This document shows positions 1-64,000 of a stretch of 64,000 bases of DNA, piece by piece. The notes under the pieces were generated by a model, which saw nothing but the letters and a program-made list of their open reading frames with translations, did no database searches and was not told the DNA's origin. Origin of the DNA: Psammoneis japonica (lineage: Eukaryota). Numbering within the stretch: position 1 is the first letter of the stretch; each line of letters opens with the position of its first letter. The stretch covers positions 62,001 through 126,000 of the forward strand of contig QPGO01000111.1 of assembly GCA_008632985.1 (NCBI GenBank), given 5' to 3'. The translations under genes and the position numbers were made by a program.

Positions 1-3000
1 GTTGTAATGTGAGTTTGAAATGTTATGCGCAAAGTGGATTCGTCTCTTTATGAGAGAACATTGAGAAAGAAAAGAAAAGAGGAAGAGAAATCTTTCGAGT
101 TTCAAGTTGTTCGTGATTGATGATTCGTGACACCTGACACCGTTTCTTCGAAAATCTATTTTGTGTGTGTCGTCAGTCGGATTCGGCCGTTGTGTAGCAT
201 CTCTGTAATGACCCTACGTAGGAATGGAATCATGCATGATTGAGTTGAGTCAGTCATGCCTGATGACGATGGAGCCGATCTTTTTGAAAATCTATCGGCA
301 TGCAGCACAGACCGCAGGCCGAAAGGGTGCAAATTCCCTTGTTTGCATGGCATGTGTTTGCAAAAAGCATCAAAACAGCTGATGCTTTTAAATCATTTAT
401 GACACAATCATGGAAAAAATGCCCCCAAATGCTCTCTGCCTCTGCACTCGTCTCGCTCCACAAACAACATGAGACGGCAACGGCAGAAATGCCGCTCGAG
501 CTCAATGGAGGTGGGGCAGCTGGCACCTGCCTTCACAACATCGCTTGTGACACAAAAGCCTGCCACATTGTGAAGACAGATGCCAGCCACCCAACTGCAA
601 TTTTGTGAATGAACGAAGCATTTCTGCCATTGTCGCGCGTTGTTTGCATGGTGAGAACAGAATGCAGTGGGACATTTTTCCCACAATTGCGCCGCAAATG
701 ACTGGAGCAGCAGCAACATTTGATGCTTTTGCAAGTGCACATCATGGGGACAAAAGGGTTTGCATCCTCTCAAAGGTTTGGGAGGGGGGGGGGATGTGGC
801 AATGAGAGCTGGGGAGCCCGCTGACTAAAAACATGTGTGTGCCCAGCTTTTGGCGAGCACTGCCACGCTGCCACATGACAAAACTGGCTGTCCCGCTGAT
901 TCTGCCCCCTGAACCTTCAAGCCTGGCAGACTGAGCTGCTCTCACCATCTGCTTGCCACCTCCTCAACCCATTTTTTTGCAGCCATGTTGCAAGCTACAA
1001 AGTGAGCATGGCTCAACTTTGACACCTTTGCCCGCCCAAGCAAGGACAAACAAGCACCAGCAAGCTGGGTGGATGCCAAGGTGGCTCCCAATGGCAGGAC
1101 TTGCAAACTTGCTGCACACCAGCAGCTCACACTTCCAGCTGCAAAAGACAGTGGTGGTTGGCTGGGGCTGCACTCAATTTGCTCCAAACCTGGGGGCATC
1201 TTGAGAGCTCTGCACAAGGCACAATGTGCTCAGCATCTTTGTTGAAAAACTGCACATGATCTCTGGCTCACTTGCTCCACCAAAACCCTGTGCACAAACC
1301 CTGGAGCACACTGCAACAGAGGCAAAGATTTTGTGGTGGCAGCAGTGCCACCAGCAATTGCAAGTGCCTCAAATCCAGGAGTCAAAAATGGGCGCAAGCA
1401 GCCATTTGAGAGGGCTGCAGCTCTCTGGTCTTTAAAGTGATCATGCCGCCATCCTTGCTGTGCAGCTCCTGATGCGGCACACCAAGCTTTCAGAGCAGCC
1501 TTCCCCTGCACTCCTGTGCCTTTTGTTGGCTTGGACCCAACTGGGCTTGAGTCCAGCCAGTCCAGCAGAAAATGAAAACTGAGCTCCTGTTGCCAGAGAA
1601 GGGAGAAAGCATGGCAGGTTTGGTGGCGGACAAAATGTCCAACCAAGATGGCATGGTCCAGTGTGATGCCATTGACAAAAATGCTGCCCTTGCTCAAAAT
1701 GACATTTCTGATGATGATGCAAGCACCTTCTCCAGATGCCAGTGCTGCTCATGCAATTGCTTTTTCTTGACCTTGTGTTGCTTCTGACAAGCCACCAGCT
1801 GCACCATGACTTGGCCTGGTGTGGCAGCCTCTCAACAAAAAAGCCATGGCCTTCGTGCACTTTGGTGACACCACCGTCAACATGGTGTGCAAGCAAGAAA
1901 GCTCCAAACAAAAAGAAAAAGAAGCTGACATTGCAGAAGAAGAAAGCAGGTCATTGTGCACACCTGACAGCATGGTGCCCAGCTTGTGGTCATCAATGCA
2001 GCTTTCAAGTGTTGTCTTTCTTGTGGTGTTTCAGCTTGATTTCCAAGTTTTTTGCATCATTTCAAAACCACCAAAAAGTTGCTAGAGAGCACAGCACTTG
2101 CTTTGTCAGCTGCATTGTCATCATTGTCTGACTGTGTCCTGTGCCAACTCAACAAGAGCCAGTGCAACAAGCAGTGATTTGACAACTGCAGTTGGGGCAG
2201 CCATGTCATTTTCATTGTGTCTCTTCACAGCAAAAAAATGTTCCACATTCTTGCTGGCATTGCAGTGGCAACCCACCACCACAATGAAGTGAAAGACAAG
2301 TGCAGCACCACAAGGGGGTGTGAAAAAAAATTCCAGGGCCGCAGAGTGCTGAATGTGCAGCAACCATGAACGAACAAAGGGCTCTCAGAAAGAAGCCTTG
2401 CAGATGCTGACTTTTGTCCCCTGCTCACAAAGTTCTTGGTTGTTTTGGTTGCAAATTCTGCTGCCTTGTCTTGTTGGACACAGTCAGGGCCTCATTGCTC
2501 TCCAGCAGATTGCACACAAGCAAACATTTGTCCAGCACCCCTCAGCTGTTGTGTGCTTTGTGCAAGCAAAGAAAAGCAGCCACTCTTGTCACATTCCAGT
2601 GCTGAAGTGTGGTGCAATCCACCCACACATTGGAGGCTGTTTCTAACAGCAGAAGAGCTCTGCAGCTTGCACCCAATGCTTTCAGGGCACTGAAGGGGGC
2701 AGGAGAAGTGAACTTCTTTCCCACCCGGCTTTGTCCTCAGCCCTTTTTTTTTTGCCAAATCAAGTTGTTGTTTTTTTTTTTTGCTGCCAGCTCTGCCACT
2801 GAGAATGGCGGGCACATCATGACATGAAAAGTGGCATGCCATCATCTTGACGCATGACTCAGTTTTGGCACAAATTTGCCATTGGTGCACTGCAGCCAGA
2901 AACCACCTCACCATGGCGGCTCTCTGCATCAGAGCGTGCAATGCAGTGGTCATTGCACATCTTTTCATTGTGATTTTTGTTCCTTTCACAGATGAATTTT

Positions 3001-3316
3001 TTGTGGTTTCAAACCTCATCAGCTGTGCAGCTGGCAATGACATGTCAACTGTGACAGACCAACATTTTGTGCTGTGGGATCAGACCCCCCCTCCCTGTGA
3101 GAAAAAATGTTTCACCATGAAACAGGGGCACGTTTTCCCCGTGAGAGTGCCCACCCTCTGTCCCTGCAAAACCTGCAAATTAAAATCATTTGCATTGTGC
3201 CATGAACATTCTGTTTTGTTGTTTGCATTCAAACCAAATGACGCCGACAGAGACAACACCCCAGAGTCTGCAGCAGCAGCTGCAGCTCACTTTCTTTAAG
3301 TGCCACTGCTTGCAGC

Positions 3317-3935
3317 CACCTTGTTCATTGCCAAAAAAGTGCAGAATGCATTGTGAGAGTGCAATGTGGATGAACTGACACCACCAACAGGAACAGCAAC
3401 ACAGACTTGCCGGTGCATCCGGCACTGCCGATTCTGGAGCAGGCGAGTTTGCAGCAGCTGCTGCAGCTCTCTTTCTTGAAGAGCCGCCGCCAGCACCAGC
3501 AGCCACCTCATTCATTGCCGAATGGTGCAGAAAACGTTGTGAGAGCACAACAAAGATGAACCAACCACAGCCAATGGAGACGTCAATGTGCGGACATGCC
3601 TGTGCATCCAGCACCGCTGACTCTGGACCAGGTGAAGTGACACTGCTCTGATCCACCTCATTCATTGCAAAGAAGTGCAAAACACTTTGTGAGAGTGCAC
3701 AGGACAACAACAGCAACCAATTGAAACCACAACACAGACTTGCTGGTGCATCTGCCATGGCCCATTTGGTTGCTTCTGCCGCCGGTTCCCGACCCCGCAA
3801 AGCCGATTCAGGACCATGTGAAGCAACATTGCTCTGATCCACCTCATTCATTGCAAAGAAATGTGAAATGCTTTGTGAGAGTGCACAGGACAACAACAGC
3901 AACCAATTGAAACCTCAACGCAGACTTGCAGGTGC
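3317..3935 (-). repeat. Four degenerate tandem units (~150-186 bp), possibly repeated exon-intron modules
   Basis: ccacctcattcattgc...ttgtgagag recurs at ~3317, 3503, 3653 and 3839. Confidence 0.75.
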
Positions 3936-4129
3936 GCCCGCCTCTGCCGATTCGGGAGCTTCTGCCGCCGGTTCCCAACCCATCGACATGGAGTTGGCAG
4001 CTGCTGCGGTTGTTGCAGTCAACCCCCCCTGCTGCTCTTGACCACAAACAGCAGAGAGATTTGGGAAGCCTTTAAAAATGAGCCCAACAACTCAGGCAAC
4101 CTCCAATGGGTTGCCTCCCCACTCTCCAC

Positions 4130-4450
4130 CTCTGCAGTCTTTCTGGATCTGGGTGCAGAAATTGGAGACGACGGACGCAACGCAAGTGAACACATCAAAA
4201 ACAAGTGAAGCTCTTTTTGTGCATGCCTTTTTTGAAGAGTGTCACATGTGGCAAAGAACTTTTCATGTGTGTGATTCTGAGAGCTGCAGGAACAAGCACC
4301 GCCTGCAGTCTTTCTGGGTCTGGACACAGAAATTGGAGAAGATGGATGTGTTGTTGGCGAATGTGTCAAAAACCAACGAACCTCTTTTTGCACATGCCTT
4401 GTTTGAACAGTGCAATTTGTGGCAACTTGTGATGATTCTGGGTGCAAAAC
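4130..4450. repeat. Two-copy tandem repeat, ~170 bp unit
   Basis: ctgcagtctttctgg...cagaaattggaga...tcaaaaac...ctctttttg at ~4131 and ~4303. Confidence 0.75.
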
Positions 4451-7400
4451 TCTGACATGCGCGATTGTGACAACGCTGCAGAAAAGTGAGTTTGTGACGT
4501 GCGTGCACACAACACACAACAACACTCCAGCAGCTCAGCCTTCTGGATGCAGTGGATTTGTGACAGCACACTCGTGATTGCAAAATTCAAGCTGCACCCA
4601 AATAAAACCCCATCTTGACCAACCAGAAGGATGGCAGGTGTCACCATGCGTTGAGCTGCTGTCATCGGCCAATGGGGCAAAGTCTTTCACCGCGACCACA
4701 CGCAGGATCCGTGTGAATCACAACAGCACATGCTCTCATTTTTCAAACTTTGGGGAGAGCGTGCTGCAGAAAGAACAAACAGGCATCAGACGCCAGTTTC
4801 CTGGCATTTTGCCGGCAAAACAATTGTGTGGAAATTGTGCACAATTTTAAAAAAGAGATGAGGTTGGATCAAAAAATGTGACAGAGACACACAAAAACGC
4901 GACAAAATGCAATGCAACACAACAAGCAACAACGGCAACCATGTGGGGATAAAAGCCACATCCATGCTAATTTCAGGCATGCTGAAGCAACAAGACAAAC
5001 ATGATGAGTGCAGATGATGCAACATTTGGCTCACTGGTGTCCATCCAACAGCTCCAATTGATCATTCGAGATGATGCCATTGTCATCAATGTCCCGCATT
5101 GTTGCTGCACGTAATTCACGTAGAAAATCGCAAAAAAAAAGCCATCGACAATGATGCTCTGAAATCAACCACAAACTGCATCCAGAGTCAATGTGGGCAC
5201 ACATCTGTGCTCATTGCTTGCCATGAGATGCATCCAATGCATTTTGTCTCACAAAAATCAGTCAACAGCGTCACCGGCGGCATGCCATTGTCAGCATCGA
5301 ATGCCACACAAAAAGCACAGGGACGACGGAAATCGACTTCTTCTGTCGCATTTGTCTGTCCATCACCCGTTTGTCTCGTAGAATCTGTGAGAAAGCTCCC
5401 ACACATTTTGCGGTCTGTCCATGCTTCATCTGACGCCTGTTTGTTCCTGACAGCCGTTTGTTCTGCGTGCGGCGTGCACTGTTGTGAAATGTGCAGAAAA
5501 TTGCGCATGCAAAACACATGCTGAAAATGCCGCAGACCAACAGGCTGCACAAAAGTGAAGAAAAATGAAGGTGGGTCATGTGCGTGCGTGAAGTGATGCT
5601 GCAGACTGCACACGTGCAAAGACACACACACGTGAGCGAGGAGGACAAAGTCAAAGCCAAGTTCAAATTGATTGCGGTCAAAAGGAAACCAAACCATGCA
5701 CAACAAAAAACAGATTTTGTTCCCAATTGAACCAAATCAATGGCAATCTTTCACGCTGCAGAGTCATTTGCGCAGAAATGTGTGGAACAGCACCAAGACA
5801 ATCATTGAAAAGTCTGTCTGTCTGTCCTCAGTGAATTTTGACTTTGCGAAAAATGGACTTGACTGTTTTCTGATCAGGTGCATTTTTCTTCGACACATTT
5901 GCAAAAACGCACCTGACCCGATGACAGTCAAGTCTGTTTTTGCACAAATTGTGTGGGCACAACAGCCTCAGCACAAAAACGTGCAGATTCTGCAGGCGTC
6001 CACAGTTGTTTTGTGCTTTTTACGTCACGGGTCATTTTTGAAAGATTCCCCATTGTTGCGTGCATTTGATCAAAGCTTGTGCAAGAAAAGTCAATGAGAC
6101 ATCAGACAAAATGCAAAAAACAGCTTCATTTTGTCAAGCACTTTTGCTGGCATTTTTTAAGCTCTGCTTGTTGACAATTTTAACAGCGCACGCTCAAAAT
6201 TTTACAAAGGAAAGTGAGGGCCACTGTGTTGCCACCTCTGATGCAGCAGTCATTTTCTCAACTGGACTGCCTTCAAGAGCCACAACAATTGACACAGCAC
6301 ATTGCACCTCATGAACTCATGTGTGGCAAATTTGACACATGAGAGAGCACAGCAAGCTTGTGTTGTTGTCTTGCACAGTCGAAAAGTGAGCTGCAAAAAA
6401 TTGAACATTTCTGCTGTTTTCACTGCAATTGATTGACATTTCAAAGCACAGCAAGCCATGTGCATGTGAAATCAAGCGCAATCTCTGTCAACACATGCCA
6501 GCATCATGGTGAGCTCATGGTTGTCAATGGAGCATGTTTCACTCGTGGTCCACTCCCCAGCGTTCGGAAGAAAGAAAATGCTCAGACACCAACAAATTTC
6601 ACACACAAAATTTAACACCGAGGTCCACATGTGTGCAACCTTGTGCGGCATTGGTGTCTGAGCTCTTTCTCCCTCCAGAGTTCAAGACACTTTTGGTCGA
6701 TTCAAGCCGGCTCAAAATGCTTTTTGCAAAAAGGCCAAATGATCAACAAAATTTTTTCCACTGCCATGCAACTCAGCACCTGACAATGACATCATGCTGG
6801 CGCAACTGCAAGGGCCAAAAATTTGCTGAAACAAACACCACAAAAGGAAGTGAGCACCGCAATGCTTCTGTTGACAAAGTCCGCATCAACAAACATTGAA
6901 ACAGATGGAAACAACACAGCAGAATCAACTCTTGCCATCAGTGTGAAGAAATGCCGCCCAACAATCTTCAATGAGACACAAGAAATCTGCTCGAACCGCG
7001 ATTGACCGTGGCCATGGCACACCAATCACAAAAACACAAACGCAATGATCAGAGTGCTGACTCTGGTTGTTCTGACAATTGTGCCATGTCCTCATTGATG
7101 CAGAAGATCAGATTGTCCATCAAAATCTTGTCCAAAAGCAACACGGCGAATGCAAACCAGCCGCCATGTTTTCTCTTGTTGTGAAAGTGCAGAGTTTTTT
7201 CAAAATGGCTTGATTTGTGAAAAAGCGTCTTGAAATCTGGGAGGGAGTCAGAGGTTGGAGGTTGCAAGAGATGTTGTGCAGAAATGTGCCAAGCATTCAT
7301 TGCACAGATTTCTGCGCAGCATCAAATTGTCTCCACATGTGTGGACCTCTGCACTCCTGAATGCTGGGGAGTGACTTGTGGCCACCATTGTCACTCCATT

Positions 7401-10400
7401 TTGACAAGTCATGGAAAATTTGAAATGTCAAACATTGTTGTTTGAAGGAGCACAGTTGAGTGCAGGTTCTTCACATTCAACATTTTTTGCACAAATGGCA
7501 GGTGCATTTTTTCACTCATTGCAACTCAAAAATGGATGGGTGTGCACTGGCCTTGACTGCCAAACACAACATGTGCCAATGTTTGGACATGAACATTGGG
7601 CTTGCCACCACAAAAAATTGATGCAGGGCAAAATTTCAGTTGGGGGCTTTGTCCCCAGTGCGAGGGGCACATTCTCAAAAAGAAAGACAGAAAAAAGCGC
7701 TGGAGACACAACAGCACACAAGTGCCAAAAGCAGAGCTTTTTTTCATTTTTTCTTGTCAACAAATGCCAGCACTGTGGGGTGTCACCCGATGGTGACAAA
7801 GAGCATGCAATCATGGTGCCAAGAGAGAGGAGCACAGGATGGAAGACCTTGTGTCAAAAGTCAGTGGCCAAGATGCAGCACCACAGTGTTTTGCTCAATC
7901 TTGGTGCAAACAGCGCTTCCAAAAGAAACCAAGACAAGCAAGAGCTGCTGCAGCTGTTTTCTTCAACAGCAGCGCAGCACATGCACTCCCACTGCTTTGT
8001 GCTGGGGGTGCTCCTCATGTGTGTGTTCTTCATCAGCCAGTTTTGTTGCCCTCAAAAGGGCTTTGGCAGGTGACGTGTGACACACTCCAGCTCCAGGCGG
8101 AACTTTTTGTGACATTTGCCTCATGGACTTCTACGTGCAAGCTCTGCACTTCGTACTTTGGTCAATGGACACATTTGTGTTTCACATGAAATGAGCGACC
8201 AAGTTCACGGCACACACGCCCCTGTGTCTGCTCAAAGCTTTGGACAATTTGCCTGCCCTGCGCCATTTCTCAAGACATTTGAGAATGGCGTGCAGTCTGC
8301 TTGCTTTATCGCGCACTTTTTGGCATGCACCCTCTCTGTGACATGTGCTAAAAATCCTGCCTGACCCCTCCAACAAAGGTCAGAAGTCCCTGTTGATGGA
8401 CAGACTGACAGACCATGTCACAAATCCATGATGCGACTGGAGTTTGAGGCAATGAAACCATTGAGACAACACTTGCAACAACTGCAGACACCCTTGTTGA
8501 CCATTGTTTGCCTCCAAGAAGTGGCCCTGGGCTTCTTTGCACCTGACAGGACCAAAAAACTGATGAAGGCAGGTCATGAGTTTTTTCAAAAAAATGCAGC
8601 AGTGGCCACACGAACGTGGCCCCAAAGCATTGTGAGTCATGAGGGAGAAGTGCAAGATTTCAAACCAAAAGCAAATCTTGGCACTGACTGATTCTGCGTG
8701 TGTGGCAAACACACGCACTTTTGCATGAGGATGCAATGACATGTGCCCTCTCCACAACATGTGCTCAAGACTTGTTTCAGACTTGGGTGGTGCGCTCATG
8801 CCCGTTTTTGCACAAAAATGAACATTTGATGCTTCTTTCAATGTCGTCGACATTTTGTGATCACATCAACTGCCTTCAAGCAAAACAAACTGAGCAAATT
8901 TGAGCCCCAACAAACAGCCAAAACGGCCATGGCTTTCAGTGACCATGATGGCCAGCTTTTTTCAACCTCATGGAAAATTTGGTGTCATGATGAGGACCGC
9001 AGCATTTAATGTGGTCTGTGGCATCTGCCACAATGATGGAAATGCTTGATGCAGGCTGCAGCATGGCACAAGAAGACTTGGTCTGTCAGCCCCAAAACAA
9101 CCGAGCCTCAGCTCACTCACAGTTTGCCTCCAAGGTGCATTTCTTTTCCATTTCCATGTGTGTTTCCTCCATGACATGGACTCACGCAAGTGTGCCAGTC
9201 ATTTGTGCTGACAGAGCAGTGAAAAAGGGTCCAAAGTCAAAATGCCATTGCACGCGCTGAGCTTCACTTCTTCTCACGTCTTCTGAAACTTGTTGATCAA
9301 CACATGTTTCATTCAATCCATTGAGACCAACTTGCACACAAACAAGCAGACAAAACATTGTTTGTGTCACATTCAAGAACACATTGGCACACAAGAGTGA
9401 CGATCAATGTTGTTTGTCAACACATGAAAACAGCCACAAATTGCTCATCGGAAAAAAGAGCTCTCATCTTGTGGCGCAATTTGGCGATCAACAACTTGGT
9501 CCATCCTCAGTTTCTCATGCATGGGCACACACACGAGACCTTTCTGCATGCACCCATGATGACACATTTCAAGATCATCACATTTTAACTGTTGAAAATT
9601 GCGCCGTAAGTTTGGGCTGTGCGCTCATGCAAAAAGGGGCATTTTTTTTTGCGTGCATGCACACCCAAGTCTGGAACAAGTCTCAAGTGCAGCATGTGCG
9701 CCCCCAGCACATGTCAACGCAAGCAGACTGCAGAAGAAAAAATGTCAAAAGTTGTTGAGTGGATCTCCCAATGATTGCGCTGTAAAATCGTGCAAAATGC
9801 AGCCAAAATCACGCAGAAATGTGCGTGCGTGACATGCGACGCCATTCAGAAAACTGTCGATGTCACAGCTCAGCAGTGCAAGGTCCCACCTGCCAGACCT
9901 GGAAACATGTTGTGTGAGAGATGGCAGCACTTTGTGTGAGATTTGCTCTTTTTTGCAGAGATGGCAGCCATTCTGAGATGTGGTGTGATGGCAACAACCC
10001 CAGCAGAGAAGCCAAGCTGTGCATCTTGTCTCTTTCTGCAAAGTTGAAGCCACCCATGTTTGCTCTGACAAGTCAAGCAACACACACTTGTGTTTTGTTG
10101 TCTCTTTTCAATCAGAACAAACTGCATTTTTGCCTTTTTGTCAGATGAGGACATGACAGTGCTGCCCCAACACAATGAAGTGAAGAAAAAATGCAGCAGG
10201 AAAATGCACGTGGCATGTGTGGCTCCTGCTTGGAGGAGGGAGCACATCGGAAAGGCAGACAGACAAATGGCACAAGGCGCTGATGGGTGCAGATGGACAA
10301 CACGAGCTGGAGATTCCATGTGATCTTCATGAACATGTCTCTGACCATTTTTGCTCATCTGTGCAGCTGCCATGATTTGGTGCCATGCTGAAGTTTTGAA

Positions 10401-11739
10401 ATCACCCATTTCTTTTTGCAAGGTGTCCTTCTTTTTTGCTGGCGGCAAGCCTGGTGTTTGCACATGGACATTTGTGAGTGTCACACTGGGCAGTGCCAAT
10501 GCCGGCGCATTGTCTGTGCACTGATTTTTCACATTGAACATGTGAAAAATGCAAATGCTCTGCACATTGAGCAATCTGCAATGTGAAGAACCTGCAGCTG
10601 ATGAAACACCTGCATGCGCGAATGTCCACAGACTCGCCATGACACTGACATGTGTCAACAGTGTGCACTTCATTTCATGTGCACATGCCTCACTGTGCTT
10701 TGACATTGATTGATCACAGTGAAAACAGCTGAAATGTTCAATTTTTTACCCGTCGCTTTTCAACCGCACAAGCCAACAATGAGCCCGTTGCACTCTTGTG
10801 TGTCAATTCTGCCACACACACAAGTTTGCAAAATGCAAAATTGTGTTGATTGTTGTGGCTCTTGAGCGCAACACCATTGAGAAAATGGCAACCACAGAGT
10901 TGCCATGGTGTGGTGGTTTCTGCGGTTTCCGGCTGTGGCGCGCCAGCTGCGAACTCACAGCACTGAAACTGAGTTGTGCTTGACGAGTTAGTGTGGCTGC
11001 AGCTTTGCACATCATGTGCCCACCATTCTCAGTGGCAGGGCCTCCAGAAAAATGGACATTTGGCAGAAAAAAAATGGCTCAGGTTTTGAAAGAGCTCCGC
11101 CAAAGCCCTGTGCACACCTGTTGGAACACACTGCAACAGAGGAAAAGACTTTGTCTGGAAAATGTCATGGCTCTTGTTCAGAACTCGTTTTGCTCTTGTC
11201 AAGAATCCTGTGTTCTCAACAAGTGCTCATCAATTGTGTGCAAAGCGATTTTGACAATTGCCCCAACATTCCAGGTGGGATTTAATGCTTGATGAAAATG
11301 ACTCTAATTCTTCATTTAATCTTGACAAGATTGCGACCACAATGATTTTGAAATTGCTCAGTTTACACTCACAATTGGTGCAACCTTCCAAGCAGGAGAT
11401 GGTTGTCCGTCAATGAAACTTCTCAACAAGGGTGCAATTGTGTGGCTGCTTTGCAACACCGCTCATTTCTGACAACTGCAACATTCATTCATCACATTGA
11501 GATGCTCGCACATTGGCTGGCTGTGTGTTCCTTGCAATGTGATTGTGCCAGCTGTGTCATGTCATTTCTGCAGTGAACTTGTTTTGTTTCCTGCTCTTCC
11601 CTCCTTGGCTTGTTCCTGTCTCCTGCTGGTTCTCCCATGCCGCAGTGATGGCATGATGCTTCACTCATTTCGCTGACCCTTGCTTGCATCCACTCTCACT
11701 TGCCATGCACAATCCTGTCGTTTGCTCGTGTTGCGACCT

Positions 11740-11980
11740 TGTCTCTTTTGCTTGTCATGCCAGATTGCCAAAGCTTGACCCGCAAAAGAGAGAAAAGAGC
11801 TTGCAACAGATCAGAGCATTGCGTGTGTTTTGTTTTTTGAGTGGGCTTGTCTTGACAAAAACAGTGCTTCTGCTCACCTTTGCACGCAACCATGTCTCTT
11901 TCGTGCTTTGCACCAGTTTGCCAAAGCATCACCTGCAAAGAAGAAAAAAGAGCATGCAACAGATGAGAGCATGCGTTTGC
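11740..11980. repeat. Two-copy degenerate direct repeat, ~153 bp spacing
   Basis: gtctcttt...ccag.ttgccaaagc...gaaaagagc.tgcaacagat.agagcat at ~11741 and ~11894. Confidence 0.7.
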
Positions 11981-12839
11981 ATTGTTTTGAATGTGCTTGG
12001 TGCAAACGCTGTTTCTGCCCAGCTTTGTGTGGCCCCTGCAGGGCCGTCTTCCCTTCTGGCTCCCCTCGCATGTCATCAAAATCATGTCTGAGTTGAAAGA
12101 CTGGCAAAAACATCAGTTGCTTGCATTGTTGCCCAAGCTCCGTGCACTCACTGGCTCAGTTCCTGCCTCTCTCTTGCCTTGTGTTCCACATTGTCCTCCT
12201 CCCCCTGACGTGCTCTTCTGTTGCCTTCCCTTGCTGCTGACGTCATTGTCACAATGTTTGATGAGCCTTGTGTTTTGTGTTTTGCATCTTGTGAGGAAAT
12301 GATGGTTCATGTTTTTGCAGCAATGTTGAGCCTGTCTGCCTGGTGATTCCTGTTGGCATCATTTTTAAGTGACAATTTTGTTTTAAAATTCCGTGCTCAC
12401 ATTCAGTTTTGAAGGTTTGAAGCCATGATGAATCATCCAGTCATTGAGGTTTTGCATGTGTGTTGGCAGTTGGTCGATTCCTCATCTTTCATTGTGTCAA
12501 TGTGTTCTTGTCAAGATGCAAAATTTCACAGCCTTGCTGCACAGTTTTCATCGTGTCAATGTGTTCTTGTTAAGATGCAAATTTTCACAGTCTTGCTGTG
12601 CAGGTTGAGCTGGCAAATCTCAACCTCAATCTCAGCCACAAGAGCTCAGCAGCAGGAGCCCTCAGAGAAACCAAGGCTCTGCTGCTGGAGCTGCTGCAGC
12701 GCTGGCTGATGGTCTAAACCCAGCAACCGCCACCACTCCTGCTGCCTCTACAATGACAAAGCCACTGTGCACCATGCCAATGTGGGCCTCTCCAGCCACT
12801 GCAACCAAAAATCTTGAATTTCTCATGCACTGGCACAAA

Positions 12840-14660
12840 GTTCACATGATTGTTGTTGCATGCCCTGGCACCCAATGGAGTCTCCTCCCACAGTCATCCC
12901 AAGACAACTGGCTGCTTGTGCCGTCACACAAATGGCTTGATGATGGTCTCTGCACAGGTGTGCCAGCTGGGCCAAAGAAGCCCCCAGTCATGTCAGAAAG
13001 AAAAGGGGCAACATTGACACAAGACAAGCCTTTGCTCCCCAACCAAGGTTGTTGTTGGCTCTCCTGGGATGCAATGGAATCACACCCAAGGTCAGCAAAA
13101 GACATCTGGGCACTTGCGCTGTCTGCAGAAAGCTCCCTTGCCTTTGCAGGTGGGATGGTGGCTTGGTCGCCAAAGCAAGCCGATCACATCAGAAAGAAAA
13201 GAGGCTGCATTGGCCCAAGACAAGGCTTTTCCTTCCCAACCACCATTGTTGTTGCCTCCTCCTGGACCCAACAGAGTCTCTTGTGCCCATCCCCAGACAA
13301 CTGAGTGCTTGCACTGTCACACAGATGGCTCCCTTGTCTTTCTTGCAGGTTGAGCCACCAAAAGCCATCCTGAGACAACGGAGTGCTTGCGCTGTCACAC
13401 AGTTGGCTCCCTTTTCTTTCTTGCAGGTTGAGCCACTAAAGCCATCCTGAAACAACGGAGTGCTTGCACCATTGCACAGATGGTTCCCTTTTCTTTGCAG
13501 GTTGGCTGGTGCCTCCACACCTTGTGCAGCTGGGCATCTTCTTGAGTGGAGGAGTCATGCAAGGGGCTGCTGCTGCTGCCCAAGACAAGGCTTGCAGCTT
13601 CCAAAATCAAAAGTGCAAAGACACCACAGTTGGGCCAAGAACCCACTCAACAAATGCAGGCTGAGTGCATTCTTTGGGGTCCATGCCATGATGCAGGTGG
13701 TGGCAGCAACTCAAGCCAATGTGCATTGATGGTGATGATGATGATCTGGCTTGGCATTTGGCAAATGTTTGCTGGAACATGGGGGCACCACTGCTGCACG
13801 CTCTGCTTCAGTTCCTTGAGTGGCCTTGACCTGTGCACCATTCATGCTCTGTGCACTGCTCGGCAAGCCTGTTGCTCCAGTTGGAGACACCAAGACATGC
13901 AACCAAACTCACAGCCAGACAAGGCTTTTCCTTCCCAACCACTGTTGTTGTTGCCTCCTTGAGGACCCAAATGGAGTCTCTTGCAAATGTCCCAAGACAA
14001 CATGGAGTGCTTGCACTGTGCCACACAGACAGCTCCCTTGTCTTTCTTGCAGCAGGACGGTTCTTTGATGGGCCAAACCCAGTCATGCCAGGGAGACAAG
14101 GTGCCGCACCAACACAAGACAAGGCCTTTGCTTCCCAACTGTCATTGTTGTTGCATTCTCTGGGACCCGATCAAGTCATCCAAGGCCGCCCCAAGACAAC
14201 AGAGCACTTGCACTGTTGCGCAGATGGCTTTCTTGTTTTTGCAGGTTGGGCGGCTGTGCCAAGAAACCCAGTCATGTCAGAGAGACAAAGGGCTGCGTGG
14301 ACACAAGACAAAGCCTTTGCTTCCCAACCATTGTTGTTGTTGCATCCTCTGGGACCCACTGGAGTCCTCCAATGCCATCCCAAGAGAGCTGCAAACCTCC
14401 TTTGCCACATCTGTGGGTGCGGTGCTTTCACACCTTGTGAAGCTGGGCATCTTCTTGTGTGGAGGAATCATGCCTTGGGCTGCTGCTGCTGCTGCTGCTG
14501 CCCAAGACATGGCTTGCAGCTTCCCAAATCAAGATTGCAAAGACACCACACTTGGGCCAAGAACCCACTCAACAAATGCAGACTGAGCGCATGTCATGCA
14601 GGCGGCAACTCAAACGAGTGTGATGCATTGATGGTGATGATGATGATCTGGAGCACCGCC
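12840..14660. repeat. Complex degenerate tandem repeat array
   Basis: caagacaagg...ttcccaacc...tgttgttg...ggaccc recurs at ~13020, 13215, 13915, 14115 and 14304. The block 13515-13750 is repeated at 14430-14650. Confidence 0.75.
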
Positions 14661-17600
14661 ACATGTTCCATTTTAGTTTCTCAAGTGGTGCTGGCCTGTG
14701 CATCATGCACCATCCCCCACAGCCAGTTTGTTGCTCCAACTGGAGACACCAGCAAGACATGTTGTCAAACTTGCCACCAGAGTGAACTCCTTGGAACTGA
14801 GGATGTGTGGCTGATGAACTCTGGCCATTGTCTTCATTTGCAGCAATGGCAAGAGGGAAGAAGATGAGACATTCATCCCAGTCTCTGTCATCTGGCAATG
14901 GCTTTCAAAGCAGTGGTGTTGTTGCTTGCTTCATGAGATGCAAAGACATTAAATCTGAGCAACTCTTCCTGCTCTTCCCAGTGCTTCTCTTCCTGCAGTG
15001 CTGGGTGTGGTGTGCTTGCCAAAGTCATTGTCAGGGTTCAGGCCAAAATGGAGAAAGAAGAGCACTGGAGATGCCTTTGAAAATGTCTTTGGAGAGTCAA
15101 GAAAATGTCAAACAAGAAGAAGCAGGATGATGTGGACTTTGTCAATCAATGAAGGACTCTTGCTGCGGTGGTGAATCCCAAAACGTCCACTGCCGCCATC
15201 TGTAAAAATGGTCAGGCTGACATCACATGCAGTGCACTGCATGTGCTTTAAGATGTTGCTTGGCCCATTTTAGCCACTGTCCTTTCACTCCAAGCAGCAA
15301 GCACCTGTCAGAGAGCAGTGAGCTGGTGGAGGCTGCATGACACCCAGCTGCAGTGCTCAGCAGAAATCCAACAGCACATGGATGAAAACAATGGACGGCA
15401 ATTGCAGGCCAGGTCCTGAGCAGGACAAGCCATGTCATTTGTGAGACACTCTCCAACTCGGCATCCAGGCTCAATCCATTGTCACAGCAATTGAGCCAAC
15501 CATGGGCATCAGATGGAGTCAGCATGCACGCACATTCCATGGGTGGAGAATGGGGCATTTCTGCCAACAAATGTCAACGTCGACAATTTGGCGGAAAACA
15601 CACCACCCCACCGCAGTCCCAAGCAGCAGTTCTGGCAGCAGGCTCAGTGCCAAGTGCCTTTCTCATGTGCGCCAAAGCCTTCTCCTCACTTCCAAGGACA
15701 CATCTTTCCCATTTGTCTGATCTGTTGGACACCAATTGAGTCACAAAACAGATGGCAATGCCAAACAAATTCTTCCGTTGTCCGAAGCTGTTGCTTCCTC
15801 ATTTTCGTTGGCAGCATCATGCACCACACTCCTTTGGCCGGTGTCTCTCCGAATTGACGACAGTGTTGACACACTTGATGATTGTCCTGCACTTCATTTT
15901 GTGGCATCCAGAAGCTTCTTTGGCCACTTTGACTGTCCTTGTCATTTCATTGCATCGTCCCCCACTCTTGCACCAACAGCTCCAAGCTTTGTGGCCCAGA
16001 ATCTCAAGTGCCTTGTTGATTGCCTCACATTGGATCTTGTGGTCATCACTGACACTGCCATCTCGGGTGTGCTCCCCACATTGGCAGTGGACACCTGACA
16101 AAGAAAACGCACTCTCTCTCTTCATGCTCAAGATCCCGGTTCCTGGCTTCCAACGCACCCACCACCTCGGTTGAAAAGCGCATTGCCACAACAGCTGGGA
16201 AAGCCAGGAGAAGGCTTTGGCGCACGCCGCAGTTGGCATGAAACACCCTTGCTCTTCACAGACCCCACCAAAAGCGAACACAAGACAAAATGATCTTTTC
16301 AAAACCACAAAGAAGAGATCAGAAAAAAGAAATGTGAGCAAAGAAACAAGATGGGCGAATGAACATCAAAGCATGGGTCAGCAACAATTGCAAATGGCTG
16401 ATGCAAGACTGCACAAGTGTGAGACCAACATTTCTCACCACAAATCAAGCACACAGCACAAACAAGATGACGTGGGGGACACTTTTCTTGCATCTGCAAT
16501 GAAGAGACAACAGCAATGGCACGCAAGAGAGGAGATGCATTGAACGAACACACACCAAAGCATGGGTTGTGTCAATTCCATGTTTTTTGGTGTTTTTCTT
16601 GTTGACACGAGAGAACGATGTTTCTTGACACAGCTCCCACCCACAACACACCCGCCAAGACATGTGACACCTTTCATGACTGTGGCGAGTCAACACCAGC
16701 AAAGGGAGTCATCAGAGGAATTGAAGTGCATGAATCACATCATTGCGGCTGTTGGTGTTGATGTGGTGTGTGGTGTGGTGTGAAAAAATGTGCGTCTGCT
16801 GACCGTGAATCGGGCCATGCAGGTGAAAAATGGTCAAATTGTTTGTGGCTTGACATTTGCAAAAAACACACAATTGACAGCTGGACAGAGTCGGCACTTT
16901 TGGATGTGTTTTCAACCCAGGCGGGTCACTTGGGGACAATGCACCAGGTTCTCCGCACATTTCTGTGTGGCACGAACTTTTTGCACCACAGTTGCATGCA
17001 AATTTTGAGCTCCTGCACGATGTCATCTTTTTTCATGTCTTGTCCACAAATCACGCACACCAAAAATGGCCCCATGCCACCACCATGAACTCAACCACCC
17101 TCACACCGACGCCCGCAATGACAAAGAAGACAAGAATGGCAAAATGGGTCAATGAGACTGCGCTCAATGCAGTGATGTGGTTGAAATTTTGGTGTTTGCC
17201 GTTTGTTGCATGTCATGGATGGCCTTTCGTCTCACGACATTTTTGATGCCTCTTTTGCTCATCCTCAGATTGCAGTGCAGCATTGTTCAAAATGCAAGGC
17301 TCCATTGACTTGACACTTGATGCAAGCAACAGAATGTGTCATCATGATGCGTCAGCATGCTTTTGTGAAGCATTGAATGCACTTTAAGTTTGTGCGGACT
17401 GCGCTTTTGGGCAGTGCACAAACATCAAACATTGGCGCTGACAAAAGATTGATTCTGCACTCAGCTGTGAGGGTGCATGGGGATTGAGAAGCAACTGGAT
17501 GAATCTGACAGCTGCAATGTTGTAAAATGGAACAACGCTTTTAGCAACATCTGTGTGTTGCAGCCATTTTGCTTCGTTCCAAGGCAGAGCCAGTCAATTG

Positions 17601-18339
17601 AGTGTTGAAATGCTGTCAACATTTCATTGTCACCTCTGCTTCTGCTCATCAAATGACTTGGTTGCTCTGCACTCACCAAACTTTGATGCCAAAATTTCAA
17701 TGCCAGCATGTGGCTGACTCAAGACTCCCACACAGGTCGAAAAATCAGTCGATCTTTGAAGCAGCGGATCGCACAAAAAATGCACGTGTGAAGTCAGTTC
17801 CCCCAAATTTCACATGCAAAAAATGGAGTTAGAACGCCATTCTTTTTTGGTGTGAGCTCTTTGCACAACAGAGAATGTGGACATCCTTTCAAAACAGTCA
17901 AACCGGATGAAAGAAGCAGAGAAACAGTGACTCAAAGTCATTTGGAAAACTGCCGCGTGCAGTTTCCCGTCATTTTGAGACCAAAAAATTGACTTTGAAA
18001 GAGCTTTCTCTTGTTGTCTGCACCCTCCAACAAACAAAGAAGGCGGCCGGTTCATGAAAACAATCAGAGCATGAGCTTGGATGAGATTTTTTTTCATGCA
18101 AAAAGCACAGTGACGGAAAACAGTCGGATGCAATGTCACACCCTTGCGTGCACTCAAGTGACCCACCTGGGATGAAAACACATCTTTGCAACAATTTTGT
18201 TTGTTGACAGGTTTCACAATCAAATTAAAATGTTTGTGAGAATGCACAATCAACAAGTGAGAAAATTGAAGATTGGTGGACAGAAATGGCGCGCATGTGA
18301 GACAATTTTGTTTCTTGAGGCATTCACACAATGAGCTGA

Positions 18340-20820
18340 TGGATGGCAAGACAACTGGAATTTCTGATTTTTTTGCGCTGGAAACTCCATGCGTGCTGCA
18401 CACATCACTGTTGAAAATCGGTGACATGACGGTGGTGCATTGCATGACAATGGCAATGACAGCGACATGTCCCAGAGTCTTTTGTCATTGTGGACATTTG
18501 GTTTGTCAAGTTTGAGAATGTGTTTGGCAATGAAAGTCCCCAGGAGCAATCTCCGTTCGAAAGCAAAACGTCACACCAACACAGAGCTCTGTTTCCAACC
18601 TGTCGCTTTTGTGCATTCATTGTTGAATGATTGGGACTTTGTCAGGGGGACTTTCTTTGCACATTTGTGCTCCAAATGGTGCAGCCGATCATCTCATTGT
18701 GACAAGTGCCCATTGCAAAGTCATCCTGCATGAGCTTGAGAAAAATGTCATTGTCGTCATCGGCGTTGAAGGCAGTTTGTTGCGCAAATCACAAAAAATG
18801 CATGACTGTCATCTGTCTGACATTGCGCAGCTGTGCGCTTGTTGTGCACACACCTTGACAAGTTTCATTCTTGAGGATGGATCATCTAAATGAGGTGCTT
18901 TTTTGGTTGGCTTGTGATTTTGCAATTTTCTCTTGCTTCGCCCGCGTCATTTTGCGATGCCTCTGAGCACCCCCAAACACTTGTGAGTGTGCCCAGCCCC
19001 CACCAGGGCTGTCAGACCTGCATGCGAGCTGCACACTTCAACCTTCAAATGCCAATTGTCAGATTTGGTGCAGTTGTCATGTTCGACAATCCACTGTTTT
19101 GTCCAAAATCACACTTCTTGTGGGAGACAAGCCACAGCTTTCCAGGAAACACCAACAGTTGGCACTTGACTGGCTGTGGACATGTCTGCAGTCATCAAGC
19201 TAAAGATCGCGCATGGCCACAACCATTGCCAGCACATTCCATGATGTCTTTCGACACGTTCCAGATGCAGGTGGGAATCTGTGTGACATTGGGCCCGCAG
19301 AATTCTGTGTGCGAGCTCTGCAGTGAAATTGTCAGGCAATTGACACGCCAATGATCACCAACAGAAAATGAGGCAATTTTGCAAATGCACAAACTCGTCC
19401 ATGATTGAAGCGCATCAGCTTCTGCTTGGCCAGGTGCGTTCTTCAGACATTGAAGAATGCACCTGGCCTGTTTGTGTTTCTGTGATTTTGTCAAATGAAA
19501 CGTCTGGGGTTTTGCAGAACAGCAAGTCTGGAACAATTTTTTGAAATGTCACATGCAGAAATGCACGTGCAAAACATGCGACGGATGACAAAAAACAATT
19601 GTGTCACACATCAGTGCTGCGAGCTCCCACCTGGGCCTGGAACACATCTTTCAAAGGGACAAAGTTCGACCCATCGTTGAAAACATTTTGTTGGCACAAG
19701 TGCGCGCATCCAGTGTGAGAAATCCGGGTAAAAGCTCGCCGAAACAGACCTCATCTGGACAATCCACCCTTGAGGTGGTTGCAGAACCGTGAAAGAGATG
19801 ACAAGATGATTCAACTTTCTGACGTGCTCCAGCCGCACGTGAACCAAATCGTGCACAAAAACCACATCTGCACAATTTTTGCATGGCCCCCAACTTGCGA
19901 TCGATCTTTCACCACCAAAAGCATGGATTTGTGCAAATGCAAATGTTTTGCAACACCAACAAGACTCGTGTGAGTGTTGCAATGTCATTGTTGTTGTGCC
20001 ATCTCTGTTTTTCATTGCGCCAAAAGATTCGCAATGCAACGGATGATTTTCGGTGAAAATGTTGCCGTTGTTTGGATGTCACCCAAGTGCATCTTTCTGT
20101 GATGCTGCTTGGCAGGTTGTCCACCTGCAAATAAATCTCAGCACAAATCTGCTGAGGAAGTTTGTGACACACATCCCATGAGGACTTGAACACCCCAAAA
20201 AAAACTGTCTAAATGCACACACTCTAGAAGCCCATGAAAGTCAATCCGTGCAAGCATTTTGTGTGAAAATGCTGCACGCACTGAAAGACACACAAATTGC
20301 GCTCAAAATCGATTGTCATTTTGTGCATCACCTGGGACTGGAGCACGTCTTCTGATTTTTTTTGCACTGGAAACTTTGTGCGTGCTGCACGCATTGTCGT
20401 CAAAAATTGGCGACATGATGATGGTGCGTTGTCACAACGACATCGACAACAACGACGTGTCCTTGACTGTCTGGGCATCATGGACACTCAGTTTGTTGAG
20501 TTTAAGAGTGCACTCAGTCATGAAAGTCCCTGGGAGAAGCCTCCGTTCGAAAGCAAAACATCACGCCAACACCAAGCTCAATTTTTCGACCATCGTTTGA
20601 TGTGCTCGATCATGGAACGATTGAGAGTTCATCCGGGGGACTTTCTTGACGCACACGTGTTCTTAAGAGCATCATTGACACAGTCATCAAGTGCCAGTTG
20701 CGAGGTCTTTCTCTACGAGCATCGCAAACGTGTCATCGTCATCGTCGGCGTTGAACGGCAATTTGTCGTGCAAATCGCGAAAATGGCACGGACTGTTGTC
20801 TTCCGACATTCAGACACTGA
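18340..20820. repeat. Dispersed direct repeat, ~480 bp (18340-18825 and 20335-20815)
   Basis: Both copies share tctgattttttt..gc.ctggaaact, tgaaagtccc...ctccgttcgaaagcaaaac and gtcatcg.cggcgttgaa. Confidence 0.75.
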
Positions 20821-21259
20821 CAGACGGACAACACACACAGAAGAGATTTTATTCATCTAGATCGACAGATAAAATTTTATGCTGTTAACGGCAATAAATG
20901 CCAATGACGTCTAAATTCACAATAAAGAACATAGCGAACTTCAACACCCAAGATAATGACGCTCCACGTTCTGTGATTGGTTCTCTTGACACCTTTGGAG
21001 TTCGCATTCTGACACCCCCTCTGGTACGATCTGTCGTGCATTCTACAACGCACGTAGAATTCATACCACGAGTGGTTGTAGTTGCAGAGAGGATCGCTTT
21101 TCCATTCCTCGTAGGATTCTACGACAAGATCGTACGGATTAGTCATTTTCGAAATCCACCACACAACCCACGTTGCGAACCCCAATTTTTTGCTCCTCGG
21201 CATTGGATTCTCTCACAAAAAAACAAAAACAACAACAAGAAGAACAACAAAACAACAAC

Positions 21260-24090
<2,831 letters not shown>

Positions 24091-24279
24091 AGAGAGCTTC
24101 ACGCCCCTTGGCGTTGCTGAAGAGGTCTGTTTTGCAATTTTGCCTTTGTAGTGCTGATTGCAGCCTTGAAGGCGCTTAGCGATAATGTGTGCATGTATTT
24201 GATGGACGAAACCTTGGACGAACAAATCACGGGGTATATTTTTTAGTGTCCATAATATATTTACTTTTTACTTCGAGAG

Positions 24280-25370
24280 AACTACCTACCTCGTTTGTCT
24301 AATTTAGCTACTTTAGTATTTACACAATTGCCACAAATTATCAGTTGAGTCGCTGTCGCTTGCGACTGCCCGGGTCGTCGCTTGCTGACGGAACCGCTCC
24401 TAATGCATGAAGCTCTTCAAAGCACCGTTCGACGTCTCTCAAATTAAATGGCTTGGGGAGAAAAACACAAGACCCACTTGCTTCCGCCTCTGCTTCAAAA
24501 TTGTTTGCCACGTGGGCCGTGACAAAGGCAACTTTGGGTATCGGGTGGCCACCTTGCCGTGCCACAATCAAGCGGCACGCATCAATCCCATCCATGACGG
24601 GCACTTGCATATCCATCAGTACCACGTCGTATGGCTTGGCGGCTTCTTGATCGACGGCCTTTTGTCCATTGTCCACAACATCAACCTGCGTGACACTCAG
24701 TCGCTTGAGCATTCGAACAATAATCTTTTGATTAATGGTGTTGTCTTCGGCGACAAGCACTCGAAACTCCGAAAACGGAACTGCTTCGGTAGGCAAAGGC
24801 GGAATAGAGGCTTCCGCGACAGGAGGCAAAGTCGAGCTATCAAACAGAGCAAGCATGGAACGCATCAAGACGGACGGAATCATTTGCGTAAAGCATCGAA
24901 AGTGCCCGTGCTTCTCTTCCACACAATACTTTCGCCCGACTGTAACCAACACGGTTGCAGTCTTGGCTGCCAAGTTCCGATACGGATCAGCCTGAAACAG
25001 GTCTTCGTCGCAAAAGCAAATGTACCGTCCCTTCAAAACAACACCGCTAGCGACATGGGCATCCATGTCTCGCATGCACTTGAATCCGCGGTGCTTGATA
25101 TCGTACTGGGAGCAAATCTCTTGGAACCGGGCAGCTGAATTGCGATTGGAACCATCGTTCGAATCCTTCAGCACAGAAAAGATGGTTACATTCTGCATCT
25201 TGCGCGTCATGTCCGCAACGTCAACAGGAGTACCCGAGAAGGGAAAATCAACGACAAACTTGGACCATTCGCCCTTTTTGCTATCCACCGAGATTGACCC
25301 ACCAAGCGCTTTGACAAGTTTTAGGGTAATCGACAATCCGAGGCCTGTGCCACCGTAAATTCTTTCCGTG
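24280..25370 (-). pseudogene. 1,091-bp tandem duplicate of the 3' end of the hybrid histidine kinase (end of HATPase + receiver domain + 3' UTR)
   Basis: 24280-25370 aligns with 25371-26461 at high identity. It has no HisKA domain or 5' end of its own, and carries changes such as AEDNA>AEDNT and MDMQM>MDMQV. Confidence 0.85.
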
Positions 25371-25431
25371 AACTATCTACCTCGTTTGCCTAATTTAGCT
25401 ACTTTATTATTTACACAATTGCCACAAAATA

Positions 25432-27944
25432 TCAGTTGAGTCGCTGTCGCTTGCGACTCGCCGGGTCGTCGCTTCCTGACGGAACCGCTCCTAATGCATG
25501 AAGTTCTTCAAAGCACCGTTCGACGTCTCTCAAATTAAATGGCTTGGGGAGAAAGACGCAAGAACCACTTGCTTCCGCCTCTGCTTCAAAATTGTTTGCC
25601 ACGTGGGCCGTGACAAAGGCAACTTTAGGTATCGGGTGGCCACCTTGCCGTGCCACAATCAAGCGGCAAGCATCAATCCCATCCATGACGGGCATTTGCA
25701 TGTCCATCAGTACCACGTCGTATGGCTTGGCGGCTTCTTGATCGACGGCTTTTTGTCCATTGTCCACTACATCAACCTGCGTGACACCCAGTCGCTTGAG
25801 CATTCGAACAATGATCTTTTGGTTAATGGCGTTGTCTTCCGCGACAAGCACTCGAAACTCCGAAAACGGAACTGCTTCGGTAGGCATAGGCGGAGTAGAG
25901 GCTTCCGCGACAGGAGGCAAAGTCGAGCTATCAAACAGAGCAAGCATGGAACGCATCAAGACGGACGGAATCATTTGTGTAAAGCATCGAAAGTGCCCGT
26001 GCTTCTCCTCCACACAATACTTTCGCCCGACTGTAACCAACACGGTTGCAGTCTTGGCCGCCAAGTTCCGATACGGATCAGCCTGAAACAGGTCTTCGTC
26101 GCAAAAGCAAATGTACCGTCCCTTCAAAACAACACCGCTAGCGACAAGGGCATCCATGTCTCGCATGCACTTGAATCCGCGGTGTTTGATATCGTACTGG
26201 GAGCAAATCTCTTGGAAGCGGGCAGCTGAATTGCGATTGGAACCATCATTCGAATCCTTCAACACAGAAAAGATGGTTACATTCTGCATCTTGCGCGTCA
26301 TGTCCGCAACGTCAACAGGAGTACCCGAGAAGGGAAAATCAACGACAAACTTGGACCATTCGCCCTTTTTGCTATCTACCGAGATTGACCCACCAAGCGC
26401 TTTGACAAGTTTTAGTGTAATCGACAATCCGAGGCCTGTGCCACCGTAAATTCTTTCCGTGTCAGCACTGGCTTGATGAAAAGGGAGAAAGATGTTCTTG
26501 AATTCTTCCTTGTTGATTCCGTGGCCATGATCAATCACGATGAATCGAAGCACCTTGTCTGCGTTGTTGACTGGTAATGCAGACTCTTGGGTGCTATCAT
26601 CATCGCACGTAGTGCCGATCGAGTCTGATGAGGAGCGACGAGGGGCTTTGTGAAAGGGGCATCTCGACGGTATATCCCCATTGGACTCATTGTCCAGCCG
26701 CTCCGCGTCATTCATTTTTTCGGGGGCCTTTCCCTTGTCATCATTCCCTAGATTGCATAGTTGTACCTTGAGGTCCATTACACCATTTTCTGGGCTAAAC
26801 TTAAGCGCGTTTCCCAAAAGGTTGTAAAGAATCTGTTGAAGGCGTCGGCTGTCGGTGTTTACGAACTTGGGGAGCAGTGTATCAAACGTTGTACGGAGTT
26901 TCACGTTCTTCTCCACGCCCTTGTTTTCAATGGAATGCACAATGGTATTTATTGTGTCTTGCAGGTTGCTTTCTTTCATGACAATGTCCACGTTCCCTGA
27001 CTCTAACTTCGAGTAGTCCAAAACGTCATTGACCACGGTAAAAGCAGGTCACCACTAGCTACAATCATACCCAGACTTTCTCGCTGTTGGGGGTTCAGCG
27101 GAGTGTCTCGCAGGAGACTTGATAGCCCAATAATACAATTCAACGGAGTCCGAATCTCGTGGCTCATACTTGCAAAGTGCTCTAGCTGCTGAGCTGATGC
27201 TCGAACAACCTTGCGATTTGCGTCTTCCAGGCTCCGATTCGCCTGTTCTAATTCTTGCGTCCGCTCCGTCACCTTGTGCTCGAGCGTGTTGATCAAGCTT
27301 ATGTTTTGCTGGATCTGGAAATAGGCTTGAATGAGGTTGCTGCAAGTGACCGTAAATGGCTCTAAGAAATCTATATCAGCTTGTGAATACCCGCCGGGTT
27401 TGTTGGCTATTCCTACCATGCCGTTCATTTCTCCTCCCTTCTTTGTAAAGAATGGGATTCCCAAAAAGTGGTGAAGCGGTGGATGTCCTTTGGGAACGCC
27501 ACAGGCACGAGTGTCTGTGGAAGGGTTGTTACTTATGACACATGCCTTGGTTGTCATTACCTTTCCAAACAAAGTGTTCATGTTGTAAAATTTGAGACCC
27601 GAGTCGACATTCTCGTCATAAAAGGTTCTCGTTGCTGCATCCCAGGCAATGTTGGTAATCGCGTGTGTCTGTAAGAACATTGTACCATCCTGGTCATGCT
27701 TGACTTCTCCAATGAAGCCATACTCACTGTCCATGAGTTTGAGCAGGCCTTCCAGCAAGCACCCAAACACAACTTTGGGACCCTCGCTTTGCAAATACTG
27801 TCGCTGAACACGTGAAATTATGTCCAGCAAGTTCAACTTTTGAGCATGAGGTCGAGATTCTATCTTGAGTGCGGATAGCGAATCTTTTTCTTTTCTGATT
27901 TTCATAGCCCCATAATTTTCTCCTTGTAATGGGAAAACACCCAT
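25432..27944 (-). CDS. Hybrid sensor histidine kinase (GAF - HisKA - HATPase_c - receiver)
   Basis: GAF-like ([26 protein letters not shown]), H-box [14 protein letters not shown]-box [17 protein letters not shown]-box [34 protein letters not shown]. One 1-bp frameshift at ~27038 joins ORFs 27003-27944 and 25432-27036. Confidence 0.93.
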
Positions 27945-28578
27945 TCTTTCAGGATCTCCTCGGTTGATTCATCCGGCGGAGAGTCTGGCCCGCTCAGGTC
28001 GAGTTGCAGCTCTAGATGATCGATTTCGGCGAAGATCATCGTTGGTTGAAGTAGCGTGTATGGTAGCAGAGATTTTAGGCTTCACGGGAATAGATCCCTG
28101 TCAGGAGACTAACTTAGTGTAAGAAGAGTACTGTAGCGAGGGAGTTATCCTGCAGGTATTGGCCATTCGCGTTGAAGTCAAGCAGTTGGCAACTGCGGCA
28201 CCAACTGACGCTGCAGATCACGCCACGCCGCCGATCGCTCGCGTGCCGGGTGGCGGGAAATTGTGGATGTCTGTGCCGCGTCACACGGGTTTGAGGATAC
28301 TGAGAGACATCCTGTAGCATCTGAGTAGAAATGACAAACGGAGAAATTAATATTGTCCGAAGTCTCATGTTCAGTAGGTAAGTCGTAGAAATTATACCGT
28401 GTGGTACACAACCGTAGATTTCCACGTATGCTTTCTTACAGTATTCTACAGTAGCAGACAGACCGCCACTGCGATTTTCCTTGCATGTGGTGACACCCAA
28501 GTTGCCGACTGCCGCCGACATCAAAGATGCATCTTGTCGATACAGCGAAGAGCAAGAGGGTGCAGCACATATTGCACC

Positions 28579-29035
28579 ATGAGTTTAGCCGAGAAAGCAA
28601 CAGAACTTGCAGAGAAATGGGGAGCTTCGCTCACCAAGGGTGCCAAGGACGGAGATTTTTCGGCTTTTGAAGAGCTCTTTGTGAAGGATGAGCCGGTTTA
28701 TGTCGTTCTACAAGATTCCCAAGGAAATGAAATTGAATGCATTGTTGAAGATGATGGAGACGAGAATTCCTTCACTTGGAAGGAGCCAATTGATTTATTC
28801 AAGAAGGACACAAGCGCTGATGTGAACCATTTCAAAACGGAAAGCGACTGTCTCGGAGTCTTGGGCGATCGCATGATTGTGGAATCTTGTCGTTTCAACA
28901 AGGATGGCAAAATCTACCTGGCAGCCTTCTCCATTCTAACTTTGAATGAAGACGGAAAGGTCAAAGAGCACGAAGCCTTTTCGGAGCCGCAAGCAGAAAA
29001 ATTTGATGGCTGCTTCTTCTGCAAAATTAGCTCAG
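28579..29035 (+). pseudogene. Hypermutated paralog of 38328-38783 (SnoaL/NTF2-like)
   Basis: Near-identical to copy B but with many TA>CA/TG changes, a frameshift at ~28997 and the stop TAG changed to CAG at 29033. Confidence 0.88.
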
Positions 29036-29082
29036 CTTTGATGCTTGGTTTTAAAAATTCTCTTTCTTTCGCATTTACATTG

Positions 29083-32000
29083 TACAATGGCCATCCAGCA
29101 GTTCCTCACATCCAGCCACGGTTGCACAACAAGTGGGATTTGTGCAGCAGAATTCGTTGAAACACACTGTGCGACGTCAGCAAGAACATGTGTCTGGCAC
29201 GCATCCCACACATCTGTTGCACTTGGCAGCAGATCGAGACATGAGGCGTCACAGTCGTACAAACGTCGTATGGTCGTAGTGGGTAGAACCGACTTCAACT
29301 ACGAGACACATCATCGCACATTGAACTTCCACAAGATGTCGTTCCCGCTGACGTTCACAACCTCACCGGTGTGATGCCGCTGCTGTTTTGGCAGCACATC
29401 CCAATGCAGAACGCACGAGCGAACGATGACGTGTCAAGCAAATCGAGACGAGCGATCTACAGCGTGTCGGGTCCGTCAATCATGCACGGAAGTTTGCTTC
29501 AACCCTCATTTTTCATGAGATCTGAACTTTTGCAAAGGAAGACTCTCCAGCCATCTCGACACAAAGCATCGCCAGTTGCAGCTGAGACAATGTCTGCGGG
29601 GACCAGAGTGCACTGGTCGCAGAGTCTGCAGAGACCGGGAAACACCGGTTGCAGATTTGTCACATCGCGTTCATTGTCATTCATTGTGCTCTTGATGTGC
29701 TGAAGATTTGTTGCACACACTCGTCTGCTGAGTCCAGAAAACACTGGAAGTGGACCCTGCAGTGACTGGGAACACCAGTTGCAGGTCGGATCATCCACCA
29801 TCCATTGATCATGTTGACTTTACTCAGATTGTTCTCATTGCAAGTCTCATGGGTCGTCGTGTTATCTGGTGTGCACCTGTTGCTGCGTTGTTGGTTCAAC
29901 TTGTCTTTGCGCAGTGTGAGCCTGCCGCTCCACAAGCTGTCTTATGGATGACAGCAACACCAGGCACCGAGACAACACAAACAGACGTTTTGAGAAGCTT
30001 TGTTGCAGGAATGGAAACGAGTGCGTCCCTTGGGTTTGTTTGGTGTGTGACAGATTGTCAAAACCGTCTCAGACTGCTCGACTTTCTGTCAACAAATTGA
30101 AAGAAGCCAGACACCTGTTGACTCCATCTGAATGGAACCAAGTGTCGGAAGACCTGCACGATTGTTGTCGCATCGATGACGACCACATTCCACGGGATTG
30201 CCGATGGATTTCCGACCTGTCACTTTCGCCAAGAGCTCGACACATTGTTCCGAACGACAACAGAAGGTCTGAAGGATTCACTTGTTGCAGGCCTTGTAAA
30301 AGGAGTCTCTGCACTGCTTCCATGCCTCCACACGCAACAGCAAATAATTGCTGTTTTGGAACACCACCACCTGAATTATCGTGTCTTACCGAAGTGGAAC
30401 CAGCTTTTGTTGACACCTGTGAAAACACATGGCTGCTGCTTCAGTTTTGTCGGTGGTGAACAGAAGAAACTGCAAGGCAGTCTTTCCTGTTACAAGATAA
30501 ACACAAAGAGCATCGCCCGCACCATTGTGCACTTTGACGTGTTGAACCTTCATCAAAATGTGGTTGTGTTGGCATCCGGCAAAATGACACCAGAGCAAAG
30601 GCGAATGGCCAGACAAAAGAACAAAATCAGGACTCACTGTGTGATGAGAGCACTGGAATGGCTCACCCATCACCACGAGAATTAGATGAATCAAGACATC
30701 GATCTAGAGGAAGTGCGAAGTAATTTACAGAATCCAGTTTTAGTGGACAACAGCAGTTCAGACGAAAGCGAAAATGCAAACATTGAAACCACAGAGTCCC
30801 ACAGTGTTTGTTTCCCCGATGGCACCGTTTCTTCAACAACTGGTGGACAACGCAATTTAGACAACTTCAAAGACTTGGTGCACGATGCAGCTGCAAGCGG
30901 TTTTGACATTGAATTCAAAGCTGATCTTTTGAAAGAATCAGTCAGTGACTTCAAGGACAACAACCTGGCAAATGCTTGCTTGCTGCAATTTCCTTGTGGG
31001 CGTGGCGGCATTGATGAAACAAGAATGAAAGAAGACGGGAGTCTTGCCGACTGTGCAAATCTAGCACATTGCGCAGATCACTTGGCCCGCATTTCTCAGC
31101 CCCATTTCCACAAGCAACTCTTTGTTCTGACCCTGTGCAATCTGACTGTGAAGCAACGAATGGTGCACAGTGCTGGATGGAAAGCAAGAGACAAAAATCA
31201 AGCCAGACAATTCTCAAATGAACTGACACAAGACGACGTCGACCGTGCCATGTGTGACAGACAGACCGGTGAACGCAGGAATTGCGCATTGGGACATCGT
31301 TTCTTGAGTGCAGTGGATGTGGTGTCGGCATCTGTTCCACATGCAAATGAAGCAGCAAAAAAAATGAGAAGAAATGCTGAAACCCACCAACACCACTTTG
31401 GACAACCTGGAGCATTTTTAACGACAAGCCCCGATGATGCCAATTCCTTTTTAGTTCAAATTTATACGGACATGCTCATCGACAAAGGCAGAGATGTGAC
31501 AGAAATGTCGGATGAAGAACCAACCGAAAAGGCTGAGGCAAGAAACGAGCTTCGTGTGGAGCACCCGGGTGTCACGGCTTTTGCATTCGAAATGTCATTG
31601 GAAATCGTCATAGAAGAAGCAACAGGATGGGACTTAAAAAGGAATTCACCCAGAGAAGATTTTGAATTCTACATGGGGAGACCCTCCGCTTTCACAGCTG
31701 CAATGGAAGAACAAGGTAGACTCTCGGCACACGGTCACATTCAGGCATGGTTTGAAGACACAAACACAGCAAGAGACAATCTGCATTCTGACAACAGAGA
31801 TTTTAGGCGTGATGGTAAAAGAACACTGTCCAAACTGACCAGTCGGATCTGCACAACTGGGTTGACATGTTTAAAGGACCCAACCCAACAGATGACAGCT
31901 GAGGAAAAAGAGAAACACATGCTCGGACTGAAAGCAACCCAATTGCCATTCATGACAAACAATGCGACTGCAGGACACAAGCTTCAAGGAAGCGGTGTCG

Positions 32001-32749
32001 ACAATGTGTTTGTGCACAGCTGGAGCCACACACAAAACTGGGCACATGTCATGCTCTCCAGGGTTAAGACCAGAAATGGTCTGCATCTTCGGCAACCGCT
32101 GAAGAGAGATTTAAGTCTGTGCAGACTGCCGGACGGGTGCAACACCCTGCTCCGGTTGATGGAAGGAAAAAGTGTCACACACTTCACCAACGAACAGCAT
32201 GATGACATTTTGCAGTCCAATTGACACACAGAACATTTTGACACTGCATGTGGGAATTATTTCTACATTTTGGAAAATGTTCCAAGCTTTGTGCGCGGGC
32301 TTGCAGGCGTGCCCGGCAACAACCGATAGAAAACAAAGGGTCCAATCTAATGGGTCGATGTCAGTGCATTGTTGCAATGACAGACACACTCAGCAACCAG
32401 TGATGCACAACGTCAGGACAGTTCTCTTGTCATCCACCATAGAACGATCACACCAGAATTGTCAAAAAGGGGAAACCCACGTCTCTTCTTGTGGCACATC
32501 CACACACGAATGCAAGAATTAAATCGCCATTTTTTGACACAACATTAAAACACAAATGTGGAATTGCGTCGCACATTAATTAATTGCGAACCCATCATTT
32601 AAGCGTGCGAATTTTTTAAAAAATGATTGGTGGCAAGTGAAGATCAAAGCTCTAAAATTTGATGCTCGCGCGCATGGCAATCCAAACCAGCCCGGGTTCC
32701 ACACCTCCTCACTTCGTGTCCAGAGTTCCCACCACAAAGGAGGAACCAA
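29083..32749 (+). mobile_element. Internally deleted Helitron-like rolling-circle transposon
   Basis: Absent from duplicate copy B. Encodes CxxC..MPPHATANN..GTPPPEL (DUF6570-like), LLQFPCGRGG, Rep motifs GQPGAFLTTSPDD and EEQGRLSAHGHIQAW, then jumps to PIF1-helicase C-terminal motifs AGHKLQG and HVMLSRVKT. Confidence 0.85.
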
Positions 32750-32796
32750 TGCTCCTGTCGTTTGTACCTTTCTTGCAAACATCACAGTCCCGGCCT

Positions 32797-33420
32797 TCAA
32801 TGACGACGACGGCAGGCACGGCGGGCCTGTTGGCGGCATCCCAATCCGGTCATGGCTCCTCCAGCAGCTCCGGTGGCTGCTCCCATCTTGGCTCCTTTTC
32901 CGGCGTCGCCGGCAATGGCCCCAGCAACTGCTCCAACGACAGCACCTCTTAGAGCTCCTTGAGCAGCTCCCTTGACAACGTGAGGTTCATTTCGATGTTG
33001 AGGAGGAGGTGCATGTTTCTTGGCAGGAGGGGGCACAGGCTGCGGAGGCGGAGGAGGCGCGGCCTGAGGTGCGGGAGCTTCTTGCTTGGGTGGCTCGCGA
33101 TTTTTGAGCTTTTTGTTTTCTGCCTTGAGTTGAGCATTCTCTTCTTCGAGTTCCTTGACACGTTTTGACATTTCCGAATCTTCACCACCCCCACCACCTT
33201 GAGCGAGACTTTGCACAAAATCAAGTCCCTTTTTTACTCTCTTTGCATCGAGGCCAGACAATCCAAGATCAACTTTCATGTCCTCATCTGACAGCTCTGC
33301 CAAAAGGCTTCCGTCAACCGAATTCTCACGAAAGGCATCTTGCTTCTTACCGAGACCAATGGCAACTAAGAAGAGACAGACTTCATTCACAGTGTAATCT
33401 TTCGGCTCTTTCACTGCCAT
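32797..33420 (-). pseudogene. Mutated paralog of the SAM/glycine-zipper gene (frame still open)
   Basis: Aligns to 38883-39500. Terminal TAT>CAT (Y>H), several CG>TG/CA changes. Lies inside the mutated domain; functionality unknown. Confidence 0.7.
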
Positions 33421-33659
33421 GGCTGGCTTTCTAATTCTTTGCGTCGCGAAGCAGTGCCGCGCGGGGATCGACGGCCAGTCGCGCGTCTCTCTGGGGGGAG
33501 TGAGTGCGAGTGCCGGCAAGTTTGTCCCGCATTCGAAATTCAAAAAATCTGGTCAGATGCATGACGGGTGGGTGACAGGCGAGGTGAGACGATGAGATGT
33601 GATCGATCGCGACGGGAAACTGGAGATTCTCTCGAGTGGCTTGTGCCTCGGATGCACGT

Positions 33660-34720
33660 GAAAAAGAGGAACGGCCATGAGCTTAGAGGCAGCATTTTTC
33701 AGAAAATTGAGGAAGCCATCAACACAAGACAGGAGATCTTTTGCGCCCTCGGAGAGAGATTGCTTTCAAAATGATTTTGGGGACAAGCCAAGTCAGATTG
33801 CACAATGGTTCATGATGACTGCCAACATTCAGCACCTGCACTTCAAGGTGGTGAGTAAAATAAAAATGAAGATGGCAGCATGATTGCAGGGAAAATGTCA
33901 TTTCGATGGGCTGATTCCACGAGCCTCAGGTGTCAAGGAAGTTCGACTCTGCAGTTTGCCGTTTGTGACACTTCGCTCTGTTGTGTGAAAATCAGTGAAC
34001 CAAACAGAATTTGGCCAGACTTTTTAGTTGGTTTCCAGCTCAGCAAGGGACAATTTTGTCTGACATTCATGCCAGCAACTCATCCTGTTCAGATCAACAG
34101 TGAACGAATGGCCTGTGATCATGCCTCAGACACATCATCCTTGGATTTAAGGAAGAATTCCCCTGAGATGGTCGCTGATGTTGCCACATGTGGGTTGGCA
34201 TTGGTCAAAGTGTTCTCCACCAAAAAAACATGTTGATGCTGCCATGTGCGGATTGGCATTGGTCAAAGCGTTTTCAAACCAAAAAAAATGTCATGCTGAC
34301 ATCAAACAGAGCAATGTGATGCTGGAAGGGGCAACAGGAAAAACGGCAGTGACGATTGACCTTGGATCCAGTGTCCTGCACAGCAAGAGCATGACAGAGC
34401 TCTCTTTTGCTTTTGGACTGGAATGTGCTCCCACAGGCTCCCTCAAGCATGACATGACCCATCTGGCAGTTTCTGTTGTGCATGTGATGACTTCGACAAA
34501 TGATCCACTGAGGGAAGAAGTGACGTGAGCTGGGCTCTCACGTGCCATCAGAAAACCGCAAAACATTGCTTCAATTGAAGAAGGTTGCAAAAGCTTGTCT
34601 GACAGAGGGCAAGAACATTGATGAAATGTGGGAAGAGGCCAAAGAGTTCATAAAAAGCGAATGTGAACATGCGGAATTGCTTGTTGACTTGAGCACATGT
34701 GGCCACGGACAACCCACTCT
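33660..34720 (+). pseudogene. Hypermutated paralog of the kinase-like sequence at 39720-40722
   Basis: CHADIKQSN and VTIDLGS retained. Tyr replaced (GYDM>KHDM, EYG>ECE). Stops, frameshifts and a small internal duplication at ~34175-34290. Confidence 0.8.
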
Positions 34721-35905
34721 GTTGCATGATGAATCAAAGCATGGACCAAACTCTTCCTGTGTCTGTCTGCGCAACTCTTTTGCCATCTGTCAGTGGAGTG
34801 GCTGCCTCTTCACTTGTTCTCCTGTGGTTGTTGTCTCCTTCTTGACTCTCTTGCTCTTTGTCCTGCAGTGTTGCTCTTGCATTGTGTTGAGATCATTTTG
34901 GAGCAATCGTTGTCCTTGTCAGTTGTCTCTGCCAGAATGTTGGCATGTGGTGAAAGAGACAAGTCTGCAAGGCAGGGTCCCAACTTCCTTTTTTCTTGTC
35001 TTCAACTGTGCCACAAAGTCTTCAGCCTTGATGTTGCCCATGCCAGCACCTGCGGGAGTTTTGAAAACTCCATTGTCAAGCCTGGTGCATCTTTCATGAT
35101 CAAGATGCACACCAAGCCGGGTCTGAAATGGTGCTGTGGCAAGTGCATCTGACATTGAGTTGGATGCACTGACTCTCTTTGCCTGCAAGGAGACTGTTGT
35201 GTTGACTTGATGTTCTTGCTTTGTAGCTTGCTTCAATTCATGGGCATTTTGACATTGCTGAAATGCTGTGGGATTGCAGAGCCAGCTTGAACACAGGCAC
35301 CAAAAATGCAGATTGATGCTGTTGCTTCACATGCTCAGAGAGATTGCTTCCTTGTTGCTTGCTTTGCATGCACGCATTTGCATCTTGCAAATGACAAAAA
35401 GCACAGCACTGTTTCTACAGAAGAAGTTCTTCTTGTTGAGAGAAGCTGCTGTGTTGTCAACAACAGACCAGACTGTGCTGTCATCAAACTGCTTCATTCC
35501 ATGAGTCACTCTGCTCTCTGCAGACCAGCTCTTGCATCATGAAATCACAATTGTCCAACCTGTCAAAGAAGCTCCAAGTTTTCATCTTCTTCATCTTGGT
35601 GGACTTCTTCTGACTGCAGCTGAGTCATCAAATCTTTTGCATCCACCAAGCATTTTTTACAAAGCACTGGCAACTGACACTGTGCTGTGGACAGAAGATG
35701 CTGAAGTCATGCCACACTGCCGATTGTGAGCGACACACCAAAAATTGAAAGATGCTGCTGAGAGATTTCCTGCAGGGCCCTGCTCTGGCTGGCACCTGAG
35801 AGCAGACCCAACTCAAACTGTCTTGGACAGAAGGTTGTGTGGATGAATGAGAAAGTGCAAAATGTGAGCAGCAAAAATGACCGCCACTGTGATTTTCCTT
35901 GCATG

Positions 35906-38213
35906 CAGCAGCTGCGCCACTTTTCTTGTTTGTCCTCGGCGGTGATCTTCTAAGCTGGTGGGCACAATTCAGGGCCAGGCAATCCAAGCAGGAGTGGAGT
36001 GGGCTTTGCTGGTGCACAAACTGCACTTCTCCAAAAACAAACCCAGGCTGGACAGCAAGGGGGGCAGAGGGCAGGAGAGGTGGGAGTGTTGAAAACCATC
36101 TGACCGGCTTGCTGTTGTTGTCTCAAAAAGAATGAGAGAACAATGGCCGGATGGAATGAAATCCCAAAGAAGTTCGAGCACTTTCAATGGAGTTGGGAAT
36201 CTTGCCTTGCAGATTGCTCAAGGACAGCAGCTGCACCGCTTTTCTTGTTTGTCAGCTTTCCTCGTTTGTCCTCAGCAGCAATCTTCTAAGCCAGTGGGTG
36301 CAATTTATGGCCAGGCAATCCAAGCAGGAGTGGAGCGGGCTTTGCCAGCGCACGAACTGCACTTCTCCAAAAACAAACCCAGGCTGGACGGCAAGGGCCT
36401 CCAGCCACCTCCATGTGCTGTGCATGTGCTGCAAATGGCACAGTGGAGGCAAGTGATCTTGGGTGGGAGAGGTGGGATCACATGGTGGACGCGTTCCAGC
36501 CCTAGGTGGGAGCTCGTAGTACTGACGTGTGACACAAATAATTTTTATCATCCGTCGTATGTTTCGCACGTACATTTCTACGTGTGATATTTAAAAAAAA
36601 TTGTCCAGACTTGCTGTTTTGCAAAGCCCCAGACGTTTTACATGACGCATTTATAGAAACAATAATGCGCCAGTTACATTCTTCAATGTCTGAAGAATGT
36701 AACTGGCTAAGTAAAAATCGATGTACTTCCATCATGTGCGAGTTTGTGCGTTCGCAAAATTGCCTCATTTTCTGTTGGCGAACATTGACATTCTAATTAC
36801 CGTATAATTTTACTACGGAGCTCGCACGTAGAATTCTACGTGCCCAATGTCACACGGATTCCCACCTACGTCTGGAACGCGTCGGTGGGCTGTGGTGATC
36901 ATGGCATGTCAGCGGCAAGGGGAACTTCAGCACTGGGATGAAGGACAAAGTTGCCACAATGATGGGCTCTGCTTGTGGGTGGAGCCATTGGAGCATTTTG
37001 TCAGATTGCCAGCGGCCCAAGAGACAAATGATGTCAGTGTCCACTTGAGCACACACAGCAATCCCATGGCACCTGCGGCTCGAAGGCAACATGCAGAGAC
37101 AATCAGTGGGAAAAAATCCAAACCCTTGGTGAAAACATGCTGACAGGGATGTGTCAGGAAGGATGCCAAAGGCGTGCAGATGAGCAATGTGGCAAATTGC
37201 TGCTTTAACAGGGCAGAGCTGAGGGTGGCCGGAGAGACCGAGGCCAGTGACCTCACCACATGCGCCACTCTTCTGAGTGGCTCGAAAGCAACATGATTGC
37301 AGCTGGCATCACGTCATCACTCAACACACATGCACCGGCTGGTGCAAGCTGCATGAGTTTTGTGGGATGTTGAGTGACTTGGTGTTGGTCATGTGCAAGG
37401 TTGCCAACTGTGCCATGGCAATGGCCGTCCCATGGTTGGGGATTTCCCAAGACGGCAATGGGGCAAGTCGACACGCAGTGCAACACTTGAATCTGTCCGG
37501 GATTGTTGACAAGTCCCAGTGCACAGCAGTGAGTGATCACAGAAACAGGTGCATCATGCCCCAATGCGGCAGTGACACGGTCAAATGACGCAACCGGGCT
37601 GTGTGTGATTGCCCGTTGACCACAGCTGCTGCAAAATCCGCCATCGGTTTCACGTGCACTCCATGGTTCAGATCCAATGCTGGGGTCCCATGAAAGTCTG
37701 TGCGGGTCCTCATGGCATGTGGAAGTGCCGGCCTGGCCATTGGGGGACCCTGACAGGGTGCATCAGGCTGTCTGCCGGCTTGTGCTGGTGATGCAGTGCT
37801 TGTTGGGGGATCGCCGCGCGGCTTGTGGCGGCTGTTGCTGCACTGGTGGCTGCCCTGGCGGTGCTCCCTGAAGTGGCACCTGCACTGGTGCAGGGTGCAC
37901 CAGGGGCTGCTTGGCGTTCTTCGGCGGTGGCTGCCCTTGTGCGGGTGCTCCCTGATCATCAACCTGAAGCCCACCTTGTGGGTTGCTTCAGTGCACATTT
38001 GCAAGTGTCAACATTCTGCCATTCAAACGAGAAACCAACAGCGGCGGGAGGCATCCTGCATCAGAACAACAGCGTTAAAAACTATCTAACCAGCTTGCTG
38101 TTGTTGTTTCAAGAAGAATGAGAGAACAACGGCCGGGTGGAATGAAATCCCAAAGAAGTTCGAGCACTTTCAACGGAATTGGGAATCTCGCCTTGCGGAT
38201 TGCTCGAGGACAG
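35906..38213 (-). mobile_element. Degenerate non-autonomous tyrosine-recombinase (Ngaro/PAT-like) element with split direct repeats
   Basis: YR C-terminal relic LRAAGAMGLL/CAQVDTDIICLLGRWQSDKMLQWLH at ~36970-37110. In element orientation the repeats are A1 (38073-38213) - ORF - B1 (36226-36398) - A2 (36088-36228) - B2 (35906-36063). The empty site is visible in copy A at ~28487. Confidence 0.75.
36492..36870. repeat. TA-retaining island with two palindromes; inverted homolog of 19340-19645
   Basis: 17-bp-arm hairpin at 36669-36707 and perfect 20-bp palindrome gcacgtagaattctacgtgc at 36824-36843. The reverse complement of 36492-36790 aligns with 19345-19645. Confidence 0.8.
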
Positions 38214-38327
38214 TGTCGCCCACGTTCCCGACTACCGACTGCGCGCGCCGACATCAAAGCATCGCATCTTGTCGATACAGCGAAGATATCATAACTCTAA
38301 AAAAGAGGGTGCAGCACATATTGCACC

Positions 38328-38783
38328 ATGAGTTTAGCCGAGAAAGCAACAGAACTTGCAGAGAAATGGGGAGCTTCGTTCACCAAGGGTGCCAAGGACG
38401 GAGATTTTTCGGCTTTTGAAGAGCTCTTTGTCAAGGATGAGCCGGTTTATGTCGTTTTACAAGATTCCCAAGGAAATGAAATTGAATGCATTGTTGAAGA
38501 TGATGGAGACGAGAATTCCTTCACTTGGAAGGAGCTAATTGACTTATTCAAGAAGGATATAAGCGCTGATACGAACTATTTCAAAACGGAAAGCGACTGT
38601 CTCGGAGTCTTGGGCGATCGTATGATTATGGAATCTTGTCGTTTCAACAAGGATGGCGAAATCTACCTGGCAGCCTTCTCCATTCTAACTTTGAATGAAG
38701 ACGGAAAGGTCAAAGAGTATGAAGCCTTTTCGGAGCCGCAAGCAGCAAATTTGATGGCTGCTGCTTCTGCAAAATTAGCTTAG
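38328..38783 (+). CDS. 151-aa acidic protein, probable SnoaL/NTF2-like fold
   Basis: Intact ATG-TAG ORF with normal composition. N-terminal helix + FEELF and C-terminal LTLNEDGKVKEYEAF pattern resemble the NTF2 superfamily (fold is inferred). Confidence 0.8.
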   Translation: MSLAEKATELAEKWGASFTKGAKDGDFSAFEELFVKDEPVYVVLQDSQGNEIECIVEDDGDENSFTWKELIDLFKKDISADTNYFKTESDCLGVLGDRMIMESCRFNKDGEIYLAAFSILTLNEDGKVKEYEAFSEPQAANLMAAASAKLA

Positions 38784-38882
38784 CTTTGATACTTAGTTTT
38801 AAAAATTCTCTTTCTTTCGTTTTTACATTTTACTCCTACAGTAAAGTTTGTCGCTTTCATACAAATATCATATTTCCGGCCT

Positions 38883-39500
38883 TCAATAACCACGACGGCG
38901 GGCACGGCGGGCCTGTCGGCGGCGTCCCGCTCCCGTCATGGCTCCTCCAGCGGCTCCGGCGGCTGCTCCCATCTTTGCTCCTTGTCCCGCGTCGCCTGCA
39001 ATGGCACCAGCAACCGCCCCAACGACGGCACCTTTTGCAGCTCCTCCCGCAGCTCCCTTGACCACGTGATGCTCATTTCGATGTTGAGGAGGAGGTGCCT
39101 GTTTCTGTGCGGGGGCGGGCGCAGGCTGAGGAGGAGGCGCGGCCTGAGGTGCGGGAGCTTCTTGCTTGGGTGGTTCGGGATTTTTGAGCTTGTTGATTTC
39201 TGCCTTGAGTTGAGCATTCTCTTCTTCGAGTTCCTTGAAACGTTCTGAAATTTCCGAATCTTCACCACCACCACCACCTTGAGCGAGACTTTGCGCAAAA
39301 TCAAGTCCCTTTTTCACTCTCTTGGTATCGAGGCCAGACAATCCAAGATCTACTTTCATATCCTCATCTGACAGCTCTACCAAAAGGCTTCCGTCAACCG
39401 AATTCTCACGAAAGGCATCTTGCTTCTTACCAAGTCCAATGGCAACTAAGAAGAGACAGACTTCGTCCACGGTATAATCTTTTGGCTCTTTCACCACCAT
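38883..39500 (-). CDS. SAM-domain protein with coiled coil, Pro-rich linker and C-terminal glycine zipper
   Basis: YTVDEVCLFLVAIGLGKKQDAFRENSVDGSLLVELSDEDMKVDLGL (SAM) and GAAGGAAKGAVVGAVAGAIAGDAGQGAKMGAAAGAAGGA (glycine zipper). Confidence 0.88.
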   Translation of the reverse strand: MVVKEPKDYTVDEVCLFLVAIGLGKKQDAFRENSVDGSLLVELSDEDMKVDLGLSGLDTKRVKKGLDFAQSLAQGGGGGEDSEISERFKELEEENAQLKAEINKLKNPEPPKQEAPAPQAAPPPQPAPAPAQKQAPPPQHRNEHHVVKGAAGGAAKGAVVGAVAGAIAGDAGQGAKMGAAAGAAGGAMTGAGRRRQARRARRRGY

Positions 39501-39719
39501 GGTTGGCTCTTTCTAAGAATTCTTTGCAAAAACGCGTGGATTATAAATATGGCATCGAGATCTTTCGCCGCGCGCATCAGTCGCGCTCGCGTCGGGGGGA
39601 TGCGTGATGCTCAATGCGTGTGGTGCGTCGTGCGTCATGATGGCTGGGAGGTGATAGACGATGGTGACGGGAAGCTGGAGATTCTCTCGAGTGGTTTAGG
39701 CATCATTGTACTGGTACAC

Positions 39720-40722
39720 ATGAAAAAGAGGAACGGCCATGAGCTTAGAGGCAGTATTTCAGAAAATTGAGGAAGTCATCAAGAGAGATCTTAGATCTTA
39801 CGCTGTCGGAGAAGGATTGCTTTCACAATTTTGGGGACAAGCTAAGTCAGATTGCGCAAGGGTTTATGACGATTGCCAACATTCAGCGCCTTCACTTCAA
39901 GGTGGCGAGTAAAATAAAAACGAAGACGGCAACACGATTGCAGGGATAATATCATTTCGATGGGCTGATTCCAGGAGCCTCAGGTCAAGGAAATTCGACT
40001 CTACAGTTGCCGTTTATGGCACATCGCTCTGTTCTGCGAAAATTAGCGAACCAAGCAGAATTTCGCCTGAAATTTCAGTTGGTGTCTAGCTCAGCGACGG
40101 TCAAGTTTGTCCGACAGTCATGCCAGTAATTGATTCTGTTCAGATCGATAGTGAACGAATGTCGATGATCACGCCCTATTACCCGCTAGACGTATCATCC
40201 TTGGATTTGAGGAATTCCCCTGAGACGGTCACTAATGCTGCCATGTGCGGATTGGTATCGGTCAAAGCGTTTTCAAACCAAAAAATATGTCATGCTGACA
40301 TCAAACAGAGCAATATGATGCTGGAACGGGCAAGAGGAAAAACGGCAGTGACGATTGACCTTGGATCCAGTGTTCCACACGGTGAGAGCATCACGGAGCT
40401 CTCTTTTGCTTTTGGACTGGACTGTGCTCCCACAGGCTCCCTCGGATACGACATGACCTGTCTAGCAGTTTCCATTGTGCATACGACGACTTCGATAAAT
40501 GATCCACTGAGGGAAGAAGTAACGCGAGCTGGGCTCTCACGTGCCATCGGAAAACCGCAAAACGTTGCTTTAAAGGTTGCAAAAGCTTGTCTGACGGAGG
40601 GTAAGAACATTGATGAAGTTTGGGAAGAGGCCAAAGAGTTCATAGAAAGTGAATATGGAAATGCGGAATCGCTTGTTGACTTGGAGTACATATTGCCACG
40701 AACGACCTATTCCGTTGCATGA
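39720..40722 (+). pseudogene. Protein kinase-like sequence; C-lobe open (40120-40722), N-terminal part interrupted
   Basis: Catalytic-loop-like HADIKQSNMML and DFG-equivalent IDLGS. Upstream frames contain stops/frameshifts. Confidence 0.65.
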
Positions 40723-41514
40723 CGAATCAAAGTAGAGGGACAAACTCTTCCCATGTCTCTCTACGCAACTCTTTTGCCATCTATCAGTGGAGTCGCGATC
40801 CCTTCACTGGTGCTCCTGTGTTTGTTGCCTCCGTCTCGACTCTCACGCTCTGCGTTCTACGACTTTGCTCGTGCATCGTGTTGAGATCATTTGGGAGTAA
40901 TCATTGTCCTTACCAATTATCTCTTCTAGAACAACAGCATACGGTGAAAGACACAAGTCTGCGAGGCGTGGTCCCAACTTCTTTTTGTCTTGTCTTCTAC
41001 AATACATAATTCTTCGGCCTTGATACAACCTTTGCCAGCACCTGCTGGAGTTTAAAACTCTATCATCTAGCCTAGTGCGTCCTTCATGATCGAGATGTAC
41101 AATAGCTTGGTCTATGAAATGGCGCTACGGCGAGTGCGTCCGACATTGAGTTGGAGATACCAACTATCTTTGCCTCCAAGGAATGTTGTGTTGACACAAT
41201 GTTGCTTCGATTCATTTCGATTCATGGGCATTTTGACGTTGCTGAAATGCTCTTGGATGATGGAGCCGGTTCGAGCACTGGCGCCAAAACGCGGATTGAC
41301 GCCGTTACTTTAAATGCGCAGAGAGATTGCTGCCTTGTTGCTGACTTTGGGAACACGTATTTGCATCTTACAAAGAACGAAAAGCGCAGCACTGATTCTA
41401 GAGAAGCTCTTATTGTTGAGAGAAACTACTGTTTTGTTAATATCCAGACTGCAGTATCATCGTAGTACTTTTTGGACAAGTCATTCTACTCTCTAGACTA
41501 GTTCTTACATAAAA

Positions 41515-43578
41515 TCACAATTGTCCGACCTGTCGAAGAAGCTCCAAGTTTTCATCTTCTTCATCCTGGTAGACTTCCTCTAGTTGTAGCTGAATCAAAT
41601 CCTTTGCATCCGCCATGCCATTTTTTTTACAAAGCACAGCGTTGCATGCGCTCTTGTACATTTCTCCGCCGTATTCACTAGACACCAAGCTCCAAAACGA
41701 GTACAGCTTCTGGTTTGTTCGTTGCACGTACATGAGAATCATGTTCAAGGCTCTGGCAGCCTCCAACACAATGACCGTCTTTTCTGCAAGGACCGAATGA
41801 TAAAATACTTGAACCAACAAAGCAATCCCCGACTTTACTCGTATGCTACCAACTTGGTCATGATTCCTATTGGTTGAGTTGGTCGTTGATTCTTCCGTGG
41901 CGTTTGCAATCATCTGAGTTCGAAGCAATGCGATTCCCTCGGATGTTTGACAGTACAAAATTGAAAAGAGACTCAGCAACTCCACACACAACGCATCGAG
42001 TCCATAATCGTCAGCCGCGTTTGCGTCACTTAGATAATCCCCGAGAACCCTATAGTCCATAATGTCGAGAATCAATGCCAACAGTCGACGGGAGTAGTTC
42101 CCGTTCCCATATAAATCCAAGAATTCCTTTTGATTTGACAGGACGAGCTTCTTCATTACATGAAAAGCACTCGTGCAAAGGTCCATGGCCTCTTCAAATT
42201 GCGCAGAAGCTAGATCAATTGTGGCGGCACCAGATACGCTTCCCTCGTACAGGGCACGATGAAAGCGGTGTTTCGTCTTCTTGTTTAGGCATGAATGAAA
42301 GAAAGGCTCCAACAAGACGCACATGATACATTCGCCGCAGTAGCTGTTCTTGTCGCAAAAGATGCCTTGCTTTTTCGGAAAGTAGATGTCTTGCCACCAC
42401 CTAATTGAAGAGTCGTTGGATGAAATCAACAAGGATAGAATTAAAAGAGATTCGCGTGCCAACTTCAAGGAGCTATCCTTGTCGCCGACGAGTGCCTGCT
42501 TGACAAAACCAACGAGCCTGGATATCACGTCACGACTTGTGTCCACTCGATACAGAGCATTCGATGTAGCGCTACCAGTCATGGAAGCGTCAGAGCCCAG
42601 CAGTGTTTGCGCGAGTTGTCCCAAACCATTCTCGCTAGACGATATCTCGCCGTCCTTGACGAATCTTATGCGACTGCGCTTTCTTGATGGCCTTGCTCGC
42701 ATAAAGTCATCTCGTCCGGGTTTGCTCCACAGCAAGATCTGATAGAAAACTTTAAGTGCTATGACTTGCTCTGTCTGGTTCTGGAGACACGATTGCGTAC
42801 GCTGAATGATCTCCCAGACAAAATCCAACTCTGAAATGGTATTGCTACACTGTCTGACATGGGACAAAAACTGGTATAAATCTTGCAGTTTACTGTCAGT
42901 AACGTCCCGAGGAAGTATCGTTGAAAGAATATGAGAAGCGAGTCGTTCGACAGTCCCATAATCGCGACGAGTAGCCTGTATTGGAACGTGATGATGAACA
43001 ACGATTGTTCTCGTCTTTGTAACGACACGAGGAGGAGGCGGAGTAGGTGTAGGTGGTAGAGCAGCAGCAGCGTTTGGTGAAACTGAGTGACTAATCAATG
43101 ACGCATTGGGATGATGCTGTTGGTGTTGCTGCTGCTTTTGGTGCTGTTTGAGTCTCGCATGAGCGAGATTAGCTTCTTGCTGAGCGCGACGCAATGCCTC
43201 CTGAGTTTGATGCAATTTCTGTCTTGATTCTTCTTGTACCATTTTGACGGAATGGCTCGTTTCTGCCTGAACCGTCGCCAAGGTAGCTGATAATTCAAAG
43301 ACCTGATCATCTTTTGCGACGAGTTCCAATCGTAATTGTTGAATCTAGAGAGAGAAACAAACATACCTGAGTACACAATGTCGAAAAGCAGCGAAAAAAT
43401 GCCGTTCGTGAAAACATACCTGTCGTTGTAGTTCTTCCTTTTCGCGCTTATCAGCATTATCATAGGAAGGAGGGATCAAGGGAGGATGATTAGAAGCTTG
43501 TTCGTGATAGCCATTTGTTCCGGGCGCGGATGAAGAGCCGTCGGTAGTCCACGCCATTTTGTCTTTGGACTGTTGCAT
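41515..43578 (-). CDS. Uncharacterised ~660-aa protein, N-terminal coiled coil and helical C-terminal region, 2 exons
   Basis: Exon 43420-43578, GT-AG intron 43345-43419 (cag|gtatgt...ctctag|att), in frame with the long ORF ending at 41515. Normal codon composition. Confidence 0.85.
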
Positions 43579-43744
43579 GTTGCATATTTTTGCTACAGTA
43601 TCGTATCGCGGCGCTCGCGGCGCTCGCTCGGCGGCGTTTCGCCGCGGTTAGTTCGCTCGCTTCTGCATTGGGCGCGTTGACTGCTGACGCAGCCTGCGCT
43701 GCGCTGCGCTGCCTGCGCGCTGCCTGCCTGGAATTCGATCGAGT

Positions 43745-43817
43745 GAATTGATTTGATTGATTGAATTGATTGATGGATGGATGGATTTCATTGAGATGTT
43801 TGAATTGATTGATTTGA
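43745..43817. repeat. Imperfect (GATT/GATG)n microsatellite near the domain boundary
   Basis: tgaattgatttgattgattgaattgattgatggatggatggattt... Confidence 0.7.
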
Positions 43818-44905
43818 CATTTCCATTGTTCTGCCGTCGGCAAATTCCAAAGCCCTCTCTAGAGAGAGAGACTGCGGTGCTCCAAGCTGGTGCTTTTGTC
43901 CTCTCTCTGCTCTCTCGAACATCCAGCTCATTGGCTTCTCTCTTTCTTCTGTGTCCCAGCACAGTTCAAGAGAACAACAACTCAACTTTTTGTTCATCAT
44001 GTGGTGAAATGATGTTGCTTGTGTGGGCTGGTGAAAGGCTGATGCAGAGGCAAAGTGGTTAGAGACAGCTGGCTAAAAAAATGCAAAATGCAAGAAAAAC
44101 GATTGTGGTGCAGCGACACTGGCCACCATGAGACAGCTCTGTTCTTCTCTCATTGTGACCTTGGTCGGCACCTGTCATTGATGTGTGACAAAGGCCGCTG
44201 CATTTAGATCCCACCTGATGGCACCACAAGAGCTTTGAGTGCCATGTGGTGGGTGCTGATTTCTGTGGAAATTGGGACAAAACAATCACATGACAGAGGA
44301 TCCCAACGCAGCAAAGTCGTGCAGCGGCTCTGTGTCATCAAGCATGGAGGAGCCCCTCTCTGTTGGTCATGAAAGTTGCAAATTAATTTGCTCTCAGCAG
44401 CAGTGAGAGTGAGCATTTGGCCCTCTGTCAGCTGTCACCAGACATGTCAAGGCACCTCTGTGCATTTGCTGGAAGAAGTCAACAAACTTTTGCAACATGC
44501 GTTGTCATGTGCGCACCACATGTGCATGTCCACATGTCAAATAAAAGCACATTTCAATCGCACGTCAATCGTGGGTTCGTACGAAGTGCAGATCAGTCAC
44601 ACAGAAGTGATTGGATGTCGAGAATCGCAAATGCGATCGTACGATGATGTTGACATCTCATGTGTCAATGTCAATCGCATCCGGACAATCTGTCGTCACG
44701 ATCATATTCTCCGAAAGGCCTTTTGTCTGCAGGAGCAGCACAAAAGGTTTAGGCCATTGAGAACCCGTTCGGAGAAACCCAAAATGATTGCGCAGAAATG
44801 GTTCTCATAATTTTCACTTTTTGAACTTCATTCTACTTTCGTTTGCACTCGTTCTTCGAGCACAGTGCATTGTGCATACACACCACAGAAGGCAACAAGT
44901 TCAAG

Positions 44906-46060
44906 ATGAAGCTTTCACCTCATGCAACCAACGCCAAAACTTCGTCAAGGCAGGAGAAAATCGTCCCTCAACCGCTGGAATCGAACTCCGAGCCGAAGAG
45001 CCTCAAACCGAGCCAGCACCTCAAGATGGAGCAACGTTTTCATCCCGAGAAGAAGGACAGCCGCACCTGCACCATCAATGTTGAGTGCCACAAGAAACAA
45101 GGTGTCCCCAAGTTCATCGAATTTCTCAAGAGCTACGATCAACTTCCAGTGGGCCAGAATGTCAGGAAGCAATCTGATGAGTTTCGTCTCATGCACACGT
45201 TGCTCCAAGGAGACGCCCTGCGTGCTTTCGAGAATGCGGCAGCGAACCTTGAAGACGAATCTGCGGAAGGAAGCTTCGAGAAATGCCTGCAACATCTCAC
45301 GAGGCATGTGTTTCCCAAGAACGCACTTTCGGTGCAGAAACGTCATTTGCGTCGTGATCTCAAGAAGCCGGAGTCCATGAAAGTACGCGAAATTGCTGCT
45401 TGGGTCCAGGAAGTCAACGAAGACCTCAAGTTCCATCCTCCCTTTGGGAAGGAACAGAAGATCGAGGACGACGAGCTCAAGGACATCCTCTTCAACCTTG
45501 CACCTCGAAAGTGGCAGCGTCAGTCGACCGTCCAGGGTTTCGAAATTTTGAAACACACCCATGACGAGCTGGTTGAGTTCTTGGAGCGCCCAGAGGTCGC
45601 AGAAGACACATTTGATGGCATTCATGCCAAGGCTGATGGCAGTGGCGGCACTGCATCAAAAGCCAAGAGTGGTTCCCAACGTGGTTCCAAAAATGGTCAC
45701 CAACATGGTGCCGAAAAATCTCAGTCCGAGAAGTGGTGCATTTCATGCGAGAAATCCACTCACAACACGGACAAGTGCTGGTCGATCAAAAGACTTGCGA
45801 AAGAACGCCGTGGGAACTGTGAACCCGACCCGAAACGGCACCGTTCAAATGGCAATCGCACGTGGTCTCGTCGCGACAACGATGACGCCACTCGCAAAGA
45901 AGAGTTGAATGCTGTGGCGATCCAAGCAGTTCAAAAAATGCTCAAAGCGAGTTCTTCGAACAATGATGAAAAACACAAGAGCAAAGATTGTGATTCTGAC
46001 ACCCTTGACGAGGAAAATTGTCAGTTTGAAAAAATGACGCGCAGTGATTCCGAGGAATGA
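44906..46060 (+). CDS. gag: Gypsy Gag (hypermutated)
   Basis: Long ORF right after the 5' LTR with zinc-knuckle-like CISCEKSTHNTDKC. Confidence 0.85.
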   Translation: MKLSPHATNAKTSSRQEKIVPQPLESNSEPKSLKPSQHLKMEQRFHPEKKDSRTCTINVECHKKQGVPKFIEFLKSYDQLPVGQNVRKQSDEFRLMHTLLQGDALRAFENAAANLEDESAEGSFEKCLQHLTRHVFPKNALSVQKRHLRRDLKKPESMKVREIAAWVQEVNEDLKFHPPFGKEQKIEDDELKDILFNLAPRKWQRQSTVQGFEILKHTHDELVEFLERPEVAEDTFDGIHAKADGSGGTASKAKSGSQRGSKNGHQHGAEKSQSEKWCISCEKSTHNTDKCWSIKRLAKERRGNCEPDPKRHRSNGNRTWSRRDNDDATRKEELNAVAIQAVQKMLKASSSNNDEKHKSKDCDSDTLDEENCQFEKMTRSDSEE

Positions 46061-46156
46061 CTTGCACCGCAAGAGGAGTCTTGCGCTCCACTGGACATTG
46101 GGAAGCCCAGAAAAAGGGCCAAAGTAATTCATGCTAGTCCAGCAGTCGTCGCCCAT

Positions 46157-49100
46157 GTGAATGCTTCATTGGGCAAGGCGAAAAATGAGCCTCTACGCGT
46201 TCTCCTCGACAGCGGAACATCGTCAACCATAATTTTGCGCAAATTCACGCGGAAACTCAGAACAAAAGCATCCGCCACCAAACTCTGGGAAACCAAAGGA
46301 GGGCTCTTCACGACTGACAGTCGATGTAAGATCCAATTCTCCTCACCCGAATTTGACAAACATGAGATGATTGAAACAACGGTGTGTGTTGACAACTCCC
46401 CTTCTTCTTCGAGTCGTTATGACATGATCATGGGACGCGACTTAATGTCAAGTCTTGGGATGATGTTGGACTTCTCGAATGAAGAAATTAAGTGGGAAGA
46501 TGCAACTGCTCCTGTGAAGAATGTTGGCACACTCTTCGATGCCGATGTTTTTAAGTTGATTGCCGATCACATTGAGGAATCTCATGCAGTGATTGGTCTT
46601 AATGACAGGGTCAATCGGATCCTTGACTCAGACTGTCACGCTGCAAACCTCAACAATGTGACCGCAGCAGCCACTCATCTAACTCCTGAAGAGCAGAAGC
46701 AGCTGAACTTCCTCTTAAAAAGATTTGAAAACCTTTTCGATGGTTCTCCAGGCAAATGGACCGGGAAACCGGTGGATTTAAAGTTGAAATCGGGCGTGAG
46801 TCCGTATCATGCCAAACCATTTCCCGCGCCACAAGCCTTGGAGGCGACCACTCGTAAGGAGGTTGAAAGACCATGCAAGTTGAAAGTCTTAAGAAAAATA
46901 AATTGTTCTGAATGGGCGGCTCCAACCTTTGTTCAACCCAAGAAAAATGGCAGAGTTCGGTTCTTGTCCGACTTTCGAGAGCCAAACAAGAGGTTAATTC
47001 GCACTCCGTTTCCTCTGCCCAATGTTCAGGACATGCTACAGAAGCTTGAAGGCTTCATGCATGCAACGTCCCTAGATTTAAACATGGGACACTATCACAT
47101 CGAATTGACGCCGCATGCACGTCGGTTGTGCACGATCGTCATGCCTTGGGGCAAATGTGAGTGCTGTAGACTCCCGATGGGAATCTGTGGAGCTCCAGAC
47201 ATTTTCCAAGAGCACATGAGTGAGCTCATGGCAGGTCTGGAGTTCGTCAGAACTTACATTGACGACACATTGTGTCTTGCAAAAAGTGATTTTCAAGACC
47301 ACCTCAAGAAGCTTGAAACGGTGTTCTCACGCCTAGAACAAGCCGGATTGAAGGTCAATGCCGAGAAGTCCTTTTTCGCTAAACCCGAAGTAGACTGTCT
47401 GGGCTTTCATGTCACCCGCAAGGGCATCAGTCCGATTCCAAAAAAAGTAGAAGCGATTCACGCGATCGCAACTCCTAAAACTCGCAAGGAATTGCGACGC
47501 TTCATCGGTGTGATCAACTGCTGTCGAGACATGTGGCCTCGACGATCTCATGTTTTAGCTCCCTCAGCCAAACTCACTTCCACCCAAGTAAAGTGGCAAT
47601 GGACCGAAACAGAACAAAAAGCCTTCGAAAATGTGAAGCGCATCATCTCCAAAGATGTGCCATTGTCATGCCCGAATTTTAACACACCCTTTGAGATGTA
47701 CACCGATGCTGGTAAATCTCAATTGGGGGCGGTTGTCACTCAGAAAAACCGACCAATTGCCTTCTACAGCCGCAAGCTGAATGGAGCGCAGACGCGTTGT
47801 GCCACAACGGAAAAAGAGCTGTTGTCCACAGTGGAGACGTTAAAAGAGTTCCGAAATGTGCTGTTTGGCCAACAGACAAATGCATGTGCGGATCACAAAA
47901 AATCTCACACACAAAAATTTCACAATGGACAGAGTCATGCGTTGGCGTCCAACAATGGAAGAGTGCAGTCCCGAAACAATGTGCCTTGAGGGCAAGGCAA
48001 ATGTTGTCGCAGACGCGATCAGCCGACTTGCTGTGAAGAAAATAGAACCTGTGGAAACCCTCAGCACAGAAGAGCTGGCTGAAAAGGTCCTGCCAAAATC
48101 CTGCGACAATGTCTTTCCGTTAAATTACAAAGTTCTTGATTGTGAACAAAAATGGGATAAAGACATTCTCTCCCAATTGTCAAACAAGACGTTTCGTGCG
48201 AAGACTTTTCGTGGAGGCGAGCGAGACCGGTTGCTCATGTGTCACAAGGACAAAATTGTCGTCCCGAGGACGTTACAAAAGGCAGTGACAGATTGGTGTC
48301 ATGCATGCCTTCTTCACCCTGGCATAAATCGAACAGAAGAAACAATCTCACAACACCTGTGGTGGTCCACCTTGCGTGAAGACATACGAAAATACGTGTC
48401 GAGATGTGAGACGTGCCAAAAATTCAAAAAGAAACACAAGAAATGTGGACATTTACCTCCTGAGTGCGCAGAATCCGCACCATGGGAACGACTGTGTGTG
48501 GACCTTGTTGGGCCATACAAAATGCGTCGTAAGGGAAAGAAAAAACCCCCAGTCCTGAAATGTTTGACCATGATCGATCCAGCAACCGGATGGTTTGAAG
48601 TTGTGGAAATCCCAAATGAGGAGTCCACAACTGCAGCTGGACTGTTAGAACGAACATGGCCAAGCAGATGTCCTTGGCCATCGTCAATTGCACATGACCG
48701 TGGAAGTGAGTTCATCGGACACCAATTTGGAGAAATGGTGCAAGATGATTGTGGCGTTGAAGTCAAGCCCATGGCTGCACGAAATCCACAAGCAAACGCA
48801 ATTGTTGAACGCGCACATCAAGTGCTGGGGAACATGCTCCGTGCGTTTGATTTGCAACACACACCTCTAGATGCTGAGGATCCTTTCGCTGGAATGCTGT
48901 CAGCAGTGGCATTTGCGGTGCATTCCATGTGTCACACCACTGCGCAAGCTACACCAGGACAACCAGTCTTCAACAGAGACATGACATTTAACGTCCAACA
49001 TGTCACGGACTGGAAATCAATCCAGCAGCGAAAACAAGAAATCACAAATAAAAACAACGCTCGAGAGAATGCTCGACGTGCTCCTCACACGCACAGAGCA

Positions 49101-49241
49101 GGAGAAAAGACACTGCTCGAGAAAGACTCGCAAAAATTAGAACAGCCCCATGTTGGACCGCATGCAACAACAACGGCACATGCTGATGGCACAGCACAGA
49201 TCAAACGCAGTAACGTCATTGACACTGTCAACATTCGTTGA
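46157..49241 (+). pseudogene. pol: Gypsy Pol: protease, RT, RNase H, integrase (hypermutated; frameshift ~47900)
   Basis: LLDSG, SLDLNMGHYHI, LPMG, YIDD, YTDAG, TTEKELL, HPGINRT..CETC, CVDLVGP, DRGSEF, NPQANAIVER. Confidence 0.93.
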
Positions 49242-51820
49242 ACAATGCCGTTTAACGACTGACTCCAATGTGCAATTAGGGAGGCGAATGCAACATGCAT
49301 TGTCATGTGCGTGTTGCACATGTGTGTCCACACATTAAATAAAAGCACATTTCAATCGCACGTCAATCGTGGGTTCGCACGAAGTGCAGATCAGTCACAC
49401 AGAAGTGATTGGATGTCGAGAATCGCAAATGCGATCGTACGATGATGTTGACATCTCATGTGTCAATGTCAATCGCATCCGGACAATCTGTCGTCACGAT
49501 CACATTCTCCGAAAGGCCTTTTGTCTGTGGGAGCAGTGCAAAAGGTTTAGGCTGTTGAGAACCCGTTCGGAGAAACCCAAAATGATTGCGCAGAAATAAT
49601 TCTCACAATTTTCACTTTTTGAACTTCATTCTACTTTCGTTTGCACTCGTTCTTCGAGCACAGTGCACTTTCTTGCCGAGTGAGGACCCCACCCACAATT
49701 TTCTGCAAGCTTTTTGAGGACAACTTGGCAGTGCTTGAAACAGCCAAAGTGCCCAAGATGAGGCCCAGAACATGCCACATCAACAATGTCCACCACCACT
49801 TCCACTCAGAGGTTGCCGGTGGACGTTTGCTGATTGAAGTTGTTGGCACCAAGCTCCAACAGGCGGATTTCTTGACAACCAAAATGCCCAACCTGTCAAC
49901 ATTCTTGCACAATCATCTGTCTGTGCAGGGATGGCAACAACTTGGACCTTTCGGCATGAGGGAGTGTGACATCATGTGCACATTTGTGTGTTCAACATGC
50001 CTCAAGCTGCAAGAATGACTTGTTGCTGTGACCACCATCAACAACTGAACCACCTGCAGATCAATCAATGCAAACCCAATCAAGAATTTTGAGGCTCAAA
50101 TCAAGAAGAGAGTTCACTTTGTTCTTGTTCTCACACGAACAAGAACTTCTTGTTTGTGTCAAGTCTTTGACCCCTGTTCATCCATGTTGCCTTCAGTGCA
50201 TCTTTTGGTCACTTCTTGTTTCTTTGCAGCTCTTGTTGGTTGCAGAGCAGCACAATTCATGTTCTCACAATTTGGAAATTGGTGAAAACCAAACACTGCA
50301 TGATTGTCTGTGTCAATGCTGTTTTAAGTCTCTGTGGCCCAAAACTCCACACACCCACAGAAGGATCTCATCAGTGCATCATTTGTGGAGCTTGTCAGCT
50401 GACCCCTTGCTTGACAATTGAGGGAGTGGAGCAACATCCTTTCTGGTTGATGCGTCCACAGAAGACCTCTGAGAGTTTAGTTGCTGACCCAAAGTTTTGG
50501 TGCACCGCCGCGCAGTGCACCGGCAGCAAATCTGCTTGCTCTGTGAGACAAGACAGTTGTCCACAACAAAATTGTCACAGCTCACAATGCACATGCATCA
50601 ACAGCATTTTCTTGCATGACATTGAGTGGTCCAAGTGTTGCCTTTGGGAGGAAATGAAAAATGAACGAGAAATTTGGCACAAACACTCTTGCAAGAACCA
50701 GCATCATCACTCAACTTGCCAAATCTTGCCAACCAACATTTTGCAAAAATTGATCAATTCCACACAAACTGGGGGCACACTGTTCTCATGTGGAGTTTGC
50801 AGCAATGGCATGTGCCCCTGTTTTCCAAGGAAGAGAGAGAACACCACCACAAAAGCCTGTCAGGTGAACAGCATCAATGAGCTGCAGTGTTTGTGTGGCA
50901 CGATTTGTGTTCTGAGTGGCAAAATGGCTTGACAGTGTGCAGAATTGTTGCGGTGCATGGGCCTCTGTGCAAGCAAATCCATTTCCAGGGCATTTCACAT
51001 GCAGCCATTGTGGTGGTTGATGTTCAACAAAGGCCGAAAATGCATCTCATGTGACAAAGAGACAACATGTGAGAATGCCCAACTCCTTCTTCAGATTTGC
51101 CCCTTGGCTCAATTCACACAACCAAATGTTTGTGTGGAGGCCCCTGCTCATGGGTGGATCTGTCCAGCATTCCCAAATGCCCAATCGCGCTGATCAACAG
51201 ACTGTTTTTGCACAAACCGCAGCTGCTGCATGTAAATTTCTTCAACAGTCTCACTTCCGAAGGCGCCCCCCAACACCAACCCATGACACGGGCAGACAGC
51301 AGACCTGTTTTGGCAACTGAGGCAAGTGCGTGGCTGCAGGAAGTGGTCAGCCCCGCACACTTGTGACTTGGAGCTTTCTGCGGTGAAAATTGCGCACCCG
51401 ACCCGACACTGACAAAAACAGTCAGACAACTTCCGCTTGCCACAATGTGAGCTGCGTCTGATCAACAATTTGTGCAGAACAAGGGGCAACAGACAAAAGC
51501 CAGAACAAACATGTTTTGTGTTTGAAGTTGTTCAATGTTTTCAAACATTGTTTGAAGTGTTCAATTTTTTGTTGCAAATGTGTTGCTCTCCTGGGTTTTG
51601 CCCTTTTGGTCATTTCAAACTCATTCTGACAAAGTTTGAACTTGTTCCAACAAGCTTGATTGAAGTTTGGAACAGCATGTGCACAGTTGCACAAAAACAG
51701 CATTTTTTCTCTTGTTGCCCGGTGGGCAATGACAGAATTCTAAGAAGAGTTGAAGGTGCATGTCACTCTCTGGCTGAAACATGTGTGACCATGTACAAAA
51801 AGCCTGTCAGTTTGAAGAAA

Positions 51821-51884
51821 GCGGTAAATGGTTTAGTCGGTAACCGGTTACAAGAGGACCTAGGTTCGATTCCTGGGTATCGCA
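51821..51884 (+). ncRNA. tRNA-like Pol III unit in TRIM 5' LTR (no normal anticodon arm)
   Basis: A-box tggtttagtcgg, T-arm ctagg-ttcgatt-cctgg (B-box), acceptor-like gcggta/tatcgc-a, followed by TTTTT. Confidence 0.7.
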
Positions 51885-52321
51885 ATTTTTCAGGTTGATG
51901 GGTCGGATTTAATCGAGTTGGTCAATCTTGTTTAAATCCTGTCATGGTGCGAGGACCGTTGATGATTTGAACCCAGGTGTGTGTGCTCCTTCAAGATGAC
52001 TCTAAAACTGAGGAGAGGCTGCGGTGAGACAGACCGACGATGCACATAGTGCTCTTATTAGGGATGCCGAGGCCGGAATGGCCGCCCAATTATCAGTTCG
52101 CCGGGGAGGTCATGACATGTGCAGAAAAATGTGGCCCAGGTAGAAGGGGAGCTGTGAGAAGTATCATTGTCCAAAGAAAGGAACGTCAGACAGCTTCGTG
52201 ACGTCAGACAGCTTCGTGACATATGGGGAGTGACAGAATTCTAAGAAGAATTAAAGGTGTATGTCACTCTCTGGCTGAAACATGTGTGACTATGTACAAA
52301 AAGCCTGTCAGTTTGAAGAAA

Positions 52322-52385
52322 GCGGTAAATGGTTTAGTCGGTAACCGGTTACAAGAGGACCTAGGTTCGATTCCTGGGTATCGCA
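52322..52385 (+). ncRNA. tRNA-like Pol III unit in TRIM 3' LTR
   Basis: Identical to 51821-51884. Confidence 0.7.
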
Positions 52386-52446
52386 ATTTTTCAGGTTGAT
52401 GGGTCGGATTTAATCGAGTTGGTCAATCTTGTTTAAATCCTGTCAT

Positions 52447-55400
52447 TGACAGAAATTGAAGGCAAATGGCAAGAATTCAAACAACAACTCCTTGCTGCTG
52501 TCCAAATAGCAGATGAGTCTCCGCTCAGAGACCGTTGCAGGAGCCGAAAGACGTGTAAGTCGGTGTGATCGGGCTACTGTTGTCATTCTTGTGAACCTTG
52601 TGGCTCGAAAGCACACTGCATCGCGCGTGAACGCGCGGAACTGAAGCACACAAAACTGTGCACGGTGACTAAACAGCGCGCGATGCTTCGCGCGCACCTG
52701 AATCCTGCTCAAATCCTGTCACTCCCCAGTTTGCTTGAGGAGCCACAGAAACAGATTCGACTTCGGATGGAATGAAGTTCCAGAACATGAGGGGGCGGAG
52801 AAGGTCCCAGATTTGGGACAACCCCAATGCTTGCTGAGAATGTCAGCAGGGTTGCGGGAGCCTTCGATGAAGTGGAGCTCAAGGCAGCCAGAGGCAATTG
52901 CCTCACGCGCATGGTGGAACGACAGCGCGGCATGTCGCTTGTGCAACTTGGAGTGCGGGATGGTGGCACTGTCTGCAACCGACTTGTTGTCACCGAACAT
53001 GCAGCTGACGTTGCGGATCGGGACGCCAAGGCAGCGCAGGGTGATGCGCAGGTCGACAATCTGCTCAACACAAGTCCTTGCGGCAACAAATTCAGACCCG
53101 CAGGTCGCAGTCTCCACGGTGGCTTGTTTCTCAGAGAACCAATCAGCCGGGAATTTGTTGAGGAAGTGGAGCATTCCCATGACAGAGCGCCCGGTGAGCA
53201 TGCAATGGCACAAGTTTGCATCGACGCAGTGGGTGGTGGCGACGAACTTGCCAAGGGGCGGTGGAGCGTCCTTCGGGATCATCTCTTCTGCTCCACCACA
53301 CACGGAATGCATCCACCCACAGGCCGGAGCAGGGAGATCCGAATGGCCGGGCTCTTCCGTGCGACGCGGAGAGCACCGTGTCGCATCTTGGAGAGGTGCC
53401 CACAGACGCGCTTGGCACGATCCAAGTGGCCTTGACGGGGCGCAGCTCGGAAGCTGGAGAGTGACATGACGGCCGCGGCAATGTCAGCTCGACCAAGGGA
53501 CACTGCCCATTGGAGTGAACCAACAAGAGACTGGAACTTGTGATGCCATCGGGTCCCAGCAGTTCGGAAGTGTCCAGCTCGGGGTGGTCACCCTTCTCTA
53601 GAGGTGACAGGGCGTTGGTGGTGGGTTTCTCCCCAAACAGTCGGGCACAGCTGTCAACCATGCGCTCGATGTGCTTGCGCGGAGACAGGCACAAGGTTCC
53701 GTCGGGTTCCCGGGAAAAGTCGCAACCCAGATGGAACTCAATGGGTCCCGCACCCTTGAGCTTGAACTTGTGCTTTTCCGTGAGGGTGTCGACGAAAGAT
53801 TGAGGGTCCTTCATGGCAATGGCCAGGTCATCCACACAAACGGCAATGTGTTCACAGTGGTCGCCGTTCCTGCGCATCCAAATGTCGGGTTCGGCGCGGC
53901 AGGGGAAGAAGCCTTCAGCTCGCAGGCAGTCGGCGAAGCGCTCGTGCCAGCGGAGACCGGAGCTGCGCAGTCCATGCAGTGCCTTGTGGATGACAAGGAT
54001 GTGTCCTTCGAGTTTGCCGAACTCGGGTCCAGCTGCAATGTAAAGCTTCTCCTTGGTGGTGGCTTCAAGGTGGGCATTGCCAATGTCGGTGGCCCATGTC
54101 TCCAACTCGTTGAGTTCGGCCAGGAAAATCATCAGCCGAAGGCCACGGAGGGAGACTGCTCCGGAGTGGACACTGTCGACAGGTGCGTCCGTGAGGTGCC
54201 CGTCGGCTGCGAGTCGTGCCTTGTGGCGACCGTCGTGTTTCACGTCGCACACCAGGTGCACTCGGATCTTCTTGTGTCCCGCAGGAGGAGTGGAAGACTT
54301 GAAGGGCCCGCAGTCATGGAAGACTTCGCATTCGTCGAGTTGGTCCATCTCGAGATTAGTTGCGTCTCCCCACTTGCGGTTGCCGTTGCGTTCGTCTGGT
54401 GACATGGCGTGTTTGCAGTTCCGGGGAACTTCGCATCCATGCTTGCAGCGAGGTGCAGTGCGGAAGGAGCGAAGCTTGGCTTGGTTGGCCATGCGAAACA
54501 GCTTCTTTTGGCGCCTCGCGATGGTGCGGAACCGCTTCCAGCCATCCGTGTCGAGGAGTCCGATCTCTCGTGCATGGATGGCACAGGTGACGGGGTCGTC
54601 CTTGGCGATGATGGCAAGAGGCTCGGACGTGATCTCCCCACTTTCCCATTCAAGCATGATGTTGTAGCTGGAGCCTTTCCAGGTTGGGTCGTGAGGCTTC
54701 AGAGGTCCTTCGTGTGACACGATGCGTCGAAATTTCCAAACAGTGGTGTCTTCGTCTTCTTGCTCAATGTGATTCATGATGTCATTGCAGGCAAGGACTT
54801 CCTCGCATTCGTCATTGTTGACAGAGCAGACGAACTCAGTGAGCTCGGGATTGCCGTTCACTTTCCATTCGTGGTCTTCGACGGCCTTGACGATGCGAGC
54901 TCTGTGGCGTTGTCCGTCCTCTTGTGGCTGCATGAGGAAGGTGCGTCCAATGATGTCTTGCGGATCGAAAACTGGCATCTTGGGTGTCCTGATCTCCCCA
55001 TCAGGAGAGTCGACGGGGTTGTCGTCATGGCGAGATTTGATGATGGGTTCAGGTGGCTCCCCATCAGGAGGATCAAGACGCAGGTTTCGGACAGCAGGAT
55101 CGGGGGTGGCGGAGCGGACGTTGGACCGGCAGAGGATTTTCTGATTCTCGTCAGATAGAATCTTGAAGGTCATCTGGTGGCCGACGTGCTCAGCAATGCC
55201 AACGAAGCGTCCACGCAACTCACGGGATTCGGACGGCCAATCGGAGTCATCGAGGTGGAAGCACACGGGTTCCCACCAGTGAAAGCGAAGCAATGGGCTG
55301 ATGTCCGGGGTGGAGCCAGTGAGAGTCTCAAGGGGCGTGCGCCAGTGGAGACGTGGGGACGCTGTGTGGTTGAGCATGAAGCACACGCACATGAGCGCCA

Positions 55401-58400
55401 GCAGCCATGCATGGGCGGGCGAACCAAAACGATCCATGACAGTGTTCGCCATGCGCTTCACGGTCTGGCATCGACGCTCGGCAAAGTTTTGGTGTTGCTG
55501 GTGAGGCTCACTTTGCCAGCTAGAGATGAAGAGGGCGCGCAGGAGCCCGAGCACTTTGTTGCTGATCTCAACTTGAGCACGGTTGCTGATGAGTTTGGAT
55601 GGGGCACCACGTTCACGGATCTGATCCTCGAGTGTGTTGACAAACTCTTTGTCCGTCTTGGTGCCACAGACGTCAGTGACGGTAGACTCGGTGCCAACAA
55701 ACAGTTGGGCGCTGGTGCAACCAGAGTCAACGGCCGGGGTGTCGGCACAAACGGTGTCAGTGGCGATGGGCTCGTTGCGGCGGTGCACATTAAGGGCGGG
55801 GTTGGGTGATTTGCAGGCCTTGCGAAGGTGTGTACCGGCGGGCATGCGGGCGCACTGCGTGGTGCAGTCAAAAGTGCGACGGACCGCATCGGCAGGTGGG
55901 AAGCCAAAGCAAGGCCGAAGAGACTCGAAGGGGGGGTCCTTGGGCTGTGCAGTGCGCTCCGGAGGTGGAACATCATCGCCCTGGGGGCCAATCGCATGCA
56001 GATGACACTCGTAGAACACGTCGTCGTTCGGAATGAGGTGATCATCGAGGGCGGACGCGTGATCGGCAGACAAGGAAGCGGACATGATGGTCTCGTTGAC
56101 AACGACACGATGACGGCAGTTGCCGCATTCGTCAAATGGGTTGGCAGTGGGATCGTCCTGCAGGTCAGAGATCGCATCGCACCACTGGTCGTCGTCAGTG
56201 ACAGAGTGATCGAGGACGGAAGGGTCCCATGTGTCATCACCGGTGAGGATGACATGGGGCAGGGTGTCCCATTCGGCGTCAGTGCAAGGTCGCATGGCAA
56301 CATGAGGCAGGCCAGCCTTGATGTCAATGGGGATGACACAGCCATCAGGAGTGGCAGTGCGTTGCAAGCCGTTGGGCACCTTGACAGAGCGATCGTTGAC
56401 ATCCTGTTTGTGCCATTCGAGCTGGCCGCAGGAATGGATGGTCTTGCCCTTGCCCGTGCATGCGTGCTGATGGAGTGTGGCGATGACGGGACCACGCTGG
56501 GTCTCAATGACGGCACCAGCGGTGACAATGGGGATGTCCACCAATTGATGATCGTCAATGCCCTGAACGTCGACTTGGCGAGAGGTGCGTGCAATGACGC
56601 GAACGTCGTCGCCAGCAATGCCGCCGTTGGCCCCACGATCGACTAGAGCACCAGTGCGTGTGGAGCGATGAGCAGAAGCAGAGCAAATGACATTGTGGTT
56701 GTCAACGCGGCGGTAAGTGCGACCGTCAAGTTCCATGTCATCTGCAGAAGCTGGCGGGGTAGAGGAAGCGGCGGATGGCCCCGGTCGACTGGCATTGGGG
56801 GCTTGGTTAGGAGACAACAGACGTTGCAGATCACCGGGTGGCAGTGGCTTGTGCTTGGTGAGGTGCGCCAGGATGGGATTGTCCGAAGTGGCGTCCACAT
56901 GTGGAGCGGAGTCACCAGAGTCAGCAGGAGTCGTGTTGGACAAGTTGACATCACCGTCACTCCCAAGGCGTTGGTCGTGAAGGTTGGCCGTAACAGACTC
57001 ATGGCAGTTGCTGGCTCGCGGGTTGCGGGGAGGTGGACGAGAATGCTCAAGGATGATCGCCTTGGAGGAATCGGGCAACGAATCCCAGAGCCGTTGGTGG
57101 TCGGGAGGGAGACGTCTCCATTGGACACCGGCGAGGCTGGGACCGCGGGTGCAGGCAGCATTGGCTTGAAGGACGTCAACGTCGCTGTCAATGTCGTAGA
57201 ACACATCGTCGGACGGTTCCTCGGAGTGGACGTCGTGTGCGCACATGGCGCGTCGGGGAGCTCGAGGTGTCGTCTTGGGTTGAAACGTGCTGTCGTGCTG
57301 AGCTGCGGCGGAGAGGAGCAAGCCACAGCATTGATCGTATGTGAGGCTCTTGCCACTCTGCGCACGATGCTGATCAGCTTGGTTCTTGACAGCACGGAGT
57401 TCCTCGACAGGGTGCACGGCATTCTCGAGCATGACGCGCTTCTGTCCTTCAGAGAAGTGGTCACTGGCCGGGATGAGTGCCTCGCACTTGCGCAACTGAT
57501 CTTGCCAATGAAGGATGAACCCGTGGGTCGGACCTTTCCAAGTGCCATCACCAAGACGCGCGGTGGTGAGGTGCGTGAGCAGGGTGGAGGACTCGACAGA
57601 TGCGCGGGTGGAGGCAAGCGCGCACTCAGACAAGGAGCGGCAGACGGTCTGTGCATCAGAAGACCCCACATTTTCGCGAATGAGAGCCTTGCCCTTGTCG
57701 GTGAGAAGGATGCGTTCGAAGACGGCGAACATGCACTTTTGCTGTTCAGCAAAGAGCAGTTTGTCTTCGGGGCTGGTCGGTTTGTACGACGAGTCTAGAA
57801 TGCACTCGACGTCTTGGGCACGGGCTTGTGCCACAAGTGAGGTGTGCCAAGTGTGCCACTGCTTGTCGGATTTGAGAGCCGTGAAAGCGGTGGGATCACG
57901 CTTGATGCCTCGCTTGAAGTCCCGCACCGGGTCGCGTGCCTTGGTCGGGTTGGTGACATGTGGAGGTGCAAGGGGTGAGCTGCCGATGGACACAGAAGAC
58001 ATGCAGTCGGGGCTGAGGCGGCAGGCAAGGAACTCGTCATGCGTGAACAAAGAGGAGTCGTTGGCAACGTCAAGACCTTTGTGTGCTTTGACAATGTGCA
58101 GACTGACCAGTGCTGCTAACATGTTCTTACAACCATGGGGCAAAGGGATTGCATTGGTGCCGTTGTCGTGCTCAAGCGAGTCGATTTGGGACGGTGTGAA
58201 CGTGAATGGTTCCTGATGCGAGTCCGTGCCGTCTTGGGCCAAAGCCAAACGAAGAGGACTCCCAGCACCTTGGGCAAGCACGGTTCCAACCACGTGCTCA
58301 AAAACCATCGGTTTGTTGCTGACGAGTGAGAACCATGGCAGACAAAGGTGGTGTCAGGACAATCAATTCTGGTTGGGAAGCGAAGGTGGACTCGAAACTT

Positions 58401-59554
58401 GGGTGAGAACAGACTTGACTTGAAATGGACTTGACTTGAAATCTTGAACTGTCTTAAAATCAGAAGTCGCCGGGCTTTGTCATCCCGTTCGTTGTTGAGT
58501 GCTAAACTTCCTGTCCGGTCCGTAGAGTTGTGCCGGCACGTCCGAACCCGCAGCCAGTGGCGCTTTGGGTTGCTTACGAGCGGAGTAGCGGGTTGTAAAC
58601 CCCTGCAGGCAAGCTGACTAGAGGTGGACAAGACCCCCGAACCGTTCTTGTTTTATGTCGGTTGGATTTCCCGATCAGGCTGGCCAGCTGATGCAGGCGT
58701 CAGGCGCTGTGGACGAACGAACAAACGCGGGAAAGCACCCTCGCCCCAACGCAGGCTGTGATCACGGCCACCTGCTCTCACAGTCGTCCTCGTGGACCTA
58801 GCAGAACTGTAGAGCACCAGCAGTCCGGGGTGGATCAGGTGCAATGGACTCGGTGTGCTTGCAGAGTGGCAGCAAAACCGAAGTCCGAAGAGTGGATAAA
58901 GGTTCTTGGCCGTGAAGACATGCACATGTACACACATGTCTTCAGCGACGAAGATCCTTGAACATGCAGGGTTCTTGACCGTTAACCGAGGAACAGGCAC
59001 ATCAAGGGATGTTGATCAAGGATGGGACTTGGACATGACCGTTGAATGTAAGTCTTCAGCGATCAAAGGCAGCACAATCAATCCAGATATCCAGCGGTAA
59101 GGAGACTTGACGGTGACGTTAACTTCCTGCCGATGCCCTGGTGTTGAATGCGCGTAGACTTGCCGATGTATGTAGAACACACACGGAGGTCCACGTAGAA
59201 TTGAAATAGCGTCGTTGGTAAATCAACGACGACGATGGCGGTTGCTCAATGGGTTGACAATGAGCAAGACTGTTAATCTGACAGAAATTGAAGGCAAATG
59301 GCAAGAATTCAAACAATGACTCCTTGCTGCTGTCCAAATGGCAGATGAGTCTCCGCTCAGAGACCGTTGCAGGAGCCGAAAGACGTGCAAGTCGGCACAA
59401 TCGGGCCACTGTTGTCATTCTTGTGAGCCTTGTGGCTCGAAAGCAAACTACATCGCGCGTGAACGCGCGGAACTAAAGCACACAAAACTGTGCACGGTAA
59501 ACTAAACAGCGCGCGATGCTTCGCGCGCACCTGAATCCTGTTCAAATCCTGTCA
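52447..59554 (-). mobile_element. Full-length Ty1/Copia (CoDi-like) LTR retrotransposon
   Basis: ~275-bp LTRs at 52447-52721 and 59279-59554, PPT actggggag adjacent to 52721, domain order gag-PR-IN-RT-RH, ~1 kb 5' leader. Confidence 0.95.
52719..58336 (-). pseudogene. Copia Gag-Pol polyprotein (hypermutated; frameshifts near 58310, 53540, 53330)
   Basis: LVDRGANGG (PR), EPHQQHQNFAER (IN), DVKHDGRHKARL, DIGNAHLEA, KALHGLRSSG, AVCVDD (RT; YVDD>CVDD), VDANL, ETATCGSEF, NPADILSK (RH). Confidence 0.93.
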
Positions 59555-59559
59555 GGCAA

Positions 59560-62500
59560 TGCTGCACCTGTCCCACTTGTGCTTTGCAACCATCAAGACA
59601 AACCATGCACAGCTGAATCCCAATGTCATTGCAGCACTGCACACAATCCTTCATGGGTTCATGGACAAGTTGGGGTCATCTCGCAGCAGCGCCAACATGT
59701 CGTTGCATTGGAAGCGGCAGCATTTTGGTCATGGCAACATGGTTTTGTTCCACTTGTTTGTGCAAGTGCTGTTGGGGTCATGTCATTCCCACCTGATGAC
59801 ACATTGTTTCCTCATGGACATTTGCTTGTTGTCACTTGCCAGAGGACACAGACAAATCATTTCAAACAACTTCAAACACTTTGAACAATCTCTTGGGCAA
59901 TGTGAAGGGCAACAGAGACAGAAACCTCCAAATGTTTGAAGCTTTTGTCCATCCCACACAATGTCCATGTGGAGACACATTGACAGGAATTGGGAATCTT
60001 CCACTTCTTTTTCAAACCTTTGATGTTTCCTGGATCACCCATGAGCACAATTGATGGAAAAAGGAGGGGAGCAGCAGAGCAAGGTGCCAGGCATGTGGCT
60101 GTGGTGCAGCAGCTGCCATTGAGCATTGGCCCTCTGGCTGACTGTTGACACAATCAGAAAGAAGTGCCCAACAGACAAGTGCCAGCTGCTGCAGCATGTC
60201 TCTGGAGGTCTCTGGAACATTCTTTTGATTTGTTGGTGCAACTTGAGTTGCGGCGTGCAGCTCAAAGTCAAGGGGAGGGGGAACAGGGGGGGGCAAGAAA
60301 TGGCGCACTGGTGCACAGAAGACACAGGAGCAGCAAGGCATCTGCAGGAACCACAGCTTTTGCTGTTGAAAAAACAAAAGATTTGCATTCTTGGACAGTG
60401 CCATGGTTGCCATGAATTGCAAGTTTTTGGAAGGAAGTTTGAGTGCCACACAAGTTGCATCATGTGAAAAGGTGAAGTCTGGTCACAAAAATTCTTGCAC
60501 AGAAAGAAGCACAAAGTGAAAAGCAAAGAGGAGGGTCTTGCAGGATGAGCTGGTTGTTTGTTTTGCAGTGGGCTCAATTTTGACATTCAAGCAGTTGAGA
60601 GAAGCAAACTCCAGGTGCAGTTTTGACATGAAATGGCCAGCTTCTCAAAGATTTTCTTTCACCCAGTTTGTGCTGTGGCACAGGTGCCGTGTGGACAGCA
60701 GCTGCAGCTTGGGGGGCAGCGACAGGTGGCAATCCAGACACACCAGCTTGCTGTTTTGAAAAAGCTGCAGTTGCAACCCAACAAAGCCAGACAGCAGTTC
60801 CCAGAAGCAAACCTCTTGCATGAAGTTGGGCTGTTGCCACTGAGATGCTTTTGGATGTGAGGAAGGGAAACAAGAGAGCTCATTTCCAGCTGCTGGCTGG
60901 GCTGGATGTTTGTGAGTAAAAGCAGGCATCATGCTGCAGCTGGCACAAGCAAAGTCACTGGAGATGACTCAAACTGGGGTCACGTGCATCATGATGTTGA
61001 AAAAGGGGAGCAGGAGCATTGGATCAAAAGGAAACAGAAAAGGCACTGCAAAGGCAAGGGCACCCCCACTGAGGTTCTGAAAAGCATGCCAAATTTGCAA
61101 CCCAGTTGCCCAGCAGCATCCCTGTGAAAGAGTTTTGTTGTTGCTGCATTTCTGTCTTGCACTCATCATCCAAGTTCAGGAGTGTAAATTGGTGAATTGG
61201 AGAAGCTGATGATTTGATCAAGGTGCTGAAGCAACACAAAAGGTTGAGTGTGTGCAGGGCAGCAAGCCACATTGCAAGCCTGTGCAAGTTAAAATCACAC
61301 ACAGATGAGCCATGGTGAGGCACTGAAAAGAGTGACAAAACAAGCTGGTGGGGGGACAAACTGTGAAGCATGCTCATGGTGTGCAAGCACAAAGCTCTTT
61401 TTCAGCATGCTGCATTTTTTAGGCACTGGCCAGAGGGCTGCAGCCAACTCTCTTTTCAACCAGGTTTCAGTGCTTCTGTCTCTTGATGTCTCAGTCTTTG
61501 CTTCTCATGAAGTGTGATGAGGGTTCCAATGCAATGACATGGAGTTGTCATGTGTTGGGGCCCCACAATCCATGGCACAGAGATTTGGGGACAACATGAA
61601 ATGAGTGTGCATGACATCATTGATCAAAACAGAGTTGCGCTTGGGGTGCATTTCTCTTTCATTGGCACCAGCACAAAAGGATGATGATGAGCAAAGGAAG
61701 CAGCTGAGGTGCACCCCAGACATTGCCTTCTTCCAAACCATCACAATGTTCCCACTCAGCACTGTCACTTGGGCTTCAGAGTTGGGGCCTGGCAGCTGTG
61801 ATGTGACTCCATCTTGAGCTGCTTGCAAGCAGTGACTTCACAGACACAGCAGCAGTGAGGGCCTGGAGGCAGCTCAATGAGAGTGGATGACAAAAGCAGA
61901 CATCAGAAGACATGTTGCACATGCTCACAGAACAGCTCAATTGGGGACCAATGAGCAACCTCTGATCAAAAACAACCTTGCTCAGCAGCAAATGTCAGTT
62001 TCAAGGGTTTGAAGCAGCAGCAGCAAATGCTCCAGTCTAGGTGCTGCATGCACCACAGATTCTTTGGTGGAAAGACAGAACGAACCAGTGCTTGTGCTCT
62101 CTGTGCATCTAAAAAAAACTTGCTGAGCAAAGGCAGGCAAGACAAAGGCTGCATCATGCACCTTGGGCACATGATGCCTCAGCTGCCTTTGAACTTTGGC
62201 GCCGGGCATGTGCACTGGTTTCTTGCACCCCTCCCATCCCTTGGTGGTGAGAACAAAACCAACTTGACCTGACAGACAAGCTGGAATGGTGCTGTGCCAG
62301 CACAAGCATGCCTGAGATTGGTGTGGAGGTGGAGGATGTGGATTGAATCAAGAGATGAATCAAATTGACATGAAGTCACATGCACTCACCTTGTGCACAG
62401 ACAATGCTGTCCTTGTGTGGACACCAAGACTTGTTTGGGATTCACTTGGTGACTTGAATGACGCCATCCAACACCAAGAAATTGCTGCAATGGGTGGATT

Positions 62501-64000
62501 GAAAACACAAGTGCATCTTGAAACTTGGAGTGGCTGTGGTGCAAGACCTTTTTGACTTGCTTGCAATGCCAGCTGCACTGGAAATGTGTTCATTCTCACC
62601 TCTTCTTGCTCATGAAGCCAGCCATCAATGACAAGATCCGCGCCACTGTGTCAGGATGCAAGCATGAAGAAGAAACAAAACAGCAAGGAAACAAGCTCAC
62701 ATGCATCCTCAGAGCATGCTTTGACTGCCAACTCTGCTTGATGCTGACTGTGGCATGGCATCTGACAACTTGCTTTGGGCCCACGGGAGGATCAGAGCTT
62801 TTGGTGCTGCACGTGGTTGTTGTTGTTGGATTGCAGTTGCTGTGTTGTTGCCTTTGACATTGGCACCTCCATGCCACAAAAGATGTGACAAACTCTTTTA
62901 GAAACTTGAAACACAAGACTGGTGGGGGATGTCTCCAGCCAGCTGCTGGCTGAAAAAATCTGCCTGTCAATGCATTTGATGACAGACTCTTCCAGCACCA
63001 ATTCTGCACACAAAATTCTTCAGCCAGCAGCTGGCTGGAGACTTCCTCCAAGACAGAGGATCCAGTGATGCAGCTTTGAAGAAGCCCTGCCACATCAAAA
63101 GAAACATGGCGACTCCAAAATTCAAACAGTGAAATGTCTTTGGCCTGTTGGGGGCAAAGGTGCTGGTGGTGGAAGTCTGTGGATTCCCATGGGGATGCTC
63201 AGAGAACATCAGTGCTTTGGTGATTGCACCATGACGATGTGCGATGGAGTGTCAAAAATCAAGAAAAACAGTTGGTGCCACAGCGCTGCAAATTGCTGAG
63301 CAATTGCATGATTCACTGCCTGAAGGTCAAGTGTCATTGCCTGGAGCAACATTCTCCCTTCGTGCAGATGTCCATTCTGCATGGCACATGGCATTGAAAA
63401 TCTCATTGCAGCTGCATGAGGCACAGTCCAGGCAATTTCATCAAATGACCTCTTTGGTGCACTGTGCTGTGTGATCTACACACATCGGACATTCTTGAAT
63501 GCTGGTGCATTTTCTGCAGTCTCCACATGCATGAAGCTCAAATTTTGTGCCTGAAGGAACAACCACCCCCTTTGGGCACGCAAATCACACAATTGTTCAG
63601 CAATTTGTGTTGAGCATTTAAACACCCCACATCACAGAAAGCTGCGCACAGGCAGATGCGTGTCACACTCATTTTCATTTTTCTGGGGATTTTGCCAGTT
63701 GCCCATCTGCCCAAAATCAACCACTGTCAGACCAAGCCCTTCAGCTTCTGTGGTGCTTTTGCAATGACAAGAGCACAAATGCAAAAATTGCCAATGGCAA
63801 AACTGGCACTCATCTCTGTGATGCTCATTTTGAAGACAATCAGCTCCACACCACCAACAACCCCAATCTTGTGACTGACATGCGTCATGACATTGTGGTG
63901 AGAAATTTCATTGTGTTCAGTTGTGTTTGTGCACCACATGGTGCAGCATCATGTTTTGATGTTTTTTGGGGTGTCACCTGTCCTTGTTTTGCTCACAGTC
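59560..64000. other. TpA- and CpG-depleted degenerate domain, contiguous with 50000-51729 before the TRIM/Copia insertion
   Basis: Almost no TA and little CG. Shared GGCAA TSD at 51725-51729 and 59555-59559. No recognisable domains. Confidence 0.75.

Follow-up and report, generated by a model that had tools for sequence, protein, structure and literature searches.

Why does a retrotransposon with a 1721-residue open reading frame (ORF) and abundant CG contain almost no tyrosine? The question is raised by a Ty1/Copia-type element in a stretch of Psammoneis japonica DNA (contig QPGO01000111.1, positions 62,001 to 126,000), and this single 64-kb window is the source of our genomic evidence. The element and its surroundings are most probably explained by a TA-targeted hypermutation of diatom transposons that runs faster than, and apart from, CG decay and that leaves dead elements with their ORFs. 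The features of the window are listed in Table 1.

Table 1. Positions and composition of features in the window (o/e, observed/expected)
Feature	Position	Strand	Remarks
Old domain, both TA and CG lost	400..20850	.	TA 59/1393 expected; CG 444/1166 expected
Host genes (H+-pyrophosphatase fragment; GAF-histidine kinase-receiver genes)	21000..28500	.	TA o/e 0.45-0.6; CG o/e ~1
Helitron Rep/helicase remnant, internally deleted	29980..32212	+	Conserved Tyr kept 0/5
Hypermutated copy of 39645-41637	33593..35667	+	Paired-copy comparison
Unmutated partner copy, gene-like region	39645..41637	+	TA o/e ~0.5; CG o/e ~1
Ty3/Gypsy-type LTR retrotransposon	44491..49667	+	TA o/e 0.2; CG o/e 0.9-1.2; LTRs at 44491-44869 and 49289-49667
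Target-site duplication GGCAA, left copy, 5 bp	51725..51729	.	Read from sequence
Mini LTR element (TRIM-like)	51730..52445	+	Two 215-nt LTRs, 286 nt between
Ty1/Copia-type LTR retrotransposon	52447..59554	-	TA o/e 0.16; CG o/e 0.91
Copia 3' LTR, 275 nt	52447..52721	-	4 TA, 20 CG, four CGCGCG tracts
Copia C-terminal (RNase H) part of polyprotein	52765..53539	-	Divided by 1-base deletions into three more frame segments
Copia 1721-aa ORF, gag-PR-INT-RT (predicted order)	53143..58308	-	Carries RVT_2
Copia 5' LTR, 276 nt	59279..59554	-	4 TA, 20 CG; LTR-LTR differences almost only at TA-type sites
Target-site duplication GGCAA, right copy	59555..59559	.	Read from sequence
Old domain holding the composite insertion	59560..64000	.	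TA 9/299 expected; CG 29/256 expected

Tyrosine and TA loss in the Copia element

The RVT_2 match in the ORF (E = 1.9e-21), the TG...CA ends of the LTRs and the 5-bp target-site duplication point to membership of the Copia family, and the element is putatively of the diatom CoDi-like type. Its LTR termini, TGACAG...CTGTCA, are common to the adjoining mini LTR element. The GGCAA duplication was found only around the two elements together, which form one composite unit inside the old domain 59560..64000. ARAGORN detected no tRNA in 51500-52600. A full-length homologous polyprotein could be aligned over residues 12 to 1848 of its 1859, in four frame segments, indicating that the frame is shifted by one base at three places, near 53530, 53355 and 52822. 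The frame of the ORF is homologous to full polyproteins from 58302 to 53521, and its final ~130 residues lie outside the polyprotein frame. Many other family copies, in contigs from a sequencing run, have an extra base at the frameshift places. A reading of the window from sequence alone (the sequence-only reading) had held that such elements look intact to annotation pipelines; for this element that is true of the length of its ORF, but not of its frame, given the three frameshifts.

Over the whole element, TA was observed 53 times against 327 expected and CG 519 times against 568, in agreement with the abundance of CG that had been reported. The ORF alone has 21 of 222 expected TA and 395 of 432 expected CG. 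The polyprotein contains exactly 7 tyrosines in 1721 residues, where about 7 had been counted. This amounts to 0.41%, compared to 3.0-4.5% in 82 full-length homologues, a comparison that the sequence-only reading had itself proposed; cysteine is raised to 3.3% (0.9% in homologues) and histidine to 5.1% (3.5%). At 31 columns of conserved tyrosine, the element reads Cys at 16, His at 10 and Tyr at 1, whereas the other residue classes were kept at 75-100% of their conserved columns. The reverse transcriptase (RT) motif, already noted as CVDD, lies at residue 1491 and is YVDD in 50/50 aligned homologues. It had also been considered that Cys or His might be native to active homologues at these positions; the homologues have Tyr at the 26 altered columns of the 31. 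The replacement of conserved Tyr by Cys or His at 26/31 columns indicates that the direction of change was TA to TG or CA. Consistently, among the 34 events classified from the best 40 of 369 rows of family-copy differences, copies in the run contigs had TA where the window element has TG or CA in 10 and showed the opposite in 0; the contigs came from four runs, all of one sample, perhaps the assembly's own, and are for that reason not independent of the assembly.

The two LTRs of the element differ at 15 substituted columns, comprising 5 single TA/TG or TA/CA differences, 6 columns that form three TG<>CA doubles, and 3 columns outside TA and CG among the rest. One more TA/TG difference falls at a 1-base indel, and there is no difference at any of the 20 CG that the LTRs have in common. 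All five LTR mismatches at TA quoted in the sequence-only reading are present, as are the CGCGCG tracts that it described as intact in both LTRs (4 per LTR). The TA-type sites include 1 TA in common, 5 single (plus the 1 at the indel) and 3 double sites, and roughly three quarters of the TA sites have gone since copying. The background outside hot sites is 3/213 (1.4%), and we estimate from these small counts that the TA rate is ~200-fold higher. Dating by LTR divergence is inflated by the TA hot sites, with 15/275 (5.5%) raw as opposed to 1.4% outside them. In the Gypsy LTRs, all 24 mismatches were transitions and 1 of 23 CG differed; the TA sites (4 in common, 5 single, 8 double) could not be fitted with one rate for all sites. 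Tyrosine makes up 0.3-1.1% of the Gypsy ORFs.

TA and CG loss in the window and in metagenomic relatives

The Copia, Gypsy and Helitron elements showed TA o/e of 0.02-0.29, compared to 0.45-0.6 in genes, with a value of 0.19 over 29086-32759 around the Helitron remnant. TA o/e was 0.03-0.16 in the depleted regions, where AT, AA and TT stayed near 0.8-1.3. The host genes at 21000..28500 are the spared background, and a 1.1-kb tandem gene duplicate with 96.9% identity kept 32 of its 36 TA, in keeping with a mutation confined to foreign or mobile DNA. The mini LTR element is essentially unmutated, as judged from its TA o/e of 0.59, and its LTRs have 10 TA in common and 3 differences. The older domains, which the sequence-only reading had described as lacking both dinucleotides, do so by the counts in Table 1. 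A Pfam search of 13 long frames in these TA-free domains returned nothing meaningful, and tblastn detected no Copia, Gypsy or Helitron protein remnants in them; they may be the remains of transposons.

When the window was divided into 64 bins of 1 kb, 16 had kept TA and CG, 20 had lost TA only, 28 had lost both, and 0 had lost CG only. Decay of CG to TG or CA was seen in the old domains and in the copy 33593-35667, and has not yet reached the Copia; from its spectrum, this loss is presumably 5-methylcytosine (5mC) decay. The bins, together with the 0/20 CG differences between the Copia LTRs, support the earlier proposal of a fast TA step separable from a later CG decay. Among 49 metagenomic Copia relatives, 3 loci had lost TA with CG kept and 8 had lost CG with normal TA, indicating that the two processes are independent. 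In one series of three paired segments, TA loss and CG loss both grew with background divergence, at different rates.

TA o/e lay between 0.5 and 1.0 in 46 of the 49 relatives, and the signature was independently present in the other 3, as well as in 2 of 120 Helitron proteins. Two metagenomic loci (L038 and L033) had only Cys or His wherever they cover a column of conserved Tyr, in patterns that differ from that of the window element and from each other. A Helitron ORF from metagenomic data, 2012 aa long, was still open, with conserved Tyr changed to His or Cys at 21 of 26 columns. The relatives could not be used as same-family outgroups because their DNA identity to the window element was only 64-69% in the best 15 matches listed.

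Spectrum of the mutations and alternative explanations

The duplicated segment provided a direct comparison of a mutated copy (33593-35667) with its partner (39645-41637). At the 77 TA of the partner, 62 had changed to TG or CA (33 and 29, respectively), 6 were kept and 0 had become CG, with 1 reverse change; the 62 transitions compare with 9 other changes at TA sites. The partner also has 93 CG, of which 23 were kept and 61 had become TG or CA. In a younger pair of copies, 11 of 23 TA were changed, and 0 changes were in reverse. The substitutions are almost only A>G or T>C, with the A preceded by T. Along the paired copies, TG and CA outcomes followed each other at random (32 runs vs 29.3 expected, z = 0.73). 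A strand-coordinated, processive mode of mutation was considered and ruled out by runs tests (z = 0.73, -0.06 and 0.21). Among the 59 TA surviving in 400-20850, TTAA occurred 21 times vs 4 expected, and ATAC, ATAG and ATAT together 0 times vs ~19 expected.

The strongest alternative, though an unlikely one, is that the changes were made before or at integration, by a deaminase acting on retrotransposon cDNA or by mobilization in trans of a mutated copy, with little change afterwards. The internal region of the Copia would fit this, since it kept 1 of 31 conserved Tyr as opposed to ~1/4 of the inferred TA sites per LTR, which is beyond the LTR-based prediction and suggests that part of the TA load may pre-date integration (mutated template or cDNA-stage editing). 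The nearly unmutated mini element, which shares its target-site duplication with the Copia, can be read in both directions, as it sits in the same insertion in a different state but would share the cDNA stage. Editing at that stage would not account for the TA depletion of the Helitron remnant and the duplicated host-gene segment, which have no cDNA stage, nor for a depletion that grows with age to an o/e of 0.03. Furthermore, in Bigelowiella natans this signature has been seen to form in real time in DNA that is already integrated (Mettrop et al., bioRxiv 10.64898/2026.01.13.699255).

It is very improbable that an ADAR-like A-to-I enzyme edited transposon RNA in double-stranded form and that reverse transcription fixed the changes. 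Most of the recognizable targets here are indeed retroelements, and ADARs favour a 5' U, as mentioned in the Discussion of that preprint (bioRxiv 10.64898/2026.01.13.699255). Such editing does not explain, however, why two LTRs of a single copy differ or why Helitrons and non-coding DNA are also affected; since Helitrons pass through no RNA intermediate, the TA depletion of the Helitron remnant indicates that the process acts on DNA rather than RNA. TG and CA outcomes were about equal (16 vs 10 Tyr codons, 33 vs 29 in the paired copies), where sense-strand editing would favour one of them, and the requirement for a 5' T was absolute (0 TA>CG, few non-TA changes). To our knowledge, ADARs are known from animals only.

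Base modifications can give systematic miscalls on some sequencing platforms, and a base modified at TA sites of transposons might be called as G or C. We consider such a sequencing or assembly artefact just as improbable: contigs assembled from a public run differ from the TA-free flank at 1 base in 848, the signature is also found in unrelated metagenome assemblies, and TG<>CA doubles stand between copies at homologous sites, as fixed mutations would give. Least tenable of all is a native composition or selection against TA/UA without a mutator, for although TA is slightly under-represented in most genomes and has an o/e of ~0.5 in the host genes here, this idea is already refuted by the conserved-Tyr test, in which the catalytic and other conserved Tyr were destroyed, and is contradicted by normal TA in 46/49 related elements, by a separate Cys/His pattern in each copy and by the frameshifts of the Copia.

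Proposed mechanism and comparison with known systems

TA-targeted hypermutation would be a process aimed at mobile DNA and acting on chromosomal DNA, in which the palindromic 5'-TA-3' is changed to TG or CA. The change would be A-to-G on either strand and would need a T directly 5' of the A. Sites would be struck one by one, on the two strands about equally, with those flanked as ATA or TAT struck first and TTAA surviving longest. Host genes would escape, and so would at least one adjoining low-copy element. In chemical terms, an enzyme most likely deaminates adenine in the silenced chromatin of transposons, and the resulting hypoxanthine is copied as G in the following round of replication, although a T-directed route, such as oxidized thymine pairing with G, is inseparable from it because TA is palindromic. 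A second, slower and roughly clock-like process would later convert CG to TG or CA, presumably by 5-methylcytosine deamination. Since every Tyr codon contains TA, Tyr becomes Cys or His in the proteins. A change of A to G after T, or of T to C before A, never yields TAA, TAG or TGA from a sense codon and removes TAA and TAG; killed elements consequently keep long ORFs, and the claim of the sequence-only reading that inactivation is by missense without stops is supported.

The signature matches the TpA hypermutation of B. natans, a phenomenon already described for that alga. The preprint reports experiments in which integrated viral DNA underwent TpA>TpG/CpA hypermutation de novo, with exclusively this substitution and a rate orders of magnitude over background; reverse transcriptase and DDE domains were enriched among TpA-poor coding sequences (bioRxiv 10.64898/2026.01.13.699255). 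The two cases differ in the host, which is here a diatom (stramenopile) and there a chlorarachniophyte (rhizarian), and in the targets, here LTR retrotransposons, a Helitron and a duplicated segment. TA depletion is near saturation here (o/e 0.03-0.16), as opposed to 0.45 in the giant-virus insert there, and the process is known here from its fossil signature alone, whereas de novo mutations are described there. The Results and Discussion of that preprint contain nothing on how TA loss is ordered with respect to CG decay, on preferred flanks or on a spared neighbouring element. No description of TpA-directed hypermutation from diatoms came up in our literature search, and a term search of a 2025 diatom transposon preprint (10.1101/2025.10.24.684338) gave no mention of hypermutation, deamination, dinucleotides, TpA or RIP.

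If our reading is right, the recently described TpA-specific hypermutation is not limited to one rhizarian alga but also occurs in diatoms, a major group of phytoplankton, and the nearly saturating mutation of ordinary transposons would suggest a genome defence of wide occurrence. A comparison of species with and without the signature would offer a direct route to the gene. Mutated elements with ORFs of 1700-2000 aa are liable to be annotated as intact or active, and their Tyr-poor, Cys/His-rich 'proteins' contaminate protein databases. As a more speculative extension, diatoms and chlorarachniophytes might share an 'adenine RIP', an ancient SAR genome immunity in which a guided DNA adenine deaminase makes TpA-directed A-to-G changes in transposons and integrated viruses; it would kill elements silently, with reading frames unbroken. 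The guide could be homology, small RNA or copy number, since the ~1000-fold repeated Copia was erased and the low-copy mini element inside the same insertion was spared.

RIP of ascomycete fungi changes C to T, mainly at CpA, thereby making TpA and stop codons, and mutates both duplicates. The process described here resembles it in its DNA-level, dinucleotide-specific transitions, killed transposons and compositional scar. Unlike in RIP, TpA is depleted 6- to 30-fold and no stops are possible; moreover, one copy of the 2-kb pair was mutated (62 forward vs 1 reverse) and the 1.1-kb tandem duplicate (97%) was untouched. With 5mC decay it has in common that a palindromic dinucleotide of silenced repeats is turned into TG and CA, but the target is TA and not CG, and CG decay is slower (0/20 and 1/23 in the young Copia and Gypsy LTRs, respectively). 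APOBEC enzymes convert C to U on cDNA and ADARs convert A to I on dsRNA, acting on animal retroelements, often in strand-coordinated clusters. A deaminase-type hypermutation against retroelements is common to these systems and ours, and ADAR also has a 5' U/T preference; here, by contrast, DNA transposons were struck too, the two strands equally and in random order.

Two further observations concern targeting. The spared mini element next to the Copia speaks against simple regional targeting, and the one-sided mutation of the duplicated segment 33593-35667 against symmetric repeat recognition.

Tyrosine and TA depletion in the Copia element

We compared the dinucleotide content of the Copia element with prediction from base composition and found 53 TA against 327 predicted, and 519 CG against 568. 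The long ORF contained exactly 7 tyrosines (0.41%, as opposed to 3.0-4.5% in 82 full-length homologues), and its cysteine and histidine together exceeded those of the homologues by about the amount of tyrosine missing. The reverse transcriptase motif was CVDD, where 50 of 50 aligned homologues had YVDD. At the 31 alignment columns with tyrosine in at least 80% of 50 homologues, Copia showed 16 Cys, 10 His, 2 Phe, 1 Ser, 1 Pro and 1 Tyr, while all other residue classes were 75-100% retained at conserved columns. Tyrosine is encoded by TAT and TAC, and Cys and His at these columns therefore correspond to TA>TG and TA>CA changes. The sequence-only reading had noted about 7 tyrosines, the CVDD motif and abundant CG, and had asked whether homologues natively carry Cys or His at these positions; its observation was confirmed, the homologues carry tyrosine, and its interpretation of a fast TA-directed step before slow CG decay is supported.

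Features of the window discussed in this part
Feature	Position	Strand	Remark
Ty1/Copia-type LTR retrotransposon	52447-59554	-	LTR pair and RVT_2-bearing ORF
Copia LTRs	52447-52721 and 59279-59554	-	termini TGACAG...CTGTCA
1721-aa Copia ORF	53143-58308	-	carries RVT_2
Mini LTR element, 716 bp	51730-52445	+	same LTR termini as Copia; directly left of Copia
Host genes: GAF-histidine kinase-receiver gene; H+-pyrophosphatase fragment	inside window

Nearly the entire length of a full-length homologue (P0001, 1859 aa) aligned to Copia, but the alignment fell into four frame segments, which places 1-base frameshifts at three points of this copy, near 53530, 53355 and 52822. In a public sequencing run, numerous further copies of the family had an extra base at these three sites. 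The ORF of this young element is long, yet the copy is not intact. TA>TG and TA>CA turn no sense codon into a stop, as had been proposed, and remove TAA and TAG. In the old domain, TAA plus TAG over six frames had a density of 4.7 per kb, as opposed to 27-33 per kb in gene-like DNA, and TGA increased; the many long overlapping frames in the window are explained by these changes. A 210-aa frame at 50300-50932, with 11.9% Cys, no Tyr and no Pfam match, lay in a TA-free stretch and is probably a product of TA erasure instead of a real Cys-rich gene.

A TA-specific transition process ahead of CG decay

The two older domains were poor in both TA and CG, as previously claimed: TA was 59 of 1393 expected and CG 444 of 1166 at 400-20850, and 9 of 299 and 29 of 256 at 59560-64000, with TG and CA at 1.8-2.0 times expectation. 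The direction of change was read from duplicated segments. The 77 TA of a reference copy at 39645-41637, which lies in gene-like DNA of normal TA content, appeared in the degraded copy at 33593-35667 as 6 TA, 33 TG, 29 CA, 0 CG and 9 others, and the reverse direction was found at only 1 site. In a younger pair (38235-38833 and 28505-29085) 11 of 23 TA were lost with no reverse change, and 8 of 12 in a third. Similarly, among 34 best-supported differences between the window Copia and run contigs, classified from the best 40 of 369 difference rows, 10 had TG or CA in the window and TA elsewhere, none had the reverse, 6 were TG<>CA doubles, and 4 had CA in the window and CG elsewhere.

TG and CA outcomes were randomly ordered along the 2-kb pair (32 runs, 29.3 expected; z = 0.73) and in the two smaller pairs, indicating that TA sites were mutated independently and on both strands. 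A processive single-strand deaminase is unlikely given this order and the 16 Cys to 10 His at Copia tyrosine codons. Mutation occurred at the DNA level: the LTRs of the single Copia copy differed from each other at TA sites; an internally deleted Helitron Rep/helicase remnant at 29980-32212 had a TA observed/expected ratio (o/e) of 0.19 and retained 0 of 5 conserved tyrosines, 3 being Cys; and an unrelated metagenomic Helitron protein (P0249, uninterrupted over 2012 aa) had 14 His, 7 Cys, 2 Phe and 3 Tyr at 26 conserved tyrosine columns, whereas 475 of the 502 remaining conserved columns were unchanged. Editing of retroelement intermediates by an APOBEC- or ADAR-type activity was rejected, as was RIP, which runs the other way, giving rise to TpA and stop codons, and strikes each copy of a pair.

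Flanking bases influenced the mutation. Among the 59 surviving TA at 400-20850, 21 were in TTAA (4 expected) and none in ATAC, ATAG or ATAT (about 19 expected). The base 3' of the target, strand-polarised, was unfavourable when A (8 of 43 opportunities) and favourable when C (33 of 51), these counts being small. The chemistry would be deamination of adenine to hypoxanthine, subsequently read as G. A thymine-directed route, in which oxidised T pairs with G at TA, would leave the same scar because TA is palindromic. CG decay would correspond to 5-methylcytosine deamination.

Across 64 1-kb bins of the window, TA and CG were both kept in 16, TA alone was lost in 20, both were lost in 28, and CG alone was lost in none. 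The CG differences between LTRs were 0 of 20 in Copia and 1 of 23 in the Gypsy element (44491-49667, +), and most mismatches of both were at TA-type sites. All five LTR mismatches quoted in the sequence-only reading were present. The three Copia LTR doubles could formally derive from CG, but since the LTRs had no single CG difference, derivation from TA is far more probable. Background divergence in the three pairs was 10/471, 32/542 and 139/1528, TA loss 11/23, 8/12 and 62/77, and CG loss 3/26, 13/42 and 61/93. Both losses increased with age in these pairs, TA being ahead every time, and in LTR retrotransposons TA loss was, when set against background, many times faster. The order and separability claimed earlier held. 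Raw Copia LTR divergence was 15/275, as opposed to 3/213 outside hot sites, so that transposon annotation and LTR dating are biased in such genomes.

The 24 Gypsy LTR mismatches were all transitions, 16 of them making up 8 doubles; the left LTR had CA and the right TG in 6 of 8, and 4 TA were common to both. These counts are incompatible with one rate per site and may reflect context effects or local strand bias.

Spared and targeted DNA

Gene-like DNA was spared, with a TA o/e of 0.41-0.62; the best named relatives of the host genes were pennate diatoms at 36-40% identity, and unnamed ones reached 47%, which makes the source a diatom lacking a close named relative in the protein collection. 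A tandem 1.1-kb duplication in a hybrid histidine-kinase/receiver gene region (24279-26461, 96.9% identical) retained 32 of 36 TA, and thus duplication alone was not the trigger. It yields two receiver-domain ORFs, with no TA-directed mutation seen. Only one copy of the 2-kb pair was mutated.

The mini element has two 215-nt LTRs, the first followed directly by a primer-binding-site-like TGG.... It lies on the opposite strand to Copia with a single T at the junction, and a 5-bp GGCAA duplication (51725-51729 and 59555-59559) encloses both, which suggests that they integrated together; the arrangement looks like an end-to-end joined cDNA pair. Given their common LTR termini, this Copia family may mobilise the mini element. 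Background LTR divergence was similar (3/181 in the mini element, 3/213 in Copia). However, the mini element had a TA o/e of 0.59 and its LTR pair 10 common TA with 3 differences, whereas the Copia pair had 1 common TA, 3 doubles and 5 single differences, with one more at an indel. Targeting was therefore family-specific with a sharp boundary. Part of the Copia TA load may pre-date integration, as the internal region retained 1 of 31 conserved tyrosines and each LTR about a quarter of inferred TA sites.

TA targeting correlated with the repetition of a family in the run contigs. The Copia family was extremely repeated there, with 13,775 pieces whose summed depth exceeded that of the flanks by a factor of hundreds, depth in contigs not being copy number. 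One contig joined 51654 to 59642, omitting 7987 bases with imprecise alignment ends, and may stem from an allelic or paralogous form of the old repeat lacking the composite insertion.

By eye, the mini element LTR included a stretch (within 51800-51900 and 52300-52400) resembling the T-arm consensus of tRNAs; ARAGORN called no tRNA in this LTR region. Three segments of the gene-like region at 38235-41637, including a SAM-domain/glycine-zipper ORF, were duplicated around the Helitron remnant (28505-35667). TA loss climbed along the copied segments at 28505-35667, and the SAM-domain ORF was open in both copies. The 28505-35667 copy could have arisen through gene capture by the Helitron, or as a segmental duplication into which the Helitron subsequently inserted. 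Degenerate repeats of about 60-350 nt (68-87% identical) occurred at 12800-14700 and 3300-4000 in the old TA-free domain, and no protein remnants were found in that domain.

Precedent and metagenomic relatives

A process of this kind is known from another phylum through a 2026 preprint on the chlorarachniophyte Bigelowiella natans. Its mutation-accumulation lines had 302 nuclear single-nucleotide mutations, of which 231 lay within two integrated viral regions; with one exception these were A>G or T>C changes, which without exception hit TpA, at ~1000 times the background rate. Reverse transcriptase and DDE domains were enriched among TpA-poor coding sequences, and the authors proposed an ADAT2-like deaminase (Mettrop et al., bioRxiv 2026, 10.64898/2026.01.13.699255). 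The window signature agreed with that description in each feature testable here. Full-text literature searches found no report of TpA-directed hypermutation in diatoms, this preprint being the sole directly relevant work, and a term search of a 2025 diatom-transposon preprint found the relevant terms absent. The window evidence places the process in diatoms, on ordinary transposons and near saturation, and it adds the order relative to CG decay, a flank preference and evidence for family-level targeting.

We also compared 49 metagenomic Copia relatives (64-69% DNA identity in the 15 best matches listed). TA o/e was 0.5-1.0 in 46, and three were TA-poor with CG kept (TA/CG o/e of 0.13/0.74 in L038, 0.27/0.80 in L033 and 0.31/0.76 in L025). 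Eight were CG-poor (0.13-0.40) with normal TA, and the two decays are therefore separable both ways. L038 and L033 had Cys or His at each conserved tyrosine column covered, in patterns unlike the window copy and each other, indicating independent hits; a lineage natively without tyrosine was rejected on the same grounds. The TA process is therefore present in other environmental organisms too. Among 120 Helitron Rep/helicase proteins from the database, the metagenomic P0249, with its uninterrupted ORF, and P0295 were Tyr-poor, Cys/His-rich products of TA-erased copies, and such products stand in protein collections as if functional.
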